In this document: positions 1 through 64,000 of the stretch, one piece after another
How positions within the stretch are numbered: position 1 is the first letter of the stretch
Layout of the letters: each line of letters begins with the position of its first letter
Program-made: the position numbers and the translations under genes
The notes under the pieces: model-generated
Told to the model about the DNA's origin: nothing
Databases searched by the model: none
Seen by the model: the letters and a program-made list of their open reading frames with translations, nothing else
Source: Massalongia carnosa
Taxonomy: Eukaryota
Assembly (NCBI GenBank): GCA_965645245.1
Contig: OZ287074.1
Location: forward strand, 1,984,001 to 2,048,000
DNA length: 64,000 nt
Direction: 5' to 3'

Positions 1-558
1 CGTCAACAATGATGACGCGTTGGGGATGTGGATTTTGTGAAAGATGGTGGATGGAGTTAAGATAGATTTGAGAAGCCATTCAAGGTAAAATTGAAATAAT
101 GATAAACGAGATGTCACAGTACAATACAAACCCCTCTGCGATTGACGACAACAACAACGCTCAACCTATATTTTGTATGTTCGCCTGCTTGGACGGTTAG
201 ACCTAAAATATAAAAAAAAACGATATATCAAGCACAAGGTCAAAAACGATAATTGGTTGAATAGGCTAGATGGATATAGATTAGGAGCGCAAGGAGATTG
301 TAGCCGCGTTGGACTGAGCCGCTGGAAGCCGATTGAAAGCGAATAGTCCAGCGGCCGTCTTTTTGCAACATGCAGAATGCAAGCAATCGTCTACCGTATA
401 ATTTCCACTATTAACCCCTTTTCAGCTATAAGCCTGTGTTCTAAAATTGAATTTTCAGACCGAGGGGGGGTATTGGGCTATAAGCTCCTAATTCTTAAGA
501 AGATATAGAGGTACTTAATTTTCCTAGTAATTCTCACTGAATTTGAAGTACCTTCCTA

Positions 559-1772
559 TTATTCTTCATCCATCTCGCTGTCGCCGCTATTATCTTCCCC
601 GCCATCGTTTTCCTCAATATTCGACCCTATTTCATCTCTTAAAACATACTTTAGCCATCGAATCATGACCGTGGTATTGCTCCATGCAGTATCATTCCAT
701 TGGACCGACACCCCTGTATGATACTGACTTATCTCCTTCTTTATACGACTGTTTTTGATTCCGTCTTTTCCCCTGAAGATAAGAAGCGGTTTGCAACGAT
801 TTATCCCATCAGCAGAGACGTATACCATTAGTGTAGCTTGTCTCTTATCCCATCCCGATCTATGCGTCTTGGCCCATATCGTTTTAGCCCCCTTGAAATC
901 GTAGGTATGTCCGTCCAGAAATTCGTACGCAATTGGGGTTTGATCCATGTTACCAATATCACAAAGACGATATCTTCCCCCTCCGTGCTGTGGAATTTGA
1001 CCTATTAAGGGCTGAGAATTACGTCGATTGAATTGCAGCCAACTTTCAATAGTGGACCGCAAATTCTCGGAAACTATCTATGATTTTTGGTAACTGCTCG
1101 TGGAGAAATACCGACTCGATTCGTGAAGTTATTAAACCACCCAACAGAGAATTTGAAGCCTAGATACTCATCTCTTTTCCCCGCTTTTCGAATAATTCGA
1201 TGTGGATACAACTCGGCATATATATGTTTTGCCTGACGTATAATCCATCGTTTATCAACCTTCATTCCAGCTTCTCTTTTGTCTTTAAACAGCTCAATCA
1301 GCTGTCTTTCCAACTCCGGTTCCTGACAGCCAGTATTGAGAGGTCTGTTTTTTCTGATTCCAGTACTCATGTTTTTGATTACGGAGCTTGTTTTTAACCA
1401 TCTACGAAGCATAGCTAGATCAATTCCTAGATTTTTTGCAGCTTCGTATTTACTAATAAGCTTAAGAGTTCCGTCTTTTTGAGTCTTCCAAGTTATTGTA
1501 GCATAGTTGATAGCAGCTAACTTATTCTCTCGTGTGTAGGATTTTCTTCGACGAGTGATTTCATCATCCGAATTTCTATTAGACACGTCATCAGCCGATT
1601 CACGTATCAAACGAAACTGTTCAGTTATCTGAGTATTGTCTCCGAAAGATGTCTGAGATGACTGTGAATAGCCTGATTTTTTGACACTTGATGCCCATAA
1701 GCTTCTGGAAACAACTGATTTTGTACGAGGACCGGTAGGAGTCTTTTTAGGAGATACATGTGGGGGGGCCAT
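559..1772 (-). pseudogene. DDE_1/CENP-B-type transposase, frameshifted and C-terminally truncated
   Basis: ATG at 1772 (MAPPHVS); HTH-like regions (YTRENKLAAI; FKFSVGWFNNF); after a frameshift/stop near 1065-1090 it continues IGNMDQTP...RQATLMVYVSADG...KPLLIFRG...WNDTAW; the later catalytic Asp motifs are not seen. Confidence 0.82.
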
Positions 1773-1780
1773 ATTGAGAT

Positions 1781-2100
1781 GTATAGGAAGGGCAATGTAT
1801 AGGAAGGGCAATGTATAGGAAGGGCAATGTATAGGAAGGGCAATGTATAGGAAGGGCAATGTATAGGAAGGGCAATGTATAGGAAGGGCAATGTATAGGA
1901 AGGGCAATGTATAGGAAGGGCAATGTATAGGAAGGGCAATGTATAGGAAGGGCAATGTATAGGAAGGGCAATGTATAGGAAGGGCAATGTATAGGAAGGG
2001 CAATGTATAGGAAGGGCAATGTATAGGAAGGGCAATGTATAGGAAGGGCAATGTATAGGAAGGGCAATGTATAGGAAGGGCAATGTATAGGAAGGGCAAT
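1781..2100. repeat. perfect tandem minisatellite (GTATAGGAAGGGCAAT) x20 inside the transposon, upstream of the transposase ATG
   Basis: 320 bp = 20 identical 16-bp units read directly from the sequence. Confidence 0.97.
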
Positions 2101-4009
2101 GATCAAAAAAAGAGAAAATGTATTGGGGGTGCCGGGAAAAAATTTTTTTTTCACCCGTTGTTATAAGCCCCTATTTGACTATAAAAATGATTTGGCTATT
2201 AATCCCTTTTGGCTATAAACCCCCGTTCAAAATCACCTCGATTCAGTCATCTTAGCTATACGCCCTGAGGCTTATATGGGAAATTATACGGTATGTAAGG
2301 GAAAACCACGCGTATAATTTATGCAGCCCGAGAATCAGGTACCAGGTTCGGGGATCTGGAGGACAGAGTGCAGCGTAATTTTCCAAACTGATCCTTCGCT
2401 CATGAAGCGAAAGCAACGCTAGTGAAACGCAGCCACCTCGTGTATATTTCTGTCCTAGGCCTAGGATGCGACATGACGCCGTTCGTGCACCGTCCGTGCA
2501 TGGATATGGGGCCGAATCAAGTAGGCTACGTTATCCATAAACGCTGTAAATGCGAACCCTAAGACCAAGACGTACTTCATCTATCTAAGTGACAGGTTAT
2601 GTAGGAAATAGCGGATGAAAGAAACAGCAAAACACGATTTTTGATGAGTGTTGATGAGGAAGGAAGGAGAAATGAAGCGAGAAGGGTGAAGAGAGAAGAG
2701 TTTCCACTTCCTTGCTAGCGTCCGGCCCTATCCCGCTCACTCGCTAGATGCCGGCCGTCATGGTGACGACTACACCAAGCTGGTGCGTTTATGAAACCAC
2801 GTTCACATGATACGTTAAAGAGCCCCTTCACTACCGTCGATGCCTCTAGCTCTTTCGGACGTTATCTCAGTACAGAGAGAGGTAGGGATCCGAATATCCC
2901 GGTCAACAATCATATCCCGCAGGCATCGATATGCTTCTGCCGACAAATGGTGTATAATAGTTCCCCAGTCATCAGATTAGGAAAGGAGCCTTGATGCTTT
3001 GGTATATGAGGCCAATGATAGTCGAAATACTCCAAGCCCTATCAGGCGAGACCCATCACATAAAACTTACTTGTACTGTGACGCGAAGTAAAGATCACAA
3101 TCCAATAGTAACGTATGTTTTGCTCTAGTGTAGAAAATCTAGCGTAGAGTGGTCACAGCAAACTTGAGACCCAGGTATTCCATGACTTGATATGGATCAT
3201 AATGGTTGGGCATTAGAAAAAGAAATGCCTTTTTTTTAATAGAACTCTTGTTAATTCTATTTCGGCTTCCACCGTTAACCTTATCAACGTCTTATTGGTG
3301 AACAAAAAGCCACACGGCAGATAAATCTAATGAGGACAGATTCCTTTGACAGAAGGCATCGATTTATAAACTCACATCACTTTATTTGCTTCTAGTACTG
3401 CAAGACTGTCTCGCATAAGAAGAGCCTTACCTGCTCTTCGACCGCTATACGTTATACTGTCCTTAACGGGAGATTCTCGATAGGCTTGATTTGCTCACCA
3501 CTAGAAGCTTTAAGGACTGGTAGGAGTTCATGTTTTTTCTAGAACTGTCCACTTCCTCAAGGATTCTCCCCTCCCCTCCCCTTCCCTCCTCTCCCCTTAA
3601 GATTTCTTATTCAAATATCAGGCCAGCCCTCATGGCTCGGGAAATGTAGCGGTTAAAATTAATTCGATATTTGGCTTTTGGTTTGTGTTTAAAAAAACGG
3701 TTCAGGCATGTGCTAAGAGGAATCAAGAAAAGGCGAGGAGGGTCGAAATGAGTAGACAACGCTGCGGTCGTGACATGCTGATACGTAAGTTGTTCTTGAG
3801 TTTGATAATCCTTGGCTGTATTTCACATTAAATAGTCCAGCGACGCGAGCAAAGAAATGAAAGAGACTTTATTGATGTGTTAGGATGCCGTCTCCGGAAG
3901 CCTTACAAATAAATTCTATTTACTATTACTTAAACCCCAAGGTAACATCAAGAGATTCGACCATCATTCATCACCGCAGGAAAATTAAATGTGTGATTCT
4001 CCCGTCGGG

Positions 4010-5715
4010 TTAATTGGGATGACACCATTCCCAGGTGCATCTTGACAGGTAGTTAAAAAAGGAACTCCACCACCAATAATATTTTTCAGTGACTGATATC
4101 TCATTGGATGGCGTTGAATTCGGCAGCTTCGGACTCGTTCCGGGATGAGCTGGCTGTGCTGGGTCTCGGTTTTGATCTATACCTTTTGGAAATTCGACCT
4201 TTGAATCGTTCGGTTTCGGTACAGCGGGGTTCGAATAAGGCTTGAGCGGAGGAATTGTCATCACGTACGGTGTTAGGTTCTCTTGGGTTGCCGAAGGGCT
4301 CTGGAGTGAAGCCATGGGGCTGCCGGCGAACATCTTGGAAAAGCATTGGGTCAGGAGGGGCTTGTCGGTGAAACCTTCCTGGGAAGACCCCTTCGGAGTC
4401 AGACTATACGGATAGAGACTGTTAAATCCGCCTGCAGACCAGCCGATGTAGCCCATATAGACGTCGGAGTTCTGGTTGAGAAAGGCAAGCGAGTTGCAGA
4501 GATCTGTTTCATCTCAGTTGATTAGGGTTCTTGGGATAGAGGAGTTGATTTGAGTTTTTTGAAAGGATTGGCTCACATTTCATACAGGACTGTTCCGTTG
4601 ATCCACCTCCAAGCTCAGCGACCAGAGCTTTTCGGTTATGCTGCCGAAGCCAAGCTGCGAGTGGTCGGAAAGACTCATCAATTCCATCGGTGTTGCAGGA
4701 TTGAACCGATTTCCCGTGATAGTTCGGGTCATTGACATGCAAGTATTTGTGAATCTCGAAGATAAGATTTTCGGTAGATCCGTCCGGGTTTGTTATGTTG
4801 AGTAAAGAAGGCCCGGATCCCTTGAAAAGCTCTGTCGCGATGCACCAACGATTGCCTAGAGACACGATTCAATATGGACAATCGAAAAATTTCACTCAGG
4901 ATCATTTACCGGGCAAGAGAATATACTGATTCCGAGCTCCTGCTTCACGAATCTCTCTGATTGTGTGGCGAAGGGTATGGGCCCATTTTTCGACGTCAAC
5001 TATTTTCATATTAATATGATTACACCGTTCATTAGTCGTAATAATAAGGGGGAGCGCAAAAGCGTCATTTCGAGTTAACCTGACTCAAACATAGACTCGT
5101 AGAGGCTCGAAGTGACTAACGAGAAACAAAAGGCATAAGATAGAAGAATGCTTCTTACGATTATGTGGTTCGTTCATTAATCCCATCACAACCCTATCTT
5201 CTTTGGCATACTTCCAAGCCAATTGAGCCCACAGATGCGCAAATTGCTCATTCGCAGGCCCCCCTTGGCCAATGACCTTGTTGTCCCAGCGAGCAAAATT
5301 ATGGATATCAAGAATACAATGGCTCCCGGTGCGCAAGCACGCTTGCATTAATTCGTCGTACTTGCCCATGGCTTGAGGATCAATATCACTTCCCAGCTTG
5401 TTGTTGACTAGATATTGCCAAGTTACAGGAAGTCGGAAGATGTTGAAGCCGTGGTTCTTGTTGAAGTGAACCATCTGGCCGGGACCATCTTTCCCGTATT
5501 TTGTTGAGAGAAGAGGAGGATAATTGTTTCGGATGTCGCAAATGCTTGCCTTCTATCTTTCAGTTGATATATCTCATGGTTGGGGAAGGACATACGTCTT
5601 TCTGGCAGCCAAACTCAAAACCTGCTACGTTAACGCCTGCCCAAGAAACCGCAGCGAAAATACCCTGGGCTAAGCTCAGAACTACAAAGACTTTAGTGAG
5701 AAGCTTGAAGATCAT
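4010..5715 (-). CDS. secreted GH5 endo-beta-1,4-glucanase (EG II-like), multi-exon, with Pro/Ser-rich C-terminal tail
   Basis: ATG at 5715 with signal-like MIFKLLTKVFVVLSLAQG; AGVNVAGFEFGC; IFRLPVTWQYL; ILDIHNFARW; acid/base GLMNEPH; IFEIHKYL; nucleophile VAELGGG; GYIGWSAGGF; GT-AG introns join the ORF pieces. Confidence 0.88.
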
Positions 5716-6878
5716 ATTTGCCGATTTGGACCCTCAAAGAAGCATGAACGAGAAGAGACCGAGTTAGAACCCTATTAAAAATGCCAGAAAATATATAATA
5801 GACTCCTGTATCGAAAGAAAGGCATTCAGAAACGAATAAGGAAGAAACGGATATATCAAGGAAAAGAGACAGTTCCCGTCCTTGATGGACTTCTCCCGCA
5901 GAACAGAGTAACATGAAGAAACGGCCTGAACCGAGGCCCTCGTTTCATCATCTCGGGTGGTCGAAATTAAAATATGGCCTTGCTTATCTAGATTCTTAAA
6001 TCTAGATCATTGCCATCGCGATATTTGACAAACGAGAAGGTTAACATGCAGGTCACCTCTTGTTTGAAACCTTGCAGTACACTGTACATTTCCAATCCAA
6101 CTCGAACGTTGTTCGAAACGGTTCGACCTCCCGTTATTAAGTCCCTACAAGTGTATTGTGGGATACTCCGAAGCCCGAATGGTTTGAGCTGCCTTTCTAT
6201 TGCTAGATCAATTGGAGATGATAATTTCGAACCCGTGGTACCGGGAAGGAAAAGTTTAAGGCCTTATTCTAATCTAATTGCAAGAAAGGGTTTAATACAA
6301 GACAATACATGCTCACATGATATTAGCTGAACCAGGTTTTGTGTACCTCCTCGCTGATAGCTAGGTCGACAGCTGTTGCGTGCAACCATGCAACCGCTTC
6401 TTCATGTTACTCTGTTCTGCGGGAGCGCATACCAATCCTCGGGATCAGGCGAGACCTTAGCACAGGAGCTAGAATAGCGTGCGACAATGCACGGCTCAGT
6501 AGGTAACCTCAAGTTATGTTCAAGATTGACATCGTCCCTTTCTAGAGGCAAATGAGTTTCTGAAATCTAAAGAGGCAAACTTGTTGCTCAAGTTTTTGCA
6601 TTGATTTCTGTCCTGCGAAACGTGTGACGCAAGACATATTCTGTGCAAGGGAGTGTGAGAAGGGCACCTACATCGGCAAACAACAGGTATAGGTCTTGTG
6701 GACCTCACTAACCCTCAAGATCACTTTGTTTGAAGAGGTTGTATGAGTGTTTGAAGCTATGCGCTTATCTTTGCTTCACTTTGCATGCAAAGCCTAGATC
6801 AATTATGCCTCTTCTCATCTTCAATAGTCCAGGCTTAGTACCTATCTTGTTAAAGGAGTCCTTTGGTTACGCCTAGTC

Positions 6879-7822
6879 ATGAACTTCTTTTGTGGAAAGC
6901 TTGAAGGTCCGAATAGTCCAGGACAGTATTATTGTTATCAAGCTGGTAATGAACTGAAAATGGGATTTCTCGAGAGACCTATTTTGGTCGAGAAATCCTC
7001 CCACCCGAGCAGAAGAGTCAACTCGAAAATTAGGAACTCTAAGAGCATTTTGGTCCTCAATACCATCGTCTTCATTCTCTCCATCATGTTTTTCACAGCG
7101 TCATTCCAAAATCGAGTCAAAGCCGACGGAAAGAATGGACTATTAAAGAAAAAATCCTATTGCTGCTGTTAGATGTTACTCCCGAACTGAGACTGTCTTG
7201 AGGGCTAACATAGGGTGCAGCACCAATACTCGATAGTATTGAGATTCTAGTATTTCCTATCAAAATCAACGGAAAAATCCCTACCAGCCATCCGCTATCT
7301 ATCTACGAGCGGAAGCCGAGTCCCGAAGTGGATGCGGCATGGAACAGAATCGCCCCATCCGGTAAAATTGCTGTTTCCCGTGGGGATGTGATAAAACTCG
7401 GCAAAGATCTAATGAAATCGGCCAAATACCCCGACAACTTTGGACTGGGTCCTGGTGCATACATTGCGGAGATAGACGTATTTCATCAAATTCACTGCCT
7501 CAATGTCCTGCGCAAGGACATCTACTTCGATTATTATTATGGAGCTTTCTATCTAGACGAAAAACCATCCAAGCTTCATCTAGCGGAGACCTCGCGTTGC
7601 ATATATATCTTGTTGCAGAACCTTATGTGTGCTGCCAACGTCGACATTTTCACCCATAACTGGGCGCAAGGACAGCTTCACCCGGTTCCGGATATGAGTA
7701 TCAGCCACAAGTGTTGAGACTTTGAGGCGATGATAGGTTATCAGACCAAGAATACCATCGCTTCTGATAAGTACGAGAAGCTGAGAAATCCTGAAGCCAT
7801 GGTGCCTTTACCAGTTGTTTGA
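6879..7822 (+). pseudogene. DUF3328/UstYa-family oxidase, probable pseudogene
   Basis: N-terminal TM segment, intron about 7168-7220, DAAW, first HxxHC motif (VFHQIHCLN), eroded second motif (ETSRCIYILLQNLMC), in-frame TGA at 7715-7717 in KC*DFEA where the family has CRDF; the frame continues to TGA at 7822. Confidence 0.78.
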
Positions 7823-8827
7823 GGGCGCTTGAATGCGAGGAGGTAAGCCTTTGTTATCTGAAGGAAAAGAAAAATAAGTTACGCGCAACGATGTGTGACC
7901 ACAATCCGAAGCTCGGAGACAGATTCCGTGAATGCCATTGCTGTTGTAACTCATCTTTGAGTCACGAGTTCGGTAGATAGAATAAGGTATGTAATAACTT
8001 ATCTAAACGTTAGTCACGGAATTTGAGGAGCTACAAATGATATCACATTTTCATACACATTCCTTTCGTTATTTATTCACATAAAGCACTCTGTGATGCA
8101 GAATACATTCTCGCTAGAATGTTATGACATTGTCAATAACGATTATAACCGTTACACAGATACCATACCTCTAACAACGAAAAAGCACTCTCCATTAGAA
8201 TCAAAAGCACTCGTACGTCGACTGAGGTTCTGCCCACATCCACTACGCTCCTCACTCTTTTTGCTATGGCCCGTTCCCTGGTTCTTCCCCCAACCAACCC
8301 CTCTGCTCTCAACCAGAGAGTTAGATGAACACCCAGAAATAGTTCAAAAGCAACAAGGCGGAATCAAGCAGTTGATAGCGATTCCACTATTTTGGGCGCG
8401 TGACATGCCGCTTCGATCACTCTGCCGTCTTTTCGAGGACATCTGCAGCAAGCGCCTCGTTGAGATGGGCTTCGAAGCCGATTACTTCTTCTTTCATGCA
8501 GGGCTGGGTAACCCGACAGGTTTGACCCGACGGGTTTGACCCAACCCGTTGCGCGGCGTAACTTATACAAATATCATGTATGTACATCGGAAGTGGTAGC
8601 TAATGAGATTGAAATGGAGGATTAGAGAATGGGTAGCCACTAGCCAGTAGGCATATATACTTCCCTACATAGGAATTGGTAGCCAAATGGTCAATTATTC
8701 CTCAGAAATCTAATCATCTAGCAAACTGCCCAGCACCAATTTACTATTTATCCTTCTGGTTGTAGTAGTCCTAGCGGTAGCATTCCTCCGTAAGAGTTCA
8801 GAGTCTCTTGAACCCCTCAGCCAATAT

Positions 8828-9553
8828 TTGCCCCCAATGTCCCAAAGCGACGCCTATCCTGGTCGACAAAACTATTTGATCAAGGTCGCTTTACAGAGAG
8901 TGGAGGATCCGCAAATTATCCGTACGCTCTCCTGCCCCGCCGAGGCCACCTTCCACGAATTCCACCAGGCGCTGCAGCTTGCATTCGGCTGGGTGTTTTG
9001 TCACCAGTACTCCTTCGGGGTTCTGGACCACACAATCGTCGAGTACCCGGTTCAAGACTGCGCGGCTCGAGATTTCCGCGCTCCAGCTCGAGGACATTGG
9101 CGGAGCGATGGCGATGATCGGGAACTCCAACCACAAGCCGACGCCGTGGAGGCAGAGCAAGAAGATCCGGCTTCATCAGTTTTTCGACAACCCGCCCTAC
9201 GAGAAGAAACACCTGGTCTACGAGTACGACTTCGGCGACGGGTGGGAGCACTCGATCAGAGCACGGGGAGGCGACATCCCATTTCGTGTGCGTGGACCGG
9301 GAAAGGTCACCCCTGCGCCGAAGATGTGGGAGGATCGACCGGGTGGAAAACCCTCAAGGAGGCGTACCGGGCGACAGAACCCTCGGCGAAACAGAAGGAG
9401 CTTCGGAGCTGGTATGGGGAGGTTTTGCAGCAATGGTTTCACGGCCGGGCTGGAAGGGGTAGGATATGGCGCTGGGATCGGGACCTGGTGAACGCGCGTT
9501 TGGGAGACTTGCCACGATTGCCGGAAGAACATGATAGGACGCTTGATGCTTGA
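8828..9553 (+). pseudogene. MM3350-like / pRiA4b ORF3-family protein with two frameshifts
   Basis: RTLSCPAEATFHEFHQALQLAFGW..HQYSF in one frame, LVYEYDFGDGWEHSI in a second frame, and GHPCAEDVGG..GW back in the first frame. Confidence 0.75.
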
Positions 9554-9859
9554 AGTGATGGAGAGACATGATTTGACAAGTCGGGACGTCTAGTAGAGAT
9601 GTCTTTTTCGGCTCTCGACGTTCAATTCTTCTCAGAGTCCATGATGGGGCAAATATTTTTAACAGGATTTCTCAACATGAGCTTTTTCGATAACAAATAT
9701 CCGCGGTGGAGAATGTCGTATCTTGAAAGATCACAGTGCAGGTATTGAGTTCAAGCGTCATGTTGTATTTATTCCTCGCGATTGCAAAACTGGCTACTAA
9801 ACCTGTCGATTTGCAAATTCTTAGAGTGCCTGTTCTAATTTTCCCTCCAATATAGGCTC

Positions 9860-12800
9860 TTGCTGCCTAGGACAGCGCTCACCGCCGCGCCCGTCGCGCC
9901 GCCCATGATGTCAAAAATGGTTCCGTCGGCGTCCTCCTTGGAAAACTAGATACGCAATCGACGCGACCAGCGAATCCACACCGTAGTAATGCAACGGCTT
10001 GTATGTGTCGAGACTCGACTGCGGTGTCGAAAGCGCTTTAATCAAAATTTCCCATCAGTGTGTCGGAGATCACGGCGCTGGCCTGGGCGAGCGAGTCTGC
10101 GGCCTGTAGCAAAGGCACGAAAACGAGGGCTAATTTGAAGAGGCCGAAGACGGGATGCCACGATTGCGCATTTGACGAAAGTGGCCAAAAATGGGTTGAC
10201 TCATCTAGTAAGAATCTTAGGACTGTCTCCCCTCGAGGGAAGTCGGCGTTTCGAGACCCACGACCACTTGGTTAATGAAAGGGGGTGGGGAGGCCCATGG
10301 CGGGATCGAGGTGATATTTGAGTAGGGCGTGGAGTTCTCTTTCAGTGATGTCTGGAAGAAATCCGCGACATCCATATTGTCTTTGATGTTTGGTTCCCGG
10401 TCGCGAGCCAACTTCGCGTATCATTCCAAGGTTCATGGAGACCGCCTTTTCACCGTCGGCGATACACTGACGGGCGAAGGCGTTTCGATAGGTGTTTCCG
10501 CTGGCATAGTTCAATGGGCCTCTCGATCCAAAGACGCCAAAGATAGACGACAGCAAAACAGAAATCCATGCCTTTGGGCAATAGCGAGTATAAGTTCCTG
10601 GGACCTTTGGCTTTTAGTTTTACGGCAGCTTTGGACGTTCAAGAGACATTGTCTCGAAGACAGCATCCTTTGTACAAACAGTCAATGCATATCTAACGAC
10701 CCGAAGAGTTGCCAAGGAAAACCTACCTGGACAACTATTGATCCCTTGAACGCAGTCTTTTATCGATGGCATTGATTGCACGCACTCTGTTAAGACAACT
10801 CTCAAAGAATTTGCTTGGTGACGATCGCAGGCGCAAGCTTCGACATGAACACCATCAGCTCTTGATTCCTTGAGTAGTCGGACCATGGCCTCGTTTTGGA
10901 CACTCGAACTGAAAAGTAGTATTAGGTTTCTCGCTCTCGCGATATTTTGACCAACACCTCCCACACCACCAGATATCGGATACGATGGGGCTTCGTACTT
11001 AAAACGGTCTGAGTGTAACATAAGCTCAATTGCTTCCGCACAAAATCCGGATACTAAATACGCATCCCAACTGCATCATAAAAACCTGAAGGCCTTTTCA
11101 ATCTCGGATACTCTATAGACATGCAACGGCCGAGCCAGATACATCTTCTTGCTCGCAACCTTACCCACAAGTCATTGTAAAACTTCACGAATCAGCGCAG
11201 GGCGATCTCGAGTCATGCTAGCAAGATCAATGATAGAAAAGGCGACATTCGTTGAGAACGGATACATGGGTAGTTTCGCATAAGGATATGTCTTTCTTTC
11301 CGGTTTCAGTAAAGCGACCCTGTGATGCGATACATTCCCAAGAGGCCATCAGCCCCTTGCCAGCTAGAGAATTTAAAATCTTTTTCACGCTCCTGGTTTT
11401 TTGTCATTCTGCTGATACCTTGAGCGAACGATAGATCTCTGCTGTAGAACATGTGCTCTTCCAGAATATCGTACGACTCCACGAGCAATTTCTTCTTTTC
11501 TTTCGAACTCACAGTTATATAATGGCGCCGAGAAATCTTGATATTTGAATCGCTGCTTGACCTGTCTCTTCAGCCCCGAATAAATCAAAATGGAATCTTC
11601 TTTCTTCATTTATGCTATGATGTGTAACGCATGATGCACGATGAGAGATTTTATTGGGAGAATCGCGTCTTCGAAAACGAAAGATCATCGGGAATATCGA
11701 TTACACACAAGGATTTGCAGCGCACATATGGTTTATACGTTTTCAATGTACAAGTACACACGTTATCGTCTGGTCGAAGATCAGTTTCATTTCAGGCTCG
11801 TGTCACGATCCCGGCACACTTGGCTTCAAGAGTGGCGACAAAGACTCCACACAAGGCAATCAATAGGTTCATGACATTTTGTTTCGCTTGTCTTGACTTC
11901 TATCTCAATCTCTTCTGCAGTTAATGGTTCGATCAATTCAGGATCGTTAACGAATCATAAAGTGACAAGAAGATCGACTTACGCGATGTTCAATTTCCAA
12001 GAGAGATTCCTTTTCAAAATATATGATCTTCGGCTGTCGTGGCAAGATTCTCAGAGTGATTTCATGATTCGCATGTTTGCATCAATCACTCAACTGATGT
12101 AAAGTATCTCGTTTTTCTCTTCGATTTCACGTTCGTACTTATAGTTTGGACGAGATGTAACGCTCTAAAATGTCTTGATAATGCTTTCGGCGTTTCGCGA
12201 GGTGACAGACTTGTTGTCTTCAAGTGTCAGCGTAACGAACGCAAGGTCGCTTTTCTCAAACGAATGAATTTATCTAGAAAGACCTTTGACGAGTAAAAAT
12301 TCAGAAAACGTAGCAAGTTTATCATCGATTGGAGTCACTCAAAGCATAACATATTCCCTTTCGATCACGTTTTTTTTTCTTTCAAAATATCATTAATAGG
12401 TTTTTGCAATGCGGTTCAATCTCAAGAAGATCGTCAACAAGAGCAGTTTTGCGGGCTTCAAGTTTGTTTTTCGACGGTTTGAAGGATTGTGAGCACATAA
12501 CTATGAGACAGAGCATTCGAAAGAAGAACAAGACAGGACAGAACAAAACAAAACAAAACAAAGAAGTCATATTCTTGATCCAGTACTCCTCAAGGCAGAG
12601 TTCCTCGATCGAAATCATGCAGCCAGCAAACGGAGGTCCACAAGCAGAGTGAAACCACTTGATTACAAACAGGCTCGGGCTCCATGCCTTCGAGGAGAGC
12701 TTTCTGCCTAGCGGCAATCTCGTTCATGAACGATGAGCGATAACTAATTCATGTCGACCTGAAGTTTTTCGTATAAAGATGAAATTCGCATCCCGCTAGA

Positions 12801-13020
12801 GGTTTCATGGCATTGGTCTGAAACCTCATTGTAATACTCCGCCCTGCAGTCTCACTCATCGGCAACGTTGTGATTTCGAGGGGGAATCTGGCCCGGCTTT
12901 TGGCAGCTAGATACATCTTTGATCATTTGAATTAAAACGCTCATCTTGATGTTTTCATGCTTTCACGGCGATTTTGGGATTTGGCCACTTAAAGTCGATG
13001 TTGGGAGGAATAATCCCTTT
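9860..13020 (-). pseudogene. heavily decayed highly reducing PKS remnant (post-KS, AT, ER, KR and ACP fragments)
   Basis: Fragments in collinear order: KGIIPPNIDFKWPNPKI (about 13.0 kb), LLEIEPH (about 12.4 kb), EDSILIYSG (about 11.6 kb), ISGGVGGVGQNIAR and NYASGNTYRNAFAR..AVSMNLG (10.4-11.0 kb), KPLHYYGVDSLVA (about 9.96-10.0 kb); many stops and deletions. Ends are approximate. Confidence 0.75.
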
Positions 13021-13129
13021 ACGTAAAAAATGCAGAATCTAAAACATTTTATTTATTGTATTTATGCAACGTTGTGACAGACCTTCGACAAATTTGCATT
13101 CAATTCTTCAACTATCTTCAATAAATCAA

Positions 13130-16100
13130 TCATGTTTCGGATTTTGTCGAAACCCACCCTGTTCCACTCCACAAACTTCGACGTGAGGAGGTTGCGGAGC
13201 TTATCGGGCCATTAGAATGTCGCGGTATCTTGACGGTTTGGAGAAGCTTTATCAACTGCTCTTCAAAAGTAAATTGGAACCTTCCAGTAACATAAGCCAA
13301 CGCAGTCAGACCTTTCTTGTCTTTTGTCTCCACATTTGCGCCTGCGTCTAGCAGCGCTTGGGTCGAGATTAGGCGTTCTTGAGCGTTGGCAGAGGCTCTC
13401 GCAAATTCATGCAGCGCCGTTCTACCCTCGACGTCTTGCGCTGTAACATCTGCTTTATGTTGCACCAATAACTGCACCAAAGCTCCGTTTTCTCCTCTGG
13501 TATTATGTAGTGCAGTCTTGCCATTGCTATCTCTTGCTTGGACATCTGCTCCTGCGTTGATAAGCCACTGAACAGCAGCTTTTTGCTCTCTTAAATCCTC
13601 CTTACTATAAAGTAACTCATCATTCATAGCTGCCATGTGTAGTGGTGTTCTGCAAAACCTATCTTTTGCGTTTACATTTGCCCCCTTTTCTATAGCGATT
13701 TTGGTGGCAGCTTCATTAAACTTGGATAGGGTGTGGAGTACAGTTCTTCCGTTTACATCTTCTGCTTTAACATTGGCCTCTGCATCTAAAAGTAGATGTA
13801 TCATAGCCGCCTGCCTTAACCTTATGCCGCTTAAGAGGTGTCTATTGTGGATGTAATCCTTGCGAAGATAAGCCGCTTCAAGCAATGGCGTCCTTTTCAT
13901 GGAGCTTTCCGCCTCAATGTTAGCTCCTTCCTTCAAAAGTAGCCGAGCGATAGCCTCTTGGCGACCTCTTACGGCGTGGTGTAACGCAGTAGTCTTTTTC
14001 TTCTTGTCTTTGACGTTGATATCGGCTCCACTTCTAATCAGCATTAGTAGTTCTTGCTCGAGCCCATTAGCAGCCACATAATGCAGCATAGTTCCCTCTT
14101 CTGACATCAAGTTAACGTTGGCACCGGCTTCAATCATAAGCGTCATCATCTGAGGCGTATTAACCTTTTCCCAGCGATGATAAACCGCACTAAAAAGTGC
14201 TGATCGCCCCCACTTGTCTACAGCATCAACACTAGCGTTGTTTTGCAATAGAATATTCACTGCGGACTCGCTGTCTGCATTAGCTGCCGCATGAAGTGCT
14301 GTCATTCCGCTTGTATCTTTGGCCCTGATACTTGCCCCCTTACTTACAAGAAACCTCATCACCGCTACATGCCCAGTCCTAGCTGCGCAAAAGAGAGGTG
14401 TGCGATTGGCTTCATCCCGAGCATCAAGATCGGCATCCTTGCGCTCGAGCAGTAGACGTACCGTGTCGTTCAATCCTAGGGCAGCAGCGGCATGTAAGGG
14501 TGTCATCATATCAAAATTAGGGAAGAGCTCAGGGGAATAGAGCGTCGGACGACTTCGATCGAATTTAACAAAACGCATGGAATTTCTCAAGTGGCCAATG
14601 CGATTCATGAGCTTAAGGCTTAAATTTTGGTTCTCTTTGCTTGGTCCATCCTTTTCATGATGACTCCATTCATTCGCGGCGTATCTAATGAAAGGGTACC
14701 GCTGAATGAATTGTTGACCGAATTTCGAAAAATTCAGCGTAGAGTGCAGCTTCTCTTCCCTGGTAAGATATACGTCTATTCCATCGCTTTCATCGGTTTT
14801 TCCTTGAATGTTATCGTAGCTTTCATCACTATTTGCTCCATCATGTACACTAAGAAAAATGCTTCGACTGCTATATTTTTTATTTCTTTCACCTGCACTA
14901 GTTTCTACTTCGATCTCCTTTCTCTGGGCTCCGCTAGTGGTGCTTCCCTCAGACTCGTCCATTAGGTTCAACTTAGGTATACTTTCGGTGTCTAAGTTAT
15001 CCGTAACTTTGAAAGAATCTGGAGTTCTTTCAATCAATTCCAACTTGGGCACGCTTTCTTTATATAATGCATCCCCATTTTGGAAGGGATCTGCCTCAAA
15101 GTCATCAAACAGAAGGTATGTAAGACAAGTAGTTACTATTATTTCTTCACCTTGGGGGAAGATAGCCTTACGGCGATCTCGCAGAAACTCCTGGATCGAA
15201 AAATGTATGAACCGAAAAGTTTTCTCCTCGATGGTGATCAGACCCCCGGAACATTCGATTACACTTTTCGGTAATGGGCAACCATCCTGATCCAGGCTGG
15301 TATCTTCTGGATGAACAGAGAGAGCTTGGCAAAGCTCTTCTACAAGGAGTAGTCGTTTCGCGTGGCATATCCACATTATACTATTCATGCCGAGCTCGGC
15401 GCGGCTCTCTGGTTGTCGTTGAACTCGCTTTAGTGTCTCCTCAAACACCGCATCCAACCCGGTAGGCATCTGCTTGAGCGCTTTACGCATCCCTCTCTTT
15501 GTTGACTGACTTAGGATATTTGAAATTTGCAATGCGGGGAGCAAAAACCTAAGTCACAGATATTAGAGAAGCGCCTACAATAACAAACACTGCTGAAGCA
15601 GGAAATAGAGAAACGAACATTCCTTGCGCATTATTTACAATTTCCTTTATGATCTCTTCCTTCAAAGCGTTATCAACGATATCTTCTATAATGTCGTCCT
15701 CATCAATTTTTTCGGTTACATACTTCCTAATGTCCGAATCACTAGCTTCAACAGTAATCTGAGGCGAATCACCAAGGGCTCTTCTAATGTCCTCGGGATG
15801 AGGACGGCTGGTAATGAAAAGCCTTGCTGTTTTCTGAAGGGCTTTTAGGCTCTGTAGGAAAGCCCTTCTGGGATTTCCAGAGTCGCATTCGTCTAACGCA
15901 TCAACCACAATAAAAATCTGGCGAAACTCATGACATGTGATCTCGATACAAAGCTCAAGATCTTTCAGTTGGGGGCGTTCATTTTGCCTCTGTAGTCGAT
16001 CGTAGAGTTCGTTTACCACACGTGGGAGGAATGATAACTGGCCAGCAAGTTGCCTCAATATACTTGCCATCATGTTGGGTACCTGCTGCTGCTCCTGGTC

Positions 16101-17031
16101 TCGATAGTCACAGTATACGAAAGCAATACCGGTCTCGTGAATAGGAAATGAAAGTTTCAAATGGTCAATGACCAGTGATCTGGGGAGAGTTATTAGCTTG
16201 ATTATCCTCCCATAGATAGACTGCATCGTAAAGTACGAAAGAATTGTCTTCCCAGCCCCTGGAATACCATGGCACCACAAGATGCTTTGTGATAGCGACT
16301 CATTGCACCAGCTTTGGAACTCATTGGTGTCCAACAGCCACTGTCCCGTCCCTTCTAGCCGCCGAGCACATATGTCCCGATGCTTCTGCTCCGGCCGTAG
16401 TGTAGAAAGCCATTGCAGAATGGCTATCTCTTTGTCGTCTGTTGACGCTGATGAGAAGAGTTGTAATGGGGTAAATGATAATTGTAATACCATGGACTTT
16501 CTGCCTCAGAACTTGAACAGATGAGCTCATCTTTGCAACTTCGCTTCCAATCACACGAGAAAGCTCGCTGCCACGTGTGAGAATTCTGTATAATTAAGTA
16601 GAACCTAACGATACTCACACATGATCGTTTTGTAGGGCTAGTATGAACAGAGTCTTCTGTCGTTCAATACTGCCGAGAATCTGCGCTACGTCCTTCTTCT
16701 TGAAAGGCCAGATAAGCGCTCTTCCGGCCTTCTTCAAGCCAATCAACGGTTTCAAGTCTGCTGCAAGCTGTTCCAATGCCACCCTAAATTGCGTCAACGG
16801 ACCATTGGGGCCATCGAGTGACCTCATCGTCGATAGCCAAGTCTCTGTAGACTCTGCACTAGCCACGAGATCCCTTAAGGTCGATAATATACCTTGGACG
16901 CCACTGATTTCCACGAGGATCCTGGTGCTATCTCTTGAGGCATTCTTAACATCGTTGAGGACACTCACCACTGAAGCAGAGATTTGCAGGATAGCAATGA
17001 CCGAAGCCGTGATGCCAAGAACTTCTGCCAT
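13130..17031 (-). CDS. fungal NLR-like protein: N-terminal HeLo-like/SesA-type helical domain, NACHT NTPase, winged helix, ankyrin repeats; multi-exon
   Basis: MAEVLGITASVIAILQI N-terminus; EGTGQWLL; Walker A HGIPGAGKT; Walker B FIVVDALDEC; LFITSRP; FIHFSIQEFL; about 10 ankyrin repeats (TPLH/TALH..GADVNA). Confidence 0.9.
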
Positions 17032-18156
17032 CTTATATTTCTATGTCCGTAAATGAGCGGGAACGGGAAAACCGTGGTGTAGTGGGTTACACCAGCATCC
17101 TCGGCAGGGCTGAGAAACTGGTTTCCTCGGACCTGACCCAAAGACCGAAGTGGCGATTATTTACTCAAGCGCGCGGCTGTCTACTATCTGTCCCGAGTTG
17201 GAAAGCCCATATCTATACAAAGAGCTTATCATACATTATCAGCGATGCCGAAACTCCCGTGCTTATTCAAAGCTCCTTCGTGGCCGCGCACAGCTTCTAA
17301 CAACTAATATATTCCGTCGCTCTAGTCTTCCACCTCATCTCCCACCCTCTAGAAATCCCGCTCTTCCCTCCCCCCCCCCCCCCACACAGCAAACGCAACG
17401 TCCCTACCAGCACCGGCCAAATAAAGTGAGAGCGTACTGTACGTTCGGAACACGGGTTACCGACAGCGAGGCGGGAGATCAAGTAAGTGTTATCGAAAAA
17501 GAGATAGTAAATACGGACAAAAGTGAAGCAGAACAGGCATGTGTACGGGAAGAAGAACAAGATGGGAGTGGCTGAATGCGGTGTTGATCCATAGATGGGG
17601 CATGGATAGGGCTAAGGGACATGGAAGGTGTAATGGATGATGCATCATCAGCGTGCGCGGCGCGCGAAATTTGTGATTTCGGGGGTTTCTCCAATCGCAC
17701 AGAGAGATTTTTGATTCTTTCATTCAAGAACCGCTTGATGCTGATTGATCGACGGGCGTTCTTTGATCATTTCGTGTCTTAAGCTATTTGTCTACCATTT
17801 ATCGACGTTTTAATAACGTTGTATGTAGTAGGTATTTGAAAAGCAGAAGTACGAGTAATCTAGAGACAGCAGCAATTTCCGTCATGTATCCACCTTGGGG
17901 TAGAAACGTTTCGTACCTTATCGTACTTTATGCATCCATCTACTTCGGTTCTCAGCATTCAAACATCCCGACAAAAGGCACCTGTCTAGAGATAGGTATT
18001 CGATGTGTGAAATATAATTACATTCTAAACAATCATGCCGCTCAAATCCAACGATCCACCACCAGTTTACGTTACACATAACCAACAAGCTAAATGCCCT
18101 AGCCCCTTTCAGAGTAACCAACGCCCGGAGAAATGCAGACAATGTATAAGTGGCAC

Positions 18157-21100
18157 TCAAACCATGGCTCTCTCCACGAACCGGGCCAGTTCCAGCGCTT
18201 TCTCCCCTTCCATCAGCGTAAAGTGATTCGCATGGTCCAAAGTTTCAACTACCACGTCCCCCCCTCCGAGTAGCGCATCCCACCCGTTCGGTCCAAAGTC
18301 GGTCCTATTGTTCAGCAGCCAGTTCATCTCCCGGGGATCGTCGGCCCTAGGCTCGGGCCTTGGATCGCCAGGGTTCTTGCACACTCCGTCTTTGGCCCAA
18401 ACGATGTGCGTCTTCGGACCGTGGCCGGGAGCGAAGGGCGTTGCGCGATATTTGTCCAGTGCGTCGACGAAGGCGAGGAAGTGAGGAATAAGCCAGCTGG
18501 GCGGGGCTTTGCCCTCGGCCGATCCGAACATGCCGATGCTGCTGAAGAAATCGTAGAGGCGTGGAGGGAGTTTCTCGAGGCCGATGGGGAAGGGCGAGTC
18601 GATGAGGATCAGGCGAGCGACAGTCTCACCGCAGCGTTCAAGTTCTTGAGCGGCATCAAAGGCGCATATGCCACCTGCGGACCAACCACCTAAGTAGTAT
18701 GGGCCGTGAGGCTGGCGGCGGCGGATTTCAGCTAGATAAGGAGGGGTGAGCTCTTCAAGACTGCATTTCATGTCGCGCGGAGACCTTATGTATGGACAGT
18801 TCAGGCCATAGACGACAACGTCTGACGAGATCGGCGGTAGAGGCGCATACGAAGTAGCGGAACCAGAGCCATCGGGAAACAGGAATAGGCTCTTAGTTGC
18901 GACCTTGGGATTCCCTTGGAGCATCATTGATGACGCTTTCGGGATCGTAGAAACCAATGATCTCGAAACGCGAATGTCAACAGTGGGGAGGATTTCCTCT
19001 ACCCTGGTAATCGGATCTGACTGGTGACTAACCGCTTTTGGGATCGAAGAGATTATTGAGTTCGAAACGTGAATGTCGATAATGGGAAGAATCTCCTCTA
19101 CCGTGACGATTGGCTCTCGCTTGAGACCAAGAGTCGCTTCAACCTCATCAAGAGAGTTATTATCAAGGAAAAGGCTTCCCGGTAGATCAAGGTTGAGTTC
19201 TTCGCGTAGTCTTGCAAGGACCGTAAGAGACAGGAGTGAGTCCAAGCCCAGTTCTCCAAAATCACTTGACCCCTTAAGCTCGTGTACTGAGATTCCAATT
19301 TCTTCAGCAAGTATGCACCGCATTGTGGCCATGACATCGATGTCGTCGAGATCGTCAGACGACGGATCAGTCTGATCCGTCTGATAACCACTCGATTCTG
19401 ACCTCGTCGCTGGGGTTGGACCGCCAGTAGAAGGTTGAGTGGATGCCGCTGTATCCTCATCACCGCGCAAAAACGTGGTCAACTCTCGCACCGAGAGATA
19501 GTCAGCAAACAACGAGGATGGCACGTCCAATTCAAGTTCCTCACGGAGCCTGCTAGTAATTGTCAACGATAGGAGCGAGTCAACGCCAAGGTCCGCAAAA
19601 AAGCTGCTGGGTACAAGCTCGGATGCAGCGAGACCAATCTCTTCTGCTATAATCTCGAGGGCCCGGACCACAAGATTAGGCTCACTTGGTACCGTATGTA
19701 CCGTTTCAGCCATAATCTTTGGAATCCTGTTGCCATGCGTCTTTTCTGCTTGGACACGAAGCTTTTCTGAAGTAGCTTGTGTGATTGTTTCCGCCTTTGG
19801 CTTCGGCGCAGGCAGAGAAGTGCTCCCTGATGGCAATAGATGATCAAGGACTCGACGGGGAACACCTTGAAACTATTTCAGGTCAGCATCCATATGTATT
19901 CAAGTGCCCAACCAGACTAACCTTCACGCCTTGGTAGATTGCTACCACGGTATCCTCGTCAAAGATGTACACGTCACCAGCAAACATCGTTCCGTCCACA
20001 TTTTGCATTCTAACGTACGTCCGATAGGTTTTGTCTCGTGAAAATCTGGTTGCGCAACGCATGGATTCCCATCCATGGTTAACAAATACTGTGCTTTTCG
20101 AGTCGATTGTTTCGTTGGCGTTCATAACAAATCCTGCCAGATGGCCGAGGCTGTCAATCCAGTATGGGCTGAAATAGAATTCACCGTCTTTTTTAGTTGT
20201 TTGAAACTCAACTCGGGCTGTGGCTTCGAGCTGAGCACTGTCAAGCACAACTTCTTGCATCCCTTGATAGCTTTGACCATAGTCCACCAAAGCACCAAAC
20301 AGCTTATAAGCCATCCCGCTTTTGAGTTTATGACTTTGCCCGTCTTCGACACTATGCTTCAAGGTGTCGATCCGACTTCGAATTAGGTATGCGCCGCGTT
20401 TCCATTCCTTCAACCACTCATCCTTGTTAGCGTAATTAACCTTGCAATTTGCGTGATCGGTTATCTTCTTGCCGGCCGCCGTAACGCTATAGATTTGAAG
20501 CGTGACTTGACGAGATTTCCAGTCGGCTGATGCTGAGGCCCGGAAAAGTTGTGCTCCTTTTCCGGTGGCAATTAGAGGTTTTTCAACAACCATTTCGGAG
20601 ACGGCCATGCTGACGCTATCTGATTGTTTGTCGGAAATCGCAAGGAGGTAGTCGCCAATCGTCAAGGCAATGTCCGCATAGAGTGACTACAACCATTAGT
20701 TAATTGTGTTCAAAACGTGAGAGGGGAAATTACCGAAGGGCAGAGAGCCGCGCCGTTAACTTTGTGTCCTTGGATAACGTTGGCAAGGGTTGGTTCCGAA
20801 AGATCCGACTCGATGATTACAGTAGATTTCTCACTACCTATGCTCTGGTCGACCACCCGCTGGACAGATGTAGTAGATAAAGGTGAGGATTTGTGAACAG
20901 ATGTGGGTGGTGCGACGCTGTCTCCTTTTGTAAGGCAAAAGTTGTTGCTGTATTGAATCCAGTGGTTCTTGCTGTCCCAACTGTAGGCCGGAAGCTTAAG
21001 AACTTCATGGGAGCCTTCAAAGTCGCGATGATACTCGTTCCAATTGATCTCAATGCCAGCTCTATGTAGTACGGCAATGCTCTCTCCAAGCGTTTTCCAA

Positions 21101-24100
21101 GTATCTCCGTTGCGTCGAAGCGATGCGAGAGCAAATGTTTGAGGACCGAATATCGATTTGAGCATTCCAGAACATACCGGATGAGCTCCGATCTCAACCC
21201 ATAGAGTCTTTTCACTCACGACGCCGGCTGCTCTGGCCGTTTCTATGCCGCCAAGGAAGTTAACCGTCTTCCGGCACGCCTGGCGAAGATAGGACGGATT
21301 GAGTATTCCGCTATTGCTCACCACGGCTTGAAGCAGAGGTGAAATGAACGGTATTGCCGGCTTCTCGAACACTGCGCCTTGAGCTGCGCTCTCAAAGTCT
21401 TGGAGTATAGGTTCGACTTGAGCCGAGTGGAACGCGAATGGAACTTCAAGTTTAACGCATTTGAGACCAAGCGTCGTAAGAAGGTTTGAAAGGGCATCGA
21501 TCTCGACAACATTTCCGCTAATCACAATTTCATTTGAACCATTGATACAGGCAACTTCACAGGTTGTTCCTGCAAGATGAGGGGTGATATTAGAGAGAGG
21601 TGATTTGATGGCAAGCATGACGTGTGTACCAGCGCTGCAGCGTTGTTCAAGCATCTGAGCTCGAGTTCCGGTCAAATATATTGCGTCGCTAGCAGAGAGA
21701 ACTCCCGCAACATGGAGCGCTGCGTACTCTCCCAAACTATGGCCGGTTACGGCGCTCGGAGTGACTCCCCATGAGATCCAAAGTCGAGCAAGTGCCATTT
21801 GTGCACAAGCGGCACCCACTTGAGTGACGACTGGGCTCAAGTCTTTGAATTCAGTTGAGCTACCATCAACCAAGGAAAGGAAACTTGGAAATCCCTGGCT
21901 CTGGGCTATATTATTGAAACGTCGAATGTCTGCCTGGAATGATGACACATTTTCGAAGAGCTCTCGAGCCATGCCAGTGTAGGCTGAACCTTGCCCTGTG
22001 AACACAAAAGCCACACTTGGAGACTTGGCGGGGATTGGTTTGAGATTAGTGAATGGAGTCAGGTCTCGCAAAGCTTGCTGGACGGTTTGTAGATCGTGAC
22101 CGGCAACGATGGCGCGGAAACTGTGATGTATGCGACGAGCAGTTGATGTGTAAGAAAGCGATGGAAGTGACAAGTCTGGAGTGTCATCAATAAAAGTGAG
22201 CAGCGCTTCAACGTTACGCTGTAGCGATGCGATGCTTTTGGCTGAGACGGCCACAAGGTGACAAGACCGACTGTCTCGTACTTCTTTGGAGACAGCTGCA
22301 GGTGCATCTTCCATGAGCAGAGCGGTGTTCCCTCCAGCCGCGCTGAAGTTGTTCATGAACACGGTGCGCTTACCATTCTCGGGTCTTTTCCAGGAAGCAG
22401 GTTCCAACGCGATGTTGACATTGCGTGCCTTGAGATCTGTAGGGAAATTATGGTTGATCTTCGTCTTGATACCGCAATGCGGTGGAATCTCATTGTTTTT
22501 CATCATCAGTAGGACCTTGATCAGCGAGGTGACGCCTGAGGCTGATTCGGCATGACCAACATTGGCCTTTGCTGATCCTAGATGAAGTGGGTTTTGAGAG
22601 CCACGTGGAGTTTTTGCGAAAACTTCCAAAACTGAACTCATTTCGACAGCGTCCCCCGTTTGTGTTCCTGTGCCATGCATCTCGATGTAACTTACATCAA
22701 GAGGCCCTAAGTTTGCGGTTTTCAGCATCTTGTCGAAAATGAACGCTTGAGCGCCCACATGTGGTCGAGTCATTCTGCAGTATGTTAGGTTAGTGCTTAA
22801 GCCTGTGGGGTTGGGCATTGTCAACGTACGAATCTGCTTCTGCGGAATGGTTGGTGTAAGCTCCGAGAAGCACCCCGTAAATGGGATCGTGGTCTGCTTC
22901 AGCATCCTCTAATCGCTTCAGGATAACGGTTCCCACGGCATCGGCTCTGCAATAGCCATTTGCCTCATCGTCAAACGTGTTGCAGTTGCCTGTGGTTGAT
23001 AGAAAATGACCTCGATCAAGACCAGCAAAGTTATCGGGGTTTGTCATAACGTTCGTCCCACCTGCGACGGCAGTGTCACAATCACCTCTCCAGAGCGAAT
23101 TGCAAGCTGTATGGATAGCAGCAAAACTTGAAGAGCATGCCGTATCAATGCTGAAGCTGGGTCCGCTAAACTTAAAATGATAATTGATGCGGCCTGGAGT
23201 GAAAGCACGATTTCCTCCTGGGATGAAATATGTATCAACATTTTGACCACTGTTGACTTCTCTCCAGTCATCACTTGTCATGCCGTAGAAGGTACCGACA
23301 CGGTTTCGTTGCGATGAGGGAGTCCGGTCTGGTACGAAACCAGCCATCTCAAGTGCTTCATAGGCCGTGGTTATCGCTAGGCGCTGACCTGGATCTGCAT
23401 TCGCAGCTTCTCGTGGGGACATGTTAAAGAACCGAGCATCAAATAAGCCAGGTTCTTTGATCCAGCAGCCGTGCTGTACCTTGCTTGTGTTCTTTTTCTT
23501 CCCTGTGGGGTCAAAGTGAGCTTTGACATCGAATCGATCTGGAGGAATTTCTCGATGCACGTCAAGGCCCTTATGCAAGAGGTCCCAGAACTTTTCGTTG
23601 CTCTCCGCATCCGGGAACCTTCCCGAATAGCCAACAATCGCAATCTTCGCCTCCGCTGCTTTGCCTGTTGGTCGTGCAGTACCAGGGTCTCGTACGTCCT
23701 TTATCATGGCGTTGCTGACCGTCACGTCCATTTTGCGAGCTTGCCGAAGGGAAGCTGCAAACGATTGTGAGAAATTTGGGCTGTTGATGATAGAATAAAT
23801 ATTGCACTGCGAGACAACGTCGATCTTGCCAAAAGTAGTTCCACATTCCTTAAGAACATTGTCCCAACGAAGTTGCTCCACCAAAATGTCTCGCAACACG
23901 ACTCGGATGAGGGATCCATAGTCCGGCGCAAGGGTGATTTTCCCGGTTGAACAAGAGATGAAAGGCAGCTTGGTTGCGTAGGAGTTCAACACCTTCATGT
24001 TCGAAGATTCAAGAATCGCGTCCACATCAGATGGACCATATAGATGAGCTGCGTGGTAAGGAGCATGGATAGGAAGCCTAATGTGCTTCAGAGCAGAAAA

Positions 24101-24905
24101 AACCGAAGTCTGAAGTAGTGCGTTAAGTGTCTTTGGTGGGCCGCTGACTGTCACGCTATTTGGATTGATAGCACTCAAGTATGGCCGTGAAGTTCGGGAA
24201 TAGCCCTGTTTGCATTAACGGAGCCATGGCTCTTCGATGTCGCGGAAATAGTTACCTTTGCTGCTGAGAATACATTCAGCTCCTTTAAGGCTTGGCTCTC
24301 GTCCATTCCCACTATCACCGACCACATGGGTAATTCACTTTGAGAACTTCGCTCGATGTCATCCCGAACCTCAATAGAGCGAAGTCCTGTCCGAAATGCA
24401 ATGAGAACCGCTTCGACCGCAGCAGGAAGTAGTTCGAAGACACTTGTTGAAGTACTTATGGCAGCAGCTGCAAGGGACCCAGTACAGAGACCAAGGACAA
24501 CTGTATCCGACGAGCATGGGAATGATCTCGACCCGTCGCCATGGTACCTGATGGGTGTTAGCACTACCGAGGATAAGAGCGGACCCGTAACTCATACTTG
24601 ATGAAGCGAGCAAGTTGGCTCAAACACATCAGAGCCAGTTCAAGGGCTGGATTGCTTCCAGAATCGGACTTCCTGGCCAAAAGATCAATGATGGATGAGA
24701 ACCGGGGGAACAATTCTTGTCGCGAAACTGGAAGTCCAGATATTTCCAGACGCAGAGCATAGTGAGACTGTTCAAAGAAAGACGATAACACCTCGCAGCC
24801 TTTGACGTGGAGAAGCTGAGTTAGCTCCGATTCAAACGAATTTGTCTGATCTCCAAAGAAATAGACGCCACACGATGAATCTATGGCTCCTCCTGTGTAG
24901 TCCAT
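18157..24905 (-). CDS. non-reducing iterative type I PKS (SAT-KS-AT-PT-ACP-ACP-TE/CLC), about 6 exons
   Basis: ATG at 24905 (MDYTGG..FFGDQT); SAT GLCTG; KS DTACSSS, EMHGTGT, NVGHAESASG; AT GHSLGEY and FAFHS; PT GHKVNG and WIDSLGH; two ACPs LGVDSLLS and LGLDSLLS; TE FLFPDGSGS, GGWSAGG, NHFTLM. Confidence 0.96.
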
Positions 24906-25321
24906 TTTGACAGCAGAAGGGGGTAGCGAAGAGATTGGGAGCGACAAGTGAGAAGATCAAATCATCAATGATCATCAGGTAAGGAGGTTAAAGGTATCAA
25001 AGAGAGTCATGCTTGACGATAGATAGAAGAAAAACAATTTGGCATACCGGGCACACTGATAAATATACTATCAGTCGCATTGATACATCTAGAAGCTTGA
25101 GGTTGAATTCTCTTCGGTCTGTATACAGTAGGATCGTGTCAAACGTGTACGGGAACCGAAGAGTCAGCAACGTAACCACCGGCCAGCCCATCATCCAGAA
25201 CAATTCCATCATCGAGAATTATTTCCGTCAGAGACATCAGGCAACTCTGATTCCATCCAACATTCTGGTTTTAGCAGTCTATTTTGAGGTGGTAACTCCC
25301 AGATACGAGTTGGCGGGTTCG

Positions 25322-25332
25322 TCGGTTGCCGA
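25322..25332. promoter_or_regulatory. AflR-type palindromic site TCGGTTGCCGA in the PKS/OAH divergent promoter
   Basis: Matches TCG-N5-CGA, the established AflR site; the same motif recurs in other cluster promoters. Confidence 0.65.
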
Positions 25333-25628
25333 ATTTTGGGTCGCATGGCGCAGTTTTGGCTTCGCGATCAGACGCTCGTGGCCTTCTAGCGTCCACCACG
25401 TGGTTATGCCTCCAACACCGAGATGATATGTTTTGTTCGGTTTTCACTTCATAGAAAGAAGACCCAAGTAATACTAAAGATAAGTCTGAATCCGCAAAGC
25501 CAACAGTACCTTTAGCGGTGACTGTCGATTTTTGTCTTTTGGCGCCACATTTTTTTTGGGTTCGCAGACAACTTCGTTATATTAAAACTTTCTGATCTGG
25601 ATATTTTCTGCTTTTCAATGTAGTCGCC

Positions 25629-27518
25629 ATGGTGTTCCTCACAATGTACCCCGAGGAATTTGAGCATACCAAGGAGCCATCCTATGACAAAGACATCCGT
25701 TGGCCACCAGTATTTCAACTTCAACCGTTTTCCTGCTTGACTTCATCATCAGAAAAACCCGAAACAGATGACGACTGCAGCAGCCAGGACGGAAGCGAAA
25801 TGGCGGGATTTGTATCATCAAAACACACAACTCCTCCCTCGGAAGATGAGGTTCCGCTGGGTAATTCCGTAGCCCTGGACAATGCGGATGCCACGATCAT
25901 CAAGCCAGCTCTTCTCCTACAGGAGTGGCCAGTATCCGGAGGGCAAATATCGGATACAGCGCAAATTCCGTCGACGAACTTTCTACCACCTATTGATCTG
26001 AAGCATCTGGGTTCTTTTGAGACTTCAGACGAACCTCTCTCATCCGGGGACATCATGGCTGAAAGTGAGATCTTTGTCTCAAGCAAGCAATTTCTTTCAG
26101 TAGAGACAGGTTTACTTGGTGAGTTCAGAGCCTGGTGACCGAATCTTCTTGCGATATACCACGTAACGGCCCTAACATTGGATTTCGCGTTTCTAGAAGA
26201 ATGCCCTGCTACTACAGGCACAACTGAATCGATCAATTCCAGCGAGACTATCGTGAAGCTACAGGATTCTGATGCCATCGTCAACAGCAAAACTGTTGAT
26301 CCTGCAGCATCCAGCGAGACTGTCATAGAGTTCGAGGATTCCGATACCATCGTCGACAGCAACCGTGTGAATCTCGCAGCATCCAGCGAGACAGTCCCAA
26401 AGTTAGAGGATTCTAATGCCATCATCGATAGCAACGGTGTGAATCCCGTAGCAGCCGAGAAGACTGAGAGACAGGAAGAGTTGAAGCTCCCAGCGAAGTC
26501 TCACTCACATGAAATAATATCGACTTCCGTCATCAAAGATAAAGATGGACAAGAGGGCGTCAACATCGAGGCTTCAACCGACGCGCCATTGGTTGCAATC
26601 TCCTGCCCCACAACATTCTCCGCTACAGATCCTCCATCGACCCGACTTCGTCATATGATTGCCCACTCCCCATCAATTATCCTTTGTCCGGGTGTGTATG
26701 ATGGTTTGTCGGCGCGGATCGCCCTTCATGTTGGTTTCAAAGGTATGTACATGACAGGCGCAGGTACCACGGCATCGTGCCTCGGGGCTTCGGACCTAGG
26801 AATCGCTCATCTTCATGACATGCAAACGAACGCCGCGATGATTGCCAACCTTCAACCCGACGGCCCCCCTCTGATCGCAGACATGGATACCGGCTACGGC
26901 GGGCCGTTGATCATCTCCCGTGCCGTCAAACAATACGCCCGTGCCGGTGTCGCGGCCTTCCACATTGAAGACCAGGTGCCTGAGAAACGCTGTGGCCATC
27001 TGTCGGGCAAAGAAGTTGTCGACATTGACACCTACCTTCGACGCATCCGAGCCTGCCTCGACGCGCGCGCCCAGATCCGAAGCGACATCATCATCATCGC
27101 GCGCACCGATGCTCTCCAATCTCGTGGATACGAAGAATGTGTCGCACGGCTGCGACGCGCTCGCGACCTCGGTGCCGACATGGGCATCCTGGAAGGCGTC
27201 TCCTCCAAGGAAACGGCGGCACAAGCAGTTAAAGATCTCGCACCGTGGCCGTTGTGCTACAACAGTGTTGAGAACGGGCACAGCCCGCTCATCACGGCGG
27301 CGGAGGCTCAGGCGATGGGATACCGGCTGATGATCTTCTCGTTCGCGGGGATTGCGCCAGCTTACATGGCGATTTTGGAGACGTTCACAAGGTTGAAGGA
27401 GCAGGGCGTGACGGGCAGCATGGTTGGACCGAAGAAGATTTTCGAGGTTTGTGGGTTGGAAGAGGAGATGAGAATTGATGAGGCTGCGGGCGGATCAGCA
27501 TTTGCGAAGGGTGTATGA
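25629..27518 (+). CDS. oahA: oxaloacetate acetylhydrolase (ICL/PEP-mutase superfamily) with a long acidic N-terminal extension; exons 25629-26118 and 26197-27518
   Basis: PGVYDGLSAR, YMTGAGT, IADMDTGYGG, FHIEDQ, KRCGHL, IIARTDA; IFSFA carries the Ser typical of OAH (Pro in 2,3-dimethylmalate lyase); the GTGAGT..CTAAC..CTAG intron (26119-26196) joins two ORFs in frame (about 603 aa). Confidence 0.8.
26238..26453 (+). repeat. 72-bp (24-aa) tandem coding repeat x3 in the OAH N-terminal extension
   Basis: TCCAGCGAGAC starts at 26238, 26310 and 26382; peptide SSET-x5-DS-x-x-I-[VI]-x-S. Confidence 0.9.
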
Positions 27519-28528
27519 TGCCCTGGCAGTCTTTCTTGCGTGTCACACGAAATGTTTTAGTAGATCAAATTAAGTTGTATTGGGTTAGCACAGCGCGTTA
27601 AAGTCTCAATCAACGACACCTTCATGCTTTGGCGTATTGTATTGAAACATGGCGGCTTTTCTAAAGATCATTATCTTGTAAAAACTCACATGGAAGTACC
27701 GAAAGCACATCATCATTGATACTATCGACAACCATAACTTTCATAGAAAAAACCTCGTGCGCTTTGTCGAGTCTTCAAAAGAAAAGGGTGGAGAGGAAAG
27801 AGCCGAAGACGACCCGTCAAATGTTGACATCATGAGAACGCGATAAGGAAGCCGATTGTATTGTACAGAGTACAGAGGCCTCCAAAAGGATGATCGACTG
27901 ATTAGCTAATTCATCAGTTGAGGATCTCGATCCGATGCAGGGATCGAGCCGTTCAGAAAAACATGCTCTCTGGAGCAACTGGCTACCTGCAAACCCACTA
28001 TACTAGAAAGATATCTATGTTTGAACGATGCGACGTTGCTATGTACGTTGACAGGGGTAAAAGCAGCCAACTTAACTAGCTGTGGTTAATGGATATCAGC
28101 CCAGCTACTAGTAAGGAACTAGAAATACCTACCTGCCCTTTCGGGCCCCGTTTCATGCTCTGCGGCGAATCCCATCAGGCACTGTATTTACGGATTTTCC
28201 CAGGTGATGAGCTGTCAGGTCGAGCGGCTGTCTCAGGCAGGGAACGAGGAAGGAGCAGAATGGATAGGTAGTACATTGCCCTCAGGTGATAAGTCTACAG
28301 GATTCGAAGGACGAAACAAGTTTAAATAGTACAAGTCTTTCGACAATAATCCGCCCATCCAGACCCATTTTTTGGTTCGCCATGCGCCACAATTACCTTA
28401 CATCCAACTGCATATTTCCAAGGCGTGACACACGCTAGCAAGCAACCAATTATCCCCTCATGACTTCCCCCTTGCTAGCGTGTCTCTGACACTGAGGCTC
28501 CCCTGTTTCCTTTTTGGCTTCATCGGGT

Positions 28529-29764
28529 TCACGAATTTCGTAACGCACTGGCAGTGTCATCGACGGCTTTCTTTAGCCTTTTCTTCAGGAGGCTCGTCAG
28601 CGCCGTGTAGATTCCCGTGTCCTCCCGCTCCTGGCAACCCAGACTGCAGTACCTCTCGGCGTACCTTTCGACCAGCGCTGCCGCCTTCCGCAATTCGTTC
28701 GATACGAGCTGCATCCGCATACGCTGTTCGTCCTTGGCATCCATTTTGTATGCGCCGATCGTTATAGGCGTGTCGCGGACAAACATCTCGGCCGAGGCGT
28801 CGGGGGAAGGAGATGATTGATGGGCGGATATGTCTGGGCGTATGAGGGTCTGGTATAGCGCGAGTATCTTGTCGATGATGAGAGAGAGCGTAAGATAGGA
28901 TTGTTGGGAGAGGGAGCAAGGGCAGGAGAGGAGCTGGTGGGCGTTCTCGACGGCGGATTTGTTGGTGATTAGAATTTGGTCCATAGAAGAGATGCTGGGT
29001 TCCATGGTAAGAGATGTGCTGCAGGGTTGGGAATTGAGGTTGAGGCTGTCCAGGGTGGAGGATGCCAGCCTGGTGCAGTCGTAGCGAAGGGACGGTTGGC
29101 TAATGTCGCTGGATGCGGGAGTAGGCATCGGGTTTGTAGGTAGCGGAAACTCGGCCGGGCTTGGAGTCTGCAGAGGTCCGATGCCCAGCACACGAGGAAA
29201 CTCGTCTTCAAAATTAAAGATGTCGTCATTTGATTTGCTTGGGGTGGACTGGCCCATGGGGGGTGGAGTCATATAGAGGAAATCCTGATCGAAGAGGTTC
29301 GAAGGCGTCATCGAAAGTTCCCTCGTTGTATATTCGCTCATGTCAGGCGTGAATTGTTGCCAGAAGCCGGACGTTCCCTCATCGTGCGTTGGAAGGGGCA
29401 TCTCCATCGTTGACAAGTCTTGAGCGAGGGGAAAGATCGATCCCACACCAGCATGATGAGAATCGAGCCTGGAAGGGTCGAGTCTTTCCTCCGCAGGCTT
29501 TGACAACCGCTTGCCATGCACAGCTTTCCGCCCGTTCACGGAGCTTGACAGGTCTCTCGATGCTGCTGGAGGTTTGCCTTTTCGTTGGGAAATGCTATAA
29601 TTGCACTCCAGACTATGTTTCTGGCAACGAATACAGATCGGTCGGCTCTGATCACACTTGGTCTTGGAGTTGGAGCAGGCATCGCAGGACATTCGGAGCT
29701 TCCGCGCTCGAACGCGTTCCTGCTTGCATCGAAGTAGCGATTGTTGAGAATTCTCGGTGTCCAT
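28529..29764 (-). CDS. AflR-like Zn(II)2Cys6 pathway-specific transcription factor
   Basis: CDACSNSKTKCDQSRPICIRCQKHSLECNY zinc cluster followed by SISQRKGK; C-terminal LLSCPCS..ITIGAYKMD..RMQLVSNEL resembling the AflR domain. Confidence 0.9.
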   Translation of the reverse strand: MDTENSQQSLLRCKQERVRARKLRMSCDACSNSKTKCDQSRPICIRCQKHSLECNYSISQRKGKPPAASRDLSSSVNGRKAVHGKRLSKPAEERLDPSRLDSHHAGVGSIFPLAQDLSTMEMPLPTHDEGTSGFWQQFTPDMSEYTTRELSMTPSNLFDQDFLYMTPPPMGQSTPSKSNDDIFNFEDEFPRVLGIGPLQTPSPAEFPLPTNPMPTPASSDISQPSLRYDCTRLASSTLDSLNLNSQPCSTSLTMEPSISSMDQILITNKSAVENAHQLLSCPCSLSQQSYLTLSLIIDKILALYQTLIRPDISAHQSSPSPDASAEMFVRDTPITIGAYKMDAKDEQRMRMQLVSNELRKAAALVERYAERYCSLGCQEREDTGIYTALTSLLKKRLKKAVDDTASALRNS

Positions 29765-30372
29765 CTTGGCAGAGTTTGGAGTAACGCAATCGTTGCCTGG
29801 AACATTGGGGATATCGCACCTCCAATATGGGTTTCTAGGTTCGCCAGATTATACATATCGGTCAGTACCCATGTCAATCGTCAGCGTGGGATTCAGGAAC
29901 AGTCAACGCCAAACGCCGATTCAGCTTCGCATGCACCGCCGCATCACTACCGTACCGTTTAGCAAGGCTTACTGCTGGCTACTGCCTTTGGACCCCATTG
30001 GGAACCTTTAAAAAATCCTTAATCTGGCATGCATCTGCATGCATTGTTATATGTTCTGTTGGCTATGCAAGAAATCGCGTGAGCTTTTAGTTCCAACTGC
30101 TGTGAGTATACTCCGCTAGATAGATGGGGAGCTCTCTGGTATCAAGGTACAGGAAACGCCACGCCAAGGATTCTAGTCGCATTGGTGCGATGCAGATCTA
30201 CGGCCCAGACTTCCTTGCACCGATTCCCCACCACGTGTCATAACCGATACTTTCACCGATTGTATTTACGGCGGCGGCCTGTGCCCTGTGTTAGCTCTTT
30301 CTCGAACCATTTGGGAGGGGCTCGGCTACGTTGAGGCTTAATTAAAGAGAAACCAAATCTACAACTATCAAT

Positions 30373-30383
30373 TCGGGAACCGA
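30373..30383. promoter_or_regulatory. AflR-type site TCGGGAACCGA upstream of the regulator (possible autoregulation)
   Basis: TCG-N5-CGA; its reverse complement TCGGTTCCCGA is identical to the site at 59540. Confidence 0.55.
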
Positions 30384-31287
30384 AAAATAGCCCCAGATTA
30401 GCAGGCCGTATTGCAACTCTCCAACTCTCCCTCGTATTCAAGCACGCAACGCTTGCGATGTGGAATGATGGTAGAATGGGAGTCGAGTGGAATTCCAAAC
30501 CATATGCAAGTGTTAATGAGGGTGAATGTTGGCGTATGAGGTTTAAAATAACGAAATAGCAGGTAACCTTGACACTTAGGTTTACAGCACAAGCTTCGAT
30601 GACTTCGATGACTAGTTTCTTGATGGGACTATTATGGTACTCGTACGTAGCATCACAAGCCCACGAACCATGTAAGAAAAGGCAACAAATCTCTAGGGTG
30701 AAAGATAGCGAAAGCTTGGTATACTTAAGAAGAGTAAGAATACACTTACAGAGTAAGGAATAACGTGAGCGAGATACTGCATTTAACCTCCGAGCTAACC
30801 CCCAATGGACTTCCAACAAGCCGCACGGCCACTGCTCAACGAATCTACTCTACTCTAGAATAGACGGTCGTAAAATAGCCCAACGTGCCAACCGAATCAT
30901 GAATCACGCTAACACGGTTGGCCATTCAGTAGAGTAAAGCCTCAGAGGTCATTTTGAAATTTAGAAAATCAAAAACCTCAAGAGGAATCAATACGTGATT
31001 CAGGAGGATCCACAGGTGATTCGGAAGATGTTTCAAAAGATGATCTAACACCAAAGTACTTGTAAATCAATTTCTGAACCATCTGTGAACTACCTGTGAA
31101 TCATCTCATGAATCGTCTCATACCTAGCCACAGTCTACATAAATAGGCTTCACCCTGAGCCTAATCCGGCAAGCCCTCCGACAATCCGCCAACAAGCCGC
31201 CGACAAGCCCACCGATAAGCCAAATTTGGAAGATCTCGGAGTGGAAACTATTGATAGCCATAGAACTCCTATCAAACACAGAAGAAA

Positions 31288-31353
31288 TAAACCGAATGTA
31301 AACCGAATGTAAACCGAATGTAAACCGAATGTAAACAGAATGTAAACAGAATG
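31288..31353. repeat. 11-bp tandem repeat TAAAC(C/A)GAATG x6
   Basis: Read directly; four copies with C, then two with A. Confidence 0.9.
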
Positions 31354-31771
31354 AGTTTCTGTTAGAAGGGAGACCCTCCTCCCAGTAAAGCTACCTTACA
31401 GTTCATCGTACGGATAGTACCTGCCAAGCGGTGAGAAAAATAATCAATATATGCAAACCGTGTGTGCCGCGATAATTTGGTGGGGTTACCTTCGATCTTA
31501 CCACCCACACCCCCAAAATTCATAACGGTACACTAGTTGTATGCCGTTGGCTTCATCGCCGCCCTGCTTGCGTGCTTGACTGATAATCGAATGAGGGTGT
31601 GATGAGTAATCCTACTCTCTTGCTGAAACGGAGAATGTATTCTACAAAGTCAGCTCCAAGGATACAGAGGGCGAGCCTTCTCTTTTCACGGATCCTGTCG
31701 GGTTCCAAAGGATTGATGACCGCTTTTCTTTTCTTTTGATTCCACAACTCGAGACAACAATGGGTACTGCT

Positions 31772-31782
31772 TCGGAACCCGA
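31772..31782. promoter_or_regulatory. AflR-type site TCGGAACCCGA, about 190 bp upstream of the beta-propeller gene
   Basis: TCG-N5-CGA in a promoter position. Confidence 0.55.
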
Positions 31783-31967
31783 CGACTTACCCACAGGAGG
31801 CGATCACAGAGTCGGCATGCAAGCTGATCAAAAACATATAAAGATCACGACGAGGTCGTCCATCATGAAGGTAGCACATCAGCACGCCCGATCACATCTC
31901 ACAAGCTCAAACAATTTCCAAACCCGACCAAACTCGTTTTAAACCACAATCACTTGGATCCTCTATC

Positions 31968-33056
31968 ATGGGGCTCTCACTTCGTTCAATCGCCGGATTT
32001 TCCTTACTTTCGCTGGCTTTGGCTCTACCCGCAAGCGAGATCAGTGCTCGACGGGCTGATCCTCTGCCTCTTCCGGTCGAAATAATCCACCAGTTTCCAC
32101 ATCCGACGTGGGTCCAGGACCTTGCCGTTCGTGCCGATGGAAAAGTCCTGGTCACGCTTCTTACCGCACCAGAACTCTATGAAATCGACCCCTTCGGAAA
32201 GAAAGACGCTACGCTGGTACACACCTTTCCAGACCATTTGTGCCTCACCGGCATAACCGAGACAACCCACGACGTCTTCTATGTTGCGGGCGGTAATGTC
32301 ACCGTCGTGCCAGCCGCCGGCGCGGCCACGACCACCAATTTTTCCCTAACAGGGAACAACGTGCCAGGCGCCTGGGATGTCTACAGAATCGACTTGACAC
32401 ATGATCACGCTCCTGCCAAGGTCAGCAAGGTTGCGCACTTGCCGCAAGCACTCAATATCGACGGAATGACGACCCTTGATGCCCATGCGGGCATACTCCT
32501 ACTCTCGGATTCCTTGGCTGGCGTGGTCTACAAACTCAACGTCAAAACTGGCGAATCCGCCATTGTCATTGATGACCCCACCATGAAATCTACCCCTGCC
32601 ATCGCGATCGGCATCCACGCCCTCAGGATTCGAGATGGCTCGCTGTTTTTCGACAATAGCGCGCAAGAAACGTTTGTCCGCATTCCCATTCATTCCGATG
32701 GGACGGCCGCCGGAGCCGCGGTCGTGCTCTCTACCAACATCAACAGCAACGGTTTCGCGTTTGACAGCAAGGGAGACGCATTCTTTACGGAAAACACCCC
32801 CAACGCGCTTGGATATGTACCCGTCGGAGGCGGGGAATCTACCGTGCTGGCCGGGGTACCCCTGACTGCTCCCTCATACTTGCCTGGCCCCGAGTCGTGC
32901 GAGTTTGGTAGAACGCGACTCGACTGTGAGACGTTGTACATCACGACCACGGGAGGTATTGCTTCGGGACTTGGCAATCTCACGCTGGGCGGGACGTTGT
33001 CGAAGGTCAACATCGGCAAAGCCGGATACTACAACAAAGGCTCCTTGTCGCTCTAA
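31968..33056 (+). CDS. secreted six-bladed beta-propeller protein (SMP-30/gluconolactonase/TolB-like fold)
   Basis: Intronless 362 aa; signal peptide; TWVQDLAVRADGKVLVT, LTGITE, IDGMTTL, LLSDSLAG, SNGFAFD, LYITTTGG blade-like motifs. Confidence 0.75.
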   Translation: MGLSLRSIAGFSLLSLALALPASEISARRADPLPLPVEIIHQFPHPTWVQDLAVRADGKVLVTLLTAPELYEIDPFGKKDATLVHTFPDHLCLTGITETTHDVFYVAGGNVTVVPAAGAATTTNFSLTGNNVPGAWDVYRIDLTHDHAPAKVSKVAHLPQALNIDGMTTLDAHAGILLLSDSLAGVVYKLNVKTGESAIVIDDPTMKSTPAIAIGIHALRIRDGSLFFDNSAQETFVRIPIHSDGTAAGAAVVLSTNINSNGFAFDSKGDAFFTENTPNALGYVPVGGGESTVLAGVPLTAPSYLPGPESCEFGRTRLDCETLYITTTGGIASGLGNLTLGGTLSKVNIGKAGYYNKGSLSL

Positions 33057-33507
33057 GCAGCCCCTGGCTCATACGCACGGCATCGCATCCATCGCTCGGA
33101 GGGAAGTGATTCCCATTGTGTCTGGTTCGGGAGCATTGAAGGCTCGACTTGAGAGGGAATCATTTGAAGGATGATGACAGGGAGGCATGGTTCAGATGTA
33201 CAGTAGACTAGCAAGCACATACGCGCACACGCTTTGCACGAATAACACCAAATCTTGCTCATATGACCTACAGTCTCATGATATGACAGCCTGATTGCCA
33301 TGGAAGATATGCATGCATTGTCAACTATTTCCTTTCGCATGATATGGCTACTTATCATCTGTCATCGCCAATCGGTTATTTTTATTCTTCGCTCATCCGT
33401 AAGAGTCGATCGTGAAGTAGTAGTAGTAGTAGTGTAAACCATCATGATTTCGAGCATGTAGATAATCCCTTTTACCATCTACAATACTCTGTAATGTTGT
33501 CACTCAC

Positions 33508-33616
33508 AGCAACAACAACAACAGCAACAACAACAGCAACAACAGCAACAACAGCAACAACAGCAACAACAGCAACAACAACAACAGCAACAACAACAAC
33601 AGCAACAACAACAACA
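33508..33616. repeat. (CAA/CAG)n compound microsatellite
   Basis: Run of CAA and CAG triplets read directly. Confidence 0.9.
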
Positions 33617-36600
33617 CGTATGTACATACAAGTGAGCAATCAAGTCCCACTAAAACAACAATCAGTTAATTAACTACCTCCCCCGAAAAATAAAAATAAA
33701 ACCTCCAGAATGTTTCCACACATCCAAACAATAATCTTGAGTGCATCATCATCTGTTTTGAAGCTGTGCTCGGTTCTCGGTTATCGATCGAATCTAGAAA
33801 TAGAGTGTGTACAAATACGTATGGATTACTCCGTAACTAGATGGAGGTTAAACCAGATAAGGTAATTACCTCACCGCTTCCCGCCCCCTCTCCCATTTCA
33901 TTCGCTGCCTGTTTTGCTATGTGTGGGTGTTTGCTGTGGCTAATGCGGCGGGATGAGGCTGGGATTAGAGGTGGCCCCATCAACCCTCCCTATCCTTATG
34001 CAGGGTACCTATCAGCGCACGCATTGATGTGTTAGTGTATTCCCGGGAGACCGTCTCTCATCTTGGCGTGGGTTTTTGTCCCCGGGGAAGGGGAAGGTGC
34101 TATGCCCATTTGCGGCATAGGTACGGAGTATAGGGATAGGGATAGTTAGGGATAAGGGTAGGGGTAGTGTATAAGGACATGGGTTCCTTCCTTGCAGCTG
34201 AGGTCTAACTAGTCAGTTTGGTACCAGGCATGTACACGAGCACAACAGCGAGGAAGGTAAAAATAGATATAGGTGTTGCGAATGCCAAGCCAGCTGGATC
34301 ATATCTGACGTAATATGCGAATGCCTTTGCGTATTTTACTGATATGGGAATAGTTAATTTCTGGTATCTTCGATGTTTAGAAACTCAGGTCTATATAGTA
34401 GACATTCGAGGAGAATCTCTAATGTTCTGTGATCAACATGTATATAGCATCACTCCTACGCATAGCCTAAATCGCAATAATCAGCACTCTGCCACCTATT
34501 TTCTATGCATTGGGTCCATCATTCTCCATCCATCCCTCCTATTTTAAACAATAGGCATCTCAAATAAATGAACACAGCGTGTCACTTATCCGTCTACCTA
34601 ACATGTTGTATGGGGTCACTTTTCTGCACGGGTACCTTTACGACTCGGATGTTTTAGACGCCAGGCAGGTTAGATTGCAGGTACCTTGTACTCAAAGTCG
34701 AGAGGTACTTAACCAGAGTAGGTAAATGAGGATTAAATGAGACTCTCTGTGCTCCGTACATACGTTGGGCCATTTCTTTATTTGTACGCCCGCCTGATTG
34801 TTGGTGTGCCGATCGTCTGCCTTGCAGGGCGTGGCTTAGCTTATACAATATGTACATGGTACAAACCTAGTTAACTACGGTGTGGCTTGTTGACCGGTTG
34901 GTTGGATGACTGCCTGAGACATCCAACCCCAACTCAAGGAAGGGTTGAAAATACTTCGAAACGTCTAGACTTTTAGCGAAGCAGGGGCCGGGTCTAGTCT
35001 TATCAACGAACCAACCGACCAACTTGATTGGTTAGTTCATCGGAGATACTTGCTCTATTAAGTTCACATCACATCACATCACACCACATCACATCACAAG
35101 AGATGCAACATAACATAACACAACATAAAACGCAACATAATCATAATGCTTCGTTTCATTGCATTCGATGCTAAAGGAAATGGCGAGTAGCTGGATACCT
35201 ATGGGTAAATTTAGCTGTTCGCGGGCTTTGTATCGGTATCCGAGGAGAGAGACAGAGAGACAGAAAGCCAGACAGACCAACAGACAGACTGAAAGGAATT
35301 GTGCTTGATGATAATGATGATGATGATGCTGCGTCGTACGTAGCTGGAGCTGCAACTGAAGCCGGCTGCACTCGTCGGTTGGGTGTGTATGTGTATGTAT
35401 GTATGTATGTACTCACTCCTTTGTGATGCCGTTACACCTCGTACTTGATGCTTGCTACTCATCTTCTTATTCTCACTTTCTCTCGAGATCAAACATTCAA
35501 GAAAAGATGCAGAAATTCAAAACAACCAGACTGCAATCGACAAAAAGTTTTATGATCTGTCGCTGAGGATTTCTGCGTCTCGCTCGACTTTGTTGTAGTT
35601 TTCTTTCGTCAGTGTATTCCCGTCATTTGTTTTTTTCGCTATGGCGATGCAATGACAAATGTCGGGAAAGTAAAATTCGGAAGATGTGATTGATGGAAGA
35701 ATTGTAGTTTCGAGGTTTTTGGGAAAAGAGGAAGAATGCATGTGACAGCAGCGTTCGATCCAAAACTCTCAACAGCATAACAGAAGAACTTATGTAGCGA
35801 TAATAGGATTCTATGTACAGCGAAATACAGAGCTACAGAGCTATAGAAGTAATAAGTACAGAAGTAGAAACGACACAAGTACAGAAAGACATAGAATTAC
35901 GGGAGTTATAGAGTTCCCAAAAGTGTAGAAGTAAAAAAAAAAAAAAAATTAGTACAAGCAAACAAAACCAAGCACCTAACCAGAAAACACCCGTTGCTTT
36001 TTCTCACCCCCCCCCCCCTATCCTCCCCGTCAGGAACCCAACGCTCGAGAAAGAAGTAAACATAACCTAACACACCAATATAATTACACATCGCGTTCCG
36101 TTCCGTGCATATGGATAGGTGGATGAACGAATGAGAGAGGAGCAGTAGAAGAAGAAGAAGAAGAAGAAGATGTAGGATACTCGGAACGATTGAAGAATGC
36201 TAGTTTTTAAGGGGGGAGAAGAAATGCCATCAATGTTTTTGGGGCATTTAGGGCATTTTGAGGGGGGGGGGGGGGTAAGTCAATATGTATCGTGCATGCT
36301 TGAGGTGCTGATGATGATAGCGGTAACGATAGTGGTAGTGACAGCGACAGTGGCAATGGGGAGAAAAATAAAAGAGGAGAAAGAGGACAGGAAGAAAAAG
36401 AATGAGTATGTATAGATGGCTCTTAGACCTAACAAGAACGAGAATGAGAACAGCAATGGTCATGAATATGGTATGCCATAAATGTACGTACATAGGCCCA
36501 AAACTCTCTCTATTCTCTCTATTCTTTTTCAATTAATCATTCAATCAATCAGGAAAAAACAAACAAACATAAGCTCTACCTCTAAAAACCGACGGTCTAT

Positions 36601-36865
36601 GTATCTTACAGGACAGGACGCATTCCACAATCGAGCACGCTACAAGGGCCGGCCACACACATAATTCGCAAGGTGTGGATCTGATATGAAATGCAACAAA
36701 AGGGGGGGGGGGAGGGGGGAATGGAGGAGATGGTCAAAACGCGCTAACGTGTAGAAGTACTTTTTCCTCCAAAATGGACCCGATCAAGCCTCTCCCTCTC
36801 CCCCGAACCTGAATATATGTTTGGGTACTAGTAAATCAATGGGACCGGTTTCCTTTTTCGGGGCT

Positions 36866-38687
36866 TCATCCGAGAAATTTCGTGATTCTCTGCCACAAGT
36901 TTCCTCGCAAAGACTTTCCACCACGCGCCGGCTTTTTCTCGGCGGAAGTTCCCCTCTCGGGTGATACGGCCGGGGATTGCGGCTTGACAGGAGGAGATTC
37001 CTTCTCGACCGCTTGCGGTTGCCTTCCGCTCATGCTTTGCGCGACTTGTCGCCGCTGAACCTTTCCCGTGGCGGTCTTCGGCATCTGCTCGATGTAGTAC
37101 ACCTGCATACCACCAGTCAGTTACTTGAGTCCAAACACGATCAGGCCGCGTGTGGGGGGAATTGGCGTCGGCGCAAGCGAACATACCACTTTGGGGATCT
37201 TGAACTTGGCCGCCCTTTTCTCAAACCATGCCAGGAGCTCTGCAGTTGGCAGCTGAGCGCCCTCCTGCAGCACAATCGCCACACCGACATCCTCCCCGTA
37301 CAGGTCGTCCTTGATGGCAAAACTGACGGCCTCTTGGATCTTGGGATGTTGTACTAGAAGGTTGTCGATCTCGACCGGGCTGATCTTCTCGCCTCCCTTG
37401 TTGATCAGTTCCTTGATTCGGCCGGTCAGGAAAAGATAGCCGTCTTTGTCGAGATAGCCTTGATCGCCGGTGCGCAGGTACCCGGCTGGCGTGAAGGGGG
37501 AAGCCACAACTTTCGGATCGCCCAGATAGCCTGATGTTACGTTTTCGCCTTTGACGGAGACTTCCCCAATCTGGCCATGAGGCAGCGGGTTGCCCGCTTC
37601 GTCCTTGATCTTCAGGGTCACACCCTGCGGGATTCCGACGGAACCGGGCTTGCGAATTCCCGGGGGAAGAGGGTTTGAGGTCATCTGGTGAGCGGCTTCT
37701 GTCATGGCGTAAGCTTCTATGACCGGAGCGTCGAAGAAGGTTTCGAGTCGTTGATGAACGGCCGGCGCGAGTGGCGAGGAACACGATCGAACGAACCGAA
37801 TCGGTGGCGTGGGGGATGGACGCTCGTTCTTGAGCAAGATTTGGTGGATTGTTGGAACGGCGGTAAACCAATTCGCCTTGAAATTGACAAAATCGCGCCA
37901 AAACTCGGATGCTGAAAAGCGGGCAGGAACAATGACCGATCCACGGCTCATCAACGGAGCAAGAAAGCCAGCTAGCAGCCCATGAACATGGAACAACGGC
38001 ATCACCAGAAGCGTTCGGTCTGACGATGTCAAATCATACGTTTTTTGGATATTGACCATCGTTCGGCACAGATTCTTGTGGGTTAACGGCACCTGGTACG
38101 GGATCAGTTGAGTGCAAAGAGCGACCAGCTGCACACGAGAAACATACTGCTTTGGGTCGACCAGTGGTTCCGCTGGTGTGCAGAACCAACGCCACATCCT
38201 GCGTCTCGGGCGAGTTCACGCTTGCCGGCGCTCGACTCGCGAGACCTCTCAGCTCGATGGTTGGCAGGGTGACTTCACACCAATCCCACGATATCTCTGC
38301 TACCGCAGCGTTACACGCTCGTGCCGCCTTGATGGCCTCGCCATTCTCCGCGATGGCACCTTTCGGCACCAACACCACGGCAGCGTTCAGGTCGTTCAAG
38401 TAGAATTCGAATTCGTTTTGCTGGTATGCAGGGTTAAGCGGTGCACAGGTTGCGCGCTGGAGCGATGTGGCCAGGAAAGCGACCACACATTCGAGACTGT
38501 TCGGAAGAGCAATTGCCACGGCATCCTTGTGGGAGATCCCGATGGCCGCTAGTTTCTGTTGGAAGCTGAGAACATGTCGCCGTAGCTCTCGATGCGAAAG
38601 AACGATGGGGGCGGGTTCCCGTGGGATGAGTATTGCCGTAGCATCGATCTCGTGCGAGAGGCAGTCTGAAAGGGTTGACGATGTCAT
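36866..38687 (-). CDS. oxalate-CoA ligase-like acyl-CoA synthetase (Pcs60/AAE3 family), 3 exons
   Basis: ATG at 38687; APLNPAY..EFEFYL; AMP-binding LVLHTSGTTGRPK; VMPLFHVHGL; RFVRSCSSPLAP; EAYAMTEAAHQMTSNPLP; RTGDQG; ELINKGGEKISPVEID; MPKTATGKVQRR. Confidence 0.88.
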
Positions 38688-38849
38688 GGCTGTACACAAG
38701 TGAAGGACGAGGCACGATTGCGAGAATGAGAAGACTCGTTGCAAGAATATGAGTTGATTTGTATGAACGACGAGTCTTTTCCTCGAACATGAAACATCCA
38801 CGTATCGATATTGACCAAATTGGAAACCCGAGTACCGTTGAGGAGGCTT

Positions 38850-38860
38850 TCGGGTACCGA
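38850..38860. promoter_or_regulatory. AflR-type site TCGGGTACCGA in the CoA-ligase/TPP-lyase divergent promoter
   Basis: TCG-N5-CGA within the extended near-palindrome CTTTCGGGTACCGAAAG. Confidence 0.65.
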
Positions 38861-39352
38861 AAGTGAGGCGATGCCGTCAGTGTCCCCATTTAGTTAGTGA
38901 GTACTTATCCACCCACAAGTGCCACGCCCTTCTGGACTGTGCCTCGCATGGTGAACTACCCGTAACATATACAGATACCCTGTACTCTGTACTCTCTCAC
39001 GACAGAGTACTGTATGAACAAAGTTACACGGTACAGAGTACCTCTTCCGTTCCGTACCAAGTACTCTATGTACAGAGATAAGTTACAAGCAATCCCGATA
39101 GAGCAACCGTTGGACGGACGGCTGAAGAGATGGGATGTTGGCGACTCGACAGAGACTTGACCGTCGGTATGCGGTGCTCTTAAAATAAACAGGCAGGTGG
39201 TGATTGTGTCGATTCAAGTCAAGAACGTATTCTTTGCTCGTGTGCACGTTTCATATCGTTCAGGTCGAACTGTCTATTGTACTCGTACGCTGGTTTTTCC
39301 AATTTCTCCTACTCGACTGCAGACCTCACCCGCAAACTCCATCACCACCAGT

Positions 39353-41255
39353 ATGCATTCTTCGTCAACCTCAACCAAGAGTGGTGCTGCGCTCGTAGCC
39401 AACGCGTTGCACCAGTTGGGCGTCAAGGTCATATTCGGTCTCGTGGGCATCCCCGTCGTGCAGATTGCCGAAGAAGCCACGGCGCTGGGCATCCGATTTA
39501 TCGCATTTCGCAACGAGCAAGCCGCAAGCTATGCGGCGACGGCGTATGGATACCTCATGGGCAAACCTGGAGTCTGTCTCGTGGTCGGTGGTCCAGGCGT
39601 CCTTCATGCCATGGCGGGGATCGGGAACTCGTCGGCGAATGCGTTCCCCATGCTTCTTCTGGCGGGCTCGTGCGAAACGCAGTTGGTCACTCGAGGGGCT
39701 TTCCAAGAGCTCGATGCAATTTCCCTGCTCACTCCACATACCAAGACGGCGATACGAGCGACAACGGAGTCGATCTCGTATGCTTTGACCCATGCATATC
39801 GGGTGGCTGGTTATGGACGCCCGGGAACAGGATTCGTGGATCTGCCGGCCGATGTAATCCAAGGCGAGAGCGAACAGCAATCGACATGCCTTGTCCAGGC
39901 TCCCCCTCGAGCCGGAGCCGACCCGGAGCAGCTGGCACGGATCGCGGAGCTTGTCAAAACCGCTAGCGCCCCGCTCATTGTCGTTGGAAAGGGCGCGGCC
40001 TATGCACGAGCGGAGGCGACCATTCGAGCTCTCGTCGACCAGACAAGCATACCCTTTCTGCCGACCCCGATGGGCAAAGGAGTCCTTCCAGATTCTCATC
40101 CACTGAATGCGTCGTCCGCGCGAAGCGCAGCTCTCAAGAACGCGGACGTGGTCCTGCTTCTCGGAGCTAGACTCAACTGGATCTTGCACTTTGGAGATGA
40201 CTCGAAATGGAGCGCCAACGTCACATTCATTCAGGTGGATTCGTCGGCAGAGGAAATCGGGCATAACAACCGCTCGAATCCGGAACAGGGTCTCATCGGA
40301 GATATCAAGGTCGTCACCGCTCAACTGACCGCCGTTCTAGGCGGCTGGCGATATGACCTGAGTTTGCCGTACATGGCCGTCACGATCCGACAAAGCAGAG
40401 AGAAGAACGAACGAAACGCAGCCAAAGCCGCCAAACGGCACTCAGAACCGATGAACTATCATCGCGCTTTTGATGTCATCAAACTCACCCTCCAGGCGCT
40501 GTCACCCATCGAAGCAGGAAACGTCGTGTACGTCTCCGAAGGCGCCAACACCATGGATATCTCGCGCAGCGTGTTTGCCGTGGAGCATCCCCGCCGTCGC
40601 CTCGACGCAGGCACCTACGCCACCATGGGTGTGGGGCTCGGCTACGCCATCGCCGCGCATTGCGCCTACAACCTGCCGGATCCGGAGGGCGACGCGGGAG
40701 CCTCGACGATGGCGTCGCCGAGGAAGAAAATCGTCTGCCTGGAAGGCGACTCGGCGTTTGGCTTCTCCATGGCCGAAGTCGAGACCATGGCGCGATACCG
40801 TATGGACGTGCTGATCTTCGTGCTCAACAACGGCGGCATCTACCACGGGGATTGCGCCGAAGGGGACGAATGGCTGAGGCTGCAGGCCGCCACGAGCGAT
40901 GGCAGGCCCGCTGCCCGGGGCCTGCGGAGCACCAGCCTGGGCTGGCAGGTCGGCTACGAGAAAATGGCCGAGATGTGCGGCGGAAAGGGCTTCCTGGTCC
41001 GAACGCCGGAGGAACTCGCGCAAGCGACCGAGGAGGGCTTCAAGGCCGACGTGCCGGTCGTCGTGAACATCGTGATCGAGTCGGGCCACGAGAAGACCTT
41101 GGTCAGTCACCCATCCATCCATTCTCGTGCCTTATAGGCGCTCAATCTTATCCAATCCACTCCCCCCATGGTCTTTTTTTTTTCGCTAACTGTTCCTGAA
41201 GGAGTTTGCGTGGCAGAAAAAGTCGTCCGACCGGAAAGCGGAGCCTAAGAGTTAG
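39353..41255 (+). CDS. TPP-dependent 2-hydroxyacyl-CoA lyase / oxalyl-CoA decarboxylase family enzyme; intron 41102-41201
   Basis: ATG at 39353; IFGLVGIPV, FRNEQAASYAA, VVGGPGVLHA, GAFQELD, FLPTPMGKG, LGARLNWILHFG, SEGANTMDI, RLDAGTYATMGVG, TPP motif EGDSAFGFS..NNGG; last exon EFAWQKKSSDRKAEPKS*. Confidence 0.9.
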
Positions 41256-42234
41256 CACGTGAAGGGATAGGGAATGTGAGGTTTGGGGGGAACCGTACAT
41301 ATGTAGGCAGACCGGCCCCGAAAACGCTACTTGGTGGTTTTCATGGGCCTGGTTTGCATGTATGCTGTACGTTTCGACGTGAACTCTTTCGGGGGAGACA
41401 GTCATCCGGGTAAGATGATTGAATTTTCCGAAAGCGATTTCGATCCAATTTTAGTTTCAATTTCTACCAGGTTTATGTGAAAACGGACATGAACGTAAGC
41501 ATACCGCACACTGTTGTATGTATGTATGTATGTATGGATATATCCCATCTACCTATCCTCTCCTATCCGTCTATCCATCCACTCATGCGTCCGTCCGCCT
41601 ATCTCATCTATCCAGATCATCTGTTCCGTTTGTTTGTCATCTATCCATTTATCCATCTATCTATCCCGAGGAAGGAGAAGGGGAAAGGATGACGGGAAGG
41701 AAGATCCATCCAACCCACCCATCCACCCCGCCATTCTCTAGAAAGAGCTCTATGCTCCGTGCCGGGAAGATTTCGAATCTCTTTTCTGAGGAATGGATGG
41801 ATGGATGGATTAGTGAATGGATCAATAGAGGGGAAGGGGAAGAGAAAGAGAAAAAATGTATATTTGCATGCATACACCAAAGTATACGTAAAACATGCAA
41901 GGTGTGCGTATATATTATATATCTACAACCCGAACTTGGAATCGGCGATTGCTGTTTTCGTTAGGGAAAGGAAGCAAGGCCTTTAGAGGAAGCTGGGGGG
42001 TTTGAGCCTGAACTAGCTGTTATTAGCTCTGAGAGGGCGATCCTTTACCAACTCGCTACCATATCGCCACCATATCGCCAAAACCTCATATTTGTTATAC
42101 TGCCCCATCGTTGCCAGCCCTGCCGGTTGTCCAATAGATGGACTACCTCTCCCGGGACTCGCTATAACGGATAAGGATAGAACATCGCTGAACGCAGGTC
42201 AACCTCCCATCTCTACAGTGGCAGGGAAGGCGAA

Positions 42235-43272
42235 ATGCATCTAGATCATAAAATCCCCTGGAACCTGGCGTGCAGCCATCTCAAAGTTTTCCTACCTCCG
42301 CCGCCTGAAGAACAAAGTCGCTTTCCACCCCGTTTTCCGGGCTTACGGGCTCGAAATCAGTCGAGGCAAGTTTCTGATCTTAATCATTTTGCTCGTGTTT
42401 TGGCGAGCGCAATCCGGGAGTTCTCAACGACCGAGAGAAGAAAATACTCAACAGAAGAGCTAGATTCTTGCCCGTCTGACAAGGTCTTCTCTGACACATG
42501 GCGAGATGACTATACTAGTCGTGATGACATACTTGGATTCTTTCCGGAGATGCAGAGTTTCTCAGAGTGGGCAGAGGCTAGAAGAGGAGGTCGTTACTAC
42601 AAAAAAAGTGCCTTCGCAGACGTGGTAAAAGCACTCTTGGATCCAGAAGGATTGGACGCCCATGAGAACATGATGAGCCTTCTACGTTTGGCTCGTCACC
42701 CAGAGATATATTTACAGGATCTCGACTATTTTGGCCGCTGTTACCAGGAAGGTATAGTTGCCATACCTGAAGTCACGCTTCAAGCTTACATATACCTGAA
42801 CGTCATCGGATGCCTACCTGCAGAACAACGGCAAAAGATTCAGACGTCGGAATGGAATTTGAGATTCGTGCATGACCTCATAAAACCCAATTACATTCAT
42901 GCGCAACAAATACCACACCGACGCTTCTGGAGCCATTCTTGCCGCTGGGATGCAAACGCTCAACAAATGGCGTCGATTCGGAACTTGCGGTACTCGGGAC
43001 ACATTGATTGGTTTGCCGATATGAAGAAGCTCACCGATTATCTCTCCATGTGCTTTAAGATGCTTGTTAGATACGATTGTGTCATGAGAGAAACCGGTGT
43101 CGACGTTGATTGGGTCCATTTAATCATCGAGTGGACACCACTTCCTTTTGATAAGAAGCTAGTTCCTGCGCAAGATGAAAAGAGCCTTCCTGACTTAATG
43201 GAGTTCAAGGAGCACACAGATTCCACTAGCAAAGCCACTAGAGCACCTTTTTCTTTTCTTCTTTCAAACTGA
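42235..43272 (+). CDS. hypothetical protein (345 aa, intronless)
   Basis: Long ORF with ATG start and globular-protein composition; no motif recognised. Confidence 0.65.
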   Translation: MHLDHKIPWNLACSHLKVFLPPPPEEQSRFPPRFPGLRARNQSRQVSDLNHFARVLASAIREFSTTERRKYSTEELDSCPSDKVFSDTWRDDYTSRDDILGFFPEMQSFSEWAEARRGGRYYKKSAFADVVKALLDPEGLDAHENMMSLLRLARHPEIYLQDLDYFGRCYQEGIVAIPEVTLQAYIYLNVIGCLPAEQRQKIQTSEWNLRFVHDLIKPNYIHAQQIPHRRFWSHSCRWDANAQQMASIRNLRYSGHIDWFADMKKLTDYLSMCFKMLVRYDCVMRETGVDVDWVHLIIEWTPLPFDKKLVPAQDEKSLPDLMEFKEHTDSTSKATRAPFSFLLSN

Positions 43273-44303
43273 TTCATTAAGCGTATGCGTCCTAAGAATA
43301 TGACGCTGTGACTGCTATTTATGTACATAAGCAACAGTCAGAAAGTGGAAATCTGGTTCTTGGGGTAAAAATCACTCTTTAAATGCATTATGATCGCTTC
43401 GAAAACGTTCTTTGATCACGCGGCGTATGCACTCGGATCTTCAAGCGCTAGAAATCCTGTAGACTGGATGAACTCGACGATGTAATTTTCACCCGTTCGA
43501 CGAACGATCTTTCTTTTCCAACGTTTCGATTCCACCAAAGGAAAGACGAGTCGCGACCGAGGACCGATCCTGGGCGCCGTGTCGTTATAAACAAAAGCGT
43601 AGTCGTTTCGAAAGAACGGGTTTTTTTCCTTTTCTTTCGATGAAGTGAGAGAGAGACTTCCGCCCGAGGGATGTGAGCGTTCCGAATGCATGGGCTTTTG
43701 AATGCCTTTGAGGCGATTGAATGGTCAGCAGAGAGGCTGATCATGCAAACGACCATCGAGATGCGGGCTTCCGCGTTGGCGATGATCAGGTATTGGCCAC
43801 CGCCCGAGGAGGTCTGCACCACGTAGAGGTTTTCTGTCTGACCTGGCAGGCCTTGCCCCCGACTGTACTTTTGTGTCATGGTGTGGACAAGGTTCATCTA
43901 CGGAAACATTAGATGCTTACTTGAGCTTTAATCGATTCGTTTAAAAGCAATCGATCGTAAATGAAACTGTGACTTGATTGTCAAAAACAGAACAATTCTT
44001 GAAACGGGAAAAGAAAAAGCAATCAATCTTTCGAGAGAGATGGCGGATACGATCATGAAATTAACAGCATTGACGCAACGCGCGCACAACACGCGAAGGA
44101 AGAGCAAGCGCAAATAAGAGAGACAGAAACGCACATCGTTCCTTGCCAAGTCAAGTTAAGTCAAGTCAAGTCTCTCTCCTTCGTTATATCTATCTAGTCT
44201 GCTCCAGAACTGCCAGCCAAGCAAAGAAACGACCGGACTCAAGCACACCCCTCGCACATCCGTCCTCGTGCCTGTGCCTTTTTCGCCACCGCGACCCGCC
44301 TCC

Positions 44304-45103
44304 CTAGTGGCCGTCGCCCGCCGCGCCAAAGACCCTCACCCGTGGCTCGATGTCGGCGAACTGCTTCTCGACCCCGCCGCGGGGCGGGCCGTTGGGGGTA
44401 CCGAAGACGAGCTGAGCGCGCAGGTTCCATTCGGCCGGCAGACCCCATGCCGCGTTAATTTCCTCCGTGAGGCCTTTCTGGTAGTGCTGCAGGTTGCAGC
44501 CGAGGCCTTCGGCACAAAACGCGGTCCAGACTGCGAACGCAGTTGGGTTAGTGAGTGGGGCGGAGAGAGGGAAAAGGGGGACACGCGGGCCCCCTTGTGA
44601 AGTGGGCGCTCTCTCTTACCGGTGTATTGGGCAATGCCGTTGGAGTGCTCGCCCCAATCGGGGAAGCTCTTGATCAAGTTGCCCAGCATGGGGGGCATTT
44701 TGTTCACGGCTTCGGGGTCATCGTAGAAGAGAACCTGCCACGGGGAGTTGGTATGGCTCGGTATAAGCATTCAGTTACGTGATTGTCTTACCGTGCCATA
44801 CGACTGCTTGAAGGCCTTCAGATTGGGAGTGATGCGGCTGGCGAAGAATTCCGGAGGATCGGTCTTGCGTCTATGCTCGTAGGCCATGTCCCACAGCTTT
44901 TCGTGGTCTTTATGCAGCAGGACGACGGCGCGGGCGGACTGCACGTGGAACGGGCTGGGGGTGTGGAGCAGAGAGTGCTTGACGAGCTCGACGATACGGG
45001 AGTCGGGAATGGTGGATTCTTTCTTCAGCTCGATGGTGGAGCGGCGGATGACGGTGGCCTCGAGGAAAGAGACTTTGGAAGCCATGCTGATTGGGGTGGC
45101 CAT
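44304..45103 (-). CDS. nitroreductase-family protein (Frm2/Hbn1-like), 3 exons
   Basis: RRSTIEL, HTPSPFHVQSARAVVL, YGTVLFY, WGEHSNGIAQY, VWTAFCAEGLGCNLQHY, LRAQLVFG after manual splicing; stop at 44304-44306. Confidence 0.85.
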
Positions 45104-46624
45104 CTTGGATGGGTTTGTCTTGCGGAGGGATGAGGAGTGGAGAGTAGAAAGGTCTTGGCGCTGTCGAGCAGATCAATCTGACTAAGACAACTTGGCAGAT
45201 GACTTGACAGACGAGATGGCGATCTATCGATTTAAATATTTAGGACGGAAAGAGGGAATGAGAACGAGATGAGGCTGAGGAAGCTAAATGTTGGCTCGAT
45301 CTACGGCAACCGAAGAACTTGTCACGTGTCGAGATGTAACGGTTATTTCCAGATGGCCGGACCCCACGTTTCTCCAGCCTTCCAAGGGCCGAGCCGTCAA
45401 CTCCCGAAGCTTAGCTATCAGCCTCGTACAGTGTTCACCAGGCAGCTTGGCAGGTACAGGGTACAGGAACAAAGTACTAGCACAGAGTACGAGGATAGAG
45501 TACCGAGTACCTCTCGTGCCTCTGTAGCGGACTCACAGCCCTTTAATCCCGGAAACCGTAAGTGCCCCCGGGTAAGCCCTAAGATTAACTCCAAGGTTAA
45601 CCTAACCCGACGAACGCTTGCGTCAGCCAATGACATCGTCGCTTCGGTCATCGTTCTACCCCATCAACTTCAGGGTCCAGAAGCTCACTTGGAGATCGGA
45701 GATAAACTTGTGCTACTCTATAGAGTAGTTGCAATGCCAATCCCTCATGAGCCCTCCTGCCTGAGTTGATCATTCCTCCTGTTGACGCCTGAATGAAGTC
45801 GACTTCGCTGAATATCAACCTCCCTTCGCGGATTCAGGACCAAGTGCCCGAAGTGCAAGCACAGCACCCACTCACTACCCACGCTCATATTGGCATTCGG
45901 GAGTCCACGGCGCCCTTTTAGCCACCCACCGTCAAACGGCCCACATCAACGACTCGATGGATACCTGTACAAAGATGAGCTTTCGGAGAGTGGGGCTGAG
46001 GGTAAAGAGGATGCTGGAAGATCGCCCCTCTGGTGAAGGCATATCCCGTAACATCCACGGCTCCAAAAGCTGACGATTTTCAGAATCGCCCACAAGACGA
46101 AGACGGAGAAGATGGACCTCGCGAGTATGGAAAATTTTGTCGAAATTGGGAAGAATGCTGTTTGCGTTGATGAAAATTCTTCTTTGTATGGTGGAGTTTA
46201 TGGGCGCTGAGTATATGGCTTTCGATCCACCCGAGCCGATGCGAATGGATGACGAAGAGGTATTATTAGCGCTACAGGCATTTCAATGCATCATTTGACA
46301 CAACTTTCTTTCTGTCTATCACCATTATCATAGTCATAGATCGCCAGAAGCAAGACTTTTTCTTACATGCGTACAATAAATGCCGCGATGCAAACAACGA
46401 CGGGAAGATATCAAAGTATTTCCGTCCAACTCAAATCAGACTCCTCTATAGCGTAGAATGCCTATCGTTAAGGTTTCCTAATCTTTCACGCCAAAGAGAC
46501 TTCTAGGAACTAAGCAGCGCACTACAGCCAGACATAAGAGGAGCGAGAGCCAGAAACGGGCGGACGTACGAGCTTCGGATCTTACAAACCTAGCCTCATG
46601 TCATGGATTCAGCCCGAACGGATT

Positions 46625-46635
46625 TCGGTTCACGA
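46625..46635. promoter_or_regulatory. AflR-type site TCGGTTCACGA upstream of the MFS gene
   Basis: TCG-N5-CGA; a near match (reverse complement TCGGTTGCCGT) lies at 45303-45313 upstream of the nitroreductase. Confidence 0.55.
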
Positions 46636-46958
46636 AAGCCACGAGACGAGGCGTGCTCTAATATTAGCCTTTGCAGTTTTCTGGACCGTGCCACTCGGTT
46701 TCCATCGAACACGAGCCAACGAGTTATCTTTACCGGTGCCAACTTTATTCCTGTCGTGGCTCCTGCGCGCAGTAACCCGGAAACGGCCCACCTCTACCTA
46801 TGATAGCTGTGTCTGCTCAGTATTTGCGGCATGCCTCCCACTCTCCATGTTTCTATCAAGTCTCCTAGTTGACTCCATCTTGCTCACTCCAAAGGTTGTT
46901 GAATATATTTTTTTTTCGCCCAAAGTGATCTTATATGCCATCCTTACAATGTGATAAC

Positions 46959-48940
46959 ATGGACGACAGAATTAGTCAAGATCGCAAGAGTAATTACCCT
47001 CATACCCCAGAGAGAGAATGGAGTCTGGAAATGCCACGTCGAGACTCCCTCCCTATATCTCCGACCGATGAAGAAGGATCCGACACCATCGCTGTAGAAA
47101 CAAACTCAGCGGCCCGGATGGTAATGTATCATGACCAGGAGATACAATGTGATTTCGACGAAAAGGGCAAAAAGACAATGCAAACACGAAATGACGGAAG
47201 CTTGCCGACAAGGTCAAGATTAGCCATTCTGGTAGTGTGCACTTGTATGGCCATCTTCCTTCAGGCCCTCGTAAGTCGACGAGACATCGTTTCTAAGGAA
47301 GCCGGCTATTAACCTTTCCGCAGGACACGACCATCATCGCGACAGCCATACCTCGCATTACCCGACAATTTCACTCCATAGAAGATGTCGGCTGGTACGG
47401 GTCTGCATATTTCTTGACAAGCTGCGCCTTTCAAATGCTGTGGGGCCGCATCTTCACGTTCTTCGACCTCAAATGGGCCTACCTATGTTCTATACTGATA
47501 TTCGAGGTCGGCTCTCTCATATGTGCCACCTCACCTAACTCCACTGCTCTGATCGTTGGTCGCGCAATCGCCGGTCTAGGCTCGGCAGGAATCTTCTCGG
47601 GCAGCTTCATCATTATTGCATGCTCTGTTCCTCTCGTCAAACGAGCCAAATACGGGGCGTTCCTGGGCAGCATGTACGGCATTGCCTCTGTGGCTGGACC
47701 GCTCATGGGGGGTGCTTTCACAGATCATCTGACATGGCGTTGGTGTTTCTACATAAATCTCCCTCTCGGCGGGGTCGCCCTGTTCGGAATCGCGTTCTTC
47801 TTCAAACCCGTGGCGCCAAACCCAGCCGCAGTCAATCTCCCACGCAACGAGAAGCTTCGAAAGCTCGACGGCGTGGGCACAATCCTCTTCGTAGGAGCCA
47901 CGACCTGCCTCTTTCTCGCACTCCAACTGGGTGGTGTCAAATATGGATGGTTTTCAGGGCGCATCGTACTCCTTTTGTTCGCATTCGGCCTCGCTGGCAT
48001 CACGTGGATCTACATCCAATATCGTAGGGGCGAAAACGCCACACTTCCTGGAAGGATTGTGAAGATGCGCTCCATCGCTGCCGGAGCCATATCCTCCTTC
48101 CTCATGGGCGGTGCCTTCTTCATCCTCTTGTACTACGTCGCCGTATGGTTCCAAGCAGTCAAGGGGCGTTCCGCCCTATCTTCCGGAATATCTTCACTAC
48201 CCATGGTCCTCGGTCTGACTATTGGGATGTTGATCGCGGGCCAAACCCAGGAATATGTAAACTACATCCCACCGTACATGATCTTTTCGGCCATCCTGGC
48301 TTCGATCGGGTGCGGCCTTTTTCTAACATGGACGCCGCACACATCAGAAGCTGCGTGGATTTGCGAGCTGGGGCTTTTCGGGATAGGACAGGGCTTAGGT
48401 TGGCAGCAGCCTTTTTCGATCTCGCAGATATTTCTGCCCAAGAAAGATCTACCGGTAGGAACGACGCTCATGTCTGGCTGCAAGTTGTTCGGAGGCGCCA
48501 TATTCCTCTCTGTGGGCTCGAGTGTATTTTCCCAGCATCTTGTATCGAATCTCCGGGCTGTAGGCCAGGGATTGGACGTGGACGCGGTCGTTGCAGCGGG
48601 TGCAACTCGACTGGCGAGCACTGTGTCGCCAGCTCTATTGCCACAAGTTCAAGAGGCGTACAATAGTGCTCTCAGACATGTTTTTGTGGTGAGCGTGTGT
48701 CTGAGCTGTCTCGCTGTGGTGACTGCCGCTGCCGTTGAATGGAGGCCGATCAAGGAGCAGCAGAAGGGCAGCATCGACAGAGAGTCGCAGCCTTCTTCAG
48801 CAGACGGTAGTGCTCCTCAAAGTGCGCAGCGTTTAGATGTGGTGGTGTTAGCGCGCAAAATCTATGAGGATGGAGCAAGATGGTTAAGGCGATTGATGGA
48901 AGACATCCGGAATATTTTTTCATTAGACGGGAAGACGTAA
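46959..48940 (+). CDS. MFS drug/toxin efflux pump (DHA2, 14-TMS type); intron about 47271-47323
   Basis: [78 protein letters not shown]. The start could be 46935. Confidence 0.92.
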
Positions 48941-49706
48941 GCGGAGTACCCACACAAGTTACTCATCGATCAAATTCATGAATTACATACCAGTGTTTAT
49001 AGTTGTTTGTTTTAGATGAGTAGTGTACTGTACATGAATTATGAAATAGAAAGTTTACGATAATACAGATACCTAGCATGCGTTCCGTGTTACGGACATT
49101 TTTCATGACACGGTTGGGAAGCTCTGTGGAACTTTCTTAACAGCAGCACGTTCCTTTCAGGTTCCTTTCAGAACTAGATTATTCTACAACTAGGCGAGCT
49201 TGCTCACTCACATCTCTTATCATATTCATGATTGCTTCATTACTATTTAAATTGTCAATCCTTGTTGAAAAACCGCTGTATTGTGTACATATTTACAACC
49301 GGGGGGAGAGAATCATTACAAGCTGTGAAATGAGATATCAATTACTCTAACAGATAGCTACTCCATATTCCTAACTACACAGCGATCGACGATCAAATCC
49401 AGTAATCATATTAAAACGAATTCGACACTCAATTTTTCCATGGTCGAATTTCCAAGTCTATTCTTTCGAGTCTATTATAGAGGGTGATGCGAAGAATCAT
49501 AAAAACCAATGTGATATTGTTAAGATATAAGGTTTGTCCGAATTCTAATTAAAGCTGTACAAGGCATTAGGTATTCTAATTGTACAGAGTATAGCTACTA
49601 GTATGTGCAATATCGAAACAACATATTTATGCACCCGGTCCTGCTCGCCTTACTCCCCTTTTTATCAACCAACCCTGTATAAGGATATCTTTTTATTACT
49701 CTTATC

Positions 49707-51975
49707 TTATTTCAGCCCGCTATCGATCTGATTCACCACATTCTTGCTCGTGTACGCATCCCAATCTGTGCATGTCTGCGCCATAACCTGCGGGATCTGC
49801 TGCTGTGAGATATCTAGCGGCCGTTCCATGAAGGTCATGAAGAGACCTTGCGACAAATGAAATGCGATATGGCAATGGAACGCCCATGCACCTGGGTTAT
49901 CCGCGTTGTATTGCATCACCATGTGCCCGAAGGGCGAAAGATTGTGAGTGTCTCGACGCTGGGGATTTTGAGGGTTCACGATTGAGACACCGTCCCATTT
50001 CCCGGGGCCGGAAGCCAGCACCCACATATCATGGCCATGAAGATGCATAGGCTTGGCGCATTTCGTCAGCAGTCGCCAATAAAATGGCAATGGAGAAGAA
50101 ACTTACGTGTGGGGATGAGTTGTTGTTCCAAATGTTCACTCTGATACTACTGTTCGTGCCGAAGTTTACAACGTTCCATTTTGGGTCAAGTGGATAGGAG
50201 TAGTTCTTCTCGTCTGCGAGAAGCAGAATGGGATCGTTGTAGTCGCCCTGAAAGGGGCTGCCATTCATGACGAAGAGTTTATGCCCTGTCTCGTTGACGA
50301 TTGTATTGATGGTCAAGTCGTATGTGATGCTTGGGTTGGGAGGAGCCTCTGAGTAATAAGGCACGGTATTGTTAAGAGGGTCCTGGTCCTCGATTAGTAT
50401 ATTTCGAAGTAGATAGAGCAACGGCTACCTACATTTGCACACTGGCCATTGTCGGGTGGTGGGGGCCATGCAGTTGTTGTAGGTATCGTGCTTTCCGAAG
50501 CATTGTTCACCAGAACGACAGCCCGCGCAGCTGAGTTGAATGATCGAGAGCAGAACTTCCCGATCGACTGCGCGCGCATCCACACTGATCCATTCGTCTT
50601 GGGCCTGAAAAGTACATCCGACCTTTGGCCAGCCTTAAACCAAGGTCAGCACAGGCTTGAAGAATGCTCGAATCCGAATAGACCTACGCCAAGAAGTACC
50701 ATGGTAGTATCGTATGGTTCAAGATCAACAAAATCATTGGCAATGATTGTCAAAACGTGGTTGTCGATGCTAAAGCCAAGGAGTGAACCAGCGCCTGAAT
50801 TGATCAACCGTAACTTGTAAGTCTTTCCAGCATGCACTCGAAATTTGGAAAACGGCGCGTTAGGAGTGCAATGGCTCCCCGGCGTGGCCAGACTACAGTT
50901 GTACGGCATTCTGCCATTTATCAATGTATTATCCGTGGGATGTACTTGAAGAGTTGTATTGGTGCTCATTACTTATGTCGGCGTTAGCAGTCATCATGCA
51001 ACGGGGTGTTTTGCAAACTGACTATCCTCAGTAAGCTGCTCATATGGGGTGTGGAAATCTGCCTTAATCAGCAAACTGAACTGGAAACACGAAACAATGC
51101 GATGCTTACAGTCTTGAATCAGAATAGGCCCCAAATCCTCGTCAAATTGAACATGGGTTGGGCCGTAAACGACTAAAGGACCATAAATGCCATCTATAAG
51201 TTGTGAAGAGTAATGAGAATGATACCAGGAAGTCCCATAGGTATCGGCGATGAATCGATAGCTGGTTTAGTTGTTAGTAATACTATTCATTATCTTGGGA
51301 AGATATACGCACGTAAAGGTCGAGTTAGGGGCAATTGGACACTGAGTCAGACTAGGTACCCCATCCATCCAGGGTGTGGCCCTTTGTAACAGGCCATGCC
51401 AGTGGAGAGTCGTGCCTTCCTCAGGCGCGGTGATCCCATTGTGAACAGTCACTAAAGAAGCTCATTAGATATGTACATGGAAGGCAGAGCATTGCAGAAC
51501 TAGCTTACCTTGAATCTCGTCGCCCCAGTTGGCTTCGATCAATGGACCGGGAAATTGGCCGTTTATCAGGATGACTGGCCTGGAAAATCCATCCGGTGCT
51601 GCCGTCCCGCGACTAATTGTGAAATCGTAGAAACGGGTCACACCAGTCGTGGGCGGTATTTTCGGATCACTGTCTCGGGCACATTTGGTTCCCCAAGGAA
51701 AGCCATTCGGAAGAGGCTGTCAACACTTAGCAAGGACATTTCATCCAAATAACATGAATAGAGTTGCGACACACATTATTTCGCAGGAATCGCGGCAGAG
51801 TCCGTTGATGTAGAGTACCTAATGTCGAAGATCTAGATGTATCGTCAGTTTTGACGGGTCTCATGTCTTGAATTTTTGTAGGACATAGAACAAACCCTAA
51901 GATTGAAGACTGTGCCTGCGTCGAAGCAATGGCCAGGAGGGCAGCAAAGTGCGTGAGGAGTGTAGGACCGAACAT
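49707..51975 (-). CDS. laccase / multicopper oxidase (AA1), multi-exon, with signal peptide
   Basis: ATG at 51975; [42 protein letters not shown]-terminal DSGL(K) typical of ascomycete laccases. Confidence 0.93.
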
Positions 51976-52540
51976 GATATGTGATATGGCGTGTTCCAAT
52001 TAATTGACAGCGGATCAATCGATGCCATGACCTTGCCTTTAAAGCGTACCAGCGTACCGACCACATAGACTCAGGAGTAATGGCCAATACCGAGCAACAG
52101 TATGAAGGCATCACGGAGATACGTGTCCTTCGGGGACCGTGGGCGAATGATTAGGTCAAGCTCGAGTGATGAAAGTGTTGCTGTCGCCGGGTGGCTACGT
52201 GCAGTCCACCACAGCGTGGGATATTTATCTAACTAAGATTAACTTAGACTAGCGAGGCCACCGAAGCGGATCTTGGGGGCATGTAACTGTGTTGTATTGC
52301 TTCATTAACTAACCTACCAACGATAGCGAATGTACCTAGATACCAAACTGTGATAAATATAAATTGCATAGTACACAGTGCCATTTATTTTTATCACCTC
52401 GTGGCTATCCCTGGCCCACAGCGCCCGGCCCGAAAGCGAGGCGAAGCGAAGCGATGTGGGGAGCACGAATCGGTATTTAGACCCCGTCTTCTACTCTGTA
52501 CCTTACATTAGCTTGGTCTGTTAGTGTAGGCTTGAAGAAT

Positions 52541-52551
52541 TCGGTTTACGA
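52541..52551. promoter_or_regulatory. AflR-type site TCGGTTTACGA in the laccase/Ayg1 divergent promoter
   Basis: Identical 11-mer at 57431. Confidence 0.65.
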
Positions 52552-52893
52552 AGTGGAGACGCCATTCGCTGTCGGCCAGCTAATGTCAACCAACATCGGT
52601 TTCCAGAAAATGTCTGGATCTCTCATTCCGACATGCTTGGTTGAGCCTCGAATGCCTCAAACGGTCAGCCAAAACCGTCTAATTCGGGGCAGACCCGAGA
52701 ATCATGCCACGATCTGTTACAAAGTACATCCGGTTGATCATATAAAAAGCTTCCTCCTCCGCTATTATATCCTGCTGGCAATACTGTGTACTAACGCAAG
52801 CGTCAAATTTGAATATAATTTCTTCTGATAATTCATGCTCTGATTTCTTATACTATTCCTTACTTGATCTTGAACAGAACAGCCAAAACAGCC

Positions 52894-54626
52894 ATGCCTC
52901 CACCCTACCATATCGGCGTGCCTACGGCAAAACACGGCGAGCACCATAAGTCAATCACTGCTCTCTGGGAGCTCAAATGGAAGAAACGAGTGCGCTCTGT
53001 CCCACATTGACGCTATTGTAGTGTGTACTGTGCTAAATATAAGATAGGCATCGTTAGGGATCTACCCGTTCATGGAGGGGAAATTGGAAGACCTGGAAGA
53101 AGTTTTTGCCCACTTTGAGAAGGTACAAACATAAAATGAATCCAAGTCCTCCTTTCTCTCTAAAAACTGATGGCTTAATAATTTGTGCGAAGAACGATCT
53201 TAATCCCCCGTACGACTTCGACCGCTACGCAAAGCCATTCTTTCCTGTTGCGGGAAGGCTCGAGAGCCTGGCAGCGCAGGCCGAGGAGCAAGGAGACACA
53301 GCGAAAGCCGCAGAGCTTTACCTGCGAGCTGCATGCGTCTATCGGACAGCTAGACAGCCAGCACCATCATGTGACGCGCAAAAGCTGGCTTGGCAGATGC
53401 AGAGGATTGCGTTCTACAATGGCGCCAAGTCAGTGCATTATCCATTGCATGGCCGAGTCTGAAATAATTAATATCACATTGTACGCAGATACCTGGATCC
53501 TCCCTTAACGGAGCGCCTAATCCCCCATACTCACGCAAAGCCTTTCACTCGCGAAATGTACACCGTAATCCCTGTGACGGTGCGAATTCCGTCAAATGCC
53601 GCCCCTGGAACAAAATTTCCAACAATCTTGACCATCTACGGCCTAGACGGGCACCGTCTGGAGCATGCCATGCCTTCCAGCCACCACATTGCCAACGGCT
53701 GGGCCTCTGTCGCTGTCGAGATCCCGGGCACTGGTGACTGTCCTGCAGACGCCAACGATCCTACCAGTCCCGAACGCCTATGGAGCAGCGTCCTAGATTG
53801 GATGCGCGAACAGCCGTGGATTGACTCGAATCGTATTGCCGCCTGGGGTGTCAGCTGCGGGGGGTATTATGCAATGAGGATCGCGCACACACACAAAGAC
53901 CTTCTTGCCGGTGTGGTCGCGCAGGGTGGCGGATGCCACTACATGTTTGACCCTGAATGGTTGGAGATCACGCGATTTATGGAATACCCTTTTGAGTGAG
54001 TGATTAAATCATTTACGAACCTACAGATAAGCGTGGTCTGGAACCGCTAACACTGCCACTAGCCTTTCCCAAGTCCTGGCCTCAAAGTTCGGCTATCCTG
54101 ATATTGAGGCTATGAAGGTAGACTCGAGGAGGAGGTTCTCGTTGCTTGAAAACGGCATCCTGGATCAGCCTTCAACCAGACTACTTTGTATCAATGTATG
54201 TCAGCTACTTGAAAGATTCGACATCTAGGACTTCGACCCTCACTGACACCCTGTCTGTAACTACAGGGAATGCTCGATGAACTGTCTCCCATCGAAGACA
54301 GCATCCTCCCGACACAACACGGCAGTATCAAAGACGTGCGGTAAGTTGAAAACTCCGACACTCCTTTTTTCTGCTTTTCGGATTTCACCACCAAGCAGAA
54401 GTCTTGCGAGGGTGTAGAGTGTATTTTAGGCTTAATCACTGACTGAGACCTCTTTCGAATCAGATTCTATCCCGATCTGAAACACATGGGCGAGCCTGTC
54501 GCGAGGAAAGACATCCTAGCTTGGGTCAACAAGCTGTTCAGGTCTATCCCAGCCGGCAGCCCTGAGGAATTGGAAAAGACAGAAGTCAAGACAACGGCGC
54601 TGGTAGTAAATGGACATGGTCCGTGA
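52894..54626 (+). CDS. ayg1: Ayg1-like alpha/beta-hydrolase (polyketide chain-shortening family), multi-exon
   Basis: HHKSITALWELKWK, GIYPFMEG, LYLRAACVYR, GLDGHR, EIPGTGDCPAD..DPTSPERLWSSVLDW, nucleophile WGVSCGGYYA, EYPF, HMGEP; ATG 52894, TGA 54624-54626. Confidence 0.88.
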
Positions 54627-55572
54627 ACGAAAATGAAGCGAATGGGCGGTGTAAGAGAAAGAGGAAGGTAAAGACCGGTCGGGAAAAGCAGGGACAGATT
54701 GTCATTTACCCAGGGCTACGTCCGTTTGGCTCAGGATACGATATCGCATCTCTCTATACATTATCTTAGCGCAATTCGTTTTATTTCGCGTGTAGAATCA
54801 GCTTTGTCCTTTTCCAAAAACGCATTACCTACTCTACACACTTTATCCAAAGTACCCAAGTAATATCAGAATCTATTCCGGAGAAGTTATTTGCCTACTT
54901 CTCCTCTCCCCCACCCCCCTTCCTCACCAAAAAGGCATTTTGTCGCACGCACGAGACTCACCTGCAATGATCTTTATGTGTAACGCCGTGCTTGTCTTGA
55001 CTCATGGATAGATGACTGGAGAGAGAGGTAGGGTAAGGGTGTGGGATTTATATTTTATATGTTCATGTGTTTATGTGTCTATATACGTGACGCAATAGTT
55101 GCCTACCTATAGATATGGCTAGAAAAAAGGTTTATAGATATCAACTAACCAACGAGGTCAATTATTCTATTCCCAGGGGCCGGAAAGGGGCCGGAATAGG
55201 GAGAAGGGGAAATTACCCGGTGTTCGGCCTAGGGCCTTATCACATGACTCAATTGAGTCCAGTTTCTTAATTATAGCTCGTGCTCCATCCACATAAGTTT
55301 ATCATCCTTCACTAACCTCCCCAAAAAAAGAATCACCATAGGCAGTTCATGAAGTGAGAGTATGTTATTCATTTCAAGTTCTTTGAAAAGCTATAAAATC
55401 AGGCTTGACGCGACGCACATCATAATCATGAAGCTCTAGGTTTCGGAAGCACTTTACTAGTTATACAGAAGGAATTCGATACATCATGAAGGGCGGCTAA
55501 GGATAATCATCGGACGCACCCTAACGACTAAAGTCTGCGAACCTCTCTCACCCACCTCCCCTCGCTCCCAAC

Positions 55573-57173
55573 TTAATTCACCGCTCGCAGTTGCGAGTAT
55601 AGAGCGGTTTCAAGATCCAACAAACACTGGGTGAACATTCGATCTCCTGGAGGAGCGAGCTGTGTCGTCAATAGGCCGCCGATCCCAGAGGAAGGGTCGA
55701 TCCACTATGACCCGTTAGCGATGCAACGTGGAACCAAACCACCCGTAGATATCCATCGAGATGCGGACCGCCATTATGTAGAAGGGGAGAAAGAGACAAG
55801 ACATGGCACTTACAGCATGCAAACCAGACGAGCCTGCCCAATTCATCGAATTCTTCAACCGCCGACCCGGGAAGTCATCCAAGCTAATCGAGGAGCTGAG
55901 TCCAAACGTGCCGTCGTATCCATCCGGCCATGTTTGGCGTAGATGGTACTTTGCACGTCCGTCGATGACCTGCATGAACGCGGCATGGGTCTCATCGTCC
56001 AATTGCTTCTTCAGCATCTCAGCAACGCTTTCCCGCTTGACGATGTTACCCCCGCCTGCTAGGACTTCTTTCAAGACCTTGAGGAGATCGTTAGGTGTGC
56101 TATATAAGCCCATGCCTCCAATGCAGTCTTTAGCGGGAAGAGCAAGCAGGTGGTGGCCTCCGCCGGCCATGAGTGCGCCGGTCTTGGGGTCACGGGTTGC
56201 GTGTTCCATCTTGCGGGACAGATAGCCGTCGATATTTTCGGGCCGGAAGGTGGTCTCGTGCATGTCGAGTTTGGAGAATATATTCTTCTGCATGAACTCT
56301 TCGAGTGTTAGGCCACTTAATATCTCGACCTGTGGTTCAAAGAATGTGTCAGTCAGTGCGGTAAGAGGAGACCTAGCTCATGGGTTGCCATACCGCGCGT
56401 CCGGCCCAGTCCATTCCGGGACCATAAGCCCATCCACGGCCCGGCTTGTGGATCAACGGATGCATGTAGCCTTCCTAGGATGTGTTAAATGTGTCTATTT
56501 TTCCAGACGTATTGAGGAGCCCACATAGCTACCACAATGTGAGTGGGCTGTCCTCCCAACGCTACGGGACCACTCCATCAAGCCCGTATCGAACACGTCG
56601 TATGTGAAGCCACTCGTGTGATTTAATAGCTGGCTACTTGATGTTAAATACTGAAACTAGAATCTACGACGTGTAAACATACCGCAACGAAATTGGCTCA
56701 ATGACATCCTTCAAGATTGGCTTTCTCGGCTTACTGTCCGAGTCCTCAAAGCCAACGAGGAGCTTAACATCTCTCAGCTCGGGAACGATTTCCCGGACGT
56801 TATCATCGAGGCCAATCAGTCCTTGGTCAACGGCTATCATACATGCCAGCGTAGTAACAAGCTTCGTGAGAGAAGATGTCCAGATCGGAGTGTCTGTTGA
56901 AAGTGGTTCGCTTTTGGGGTCTAACTTCCCGGTTCCATACGCCCTGGAATAAAGCGTATCACCTGCGGAGAGCATGCAGTATCAGCATCAGCCGAATATT
57001 CCAGAGCTTGGAGATAGCGGTAGCATATTGCAGGAGAAGGTTGAGAAAAAATAATACCTACCCTTGTTGTTGAAAACAGAAAATGAGACTCCTTGCAATG
57101 GATTATGTAGTTCCGACGTATTCTTCTTCAAAACTCGATCCAACTCTTGCAAATCAAGCTTCCTTTCAGCCAT
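55573..57173 (-). CDS. serine beta-lactamase/transpeptidase-fold hydrolase or acyltransferase (LovD/EstB-like), multi-exon
   Basis: SxxK motif WTSSLTKLVT; LLNHTSGFTY; GGMGLYSTPND; WAG; WIDPSSGIGG..Q..PPGD; ATG 57173, TAA 55573-55575. Confidence 0.85.
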
Positions 57174-57430
57174 CTTGTGCTGTTCGGTGTAGACTAACTT
57201 CCCCACGAGCCAATTGATGAACGAGATCAAGGGCATAATGCGGGCAATATGCACGACGTAAACCAATTCCTGATCCCATCATCAAGCTCCTGGTCCCTAT
57301 ATATTCTGTTTTATAGACGAAGTATCCTTTGCAACGACATTCCATGCCAATGGTTACATTCCTCGGTAAGCCTGGTTGGAGGAAGTCCAGGGTCTTGGCA
57401 CGCGGCGCACCACCCAATCATACGCAATCC

Positions 57431-57441
57431 TCGGTTTACGA
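57431..57441. promoter_or_regulatory. AflR-type site TCGGTTTACGA in the hydrolase/monooxygenase divergent promoter
   Basis: Identical 11-mer at 52541. Confidence 0.65.
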
Positions 57442-57738
57442 AAAATGAAAATAGACAACACCCGATCTTCCATTGCAAAGCCGCTTCTCTTTTGTTTAGC
57501 GATGGGTTATTTCAATGTGACAGGAGCGATAGAGACCCCGTGAGGCTGAGTCAGTGTCATCGGCCCCCATTGTAGGTTGGATCGTTGACTCGGGTACCTA
57601 AAGCATGCACAAGACAATGTCTCCCGTGGGGAATGCGATAGAAAAGGAGATATTGAGCGCAATAAGAATAAGTGACTCCGCACATCGACAAAGCTCTGTA
57701 AACTCGCAATACTTTCTACTTTACCCCTATCAGTCATC

Positions 57739-58971
57739 ATGTCTCCAGCACTTACCCAGTTGCCGTCGCGCGTTCTTATTGTCGGCGGAGGTCTCGGCGG
57801 TCTTGCACTGGCCCATGGCCTTAAGAATTCATCCATCCCCTTCCATGTTTTTGAACGGGATCCTACACCCGACTTTCGAGCCCAAGGCTACCGGCTGAAG
57901 ATCAACCCGGACGGGGCGGCGGCTCTGAAAAGCGTACTCAGCGCGGAAATGTGGGAGTACTTTGAGCAAACCTGTACCGACAGCAAAGTTGGTGAAACCG
58001 ACTTCAACGCCATTGACGCCTCGATAATCTCAAGCCGCGCCGGCCCCGGAGCTCGCGGGGGGCCGAAGATATGGACCGCTGATAGGACGGTCTTGAGAAG
58101 AATTTTGCAGGATGGATTAAAGGGTGACATCTCCTACGGAAAGCAACTCAATTCCTACACGATCACAGATGACGGTGTAATTGCCGAGTTCGCCGACGGC
58201 AGCTCGGAGGAAGGCGTCCTCTTGGTTGGTGCCGACGGCGTCGGTTCCGCTGTCCGCAAACAATACCTTCCCAAGCATAAACCCTTGGACACCAACGGGA
58301 GCTGTATCTACGGCAAGACCCCATTGACGCCCGAGCTCATGGAACGGTTTCCGGCGCGTGCTGTCAAGTGGATGACATTAGTCCTGGACAGAACGCCAAT
58401 GACGCAGACCCTGGACGTGGACGAGACCCCGCTAACATTACTGCTGGAGCCCATTCGATTTCAAAAGAACGAGCAGAGGAGCACGCTGCCAATGGACTAC
58501 ATCTATTGGGTTCTCATCGCTCGCACCGCTGTCTTCGGCCGAGAACGTGGCGAGCTGCTGCGCCTGGATCACGAAGAATCTGCGCGCCTCTCCCTTACCC
58601 TCACTGAAGAATGGGATCCTTCCTTCCGCGCTTTGTTCGAACTCCAAGACATCACGCAAGCATCGACCTTGCGAGTCGCGTCTGCCAACCCGAACATTGC
58701 ACCGTGGGAGCCTTCATCGCGGGTGACGTTGATCGGCGACGCCATCCATGTCATGTCGCCGTGCGGAGGCGTGGGCGCGGTGACCGCCATCCGCGACGCG
58801 GCTCTGCTCTCTCGCATTATCGGCGAGGAGGGCATCACGGCCGCGAGTATCGGCAATTACGAGAGCGAAATGAGGGTCTACGCGCGGATGGGGATCGAAC
58901 GCAGCTATTTCGGCGGGAAGAAGATGTTTGCCCAGCGTCCTTTCGAGGAGTGTGAAGTTCTGGACATGTAG
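57739..58971 (+). CDS. FAD-dependent monooxygenase (group A aromatic hydroxylase, CTB7-like)
   Basis: VLIVGGGLGGL Rossmann motif, FERD, QGYR, LVGADGVGSAVR, VTLIGDAIHVMSP..GVGA; intronless 410 aa. Confidence 0.92.
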   Translation: MSPALTQLPSRVLIVGGGLGGLALAHGLKNSSIPFHVFERDPTPDFRAQGYRLKINPDGAAALKSVLSAEMWEYFEQTCTDSKVGETDFNAIDASIISSRAGPGARGGPKIWTADRTVLRRILQDGLKGDISYGKQLNSYTITDDGVIAEFADGSSEEGVLLVGADGVGSAVRKQYLPKHKPLDTNGSCIYGKTPLTPELMERFPARAVKWMTLVLDRTPMTQTLDVDETPLTLLLEPIRFQKNEQRSTLPMDYIYWVLIARTAVFGRERGELLRLDHEESARLSLTLTEEWDPSFRALFELQDITQASTLRVASANPNIAPWEPSSRVTLIGDAIHVMSPCGGVGAVTAIRDAALLSRIIGEEGITAASIGNYESEMRVYARMGIERSYFGGKKMFAQRPFEECEVLDM

Positions 58972-59539
58972 CGCGCGTGAGGCCATTTGTTGTCAGGTCA
59001 TCTGTTTTATCATTATGTTATCTGTTCCATTAAACTATAGGTTCCTTTGCAAGCGGGATACGTCAATTCATAGATTGATGATAGTTACCTATGTATTACA
59101 TATCTAGTTATATACTCAAGCACACCAATCAATCAATCCTCCCTCTAAACCCACCACTCCCATTACATATTTGATTTCTATTTTCAGCTAAATAAATCGC
59201 ATGCCAGTAATAATCTGTAGAGGTTGATGATAATATCTGTTGATATATGGTATCCTCATGATGTTAAATTTTCATTTGAATAATCAGACTCAACAAGGTG
59301 TTCCCTATTACAAAGTTCCTAGATTCCTTATCGCATGAAGCTTATAGTTTTATATTTTATTGTAAAAAAGAAAAGACACGAGATTTGGCTGGGCGATAGT
59401 TAAACTTGATGCTTCAATGTTTCAGCCCAGTCATAACCTGTGTATGTATAAGTATTTAATTAGTTAGTTCCGTAACGTTGACCCCAAAATACACGTATGC
59501 GTATAACTAACTAGAGCAATGTCCACGGATCTATCTCTC

Positions 59540-59550
59540 TCGGTTCCCGA
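59540..59550. promoter_or_regulatory. AflR-type site TCGGTTCCCGA upstream of the EthD gene
   Basis: TCG-N5-CGA, same 11-mer as the reverse complement of 30373-30383. Confidence 0.6.
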
Positions 59551-60151
59551 CGTTGTATGTGTATACAGAAACATGTATACCATACTTACATACATACACA
59601 CGTACAACGATACATTTCTTCTCGCAAGCATAGATCAATAGAGATATACATAGGATGGAGGAATAAATGAAGGCTTGGATGGGTCAATGAAACCAGCCCC
59701 ATCTGCGACATGCGCACCCGCACATGTACAGAGTACGGAAACCGAACACTGACCACCACCCCTCAGTCCCAGACCCGGTGTATTGTGGTACTTTGCTTTG
59801 CTTACTGGCTTTTCGGGCTTACTTCCTTCTGGGCTTGCTTACTTTCGGTGTTATGGTAGGTATGTAGGTATGCATACAGGATTCGTCCCTTCGTTACAAA
59901 GGGGGAGGGACTTTGCTCGTCGAAGGATTTTTCTTCTTCTTTATCTTCTCGGACTGGAATCAAAGCTTTCTCGACGATTGTTTTATCTCATTTCATTTCA
60001 TTTTATTGCCTATCTATTTCCAGGATATTTCATATCTATATCTCTCTATCGAGGTACCAAGGTATTCTCGCAAAAGTTCATCCCCTCTCACGCTTGGGTA
60101 GCTATCTAGCTAGCTCGCTTCTTCCGAAAGAAAAAGAAAGAAAAAAGAGAA

Positions 60152-60856
60152 ATGACTTCCCAGCCCACCACCACCCCTCAGCGTCTGCTCTGCTGGACGG
60201 TCTGCGCCTACCGCAAGCCCGGGCTCAGCGAGGAGGAATACCACAAGCACATGAGCGAGATCCATGGCCCCCTAGTTAAGGAACTCATGGTCAAATACAA
60301 CTTTGTGCAATGGTCTATGGTAAGTCGAAGGAACTCATCAATTGATCTCTTGAAAGTGAAAGAGAGAAACCTCCCCCCCACCAATATATCCGCAAAACTG
60401 AAAGCTAAACGAGGACAACAGACGCACAACACGTCCGAAACGCGCGCGCTGATGCAGCAGCTCGTGGGCCCTCAGTTTGAGGGCTCGGCCGACTACGACT
60501 GCATCGTGCAATGCATGTTCCACGACGTGGGCGATTTCGTGCGCATGAAGCAGGACCCCGTCTACCGCGAGCTGGTGATGCCGGACCACGAGCGGTTCGC
60601 AGATACGACGCGTTCTAAGTATGTTTGTCGTTTTTTGTGTGTGTGTGTGTGTGTGTGTGTTTGTGTATGTGTGTGTAACTTTGGTGTAGAAGAAATTGGT
60701 GGTGGTAGTGGTGGAGATTTAGTTGGTTGTTTTTTTATTTTCAGTGTAAGACGGAGTGCTAATTTTGGTTTTTGCTGTGATATGTATAGGATGACGGTGG
60801 GCTGGATCGAGGATCATGTGCGCGATGGGAAGGTGGTTGGTCCCTCGGGGGAGTGA
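60152..60856 (+). CDS. EthD-domain protein (polyketide dehydratase/decarboxylase family), about 143 aa; introns 60320-60421 and 60619-60789
   Basis: YRKPGLSEEEYHKHMSEIHGPLV, DYDCIVQ, DPVYRELVMPDHERFAD, MTVGW; both GT-AG introns are multiples of 3 without stops, so the ORF track reads through them. Confidence 0.88.
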   Translation: MTSQPTTTPQRLLCWTVCAYRKPGLSEEEYHKHMSEIHGPLVKELMVKYNFVQWSMVSRRNSSIDLLKVKERNLPPTNISAKLKAKRGQQTHNTSETRALMQQLVGPQFEGSADYDCIVQCMFHDVGDFVRMKQDPVYRELVMPDHERFADTTRSKYVCRFLCVCVCVCVCVCVCNFGVEEIGGGSGGDLVGCFFIFSVRRSANFGFCCDMYRMTVGWIEDHVRDGKVVGPSGE

Positions 60857-61515
60857 GGGTGGAGTTGAGGGCCCGAGGGTGGGGAGACGAGGGAAGAAAG
60901 AGGGGAAGAAGGGGGGGAATTGCCTGCGGGAAATCACTTAAAAGGGGTAGATAGTTATGGAGGATTCACCATTGTTTTGATAGTCTCCGTGCAGTATTCT
61001 GATTTGGGGTTAGGGACTGTCCTCCATCGCATCAACCATTTTGGGGGGGTTATCGTGCACTGCAACGTTGACCAGTTATCATGATGAAAACCTGGGGCTG
61101 TTATTTTTCGATGTTTTTCTTGATTGGGTTTTGGCTGGTTGGCTGTGGAGGAGGGGAGGGGGAGGGGGAGGGAAGTTCCATGGCTGTTTGAATGAGAGCT
61201 TGCTCCTCGAAAATCTCGAAAGATCTCAAGGTTTTGGAGCGAGTGTTTTTGGGGGCCGGGTTTTGGACTGTTTACTGCGTTATCCCTGGTAGGTTGTCGC
61301 GCTGACTTGACTATAACAATAGCACCTGCGGTTGGGGGATAGAATTGATAGTGGATGTACAGTCTTGATCAACCACTCAACTAGAGTTCTCATCATCACC
61401 ACTTCCTAACTTCTTCTTTACCTGCTCGCGAGGCGAGCAGTGCTCGTGACTAGCTAGACCTTATTCACATCACCACGTTGCAAGGTCCCTTCAGCAGCAT
61501 CAATCCTTCGCGACG

Positions 61516-63297
61516 TCAAATCCCTCTACCAACCTCGGCGATTATCTCGGCCCATTTCTCGAGGAACTCCTGCATCTTGTCTCTTGGGTTCCGAACCGCG
61601 TTAAAAACCAGACAAAGGGTGAGGAGGCCGTTGTACGAATGGGATCGAGCGGACCTAATATCAGCACCGCGGTCAGCGCGCGAACACCAGCTGCGTTGGA
61701 ATTGCGAAGGGGGGAAGAGAGGGGGAGGGGACGGAGGTGCCTGCTTACACGACTGCCTGGATCTGGTCCGTGGCCAATTGGTACGACTTGAGAACGAAGG
61801 TTAGACCGTCATGACCCGAGATAGGGTAGGTGCCACGTAATCCCTGAGAGCCCGGGGGATCGGATGAAAATGTCGGGCAAGTCCTTGGCTTGGTAGCGCT
61901 AGGCTTGAGGGAGTTCCTGTGACAGGGTGAGTTAAGAAGGCACGAACAGACTCGATGGATTTCCTGCGTTGACCGACCTGTTGTTTGTGATTGACTCGAT
62001 GAGCGCTTTAGCATCGGATTCGACCGTTCTTGCTAGTCCTTTCTTCTTCTTGATCGCCTCCCATTGATTGCTGATGCATGCAGCTGCTTTCCAGAATCCG
62101 TCGTCATTGCCCTCCACCTCAGTCTGGAACAGGTTACAAGGGACTTTCATTGCCTGGATGGCAACGGCGCTATTCACGTATCTCGTGCGGTCACAGTATT
62201 CGGAAATGAGGTGACCATTGCGCAGATCCATAGGCGAGCCGCTATTGTATACGTCTTCCGAACTTGGCTTGATATCGGACATTTCGTAGACCGCTTTCAG
62301 CATTGCCGCATGGAGGATGCCAGTGAGCTTTACCCCGTGTTTGCGACCAATGATTAGGAGTTGTGGAAGAAAGCTGGGGTCCTCAAAAGTGTGAGAGACC
62401 AAAAGAGTTCCTCGCTGCTCCGGCTTGAGGCCGAGAATATCTGGCCGATAAACAGGAAGTCCAACGTCGGGCTGTACGAAGTCATGAGTCAACTACGCCA
62501 CGGCATTTGAATTGAAGTTGCGCGGGTGGTATATATACCTTATGGAACCCCTTCAGTCTCTGTTCAGGCACCAGCGGCATGGGTGTGCTGTCAGCACTCT
62601 CTGGCTCGTCTACCTTCTCCAGGAGAACTGCAGCGGGCAGAAGTCTCTGAGTTTCTTCACCCCATACCATCTCATTATCGGGCAAAGGATCCGCTAGACG
62701 TTCAAGAAACTCATTCAGAATGACACGAATACCCGACCCGTCATTTAAGGCATGGTGCGTGTGCATGAGGACATCAAACGACTGTAGCTCCGGCTTTACT
62801 GTATCATCCGGTCGTACAATGAGGTAAAATAGACAACAATCACCGTCTGGTGTGGGTAGAGGTGACTCTCGGCTCAGGCGTTCCCTCAGCGCAAGCCAGC
62901 CCCCATCCTGACAGATGGTGAACACCGTTCTTTCTGCCCATTTCTCCACGCCCTCACTGGATTCGATATTATAAGAAACTTTTTCGCCGTCAGCCACACG
63001 AGCAGCAACTGTAGGGTACTTCCATCGGGTCTGGCAAAATGCATTAATCGCTCGAGTGTGCAAGCGCGAAATGTTGAAGGGCTTCAATTCGGACGAATAA
63101 CATCGACCCTGAAGCGAGATGCTGGCACCCATAAAGGGGCAGTTCTGGCCGTACATGTTTTGATTGAAGATGACAAACATGCGCTCAAGGCTGGTGAATT
63201 TTCGACTCATCGAATGAGAGCCGTCATTTGATTCCGCCCATGAGTACCCGAGTTGGTCTTGATTTTTGCACGAGGGCTCAGACACAGAATGCGGCAT
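61516..63297 (-). CDS. CoA-dependent acyltransferase, Tri3 (trichothecene 15-O-acetyltransferase)-like, multi-exon
   Basis: HxxxDG motif MHTHHALNDGSG; RWKYPTVAA; WGEETQRLLP; MDLRNGHL; YVNSAV; last exon ends AEVGRGI* at 61516-61518. Confidence 0.75.
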
Positions 63298-63736
63298 TGT
63301 GCAAGAGAGTCAGGCTCCGAGAAAAGATAAGCTATAGTGTGTGGGAGGAAGAGAATGGGAGCGAGGAAGAGATTAGGTGCGAGGAAGAGAATAGGTTTGA
63401 GGAAGAGTATCTGTAAGACAATGATTGCAATCTAAACCCGTTAAGATGACTCCTCTGTGGATGTATCTTTCAATGTCTTGTCGCCGATCAACTTTTGCTA
63501 ATCCCCACAACCAGGTCCCACGCCAACGCGTTATTCCTGCCTTAAAGTTTGGTTGATGGTAGAGGTACGGAGCAGAGATTACGGTTACCGATGAATCGTT
63601 TCGGCGCTCATGACAAGCGTTTGTGGTGACGATGACGACTTAAAAGACCCGTGAAATAATCATCCATGATGAGAGACATGTTTAATGCATACTGGTTGCC
63701 TTCGAATCGTATATCCGTGCTGTGTTCTTTAGTTCT

Positions 63737-63747
63737 TCGGTTTCCGA
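63737..63747. promoter_or_regulatory. AflR-type site TCGGTTTCCGA upstream of the acyltransferase
   Basis: TCG-N5-CGA; near match ACGGTTACCGA at 63581-63591. Confidence 0.6.
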
Positions 63748-64000
63748 AGCCATATATGCCTGATTGCCTTGTACACTGTAAGAAGGAATATCAGCCTTGG
63801 CATGCTAAATATAGTTTCATCAGCTCAAATTTGCTAGGTCTCTCTCTCAAATCCTGGAATGACAACGACTGCTGGACAACGAGGCCATGGTATACCAGGT
63901 TTGATTCACGCGGGGCTTTCCTTGTAGCGGCATTAAGTGTTTCGAATAGCAATTGCCCAAGTTCTTTCTCGTAGATGTATGTATTTAGGAAGAAATATCT

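What the first reader, a model, noticed from the sequence alone, without database searches (positions are those of the whole stretch)
25629..41255. Oxalate make-activate-decarboxylate module (OAH, oxalate-CoA ligase, TPP lyase) embedded in an aromatic polyketide cluster
Seen: an OAH-type gene divergent from the PKS, and a divergent pair made of a Pcs60/AAE3-type CoA ligase and an HACL/oxalyl-CoA decarboxylase-type TPP enzyme; both shared promoters carry the cluster's AflR-type site. Established: OAH cleaves oxaloacetate to oxalate plus acetate, AAE3/Pcs60 form oxalyl-CoA, and OXC-type enzymes give formyl-CoA. These are normally scattered primary-metabolism genes. Inference, three options: (a) the module supplies oxalyl- or formyl-CoA as an unusual acyl donor for the Tri3-like or LovD-like transferases, or for a TPP acyloin-type C1 addition; (b) the OAH-like enzyme excises a C2 unit as oxalate from a ring-opened polyketide and the pair disposes of it; (c) oxalate secretion is coupled to pigment or toxin production. 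I do not recall a characterised NR-PKS cluster with this trio, but cannot search to confirm.
Basis: partly seen in the sequence, partly recalled or inferred. Interest (0 to 1): 0.9.

Follow-up and report, generated by a model that had tools for sequence, protein, structure and literature searches.

The report
Oxalate enzyme trio inside pigment cluster
A lichen fungus keeps three intact genes for making oxalate and breaking it down via CoA inside an aromatic-pigment gene cluster, an arrangement conserved across three fungal classes whose purpose is still unknown.

Summary
Observation confirmed. The window comes from a lichen-forming fungus (Lecanoromycetes).

**The three genes**
- OAH-type lyase: 25629-27518.
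- Pcs60/AAE3-type oxalate-CoA ligase: 36866-38687, minus strand.
- HACL/OXC-type TPP enzyme: 39353-41255.

They lie between a wA/PksP-type NR-PKS with an AflR-like regulator and its tailoring genes.

**New evidence**
- The linkage recurs in Psora, Oculimacula, Melanomma and a Cenococcum-like contig. In one contig it sits in a different, citrinin-like PKS cluster.
- A palindrome, TCGGNNNCCGA, marks cluster promoters including both trio promoters: window 7 sites against 0.9 expected, L002 9 against 0.16. It lies upstream of the TPP gene in 7 of 7 ligase-paired loci and 2 of 59 unpaired ones.
- Paired or linked TPP genes lack the peroxisomal PTS1 (0 of 8). Stand-alone ones carry it (24 of 24). 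The paired ligases lack it too.

**Reading**
This is a co-regulated, probably cytosolic branch: oxaloacetate to oxalate to oxalyl-CoA to formyl-CoA. Its role is unresolved. I favour oxalate co-production with a detoxifying valve. Thioester supply for tailoring remains possible.

No RNA data were found. No report of this arrangement appeared in 7 literature searches.

The parts
18160..24956 (-). Non-reducing PKS with domains SAT-KS-AT-PT-ACP-ACP-TE, of the wA/PksP/Alb1 (naphthopyrone) type. Read as several ORFs split by introns.
   Evidence: Pfam domains. Named relatives called PksP/Alb1/wA at 55-61% identity and the Psora crenata orthologue at 81%. Best solved relatives are PksA 8cg4 and CTB1 6fij.
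25322..25332 (.). TCGGTTGCCGA, an AflR-type palindromic site in the shared PKS/OAH promoter, 307 bp upstream of the OAH ATG.
25629..27518 (+). OAH-type lyase gene. Exons 25629-26118 and 26197-27518, 603 aa. About 310 aa of poorly conserved N-terminal extension precede the catalytic domain.
   Evidence: Close relatives of 628-636 aa keep the extension.
26238..26453 (+). Three tandem copies of a 72-bp unit, in frame (24 aa each), inside the N-terminal extension of the OAH-like protein.
   Evidence: 79% matches, no indels. Translation.
28532..29848 (-). Zn2Cys6 transcription factor with an AflR domain. It is the candidate binder of the palindromic sites.
   Evidence: Pfam AflR 6.6e-17 and Zn_clus 2.2e-10.
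31875..33056 (+). ORF for a beta-propeller protein related to the EupfF/PycR1 hetero-Diels-Alderases. A palindromic site lies upstream at 31772.
   Evidence: PDB 7x36 2.9e-22 and 7x2n 7.4e-17. No Pfam family found.
36866..38687 (-). Pcs60/AAE3-type oxalate-CoA ligase gene. Exons 38687-38148, 38092-37187 and 37102-36866, 560 aa. The protein ends -FLG, so it has no PTS1.
38850..38860 (.). TCGGGTACCGA palindromic site in the shared ligase/TPP promoter, 163 bp from the ligase ATG and 503 bp from the TPP ATG.
   Evidence: A site of the same form lies in the same promoter of 7 of 7 ligase-paired loci elsewhere.
39353..41255 (+). HACL/oxalyl-CoA decarboxylase-type TPP enzyme gene. Exons 39353-41101 and 41202-41255, 600 aa. 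The protein ends -PKS, so it has no PTS1.
47297..48940 (+). MFS transporter (MFS_1, TRI12-like). A TCGGTTCACGA site lies upstream at 46625.
49710..51719 (-). Multicopper oxidase (laccase), read as several exons.
   Evidence: Pfam Cu-oxidase, Cu-oxidase_2 and Cu-oxidase_3. Site at 52541 in the promoter shared with the hydrolase gene.
53058..53999 (+). FrsA-like / S9-S15 alpha/beta hydrolase.
   Evidence: A 78%-identical counterpart lies next to the trio in L002.
55718..56981 (-). Serine beta-lactamase-fold protein (PF00144, LovD/EstB-like).
   Evidence: Counterpart in L002 at 46% identity. Site at 57431 in the promoter shared with the FMO gene.
57676..58971 (+). FAD-dependent monooxygenase.
   Evidence: Counterpart in L002 at 68% identity.
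60110..60856 (+). EthD-domain protein. A palindromic site lies upstream at 59540.
   Evidence: Counterpart in L002.
61935..63309 (-). Tri3-like acyltransferase. A palindromic site lies upstream at 63737.
   Evidence: Pfam Tri3 3.2e-08. Site.

Best explanation
The three genes form a conserved, co-regulated sub-module of a wA/PksP-type aromatic polyketide (pigment) cluster.

**Proposed steps**
1. An AflR-like Zn2Cys6 factor binds TCGG-N3-CCGA palindromes. These lie in the bidirectional promoters of the PKS/OAH genes, the ligase/TPP genes and the tailoring genes. This step is inferred from where the sites lie.
2. The OAH-type lyase splits oxaloacetate into oxalate and acetate. This rests on homology and intact motifs.
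3. The Pcs60-type ligase makes oxalyl-CoA. This rests on homology.
4. The TPP enzyme decarboxylates oxalyl-CoA to formyl-CoA and CO2. This rests on homology and on its fixed pairing with the ligase.

**Location.** The ligase and the TPP enzyme of this lineage have lost the peroxisomal PTS1 that stand-alone fungal orthologues keep. The branch therefore probably runs in the cytosol, beside OAH and the PKS.

**Role.** This part is inference. When the cluster is switched on, oxalate is produced together with the pigment. The ligase and decarboxylase act as a cytosolic safety valve that keeps free oxalate from building up in the producer, much like a self-protection pair in a toxin cluster.
For: **Family assignments.**. 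The OAH motifs DTGYGG, EDQ and KRCGH are intact, and a serine sits in IFSFA where the dimethylmalate lyase 3fa3 has proline.

**Linkage elsewhere, read from locus tags and contig lengths**.
- Psora crenata: PKS _003414, OAH _003415, TPP _003418.
- Oculimacula yallundae: PKS _6027, TPP _6028, OAH _6030.
- Melanomma pulvis-pyrius: all three on one 42.7-kb contig.
- Usnochroma carphineum: OAH _003281, TPP _003283.
- Two Xylographa species and Toensbergia: OAH and TPP lie 4 to 11 genes apart.

**Linkage elsewhere, read from DNA.** L002 is Cenococcum-like. Its order is OAH, ligase, TPP, FrsA-like hydrolase, beta-lactamase-fold gene, FMO, EthD, NR-PKS.

**The cis-element.**
- Window: 7 sites against 0.90 expected.
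- L002: 9 sites against 0.16 expected. They lie upstream of OAH, in the ligase/TPP promoter, and upstream of the hydrolase, FMO, EthD and PKS genes.
- Within 700 bp upstream of the TPP gene the site is present in 7 of 7 ligase-paired loci and 2 of 59 others. One of those two, L037, is a truncated copy of the paired locus L038.

**PTS1.**
- 0 of 6 paired and 0 of 2 OAH-linked loci end in a PTS1.
- 24 of 24 stand-alone loci with a readable last exon do.
- The named linked proteins with a readable last exon (Psora, Usnochroma, Oculimacula, Melanomma) lack it.
- All 10 named Leotiomycete proteins outside the linked clade whose last exon is modelled correctly have it, among them Monilinia, Lachnellula and Coleophoma.
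- The five distinct paired ligases whose last exon could be read (window, L001/L002, L007, L015, L038) also lack a PTS1.

**Phylogeny.** In the best trees the linked, PTS1-less copies fall on one side of a single branch. SH-aLRT support for that clade is 90.
Against: - No expression data: no RNA run is listed for this organism, so co-induction is inferred from sites alone.
- Making and destroying oxalate under one regulator looks futile. The 'valve' idea is my inference and is not tested.
- The fate of formyl-CoA is unknown. No formyl-CoA transferase or formate dehydrogenase family was found in the window among the Pfam-scanned subset (about 137) of the 309 ORFs of 70 aa or more.
- The same trio lies in a different NR-PKS cluster in L017 (SAT-KS-AT-ACP-CMeT-R, 2OG oxygenase, FSH1 hydrolase). 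I found no palindromic site there.
- In L007 the pair borders housekeeping genes on one side: ribosomal protein S4e and an FAD-linked oxidase. The trio may therefore be a unit of its own rather than part of this pigment pathway.
- Whether the linked TPP is a separate paralogue is unresolved. Forcing the Oculimacula group together with the stand-alone Leotiomycete clade is not rejected (p-AU 0.23).
- The correlation of PTS1 loss with linkage traces to a single branch, so it counts as one event and not as many independent ones.
- The tight motif was defined after I had seen the hits.
Confidence: 0.45

Rival explanations
1. Thioester supply for tailoring. The module exists to deliver an activated C2 or C1 unit to the polyketide. 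Either oxalyl-CoA or formyl-CoA serves as an acyl donor, or the TPP enzyme uses its bound formyl anion (made from oxalyl-CoA) to add one carbon to a carbonyl of an intermediate, as an acyloin-type carboligation.
For: - Tight and ancient co-localisation and shared promoter sites with the PKS and tailoring genes. These are easier to explain if the product needs the module.
- Move to the cytosol, where the PKS works.
- The trio also occurs in a cluster whose PKS ends in a reductase domain and so should release an aldehyde, a natural acceptor for carboligation (L017).
- The best solved relatives of the TPP enzyme include chains named 2-hydroxyacyl-CoA lyase/synthase (8vzd, 8vza).
- Acyltransferase-like genes lie in the window: Tri3-like and beta-lactamase-fold.
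- An engineered route from OAH through oxalyl-CoA synthetase to an acyltransferase is in print for dencichine (PMC9485241; I saw only the search listing and the start of the abstract).
Against: - The Tri3-like gene does not travel with the trio, and the LovD-like gene does so only in L002: absent from L017 and L007, and no Tri3-like gene in the 21.7 kb held of L002.
- The window's PKS ends in a thioesterase and not a reductase, so it offers no obvious aldehyde.
- The TPP enzyme is about as similar to stand-alone PTS1-bearing orthologues (69-73%) as to linked ones of other classes. That gives no sign of a changed active site.
- I know of no oxalylated or formylated aromatic polyketide from these fungi. 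This is from recall and is not a search result.
Confidence: 0.2
2. Neighbour only. The trio is an old primary-metabolism island for oxalate homeostasis. It lies beside polyketide clusters by descent or by chance and plays no part in the polyketide pathway.
For: - The trio is the constant element while its surroundings change: a wA-type cluster in the window and L002, a citrinin-like cluster in L017, and housekeeping genes on one side in L007.
- None of the 31 named species appears twice among the 120 listed TPP hits. The linked copy may therefore be that genome's only copy and do the ordinary job.
- Orthology with the stand-alone copies is not rejected (p-AU 0.23).
Against: - The same palindrome marks the trio's promoters and the PKS and tailoring promoters in two distant lineages: 7 against 0.9 expected in the window and 9 against 0.16 in L002. 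It is nearly absent upstream of stand-alone TPP genes (2 of 59).
- In the window and in L017 the trio genes are interleaved with cluster genes, not merely adjacent to them.
- The link to the same PKS type recurs in three classes.
Confidence: 0.15
3. C2 salvage. OAH recovers an extra acetate from cytosolic oxaloacetate, for example the by-product of ATP-citrate lyase, to feed the PKS. The ligase and decarboxylase dispose of the unwanted oxalate.
For: - The role does not depend on the polyketide scaffold, which fits the trio's presence in two different NR-PKS cluster types.
- All three proteins lack peroxisomal signals.
- The net chemistry follows from the established reactions of the three families.
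Against: - It is energetically costly. The ligase spends ATP to AMP only to burn a by-product.
- No acetyl-CoA synthetase gene lies in the cluster.
- No tool result speaks for it directly.
Confidence: 0.1
4. The OAH-like enzyme cuts a C2 unit, as oxalate, out of a ring-opened polyketide intermediate, and the ligase/TPP pair removes it.
For: An FAD monooxygenase and a laccase that could oxidise rings lie in the cluster.
Against: - The lyase scores higher against true OAH (419 bits) than against dimethylmalate lyase (364 bits).
- It keeps every motif that aligns with the OAH active site, including the serine marker.
- Known members of this family act on small dicarboxylates (established knowledge).
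Confidence: 0.05

Closest known systems
CoA-dependent oxalate catabolism: oxalyl-CoA synthetase (yeast Pcs60, plant AAE3) followed by oxalyl-CoA decarboxylase
   Same: - The same two enzyme families, in the same order.
- The ligase's best solved relatives are Pcs60 (8aff), Lathyrus oxalyl-CoA synthetase (6qjz) and 5ie0.
- The TPP enzyme's best solved relatives are OXC/HACL chains.
   Different: - Here the two genes form a fixed divergent pair under a Zn2Cys6-type palindrome.
- Both proteins lack a PTS1. That yeast Pcs60 carries one is from recall. That stand-alone fungal TPP orthologues carry one is shown.
- They sit with an oxalate-forming enzyme inside a PKS cluster.
- A 2024 review of fungal oxalate metabolism (PMC11045627; I read only the matching passages) describes the CoA route for bacteria only.
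Oxaloacetate acetylhydrolase of oxalate-secreting fungi (C. parasitica 3lye; Aspergillus/Penicillium OahA)
   Same: - Same fold, same catalytic motifs and the serine marker.
- 3lye is the best solved match, at 1.8e-124.
   Different: - The protein is 603 aa, with an N-terminal extension of about 310 aa that includes three 24-aa repeats.
- The Eurotiales proteins are 326-338 aa and form a separate long branch.
- The gene shares a promoter with a PKS.
AflR-regulated clusters (aflatoxin/sterigmatocystin type)
   Same: - A Zn2Cys6 regulator with an AflR domain.
- TCG-N5-CGA-type sites in the cluster's promoters. The AflR consensus itself is from recall.
   Different: - The PKS is of the wA/PksP type and not PksA-like in its named relatives.
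- The regulon appears to include three genes of primary-metabolism type.
Conidial-pigment and bis-naphthopyrone clusters (A. fumigatus pksP/ayg1/abr; Fusarium aurofusarin)
   Same: - A wA/PksP-type NR-PKS with tandem ACPs and a TE.
- A laccase, an FAD monooxygenase, an EthD-domain protein, an FrsA-like hydrolase and an MFS pump.
- That EthD corresponds to AurZ and the FrsA-like hydrolase to Ayg1 is from recall and was not tested.
   Different: - No scytalone dehydratase or naphthol reductase was found in the window.
- None of those clusters is known to me to hold OAH, an oxalate-CoA ligase or OXC (recall, plus 7 literature searches without a hit).
Engineered OAH + oxalyl-CoA synthetase + acyltransferase route to dencichine (PMC9485241)
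   Same: The same 'make oxalate, activate it' logic as the first two steps here.
   Different: - It is a synthetic pathway in E. coli that ends in an acyl transfer and has no decarboxylase.
- I saw only the search listing and the start of the abstract.

Membership tests
Oxaloacetate acetylhydrolase (OAH class of the PEP mutase/isocitrate lyase superfamily) | PEP mutase/ICL fold | tested here: met
   Pfam PEP_mutase 5.4e-32 and ICL 1.2e-15.
Oxaloacetate acetylhydrolase (OAH class of the PEP mutase/isocitrate lyase superfamily) | Closer to a proven OAH than to sister lyases | tested here: met
   3lye OAH 419 bits; 3fa3 dimethylmalate lyase 364 bits; 2-methylisocitrate lyases 143 bits or less.
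Oxaloacetate acetylhydrolase (OAH class of the PEP mutase/isocitrate lyase superfamily) | Metal-binding and gating-loop motifs (DTGYGG, EDQ, KRCGH), plus the serine marker where dimethylmalate and methylisocitrate lyases have proline | tested here: met
   In the alignments the query reads MIFSFA, 3lye reads MIFSFA and 3fa3 reads IIFPFA. The motifs are invariant in 16 relatives. That this serine marks the OAH class is recalled from Joosten et al. 2008, which I did not read here.
Oxaloacetate acetylhydrolase (OAH class of the PEP mutase/isocitrate lyase superfamily) | Oxaloacetate hydrolase activity | not testable with these tools
   Needs an enzyme assay.
Pcs60/AAE3 oxalate-CoA ligase | AMP-binding fold with oxalate-CoA ligases as nearest characterised relatives | tested here: met
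   Pfam AMP-binding. 8aff 1.9e-113, 6qjz 7.1e-101 and 5ie0 3e-94, against malonyl-CoA synthetase 2.4e-41 (the query was the second exon only).
Pcs60/AAE3 oxalate-CoA ligase | Peroxisomal PTS1, as in yeast Pcs60 (recalled) | tested here: not met
   The protein ends -FLG. The paired ligases of L001/L002, L007, L015 and L038 also lack a PTS1.
Pcs60/AAE3 oxalate-CoA ligase | Specificity for oxalate | not testable with these tools
   Needs an enzyme assay.
HACL / oxalyl-CoA decarboxylase family of TPP enzymes | Three TPP-enzyme domains, with OXC/HACL as nearest solved relatives | tested here: met
   Pfam TPP_enzyme_N, _M and _C. The twelve best PDB hits are OXC or HACL/HACS, 1.6e-126 to 2e-101.
HACL / oxalyl-CoA decarboxylase family of TPP enzymes | Peroxisomal PTS1, as in stand-alone fungal orthologues | tested here: not met
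   The protein ends -PKS after the last intron. 24 of 24 stand-alone loci with a readable last exon end in a PTS1, against 0 of 8 paired or linked loci.
HACL / oxalyl-CoA decarboxylase family of TPP enzymes | Decarboxylase (OXC) versus lyase (HACL) versus carboligase activity | tested here: inconclusive
   The solved relatives carry both names at nearly equal scores. Only the fixed pairing with an oxalate-CoA ligase points to OXC.
AflR-type regulated polyketide cluster | Cluster-resident Zn2Cys6 factor with an AflR domain, and its palindromic sites in the cluster's promoters | tested here: met
   (AflR domain). (site enrichment, all sites between 25322 and 63737).
AflR-type regulated polyketide cluster | Co-expression of the member genes | not testable with these tools
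   No RNA holder is listed. The runs laid are DNA contigs.
wA/PksP-type (naphthopyrone) NR-PKS cluster | SAT-KS-AT-PT-ACP-ACP-TE architecture and nearest named relatives of that type | tested here: met
   (names such as 'conidial pigment polyketide synthase PksP/Alb1' at 55-61% identity).
wA/PksP-type (naphthopyrone) NR-PKS cluster | Identity of the product | not testable with these tools
   Needs chemistry.

The most novel reading that the evidence does not exclude
Fungi evolved a dedicated cytosolic lineage of oxalyl-CoA synthetase and an OXC/HACL-type TPP enzyme, fed by a cluster-resident OAH. This lineage would put an activated oxalyl or formyl unit into aromatic polyketides. It could do so by acyl transfer, or by TPP-dependent one-carbon addition to a polyketide carbonyl or aldehyde. 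That would be a natural counterpart of the engineered OXC/HACS carboligations and of plant oxalyl transfer, and it would point to an unrecognised class of C1- or C2-decorated pigments in lichens, ectomycorrhizal fungi and plant-associated fungi.
Probability: 0.18. Interest if true: 0.9.

Novelty: new variant of a known kind. Interest (0 to 1): 0.68.

Why it matters
- **Oxalate biology.** Oxalate shapes lichen biology (calcium oxalate deposits), mineral weathering and fungal plant disease. How fungi control it is poorly known. If an AflR-type cluster regulator drives an OAH gene together with a pigment PKS, oxalate output is wired into secondary metabolism.
- **A fungal CoA route.** The ligase/TPP pair shows that filamentous fungi hold a CoA-dependent oxalate route. 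The 2024 review I consulted assigns that route to bacteria. Here it appears in a form that has lost its peroxisomal signal.
- **A usable marker.** Pairing, palindrome and PTS1 loss go together, which gives a simple sequence signature for finding such modules in other genomes.
- **Enzymes.** If the module feeds the polyketide, these TPP enzymes would be natural C1-transfer catalysts of interest for synthetic one-carbon chemistry.

Tried and rejected
- **Whole genome.** None is held for this window. I could not count paralogues of the three genes in this organism.
- **Earlier findings of the scan.** Nothing by place or by sequence.
- **RNA.** No RNA holder is listed. The four runs laid were DNA contigs without splice joints. 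They confirm the gene order in a second study's sample (X4) but say nothing on expression.
- **Loose AflR pattern.** TCGNNNNNCGA is not clearly enriched: 26 against 16.7 expected, and 3 of 100 shuffles reach it. I therefore rely on the tighter forms, which I chose after seeing the hits.
- **L017.** No shared CGG-type palindrome in its intergenic DNA.
- **Phylogeny.**
  - Linked TPP copies form one clade in the best trees.
  - The alternative that joins the Oculimacula group to the stand-alone Leotiomycete clade is not rejected (p-AU 0.23). Paralogy against orthology stays open.
  - Only one independent contrast links pairing with PTS1 loss.
- **OAH tree** (121 rows, last 300 residues). Linked copies are spread through one large clade. 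They do not separate from unlinked ones, so it gave no help on paralogy.
- **ORF 42181-43269.** Nothing useful in the PDB or the protein atlas. It overlaps a high-copy repeat.
- **No AflR-like gene** in the 21.7 kb held of L002.
- **Literature.** Seven searches found no paper describing OAH, an oxalate-CoA ligase and OXC/HACL in a fungal PKS cluster. Passages of the naphthalenone, biruloquinone and cristazarin cluster papers mention none of the three. The library lacks most subscription journals.
- **** failed on a reference that contained stop codons. I repeated it without that item.

Full report
**1. What is in the window**

The window is fungal, and its genes have introns. The best named relatives of its proteins are from lichen-forming Lecanoromycetes: Psora crenata, Alectoria sarmentosa, Usnochroma carphineum, Toensbergia and Xylographa. 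No whole genome is held for it.

I scanned a chosen subset (about 137) of the 309 stop-to-stop ORFs of 70 aa or more against Pfam. Left to right this gives:
- Transposase remnants, a GH5 gene, a UstYa-domain ORF and KR-domain fragments (1-12 kb).
- A NACHT-ankyrin NLR gene (13.1-16.5 kb, minus strand).
- A non-reducing PKS, SAT-KS-AT-PT-ACP-ACP-TE (18.2-25.0 kb, minus strand).
- A PEP-mutase/ICL-family gene (25.6-27.5 kb, plus strand).
- A Zn2Cys6 factor with an AflR domain (28.5-29.8 kb, minus strand).
- An ORF related to the EupfF/PycR1 beta-propeller enzymes (31.9-33.1 kb; PDB 7x36, 2.9e-22).
- A gene-poor stretch with simple and high-copy repeats (33-37 kb).
- An AMP-binding ligase (36.9-38.7 kb, minus strand) and a TPP enzyme (39.4-41.3 kb, plus strand).
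- ORFs without a family (41.5-45.8 kb).
- An MFS pump, a laccase, an FrsA-like hydrolase, a beta-lactamase-fold protein, an FAD monooxygenase, an EthD protein and a Tri3-like acyltransferase (47-63 kb).

**2.

The lyase gene:
- It needs one intron (26119-26196; GT..AG with a ctaac branch site), because the long ORF holding the catalytic domain has no in-frame ATG upstream of the domain.
- The joined frame is open and gives 603 aa.

The ligase gene:
- It has three exons and gives 560 aa.

The TPP gene:
- It has a short last exon.
- I found it because well-annotated relatives end '...KKLEFAWQK...', while read-through models end in varied unrelated sequence.

Family assignments:
- The lyase matches C. 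parasitica OAH (3lye, 1.8e-124, 419 bits). That is better than dimethylmalate lyase (3fa3, 364 bits) and far better than methylisocitrate lyases (143 bits or less).
- In those alignments it shares DTGYGG, EDQ and KRCGH. It has serine in '...MIFSFA...', where 3fa3 has proline. As I recall from Joosten et al. 2008, which I did not read here, that serine marks the OAH class.
- The ligase's four best solved relatives are all oxalate-CoA ligases (8aff 1.9e-113). Malonyl-CoA synthetase follows at 2.4e-41.
- The TPP enzyme's twelve best solved relatives are oxalyl-CoA decarboxylases or 2-hydroxyacyl-CoA lyases/synthases (1.6e-126 to 2e-101). Acetolactate synthases follow at 1e-48 or weaker.
- Sequence alone does not separate decarboxylase from lyase, because both names occur among the top hits at nearly the same score.

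**3. The promoter sites**

- Both shared promoters carry a TCG-N5-CGA site, at 25322 and 38850.
- The loose pattern is not convincingly enriched: 26 against 16.7 expected, and 3 of 100 shuffles reach 26.
- Most hits share a tighter palindrome. TCGGNNNCCGA occurs 7 times against 0.90 expected, with 0 of 100 shuffles reaching 7. TCGGTTNNCGA occurs 8 times against 0.47.
- I defined both tighter forms after seeing the hits, so the window's own statistics are generous.
- All sites lie between 25322 and 63737 and none lies in the first 25 kb.
- They fall in the PKS/OAH promoter, upstream of the beta-propeller ORF, in the ligase/TPP promoter, upstream of the MFS gene, in the laccase/hydrolase and beta-lactamase/FMO promoters, and upstream of the EthD and Tri3-like genes.

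**4. The linkage is conserved**

- Psora crenata: PKS _003414, OAH _003415 and TPP _003418 on one 32.4-kb contig.
- Oculimacula yallundae (Leotiomycetes): PKS _6027, TPP _6028, OAH _6030.
- Melanomma pulvis-pyrius (Dothideomycetes): all three on one 42.7-kb contig.
- Pleomassaria and Lentithecium: all three on one scaffold each.
- Usnochroma: OAH _003281 and TPP _003283.
- Two Xylographa species and Toensbergia: OAH and TPP lie 4 to 11 genes apart.
- Not linked: Coleophoma cylindrospora and Cudoniella.

I then fetched 80 metagenome loci around TPP relatives and searched them with the window's proteins.
- A Pcs60-type ligase at 51-76% identity sits divergently next to the TPP gene in L001, L002, L007, L015, L019, L038 and L060.
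- OAH is present as well in L001, L002, L016 and L017.
- L002's TPP is nearly identical to that of Cenococcum geophilum. Its order is OAH, ligase, TPP, FrsA-like hydrolase (78% to the window's), beta-lactamase-fold gene (46%), FMO (68%), EthD, and then the SAT domain of an NR-PKS. This is the window's gene set in a compact, differently ordered form.
- Most other loci with 10 kb of flank hold a TPP gene alone.

**5. The cis-element travels with the pair**

- L002 has 9 TCGGNNNCCGA sites against 0.16 expected. They lie upstream of OAH, in the ligase/TPP promoter, and upstream of the hydrolase, FMO, EthD and PKS genes.
- Across all loci with at least 400 bp upstream of the TPP gene, the palindrome is present within 700 bp in 7 of 7 paired loci and 2 of 59 others. 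One of those two, L037, is a truncated copy of the paired locus L038.
- The background over all loci is 39 sites in 958,540 bases.
- This test was made on sequences that played no part in defining the motif. I regard it as the strongest evidence that the pair belongs to the regulon of a Zn2Cys6 factor.

**6. Loss of the peroxisomal signal**

- After locating the last exon in each locus, 24 of 24 stand-alone TPP genes with at least 2.5 kb of upstream flank end in a PTS1 (-AKL, -SKL, -TKL and the like). In 16 more the exon was not found.
- 0 of 6 paired and 0 of 2 OAH-linked genes have one.
- Among 17 loci with too little flank to judge pairing, 15 have a PTS1. The two that lack it carry the same tail as L038.
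- Named proteins agree. All 10 named Leotiomycete proteins outside the linked clade whose last exon is modelled correctly end in a PTS1 (Phlyctema, two Lachnellula, two Coleophoma, Tricladium, Venustampulla, Monilinia, Stromatinia, Amylocarpus, Mollisiaceae).
- Psora, Usnochroma, Alectoria, Oculimacula and the Dothideomycetes do not. The window's protein ends -PKS.
- The paired ligases also lack a PTS1: window -FLG, and L001/L002, L007, L015 and L038 likewise. Some carry a hydrophobic C-terminal stretch.
- The linked form of the pathway is therefore predicted to work outside peroxisomes. Localisation itself is not shown.

**7. One lineage or one gene in two settings?**

- In a 97-row FastTree and a 41-row IQ-TREE tree, the linked PTS1-less copies fall on one side of a single branch.
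- In one search the linked clade has SH-aLRT 90 and the stand-alone Leotiomycete clade 93. Together they form a clade at 100.
- Oculimacula, a Leotiomycete, sits with the linked copies rather than with the other Leotiomycetes. That hints at paralogy or transfer.
- The constrained tree joining its group to the stand-alone clade is not rejected (p-AU 0.23).
- Pairing and PTS1 loss each need only one change on the tree, so their association is one event and not repeated evidence.
- None of the 31 named species appears twice among the 120 listed TPP hits, which leans towards one copy per genome.
- The OAH tree did not help.

**8. A second cluster context**

In L016/L017 the TPP gene (no PTS1), an OAH gene and a Pcs60-type ligase are interleaved with a different cluster:
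- an NR-PKS with a C-methyltransferase and a reductase domain;
- a 2OG oxygenase;
- a Zn2Cys6 factor;
- an FSH1 hydrolase, which makes it citrinin-like.

I found no palindrome there. In L007 the pair borders an old-yellow-enzyme gene, ribosomal protein S4e and an FAD-linked oxidase on one side. So the trio, or the pair, is the constant element and its surroundings vary.

**9. How it most likely works**

Shown:
- three intact genes of the stated families;
- conserved linkage;
- a shared palindrome;
- loss of the PTS1.

Inferred from the established reactions of the families: oxaloacetate gives oxalate plus acetate, oxalate gives oxalyl-CoA, and oxalyl-CoA gives formyl-CoA plus CO2, under an AflR-like regulator and outside peroxisomes.

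The physiological role is open.
- I rank first co-production of oxalate with the pigment, with the ligase and decarboxylase as a cytosolic safety valve (0.45 for the whole statement). The narrower claim, that this is a conserved and co-regulated part of the cluster, I hold at about 0.8.
- Second is thioester supply or TPP carboligation (0.2).
- Third is a primary-metabolism island that is only a neighbour (0.15).
- Fourth is C2 salvage (0.1).
- Last is excision of oxalate from a polyketide (0.05).

**10. Comparison with what is known, and novelty**

- Each enzyme is an ordinary member of a known family, with two departures: no PTS1 on the ligase and the TPP enzyme, and a long repeat-bearing N-terminal extension on the lyase.
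- What appears new is the assembly. It combines an oxalate-forming enzyme with the two-step CoA route, fixed as a divergent pair, carrying the cluster's palindrome, and conserved with a wA-type PKS across three classes.
- Seven full-text searches found no description of it.
- The 2024 review of fungal oxalate metabolism gives the CoA route for bacteria only (passages read).
- The library lacks most subscription journals, and I could not query MIBiG, so prior description cannot be excluded.
- I rate it a new variant of a known kind, with interest 0.68.

Noticed in passing
window 26238-26453: Three in-frame copies of a 72-bp unit encode 24-aa repeats in the N-terminal extension of the OAH-like protein. 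Close relatives of 628-636 aa keep a similar extension. More distant ones have shorter, poorly conserved ones. Its role is unknown.
   Followed up: partly
window 34005-34671 and 42676-43999: Contig depth in four DNA runs is roughly 40 to 100 times that of the flanks. These are high-copy repeats, and they lie inside the cluster. The ORF at 42181-43269 overlaps the second one.
   Followed up: no
L017:860-21722 (L016 is a shorter copy of the same sequence): The same three oxalate genes are interleaved with a citrinin-like cluster: an NR-PKS with CMeT and reductase domains, a 2OG oxygenase, a Zn2Cys6 factor and an FSH1 hydrolase. Its TPP groups with that of Xylographa.
   Followed up: partly
L001 about 4100-4369, L002 about 7760-8031, L007 about 2050-2297, L015 about 450-666 (minus strand): The paired ligases carry C-terminal extensions after the PKTATGKVQRR motif. 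Each includes a hydrophobic stretch that looks like a possible membrane tail anchor. The window's own extension is not clearly hydrophobic.
   Followed up: no
window 31875-33056: An ORF with no Pfam family matches the solved hetero-Diels-Alderases EupfF (2.9e-22) and PycR1 of tropolone-sesquiterpenoid pathways. It has a palindromic site upstream at 31772.
   Followed up: partly
window 13133-16505: A NACHT/NPHP3_N plus ankyrin-repeat NLR-type gene lies directly left of the PKS. It probably marks the cluster's left border.
   Followed up: no
window 562-2102, 7214-7714, 10275-11075: Tc5/DDE transposase remnants, a UstYa-domain ORF and two ORF fragments with PKS ketoreductase-domain matches. The last may be the remains of another PKS.
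   Followed up: no
C-terminal region of TPP relatives: Just before the last intron, most linked copies read ESG, and Psora reads ESGR. Most stand-alone Leotiomycete copies read EAG. There are exceptions: Xylographa EAG, Oculimacula ECG and Mollisiaceae ESG. As I recall, this segment is the lid over the active site in bacterial OXC. I did not test that.
   Followed up: no
L067-L078 (several loci): The most distant TPP relatives (44-55% identity) have a different AMP-binding gene (24-42% identity to the window's ligase) upstream on the same strand. This is another ligase/TPP arrangement, possibly in other organisms.
   Followed up: no
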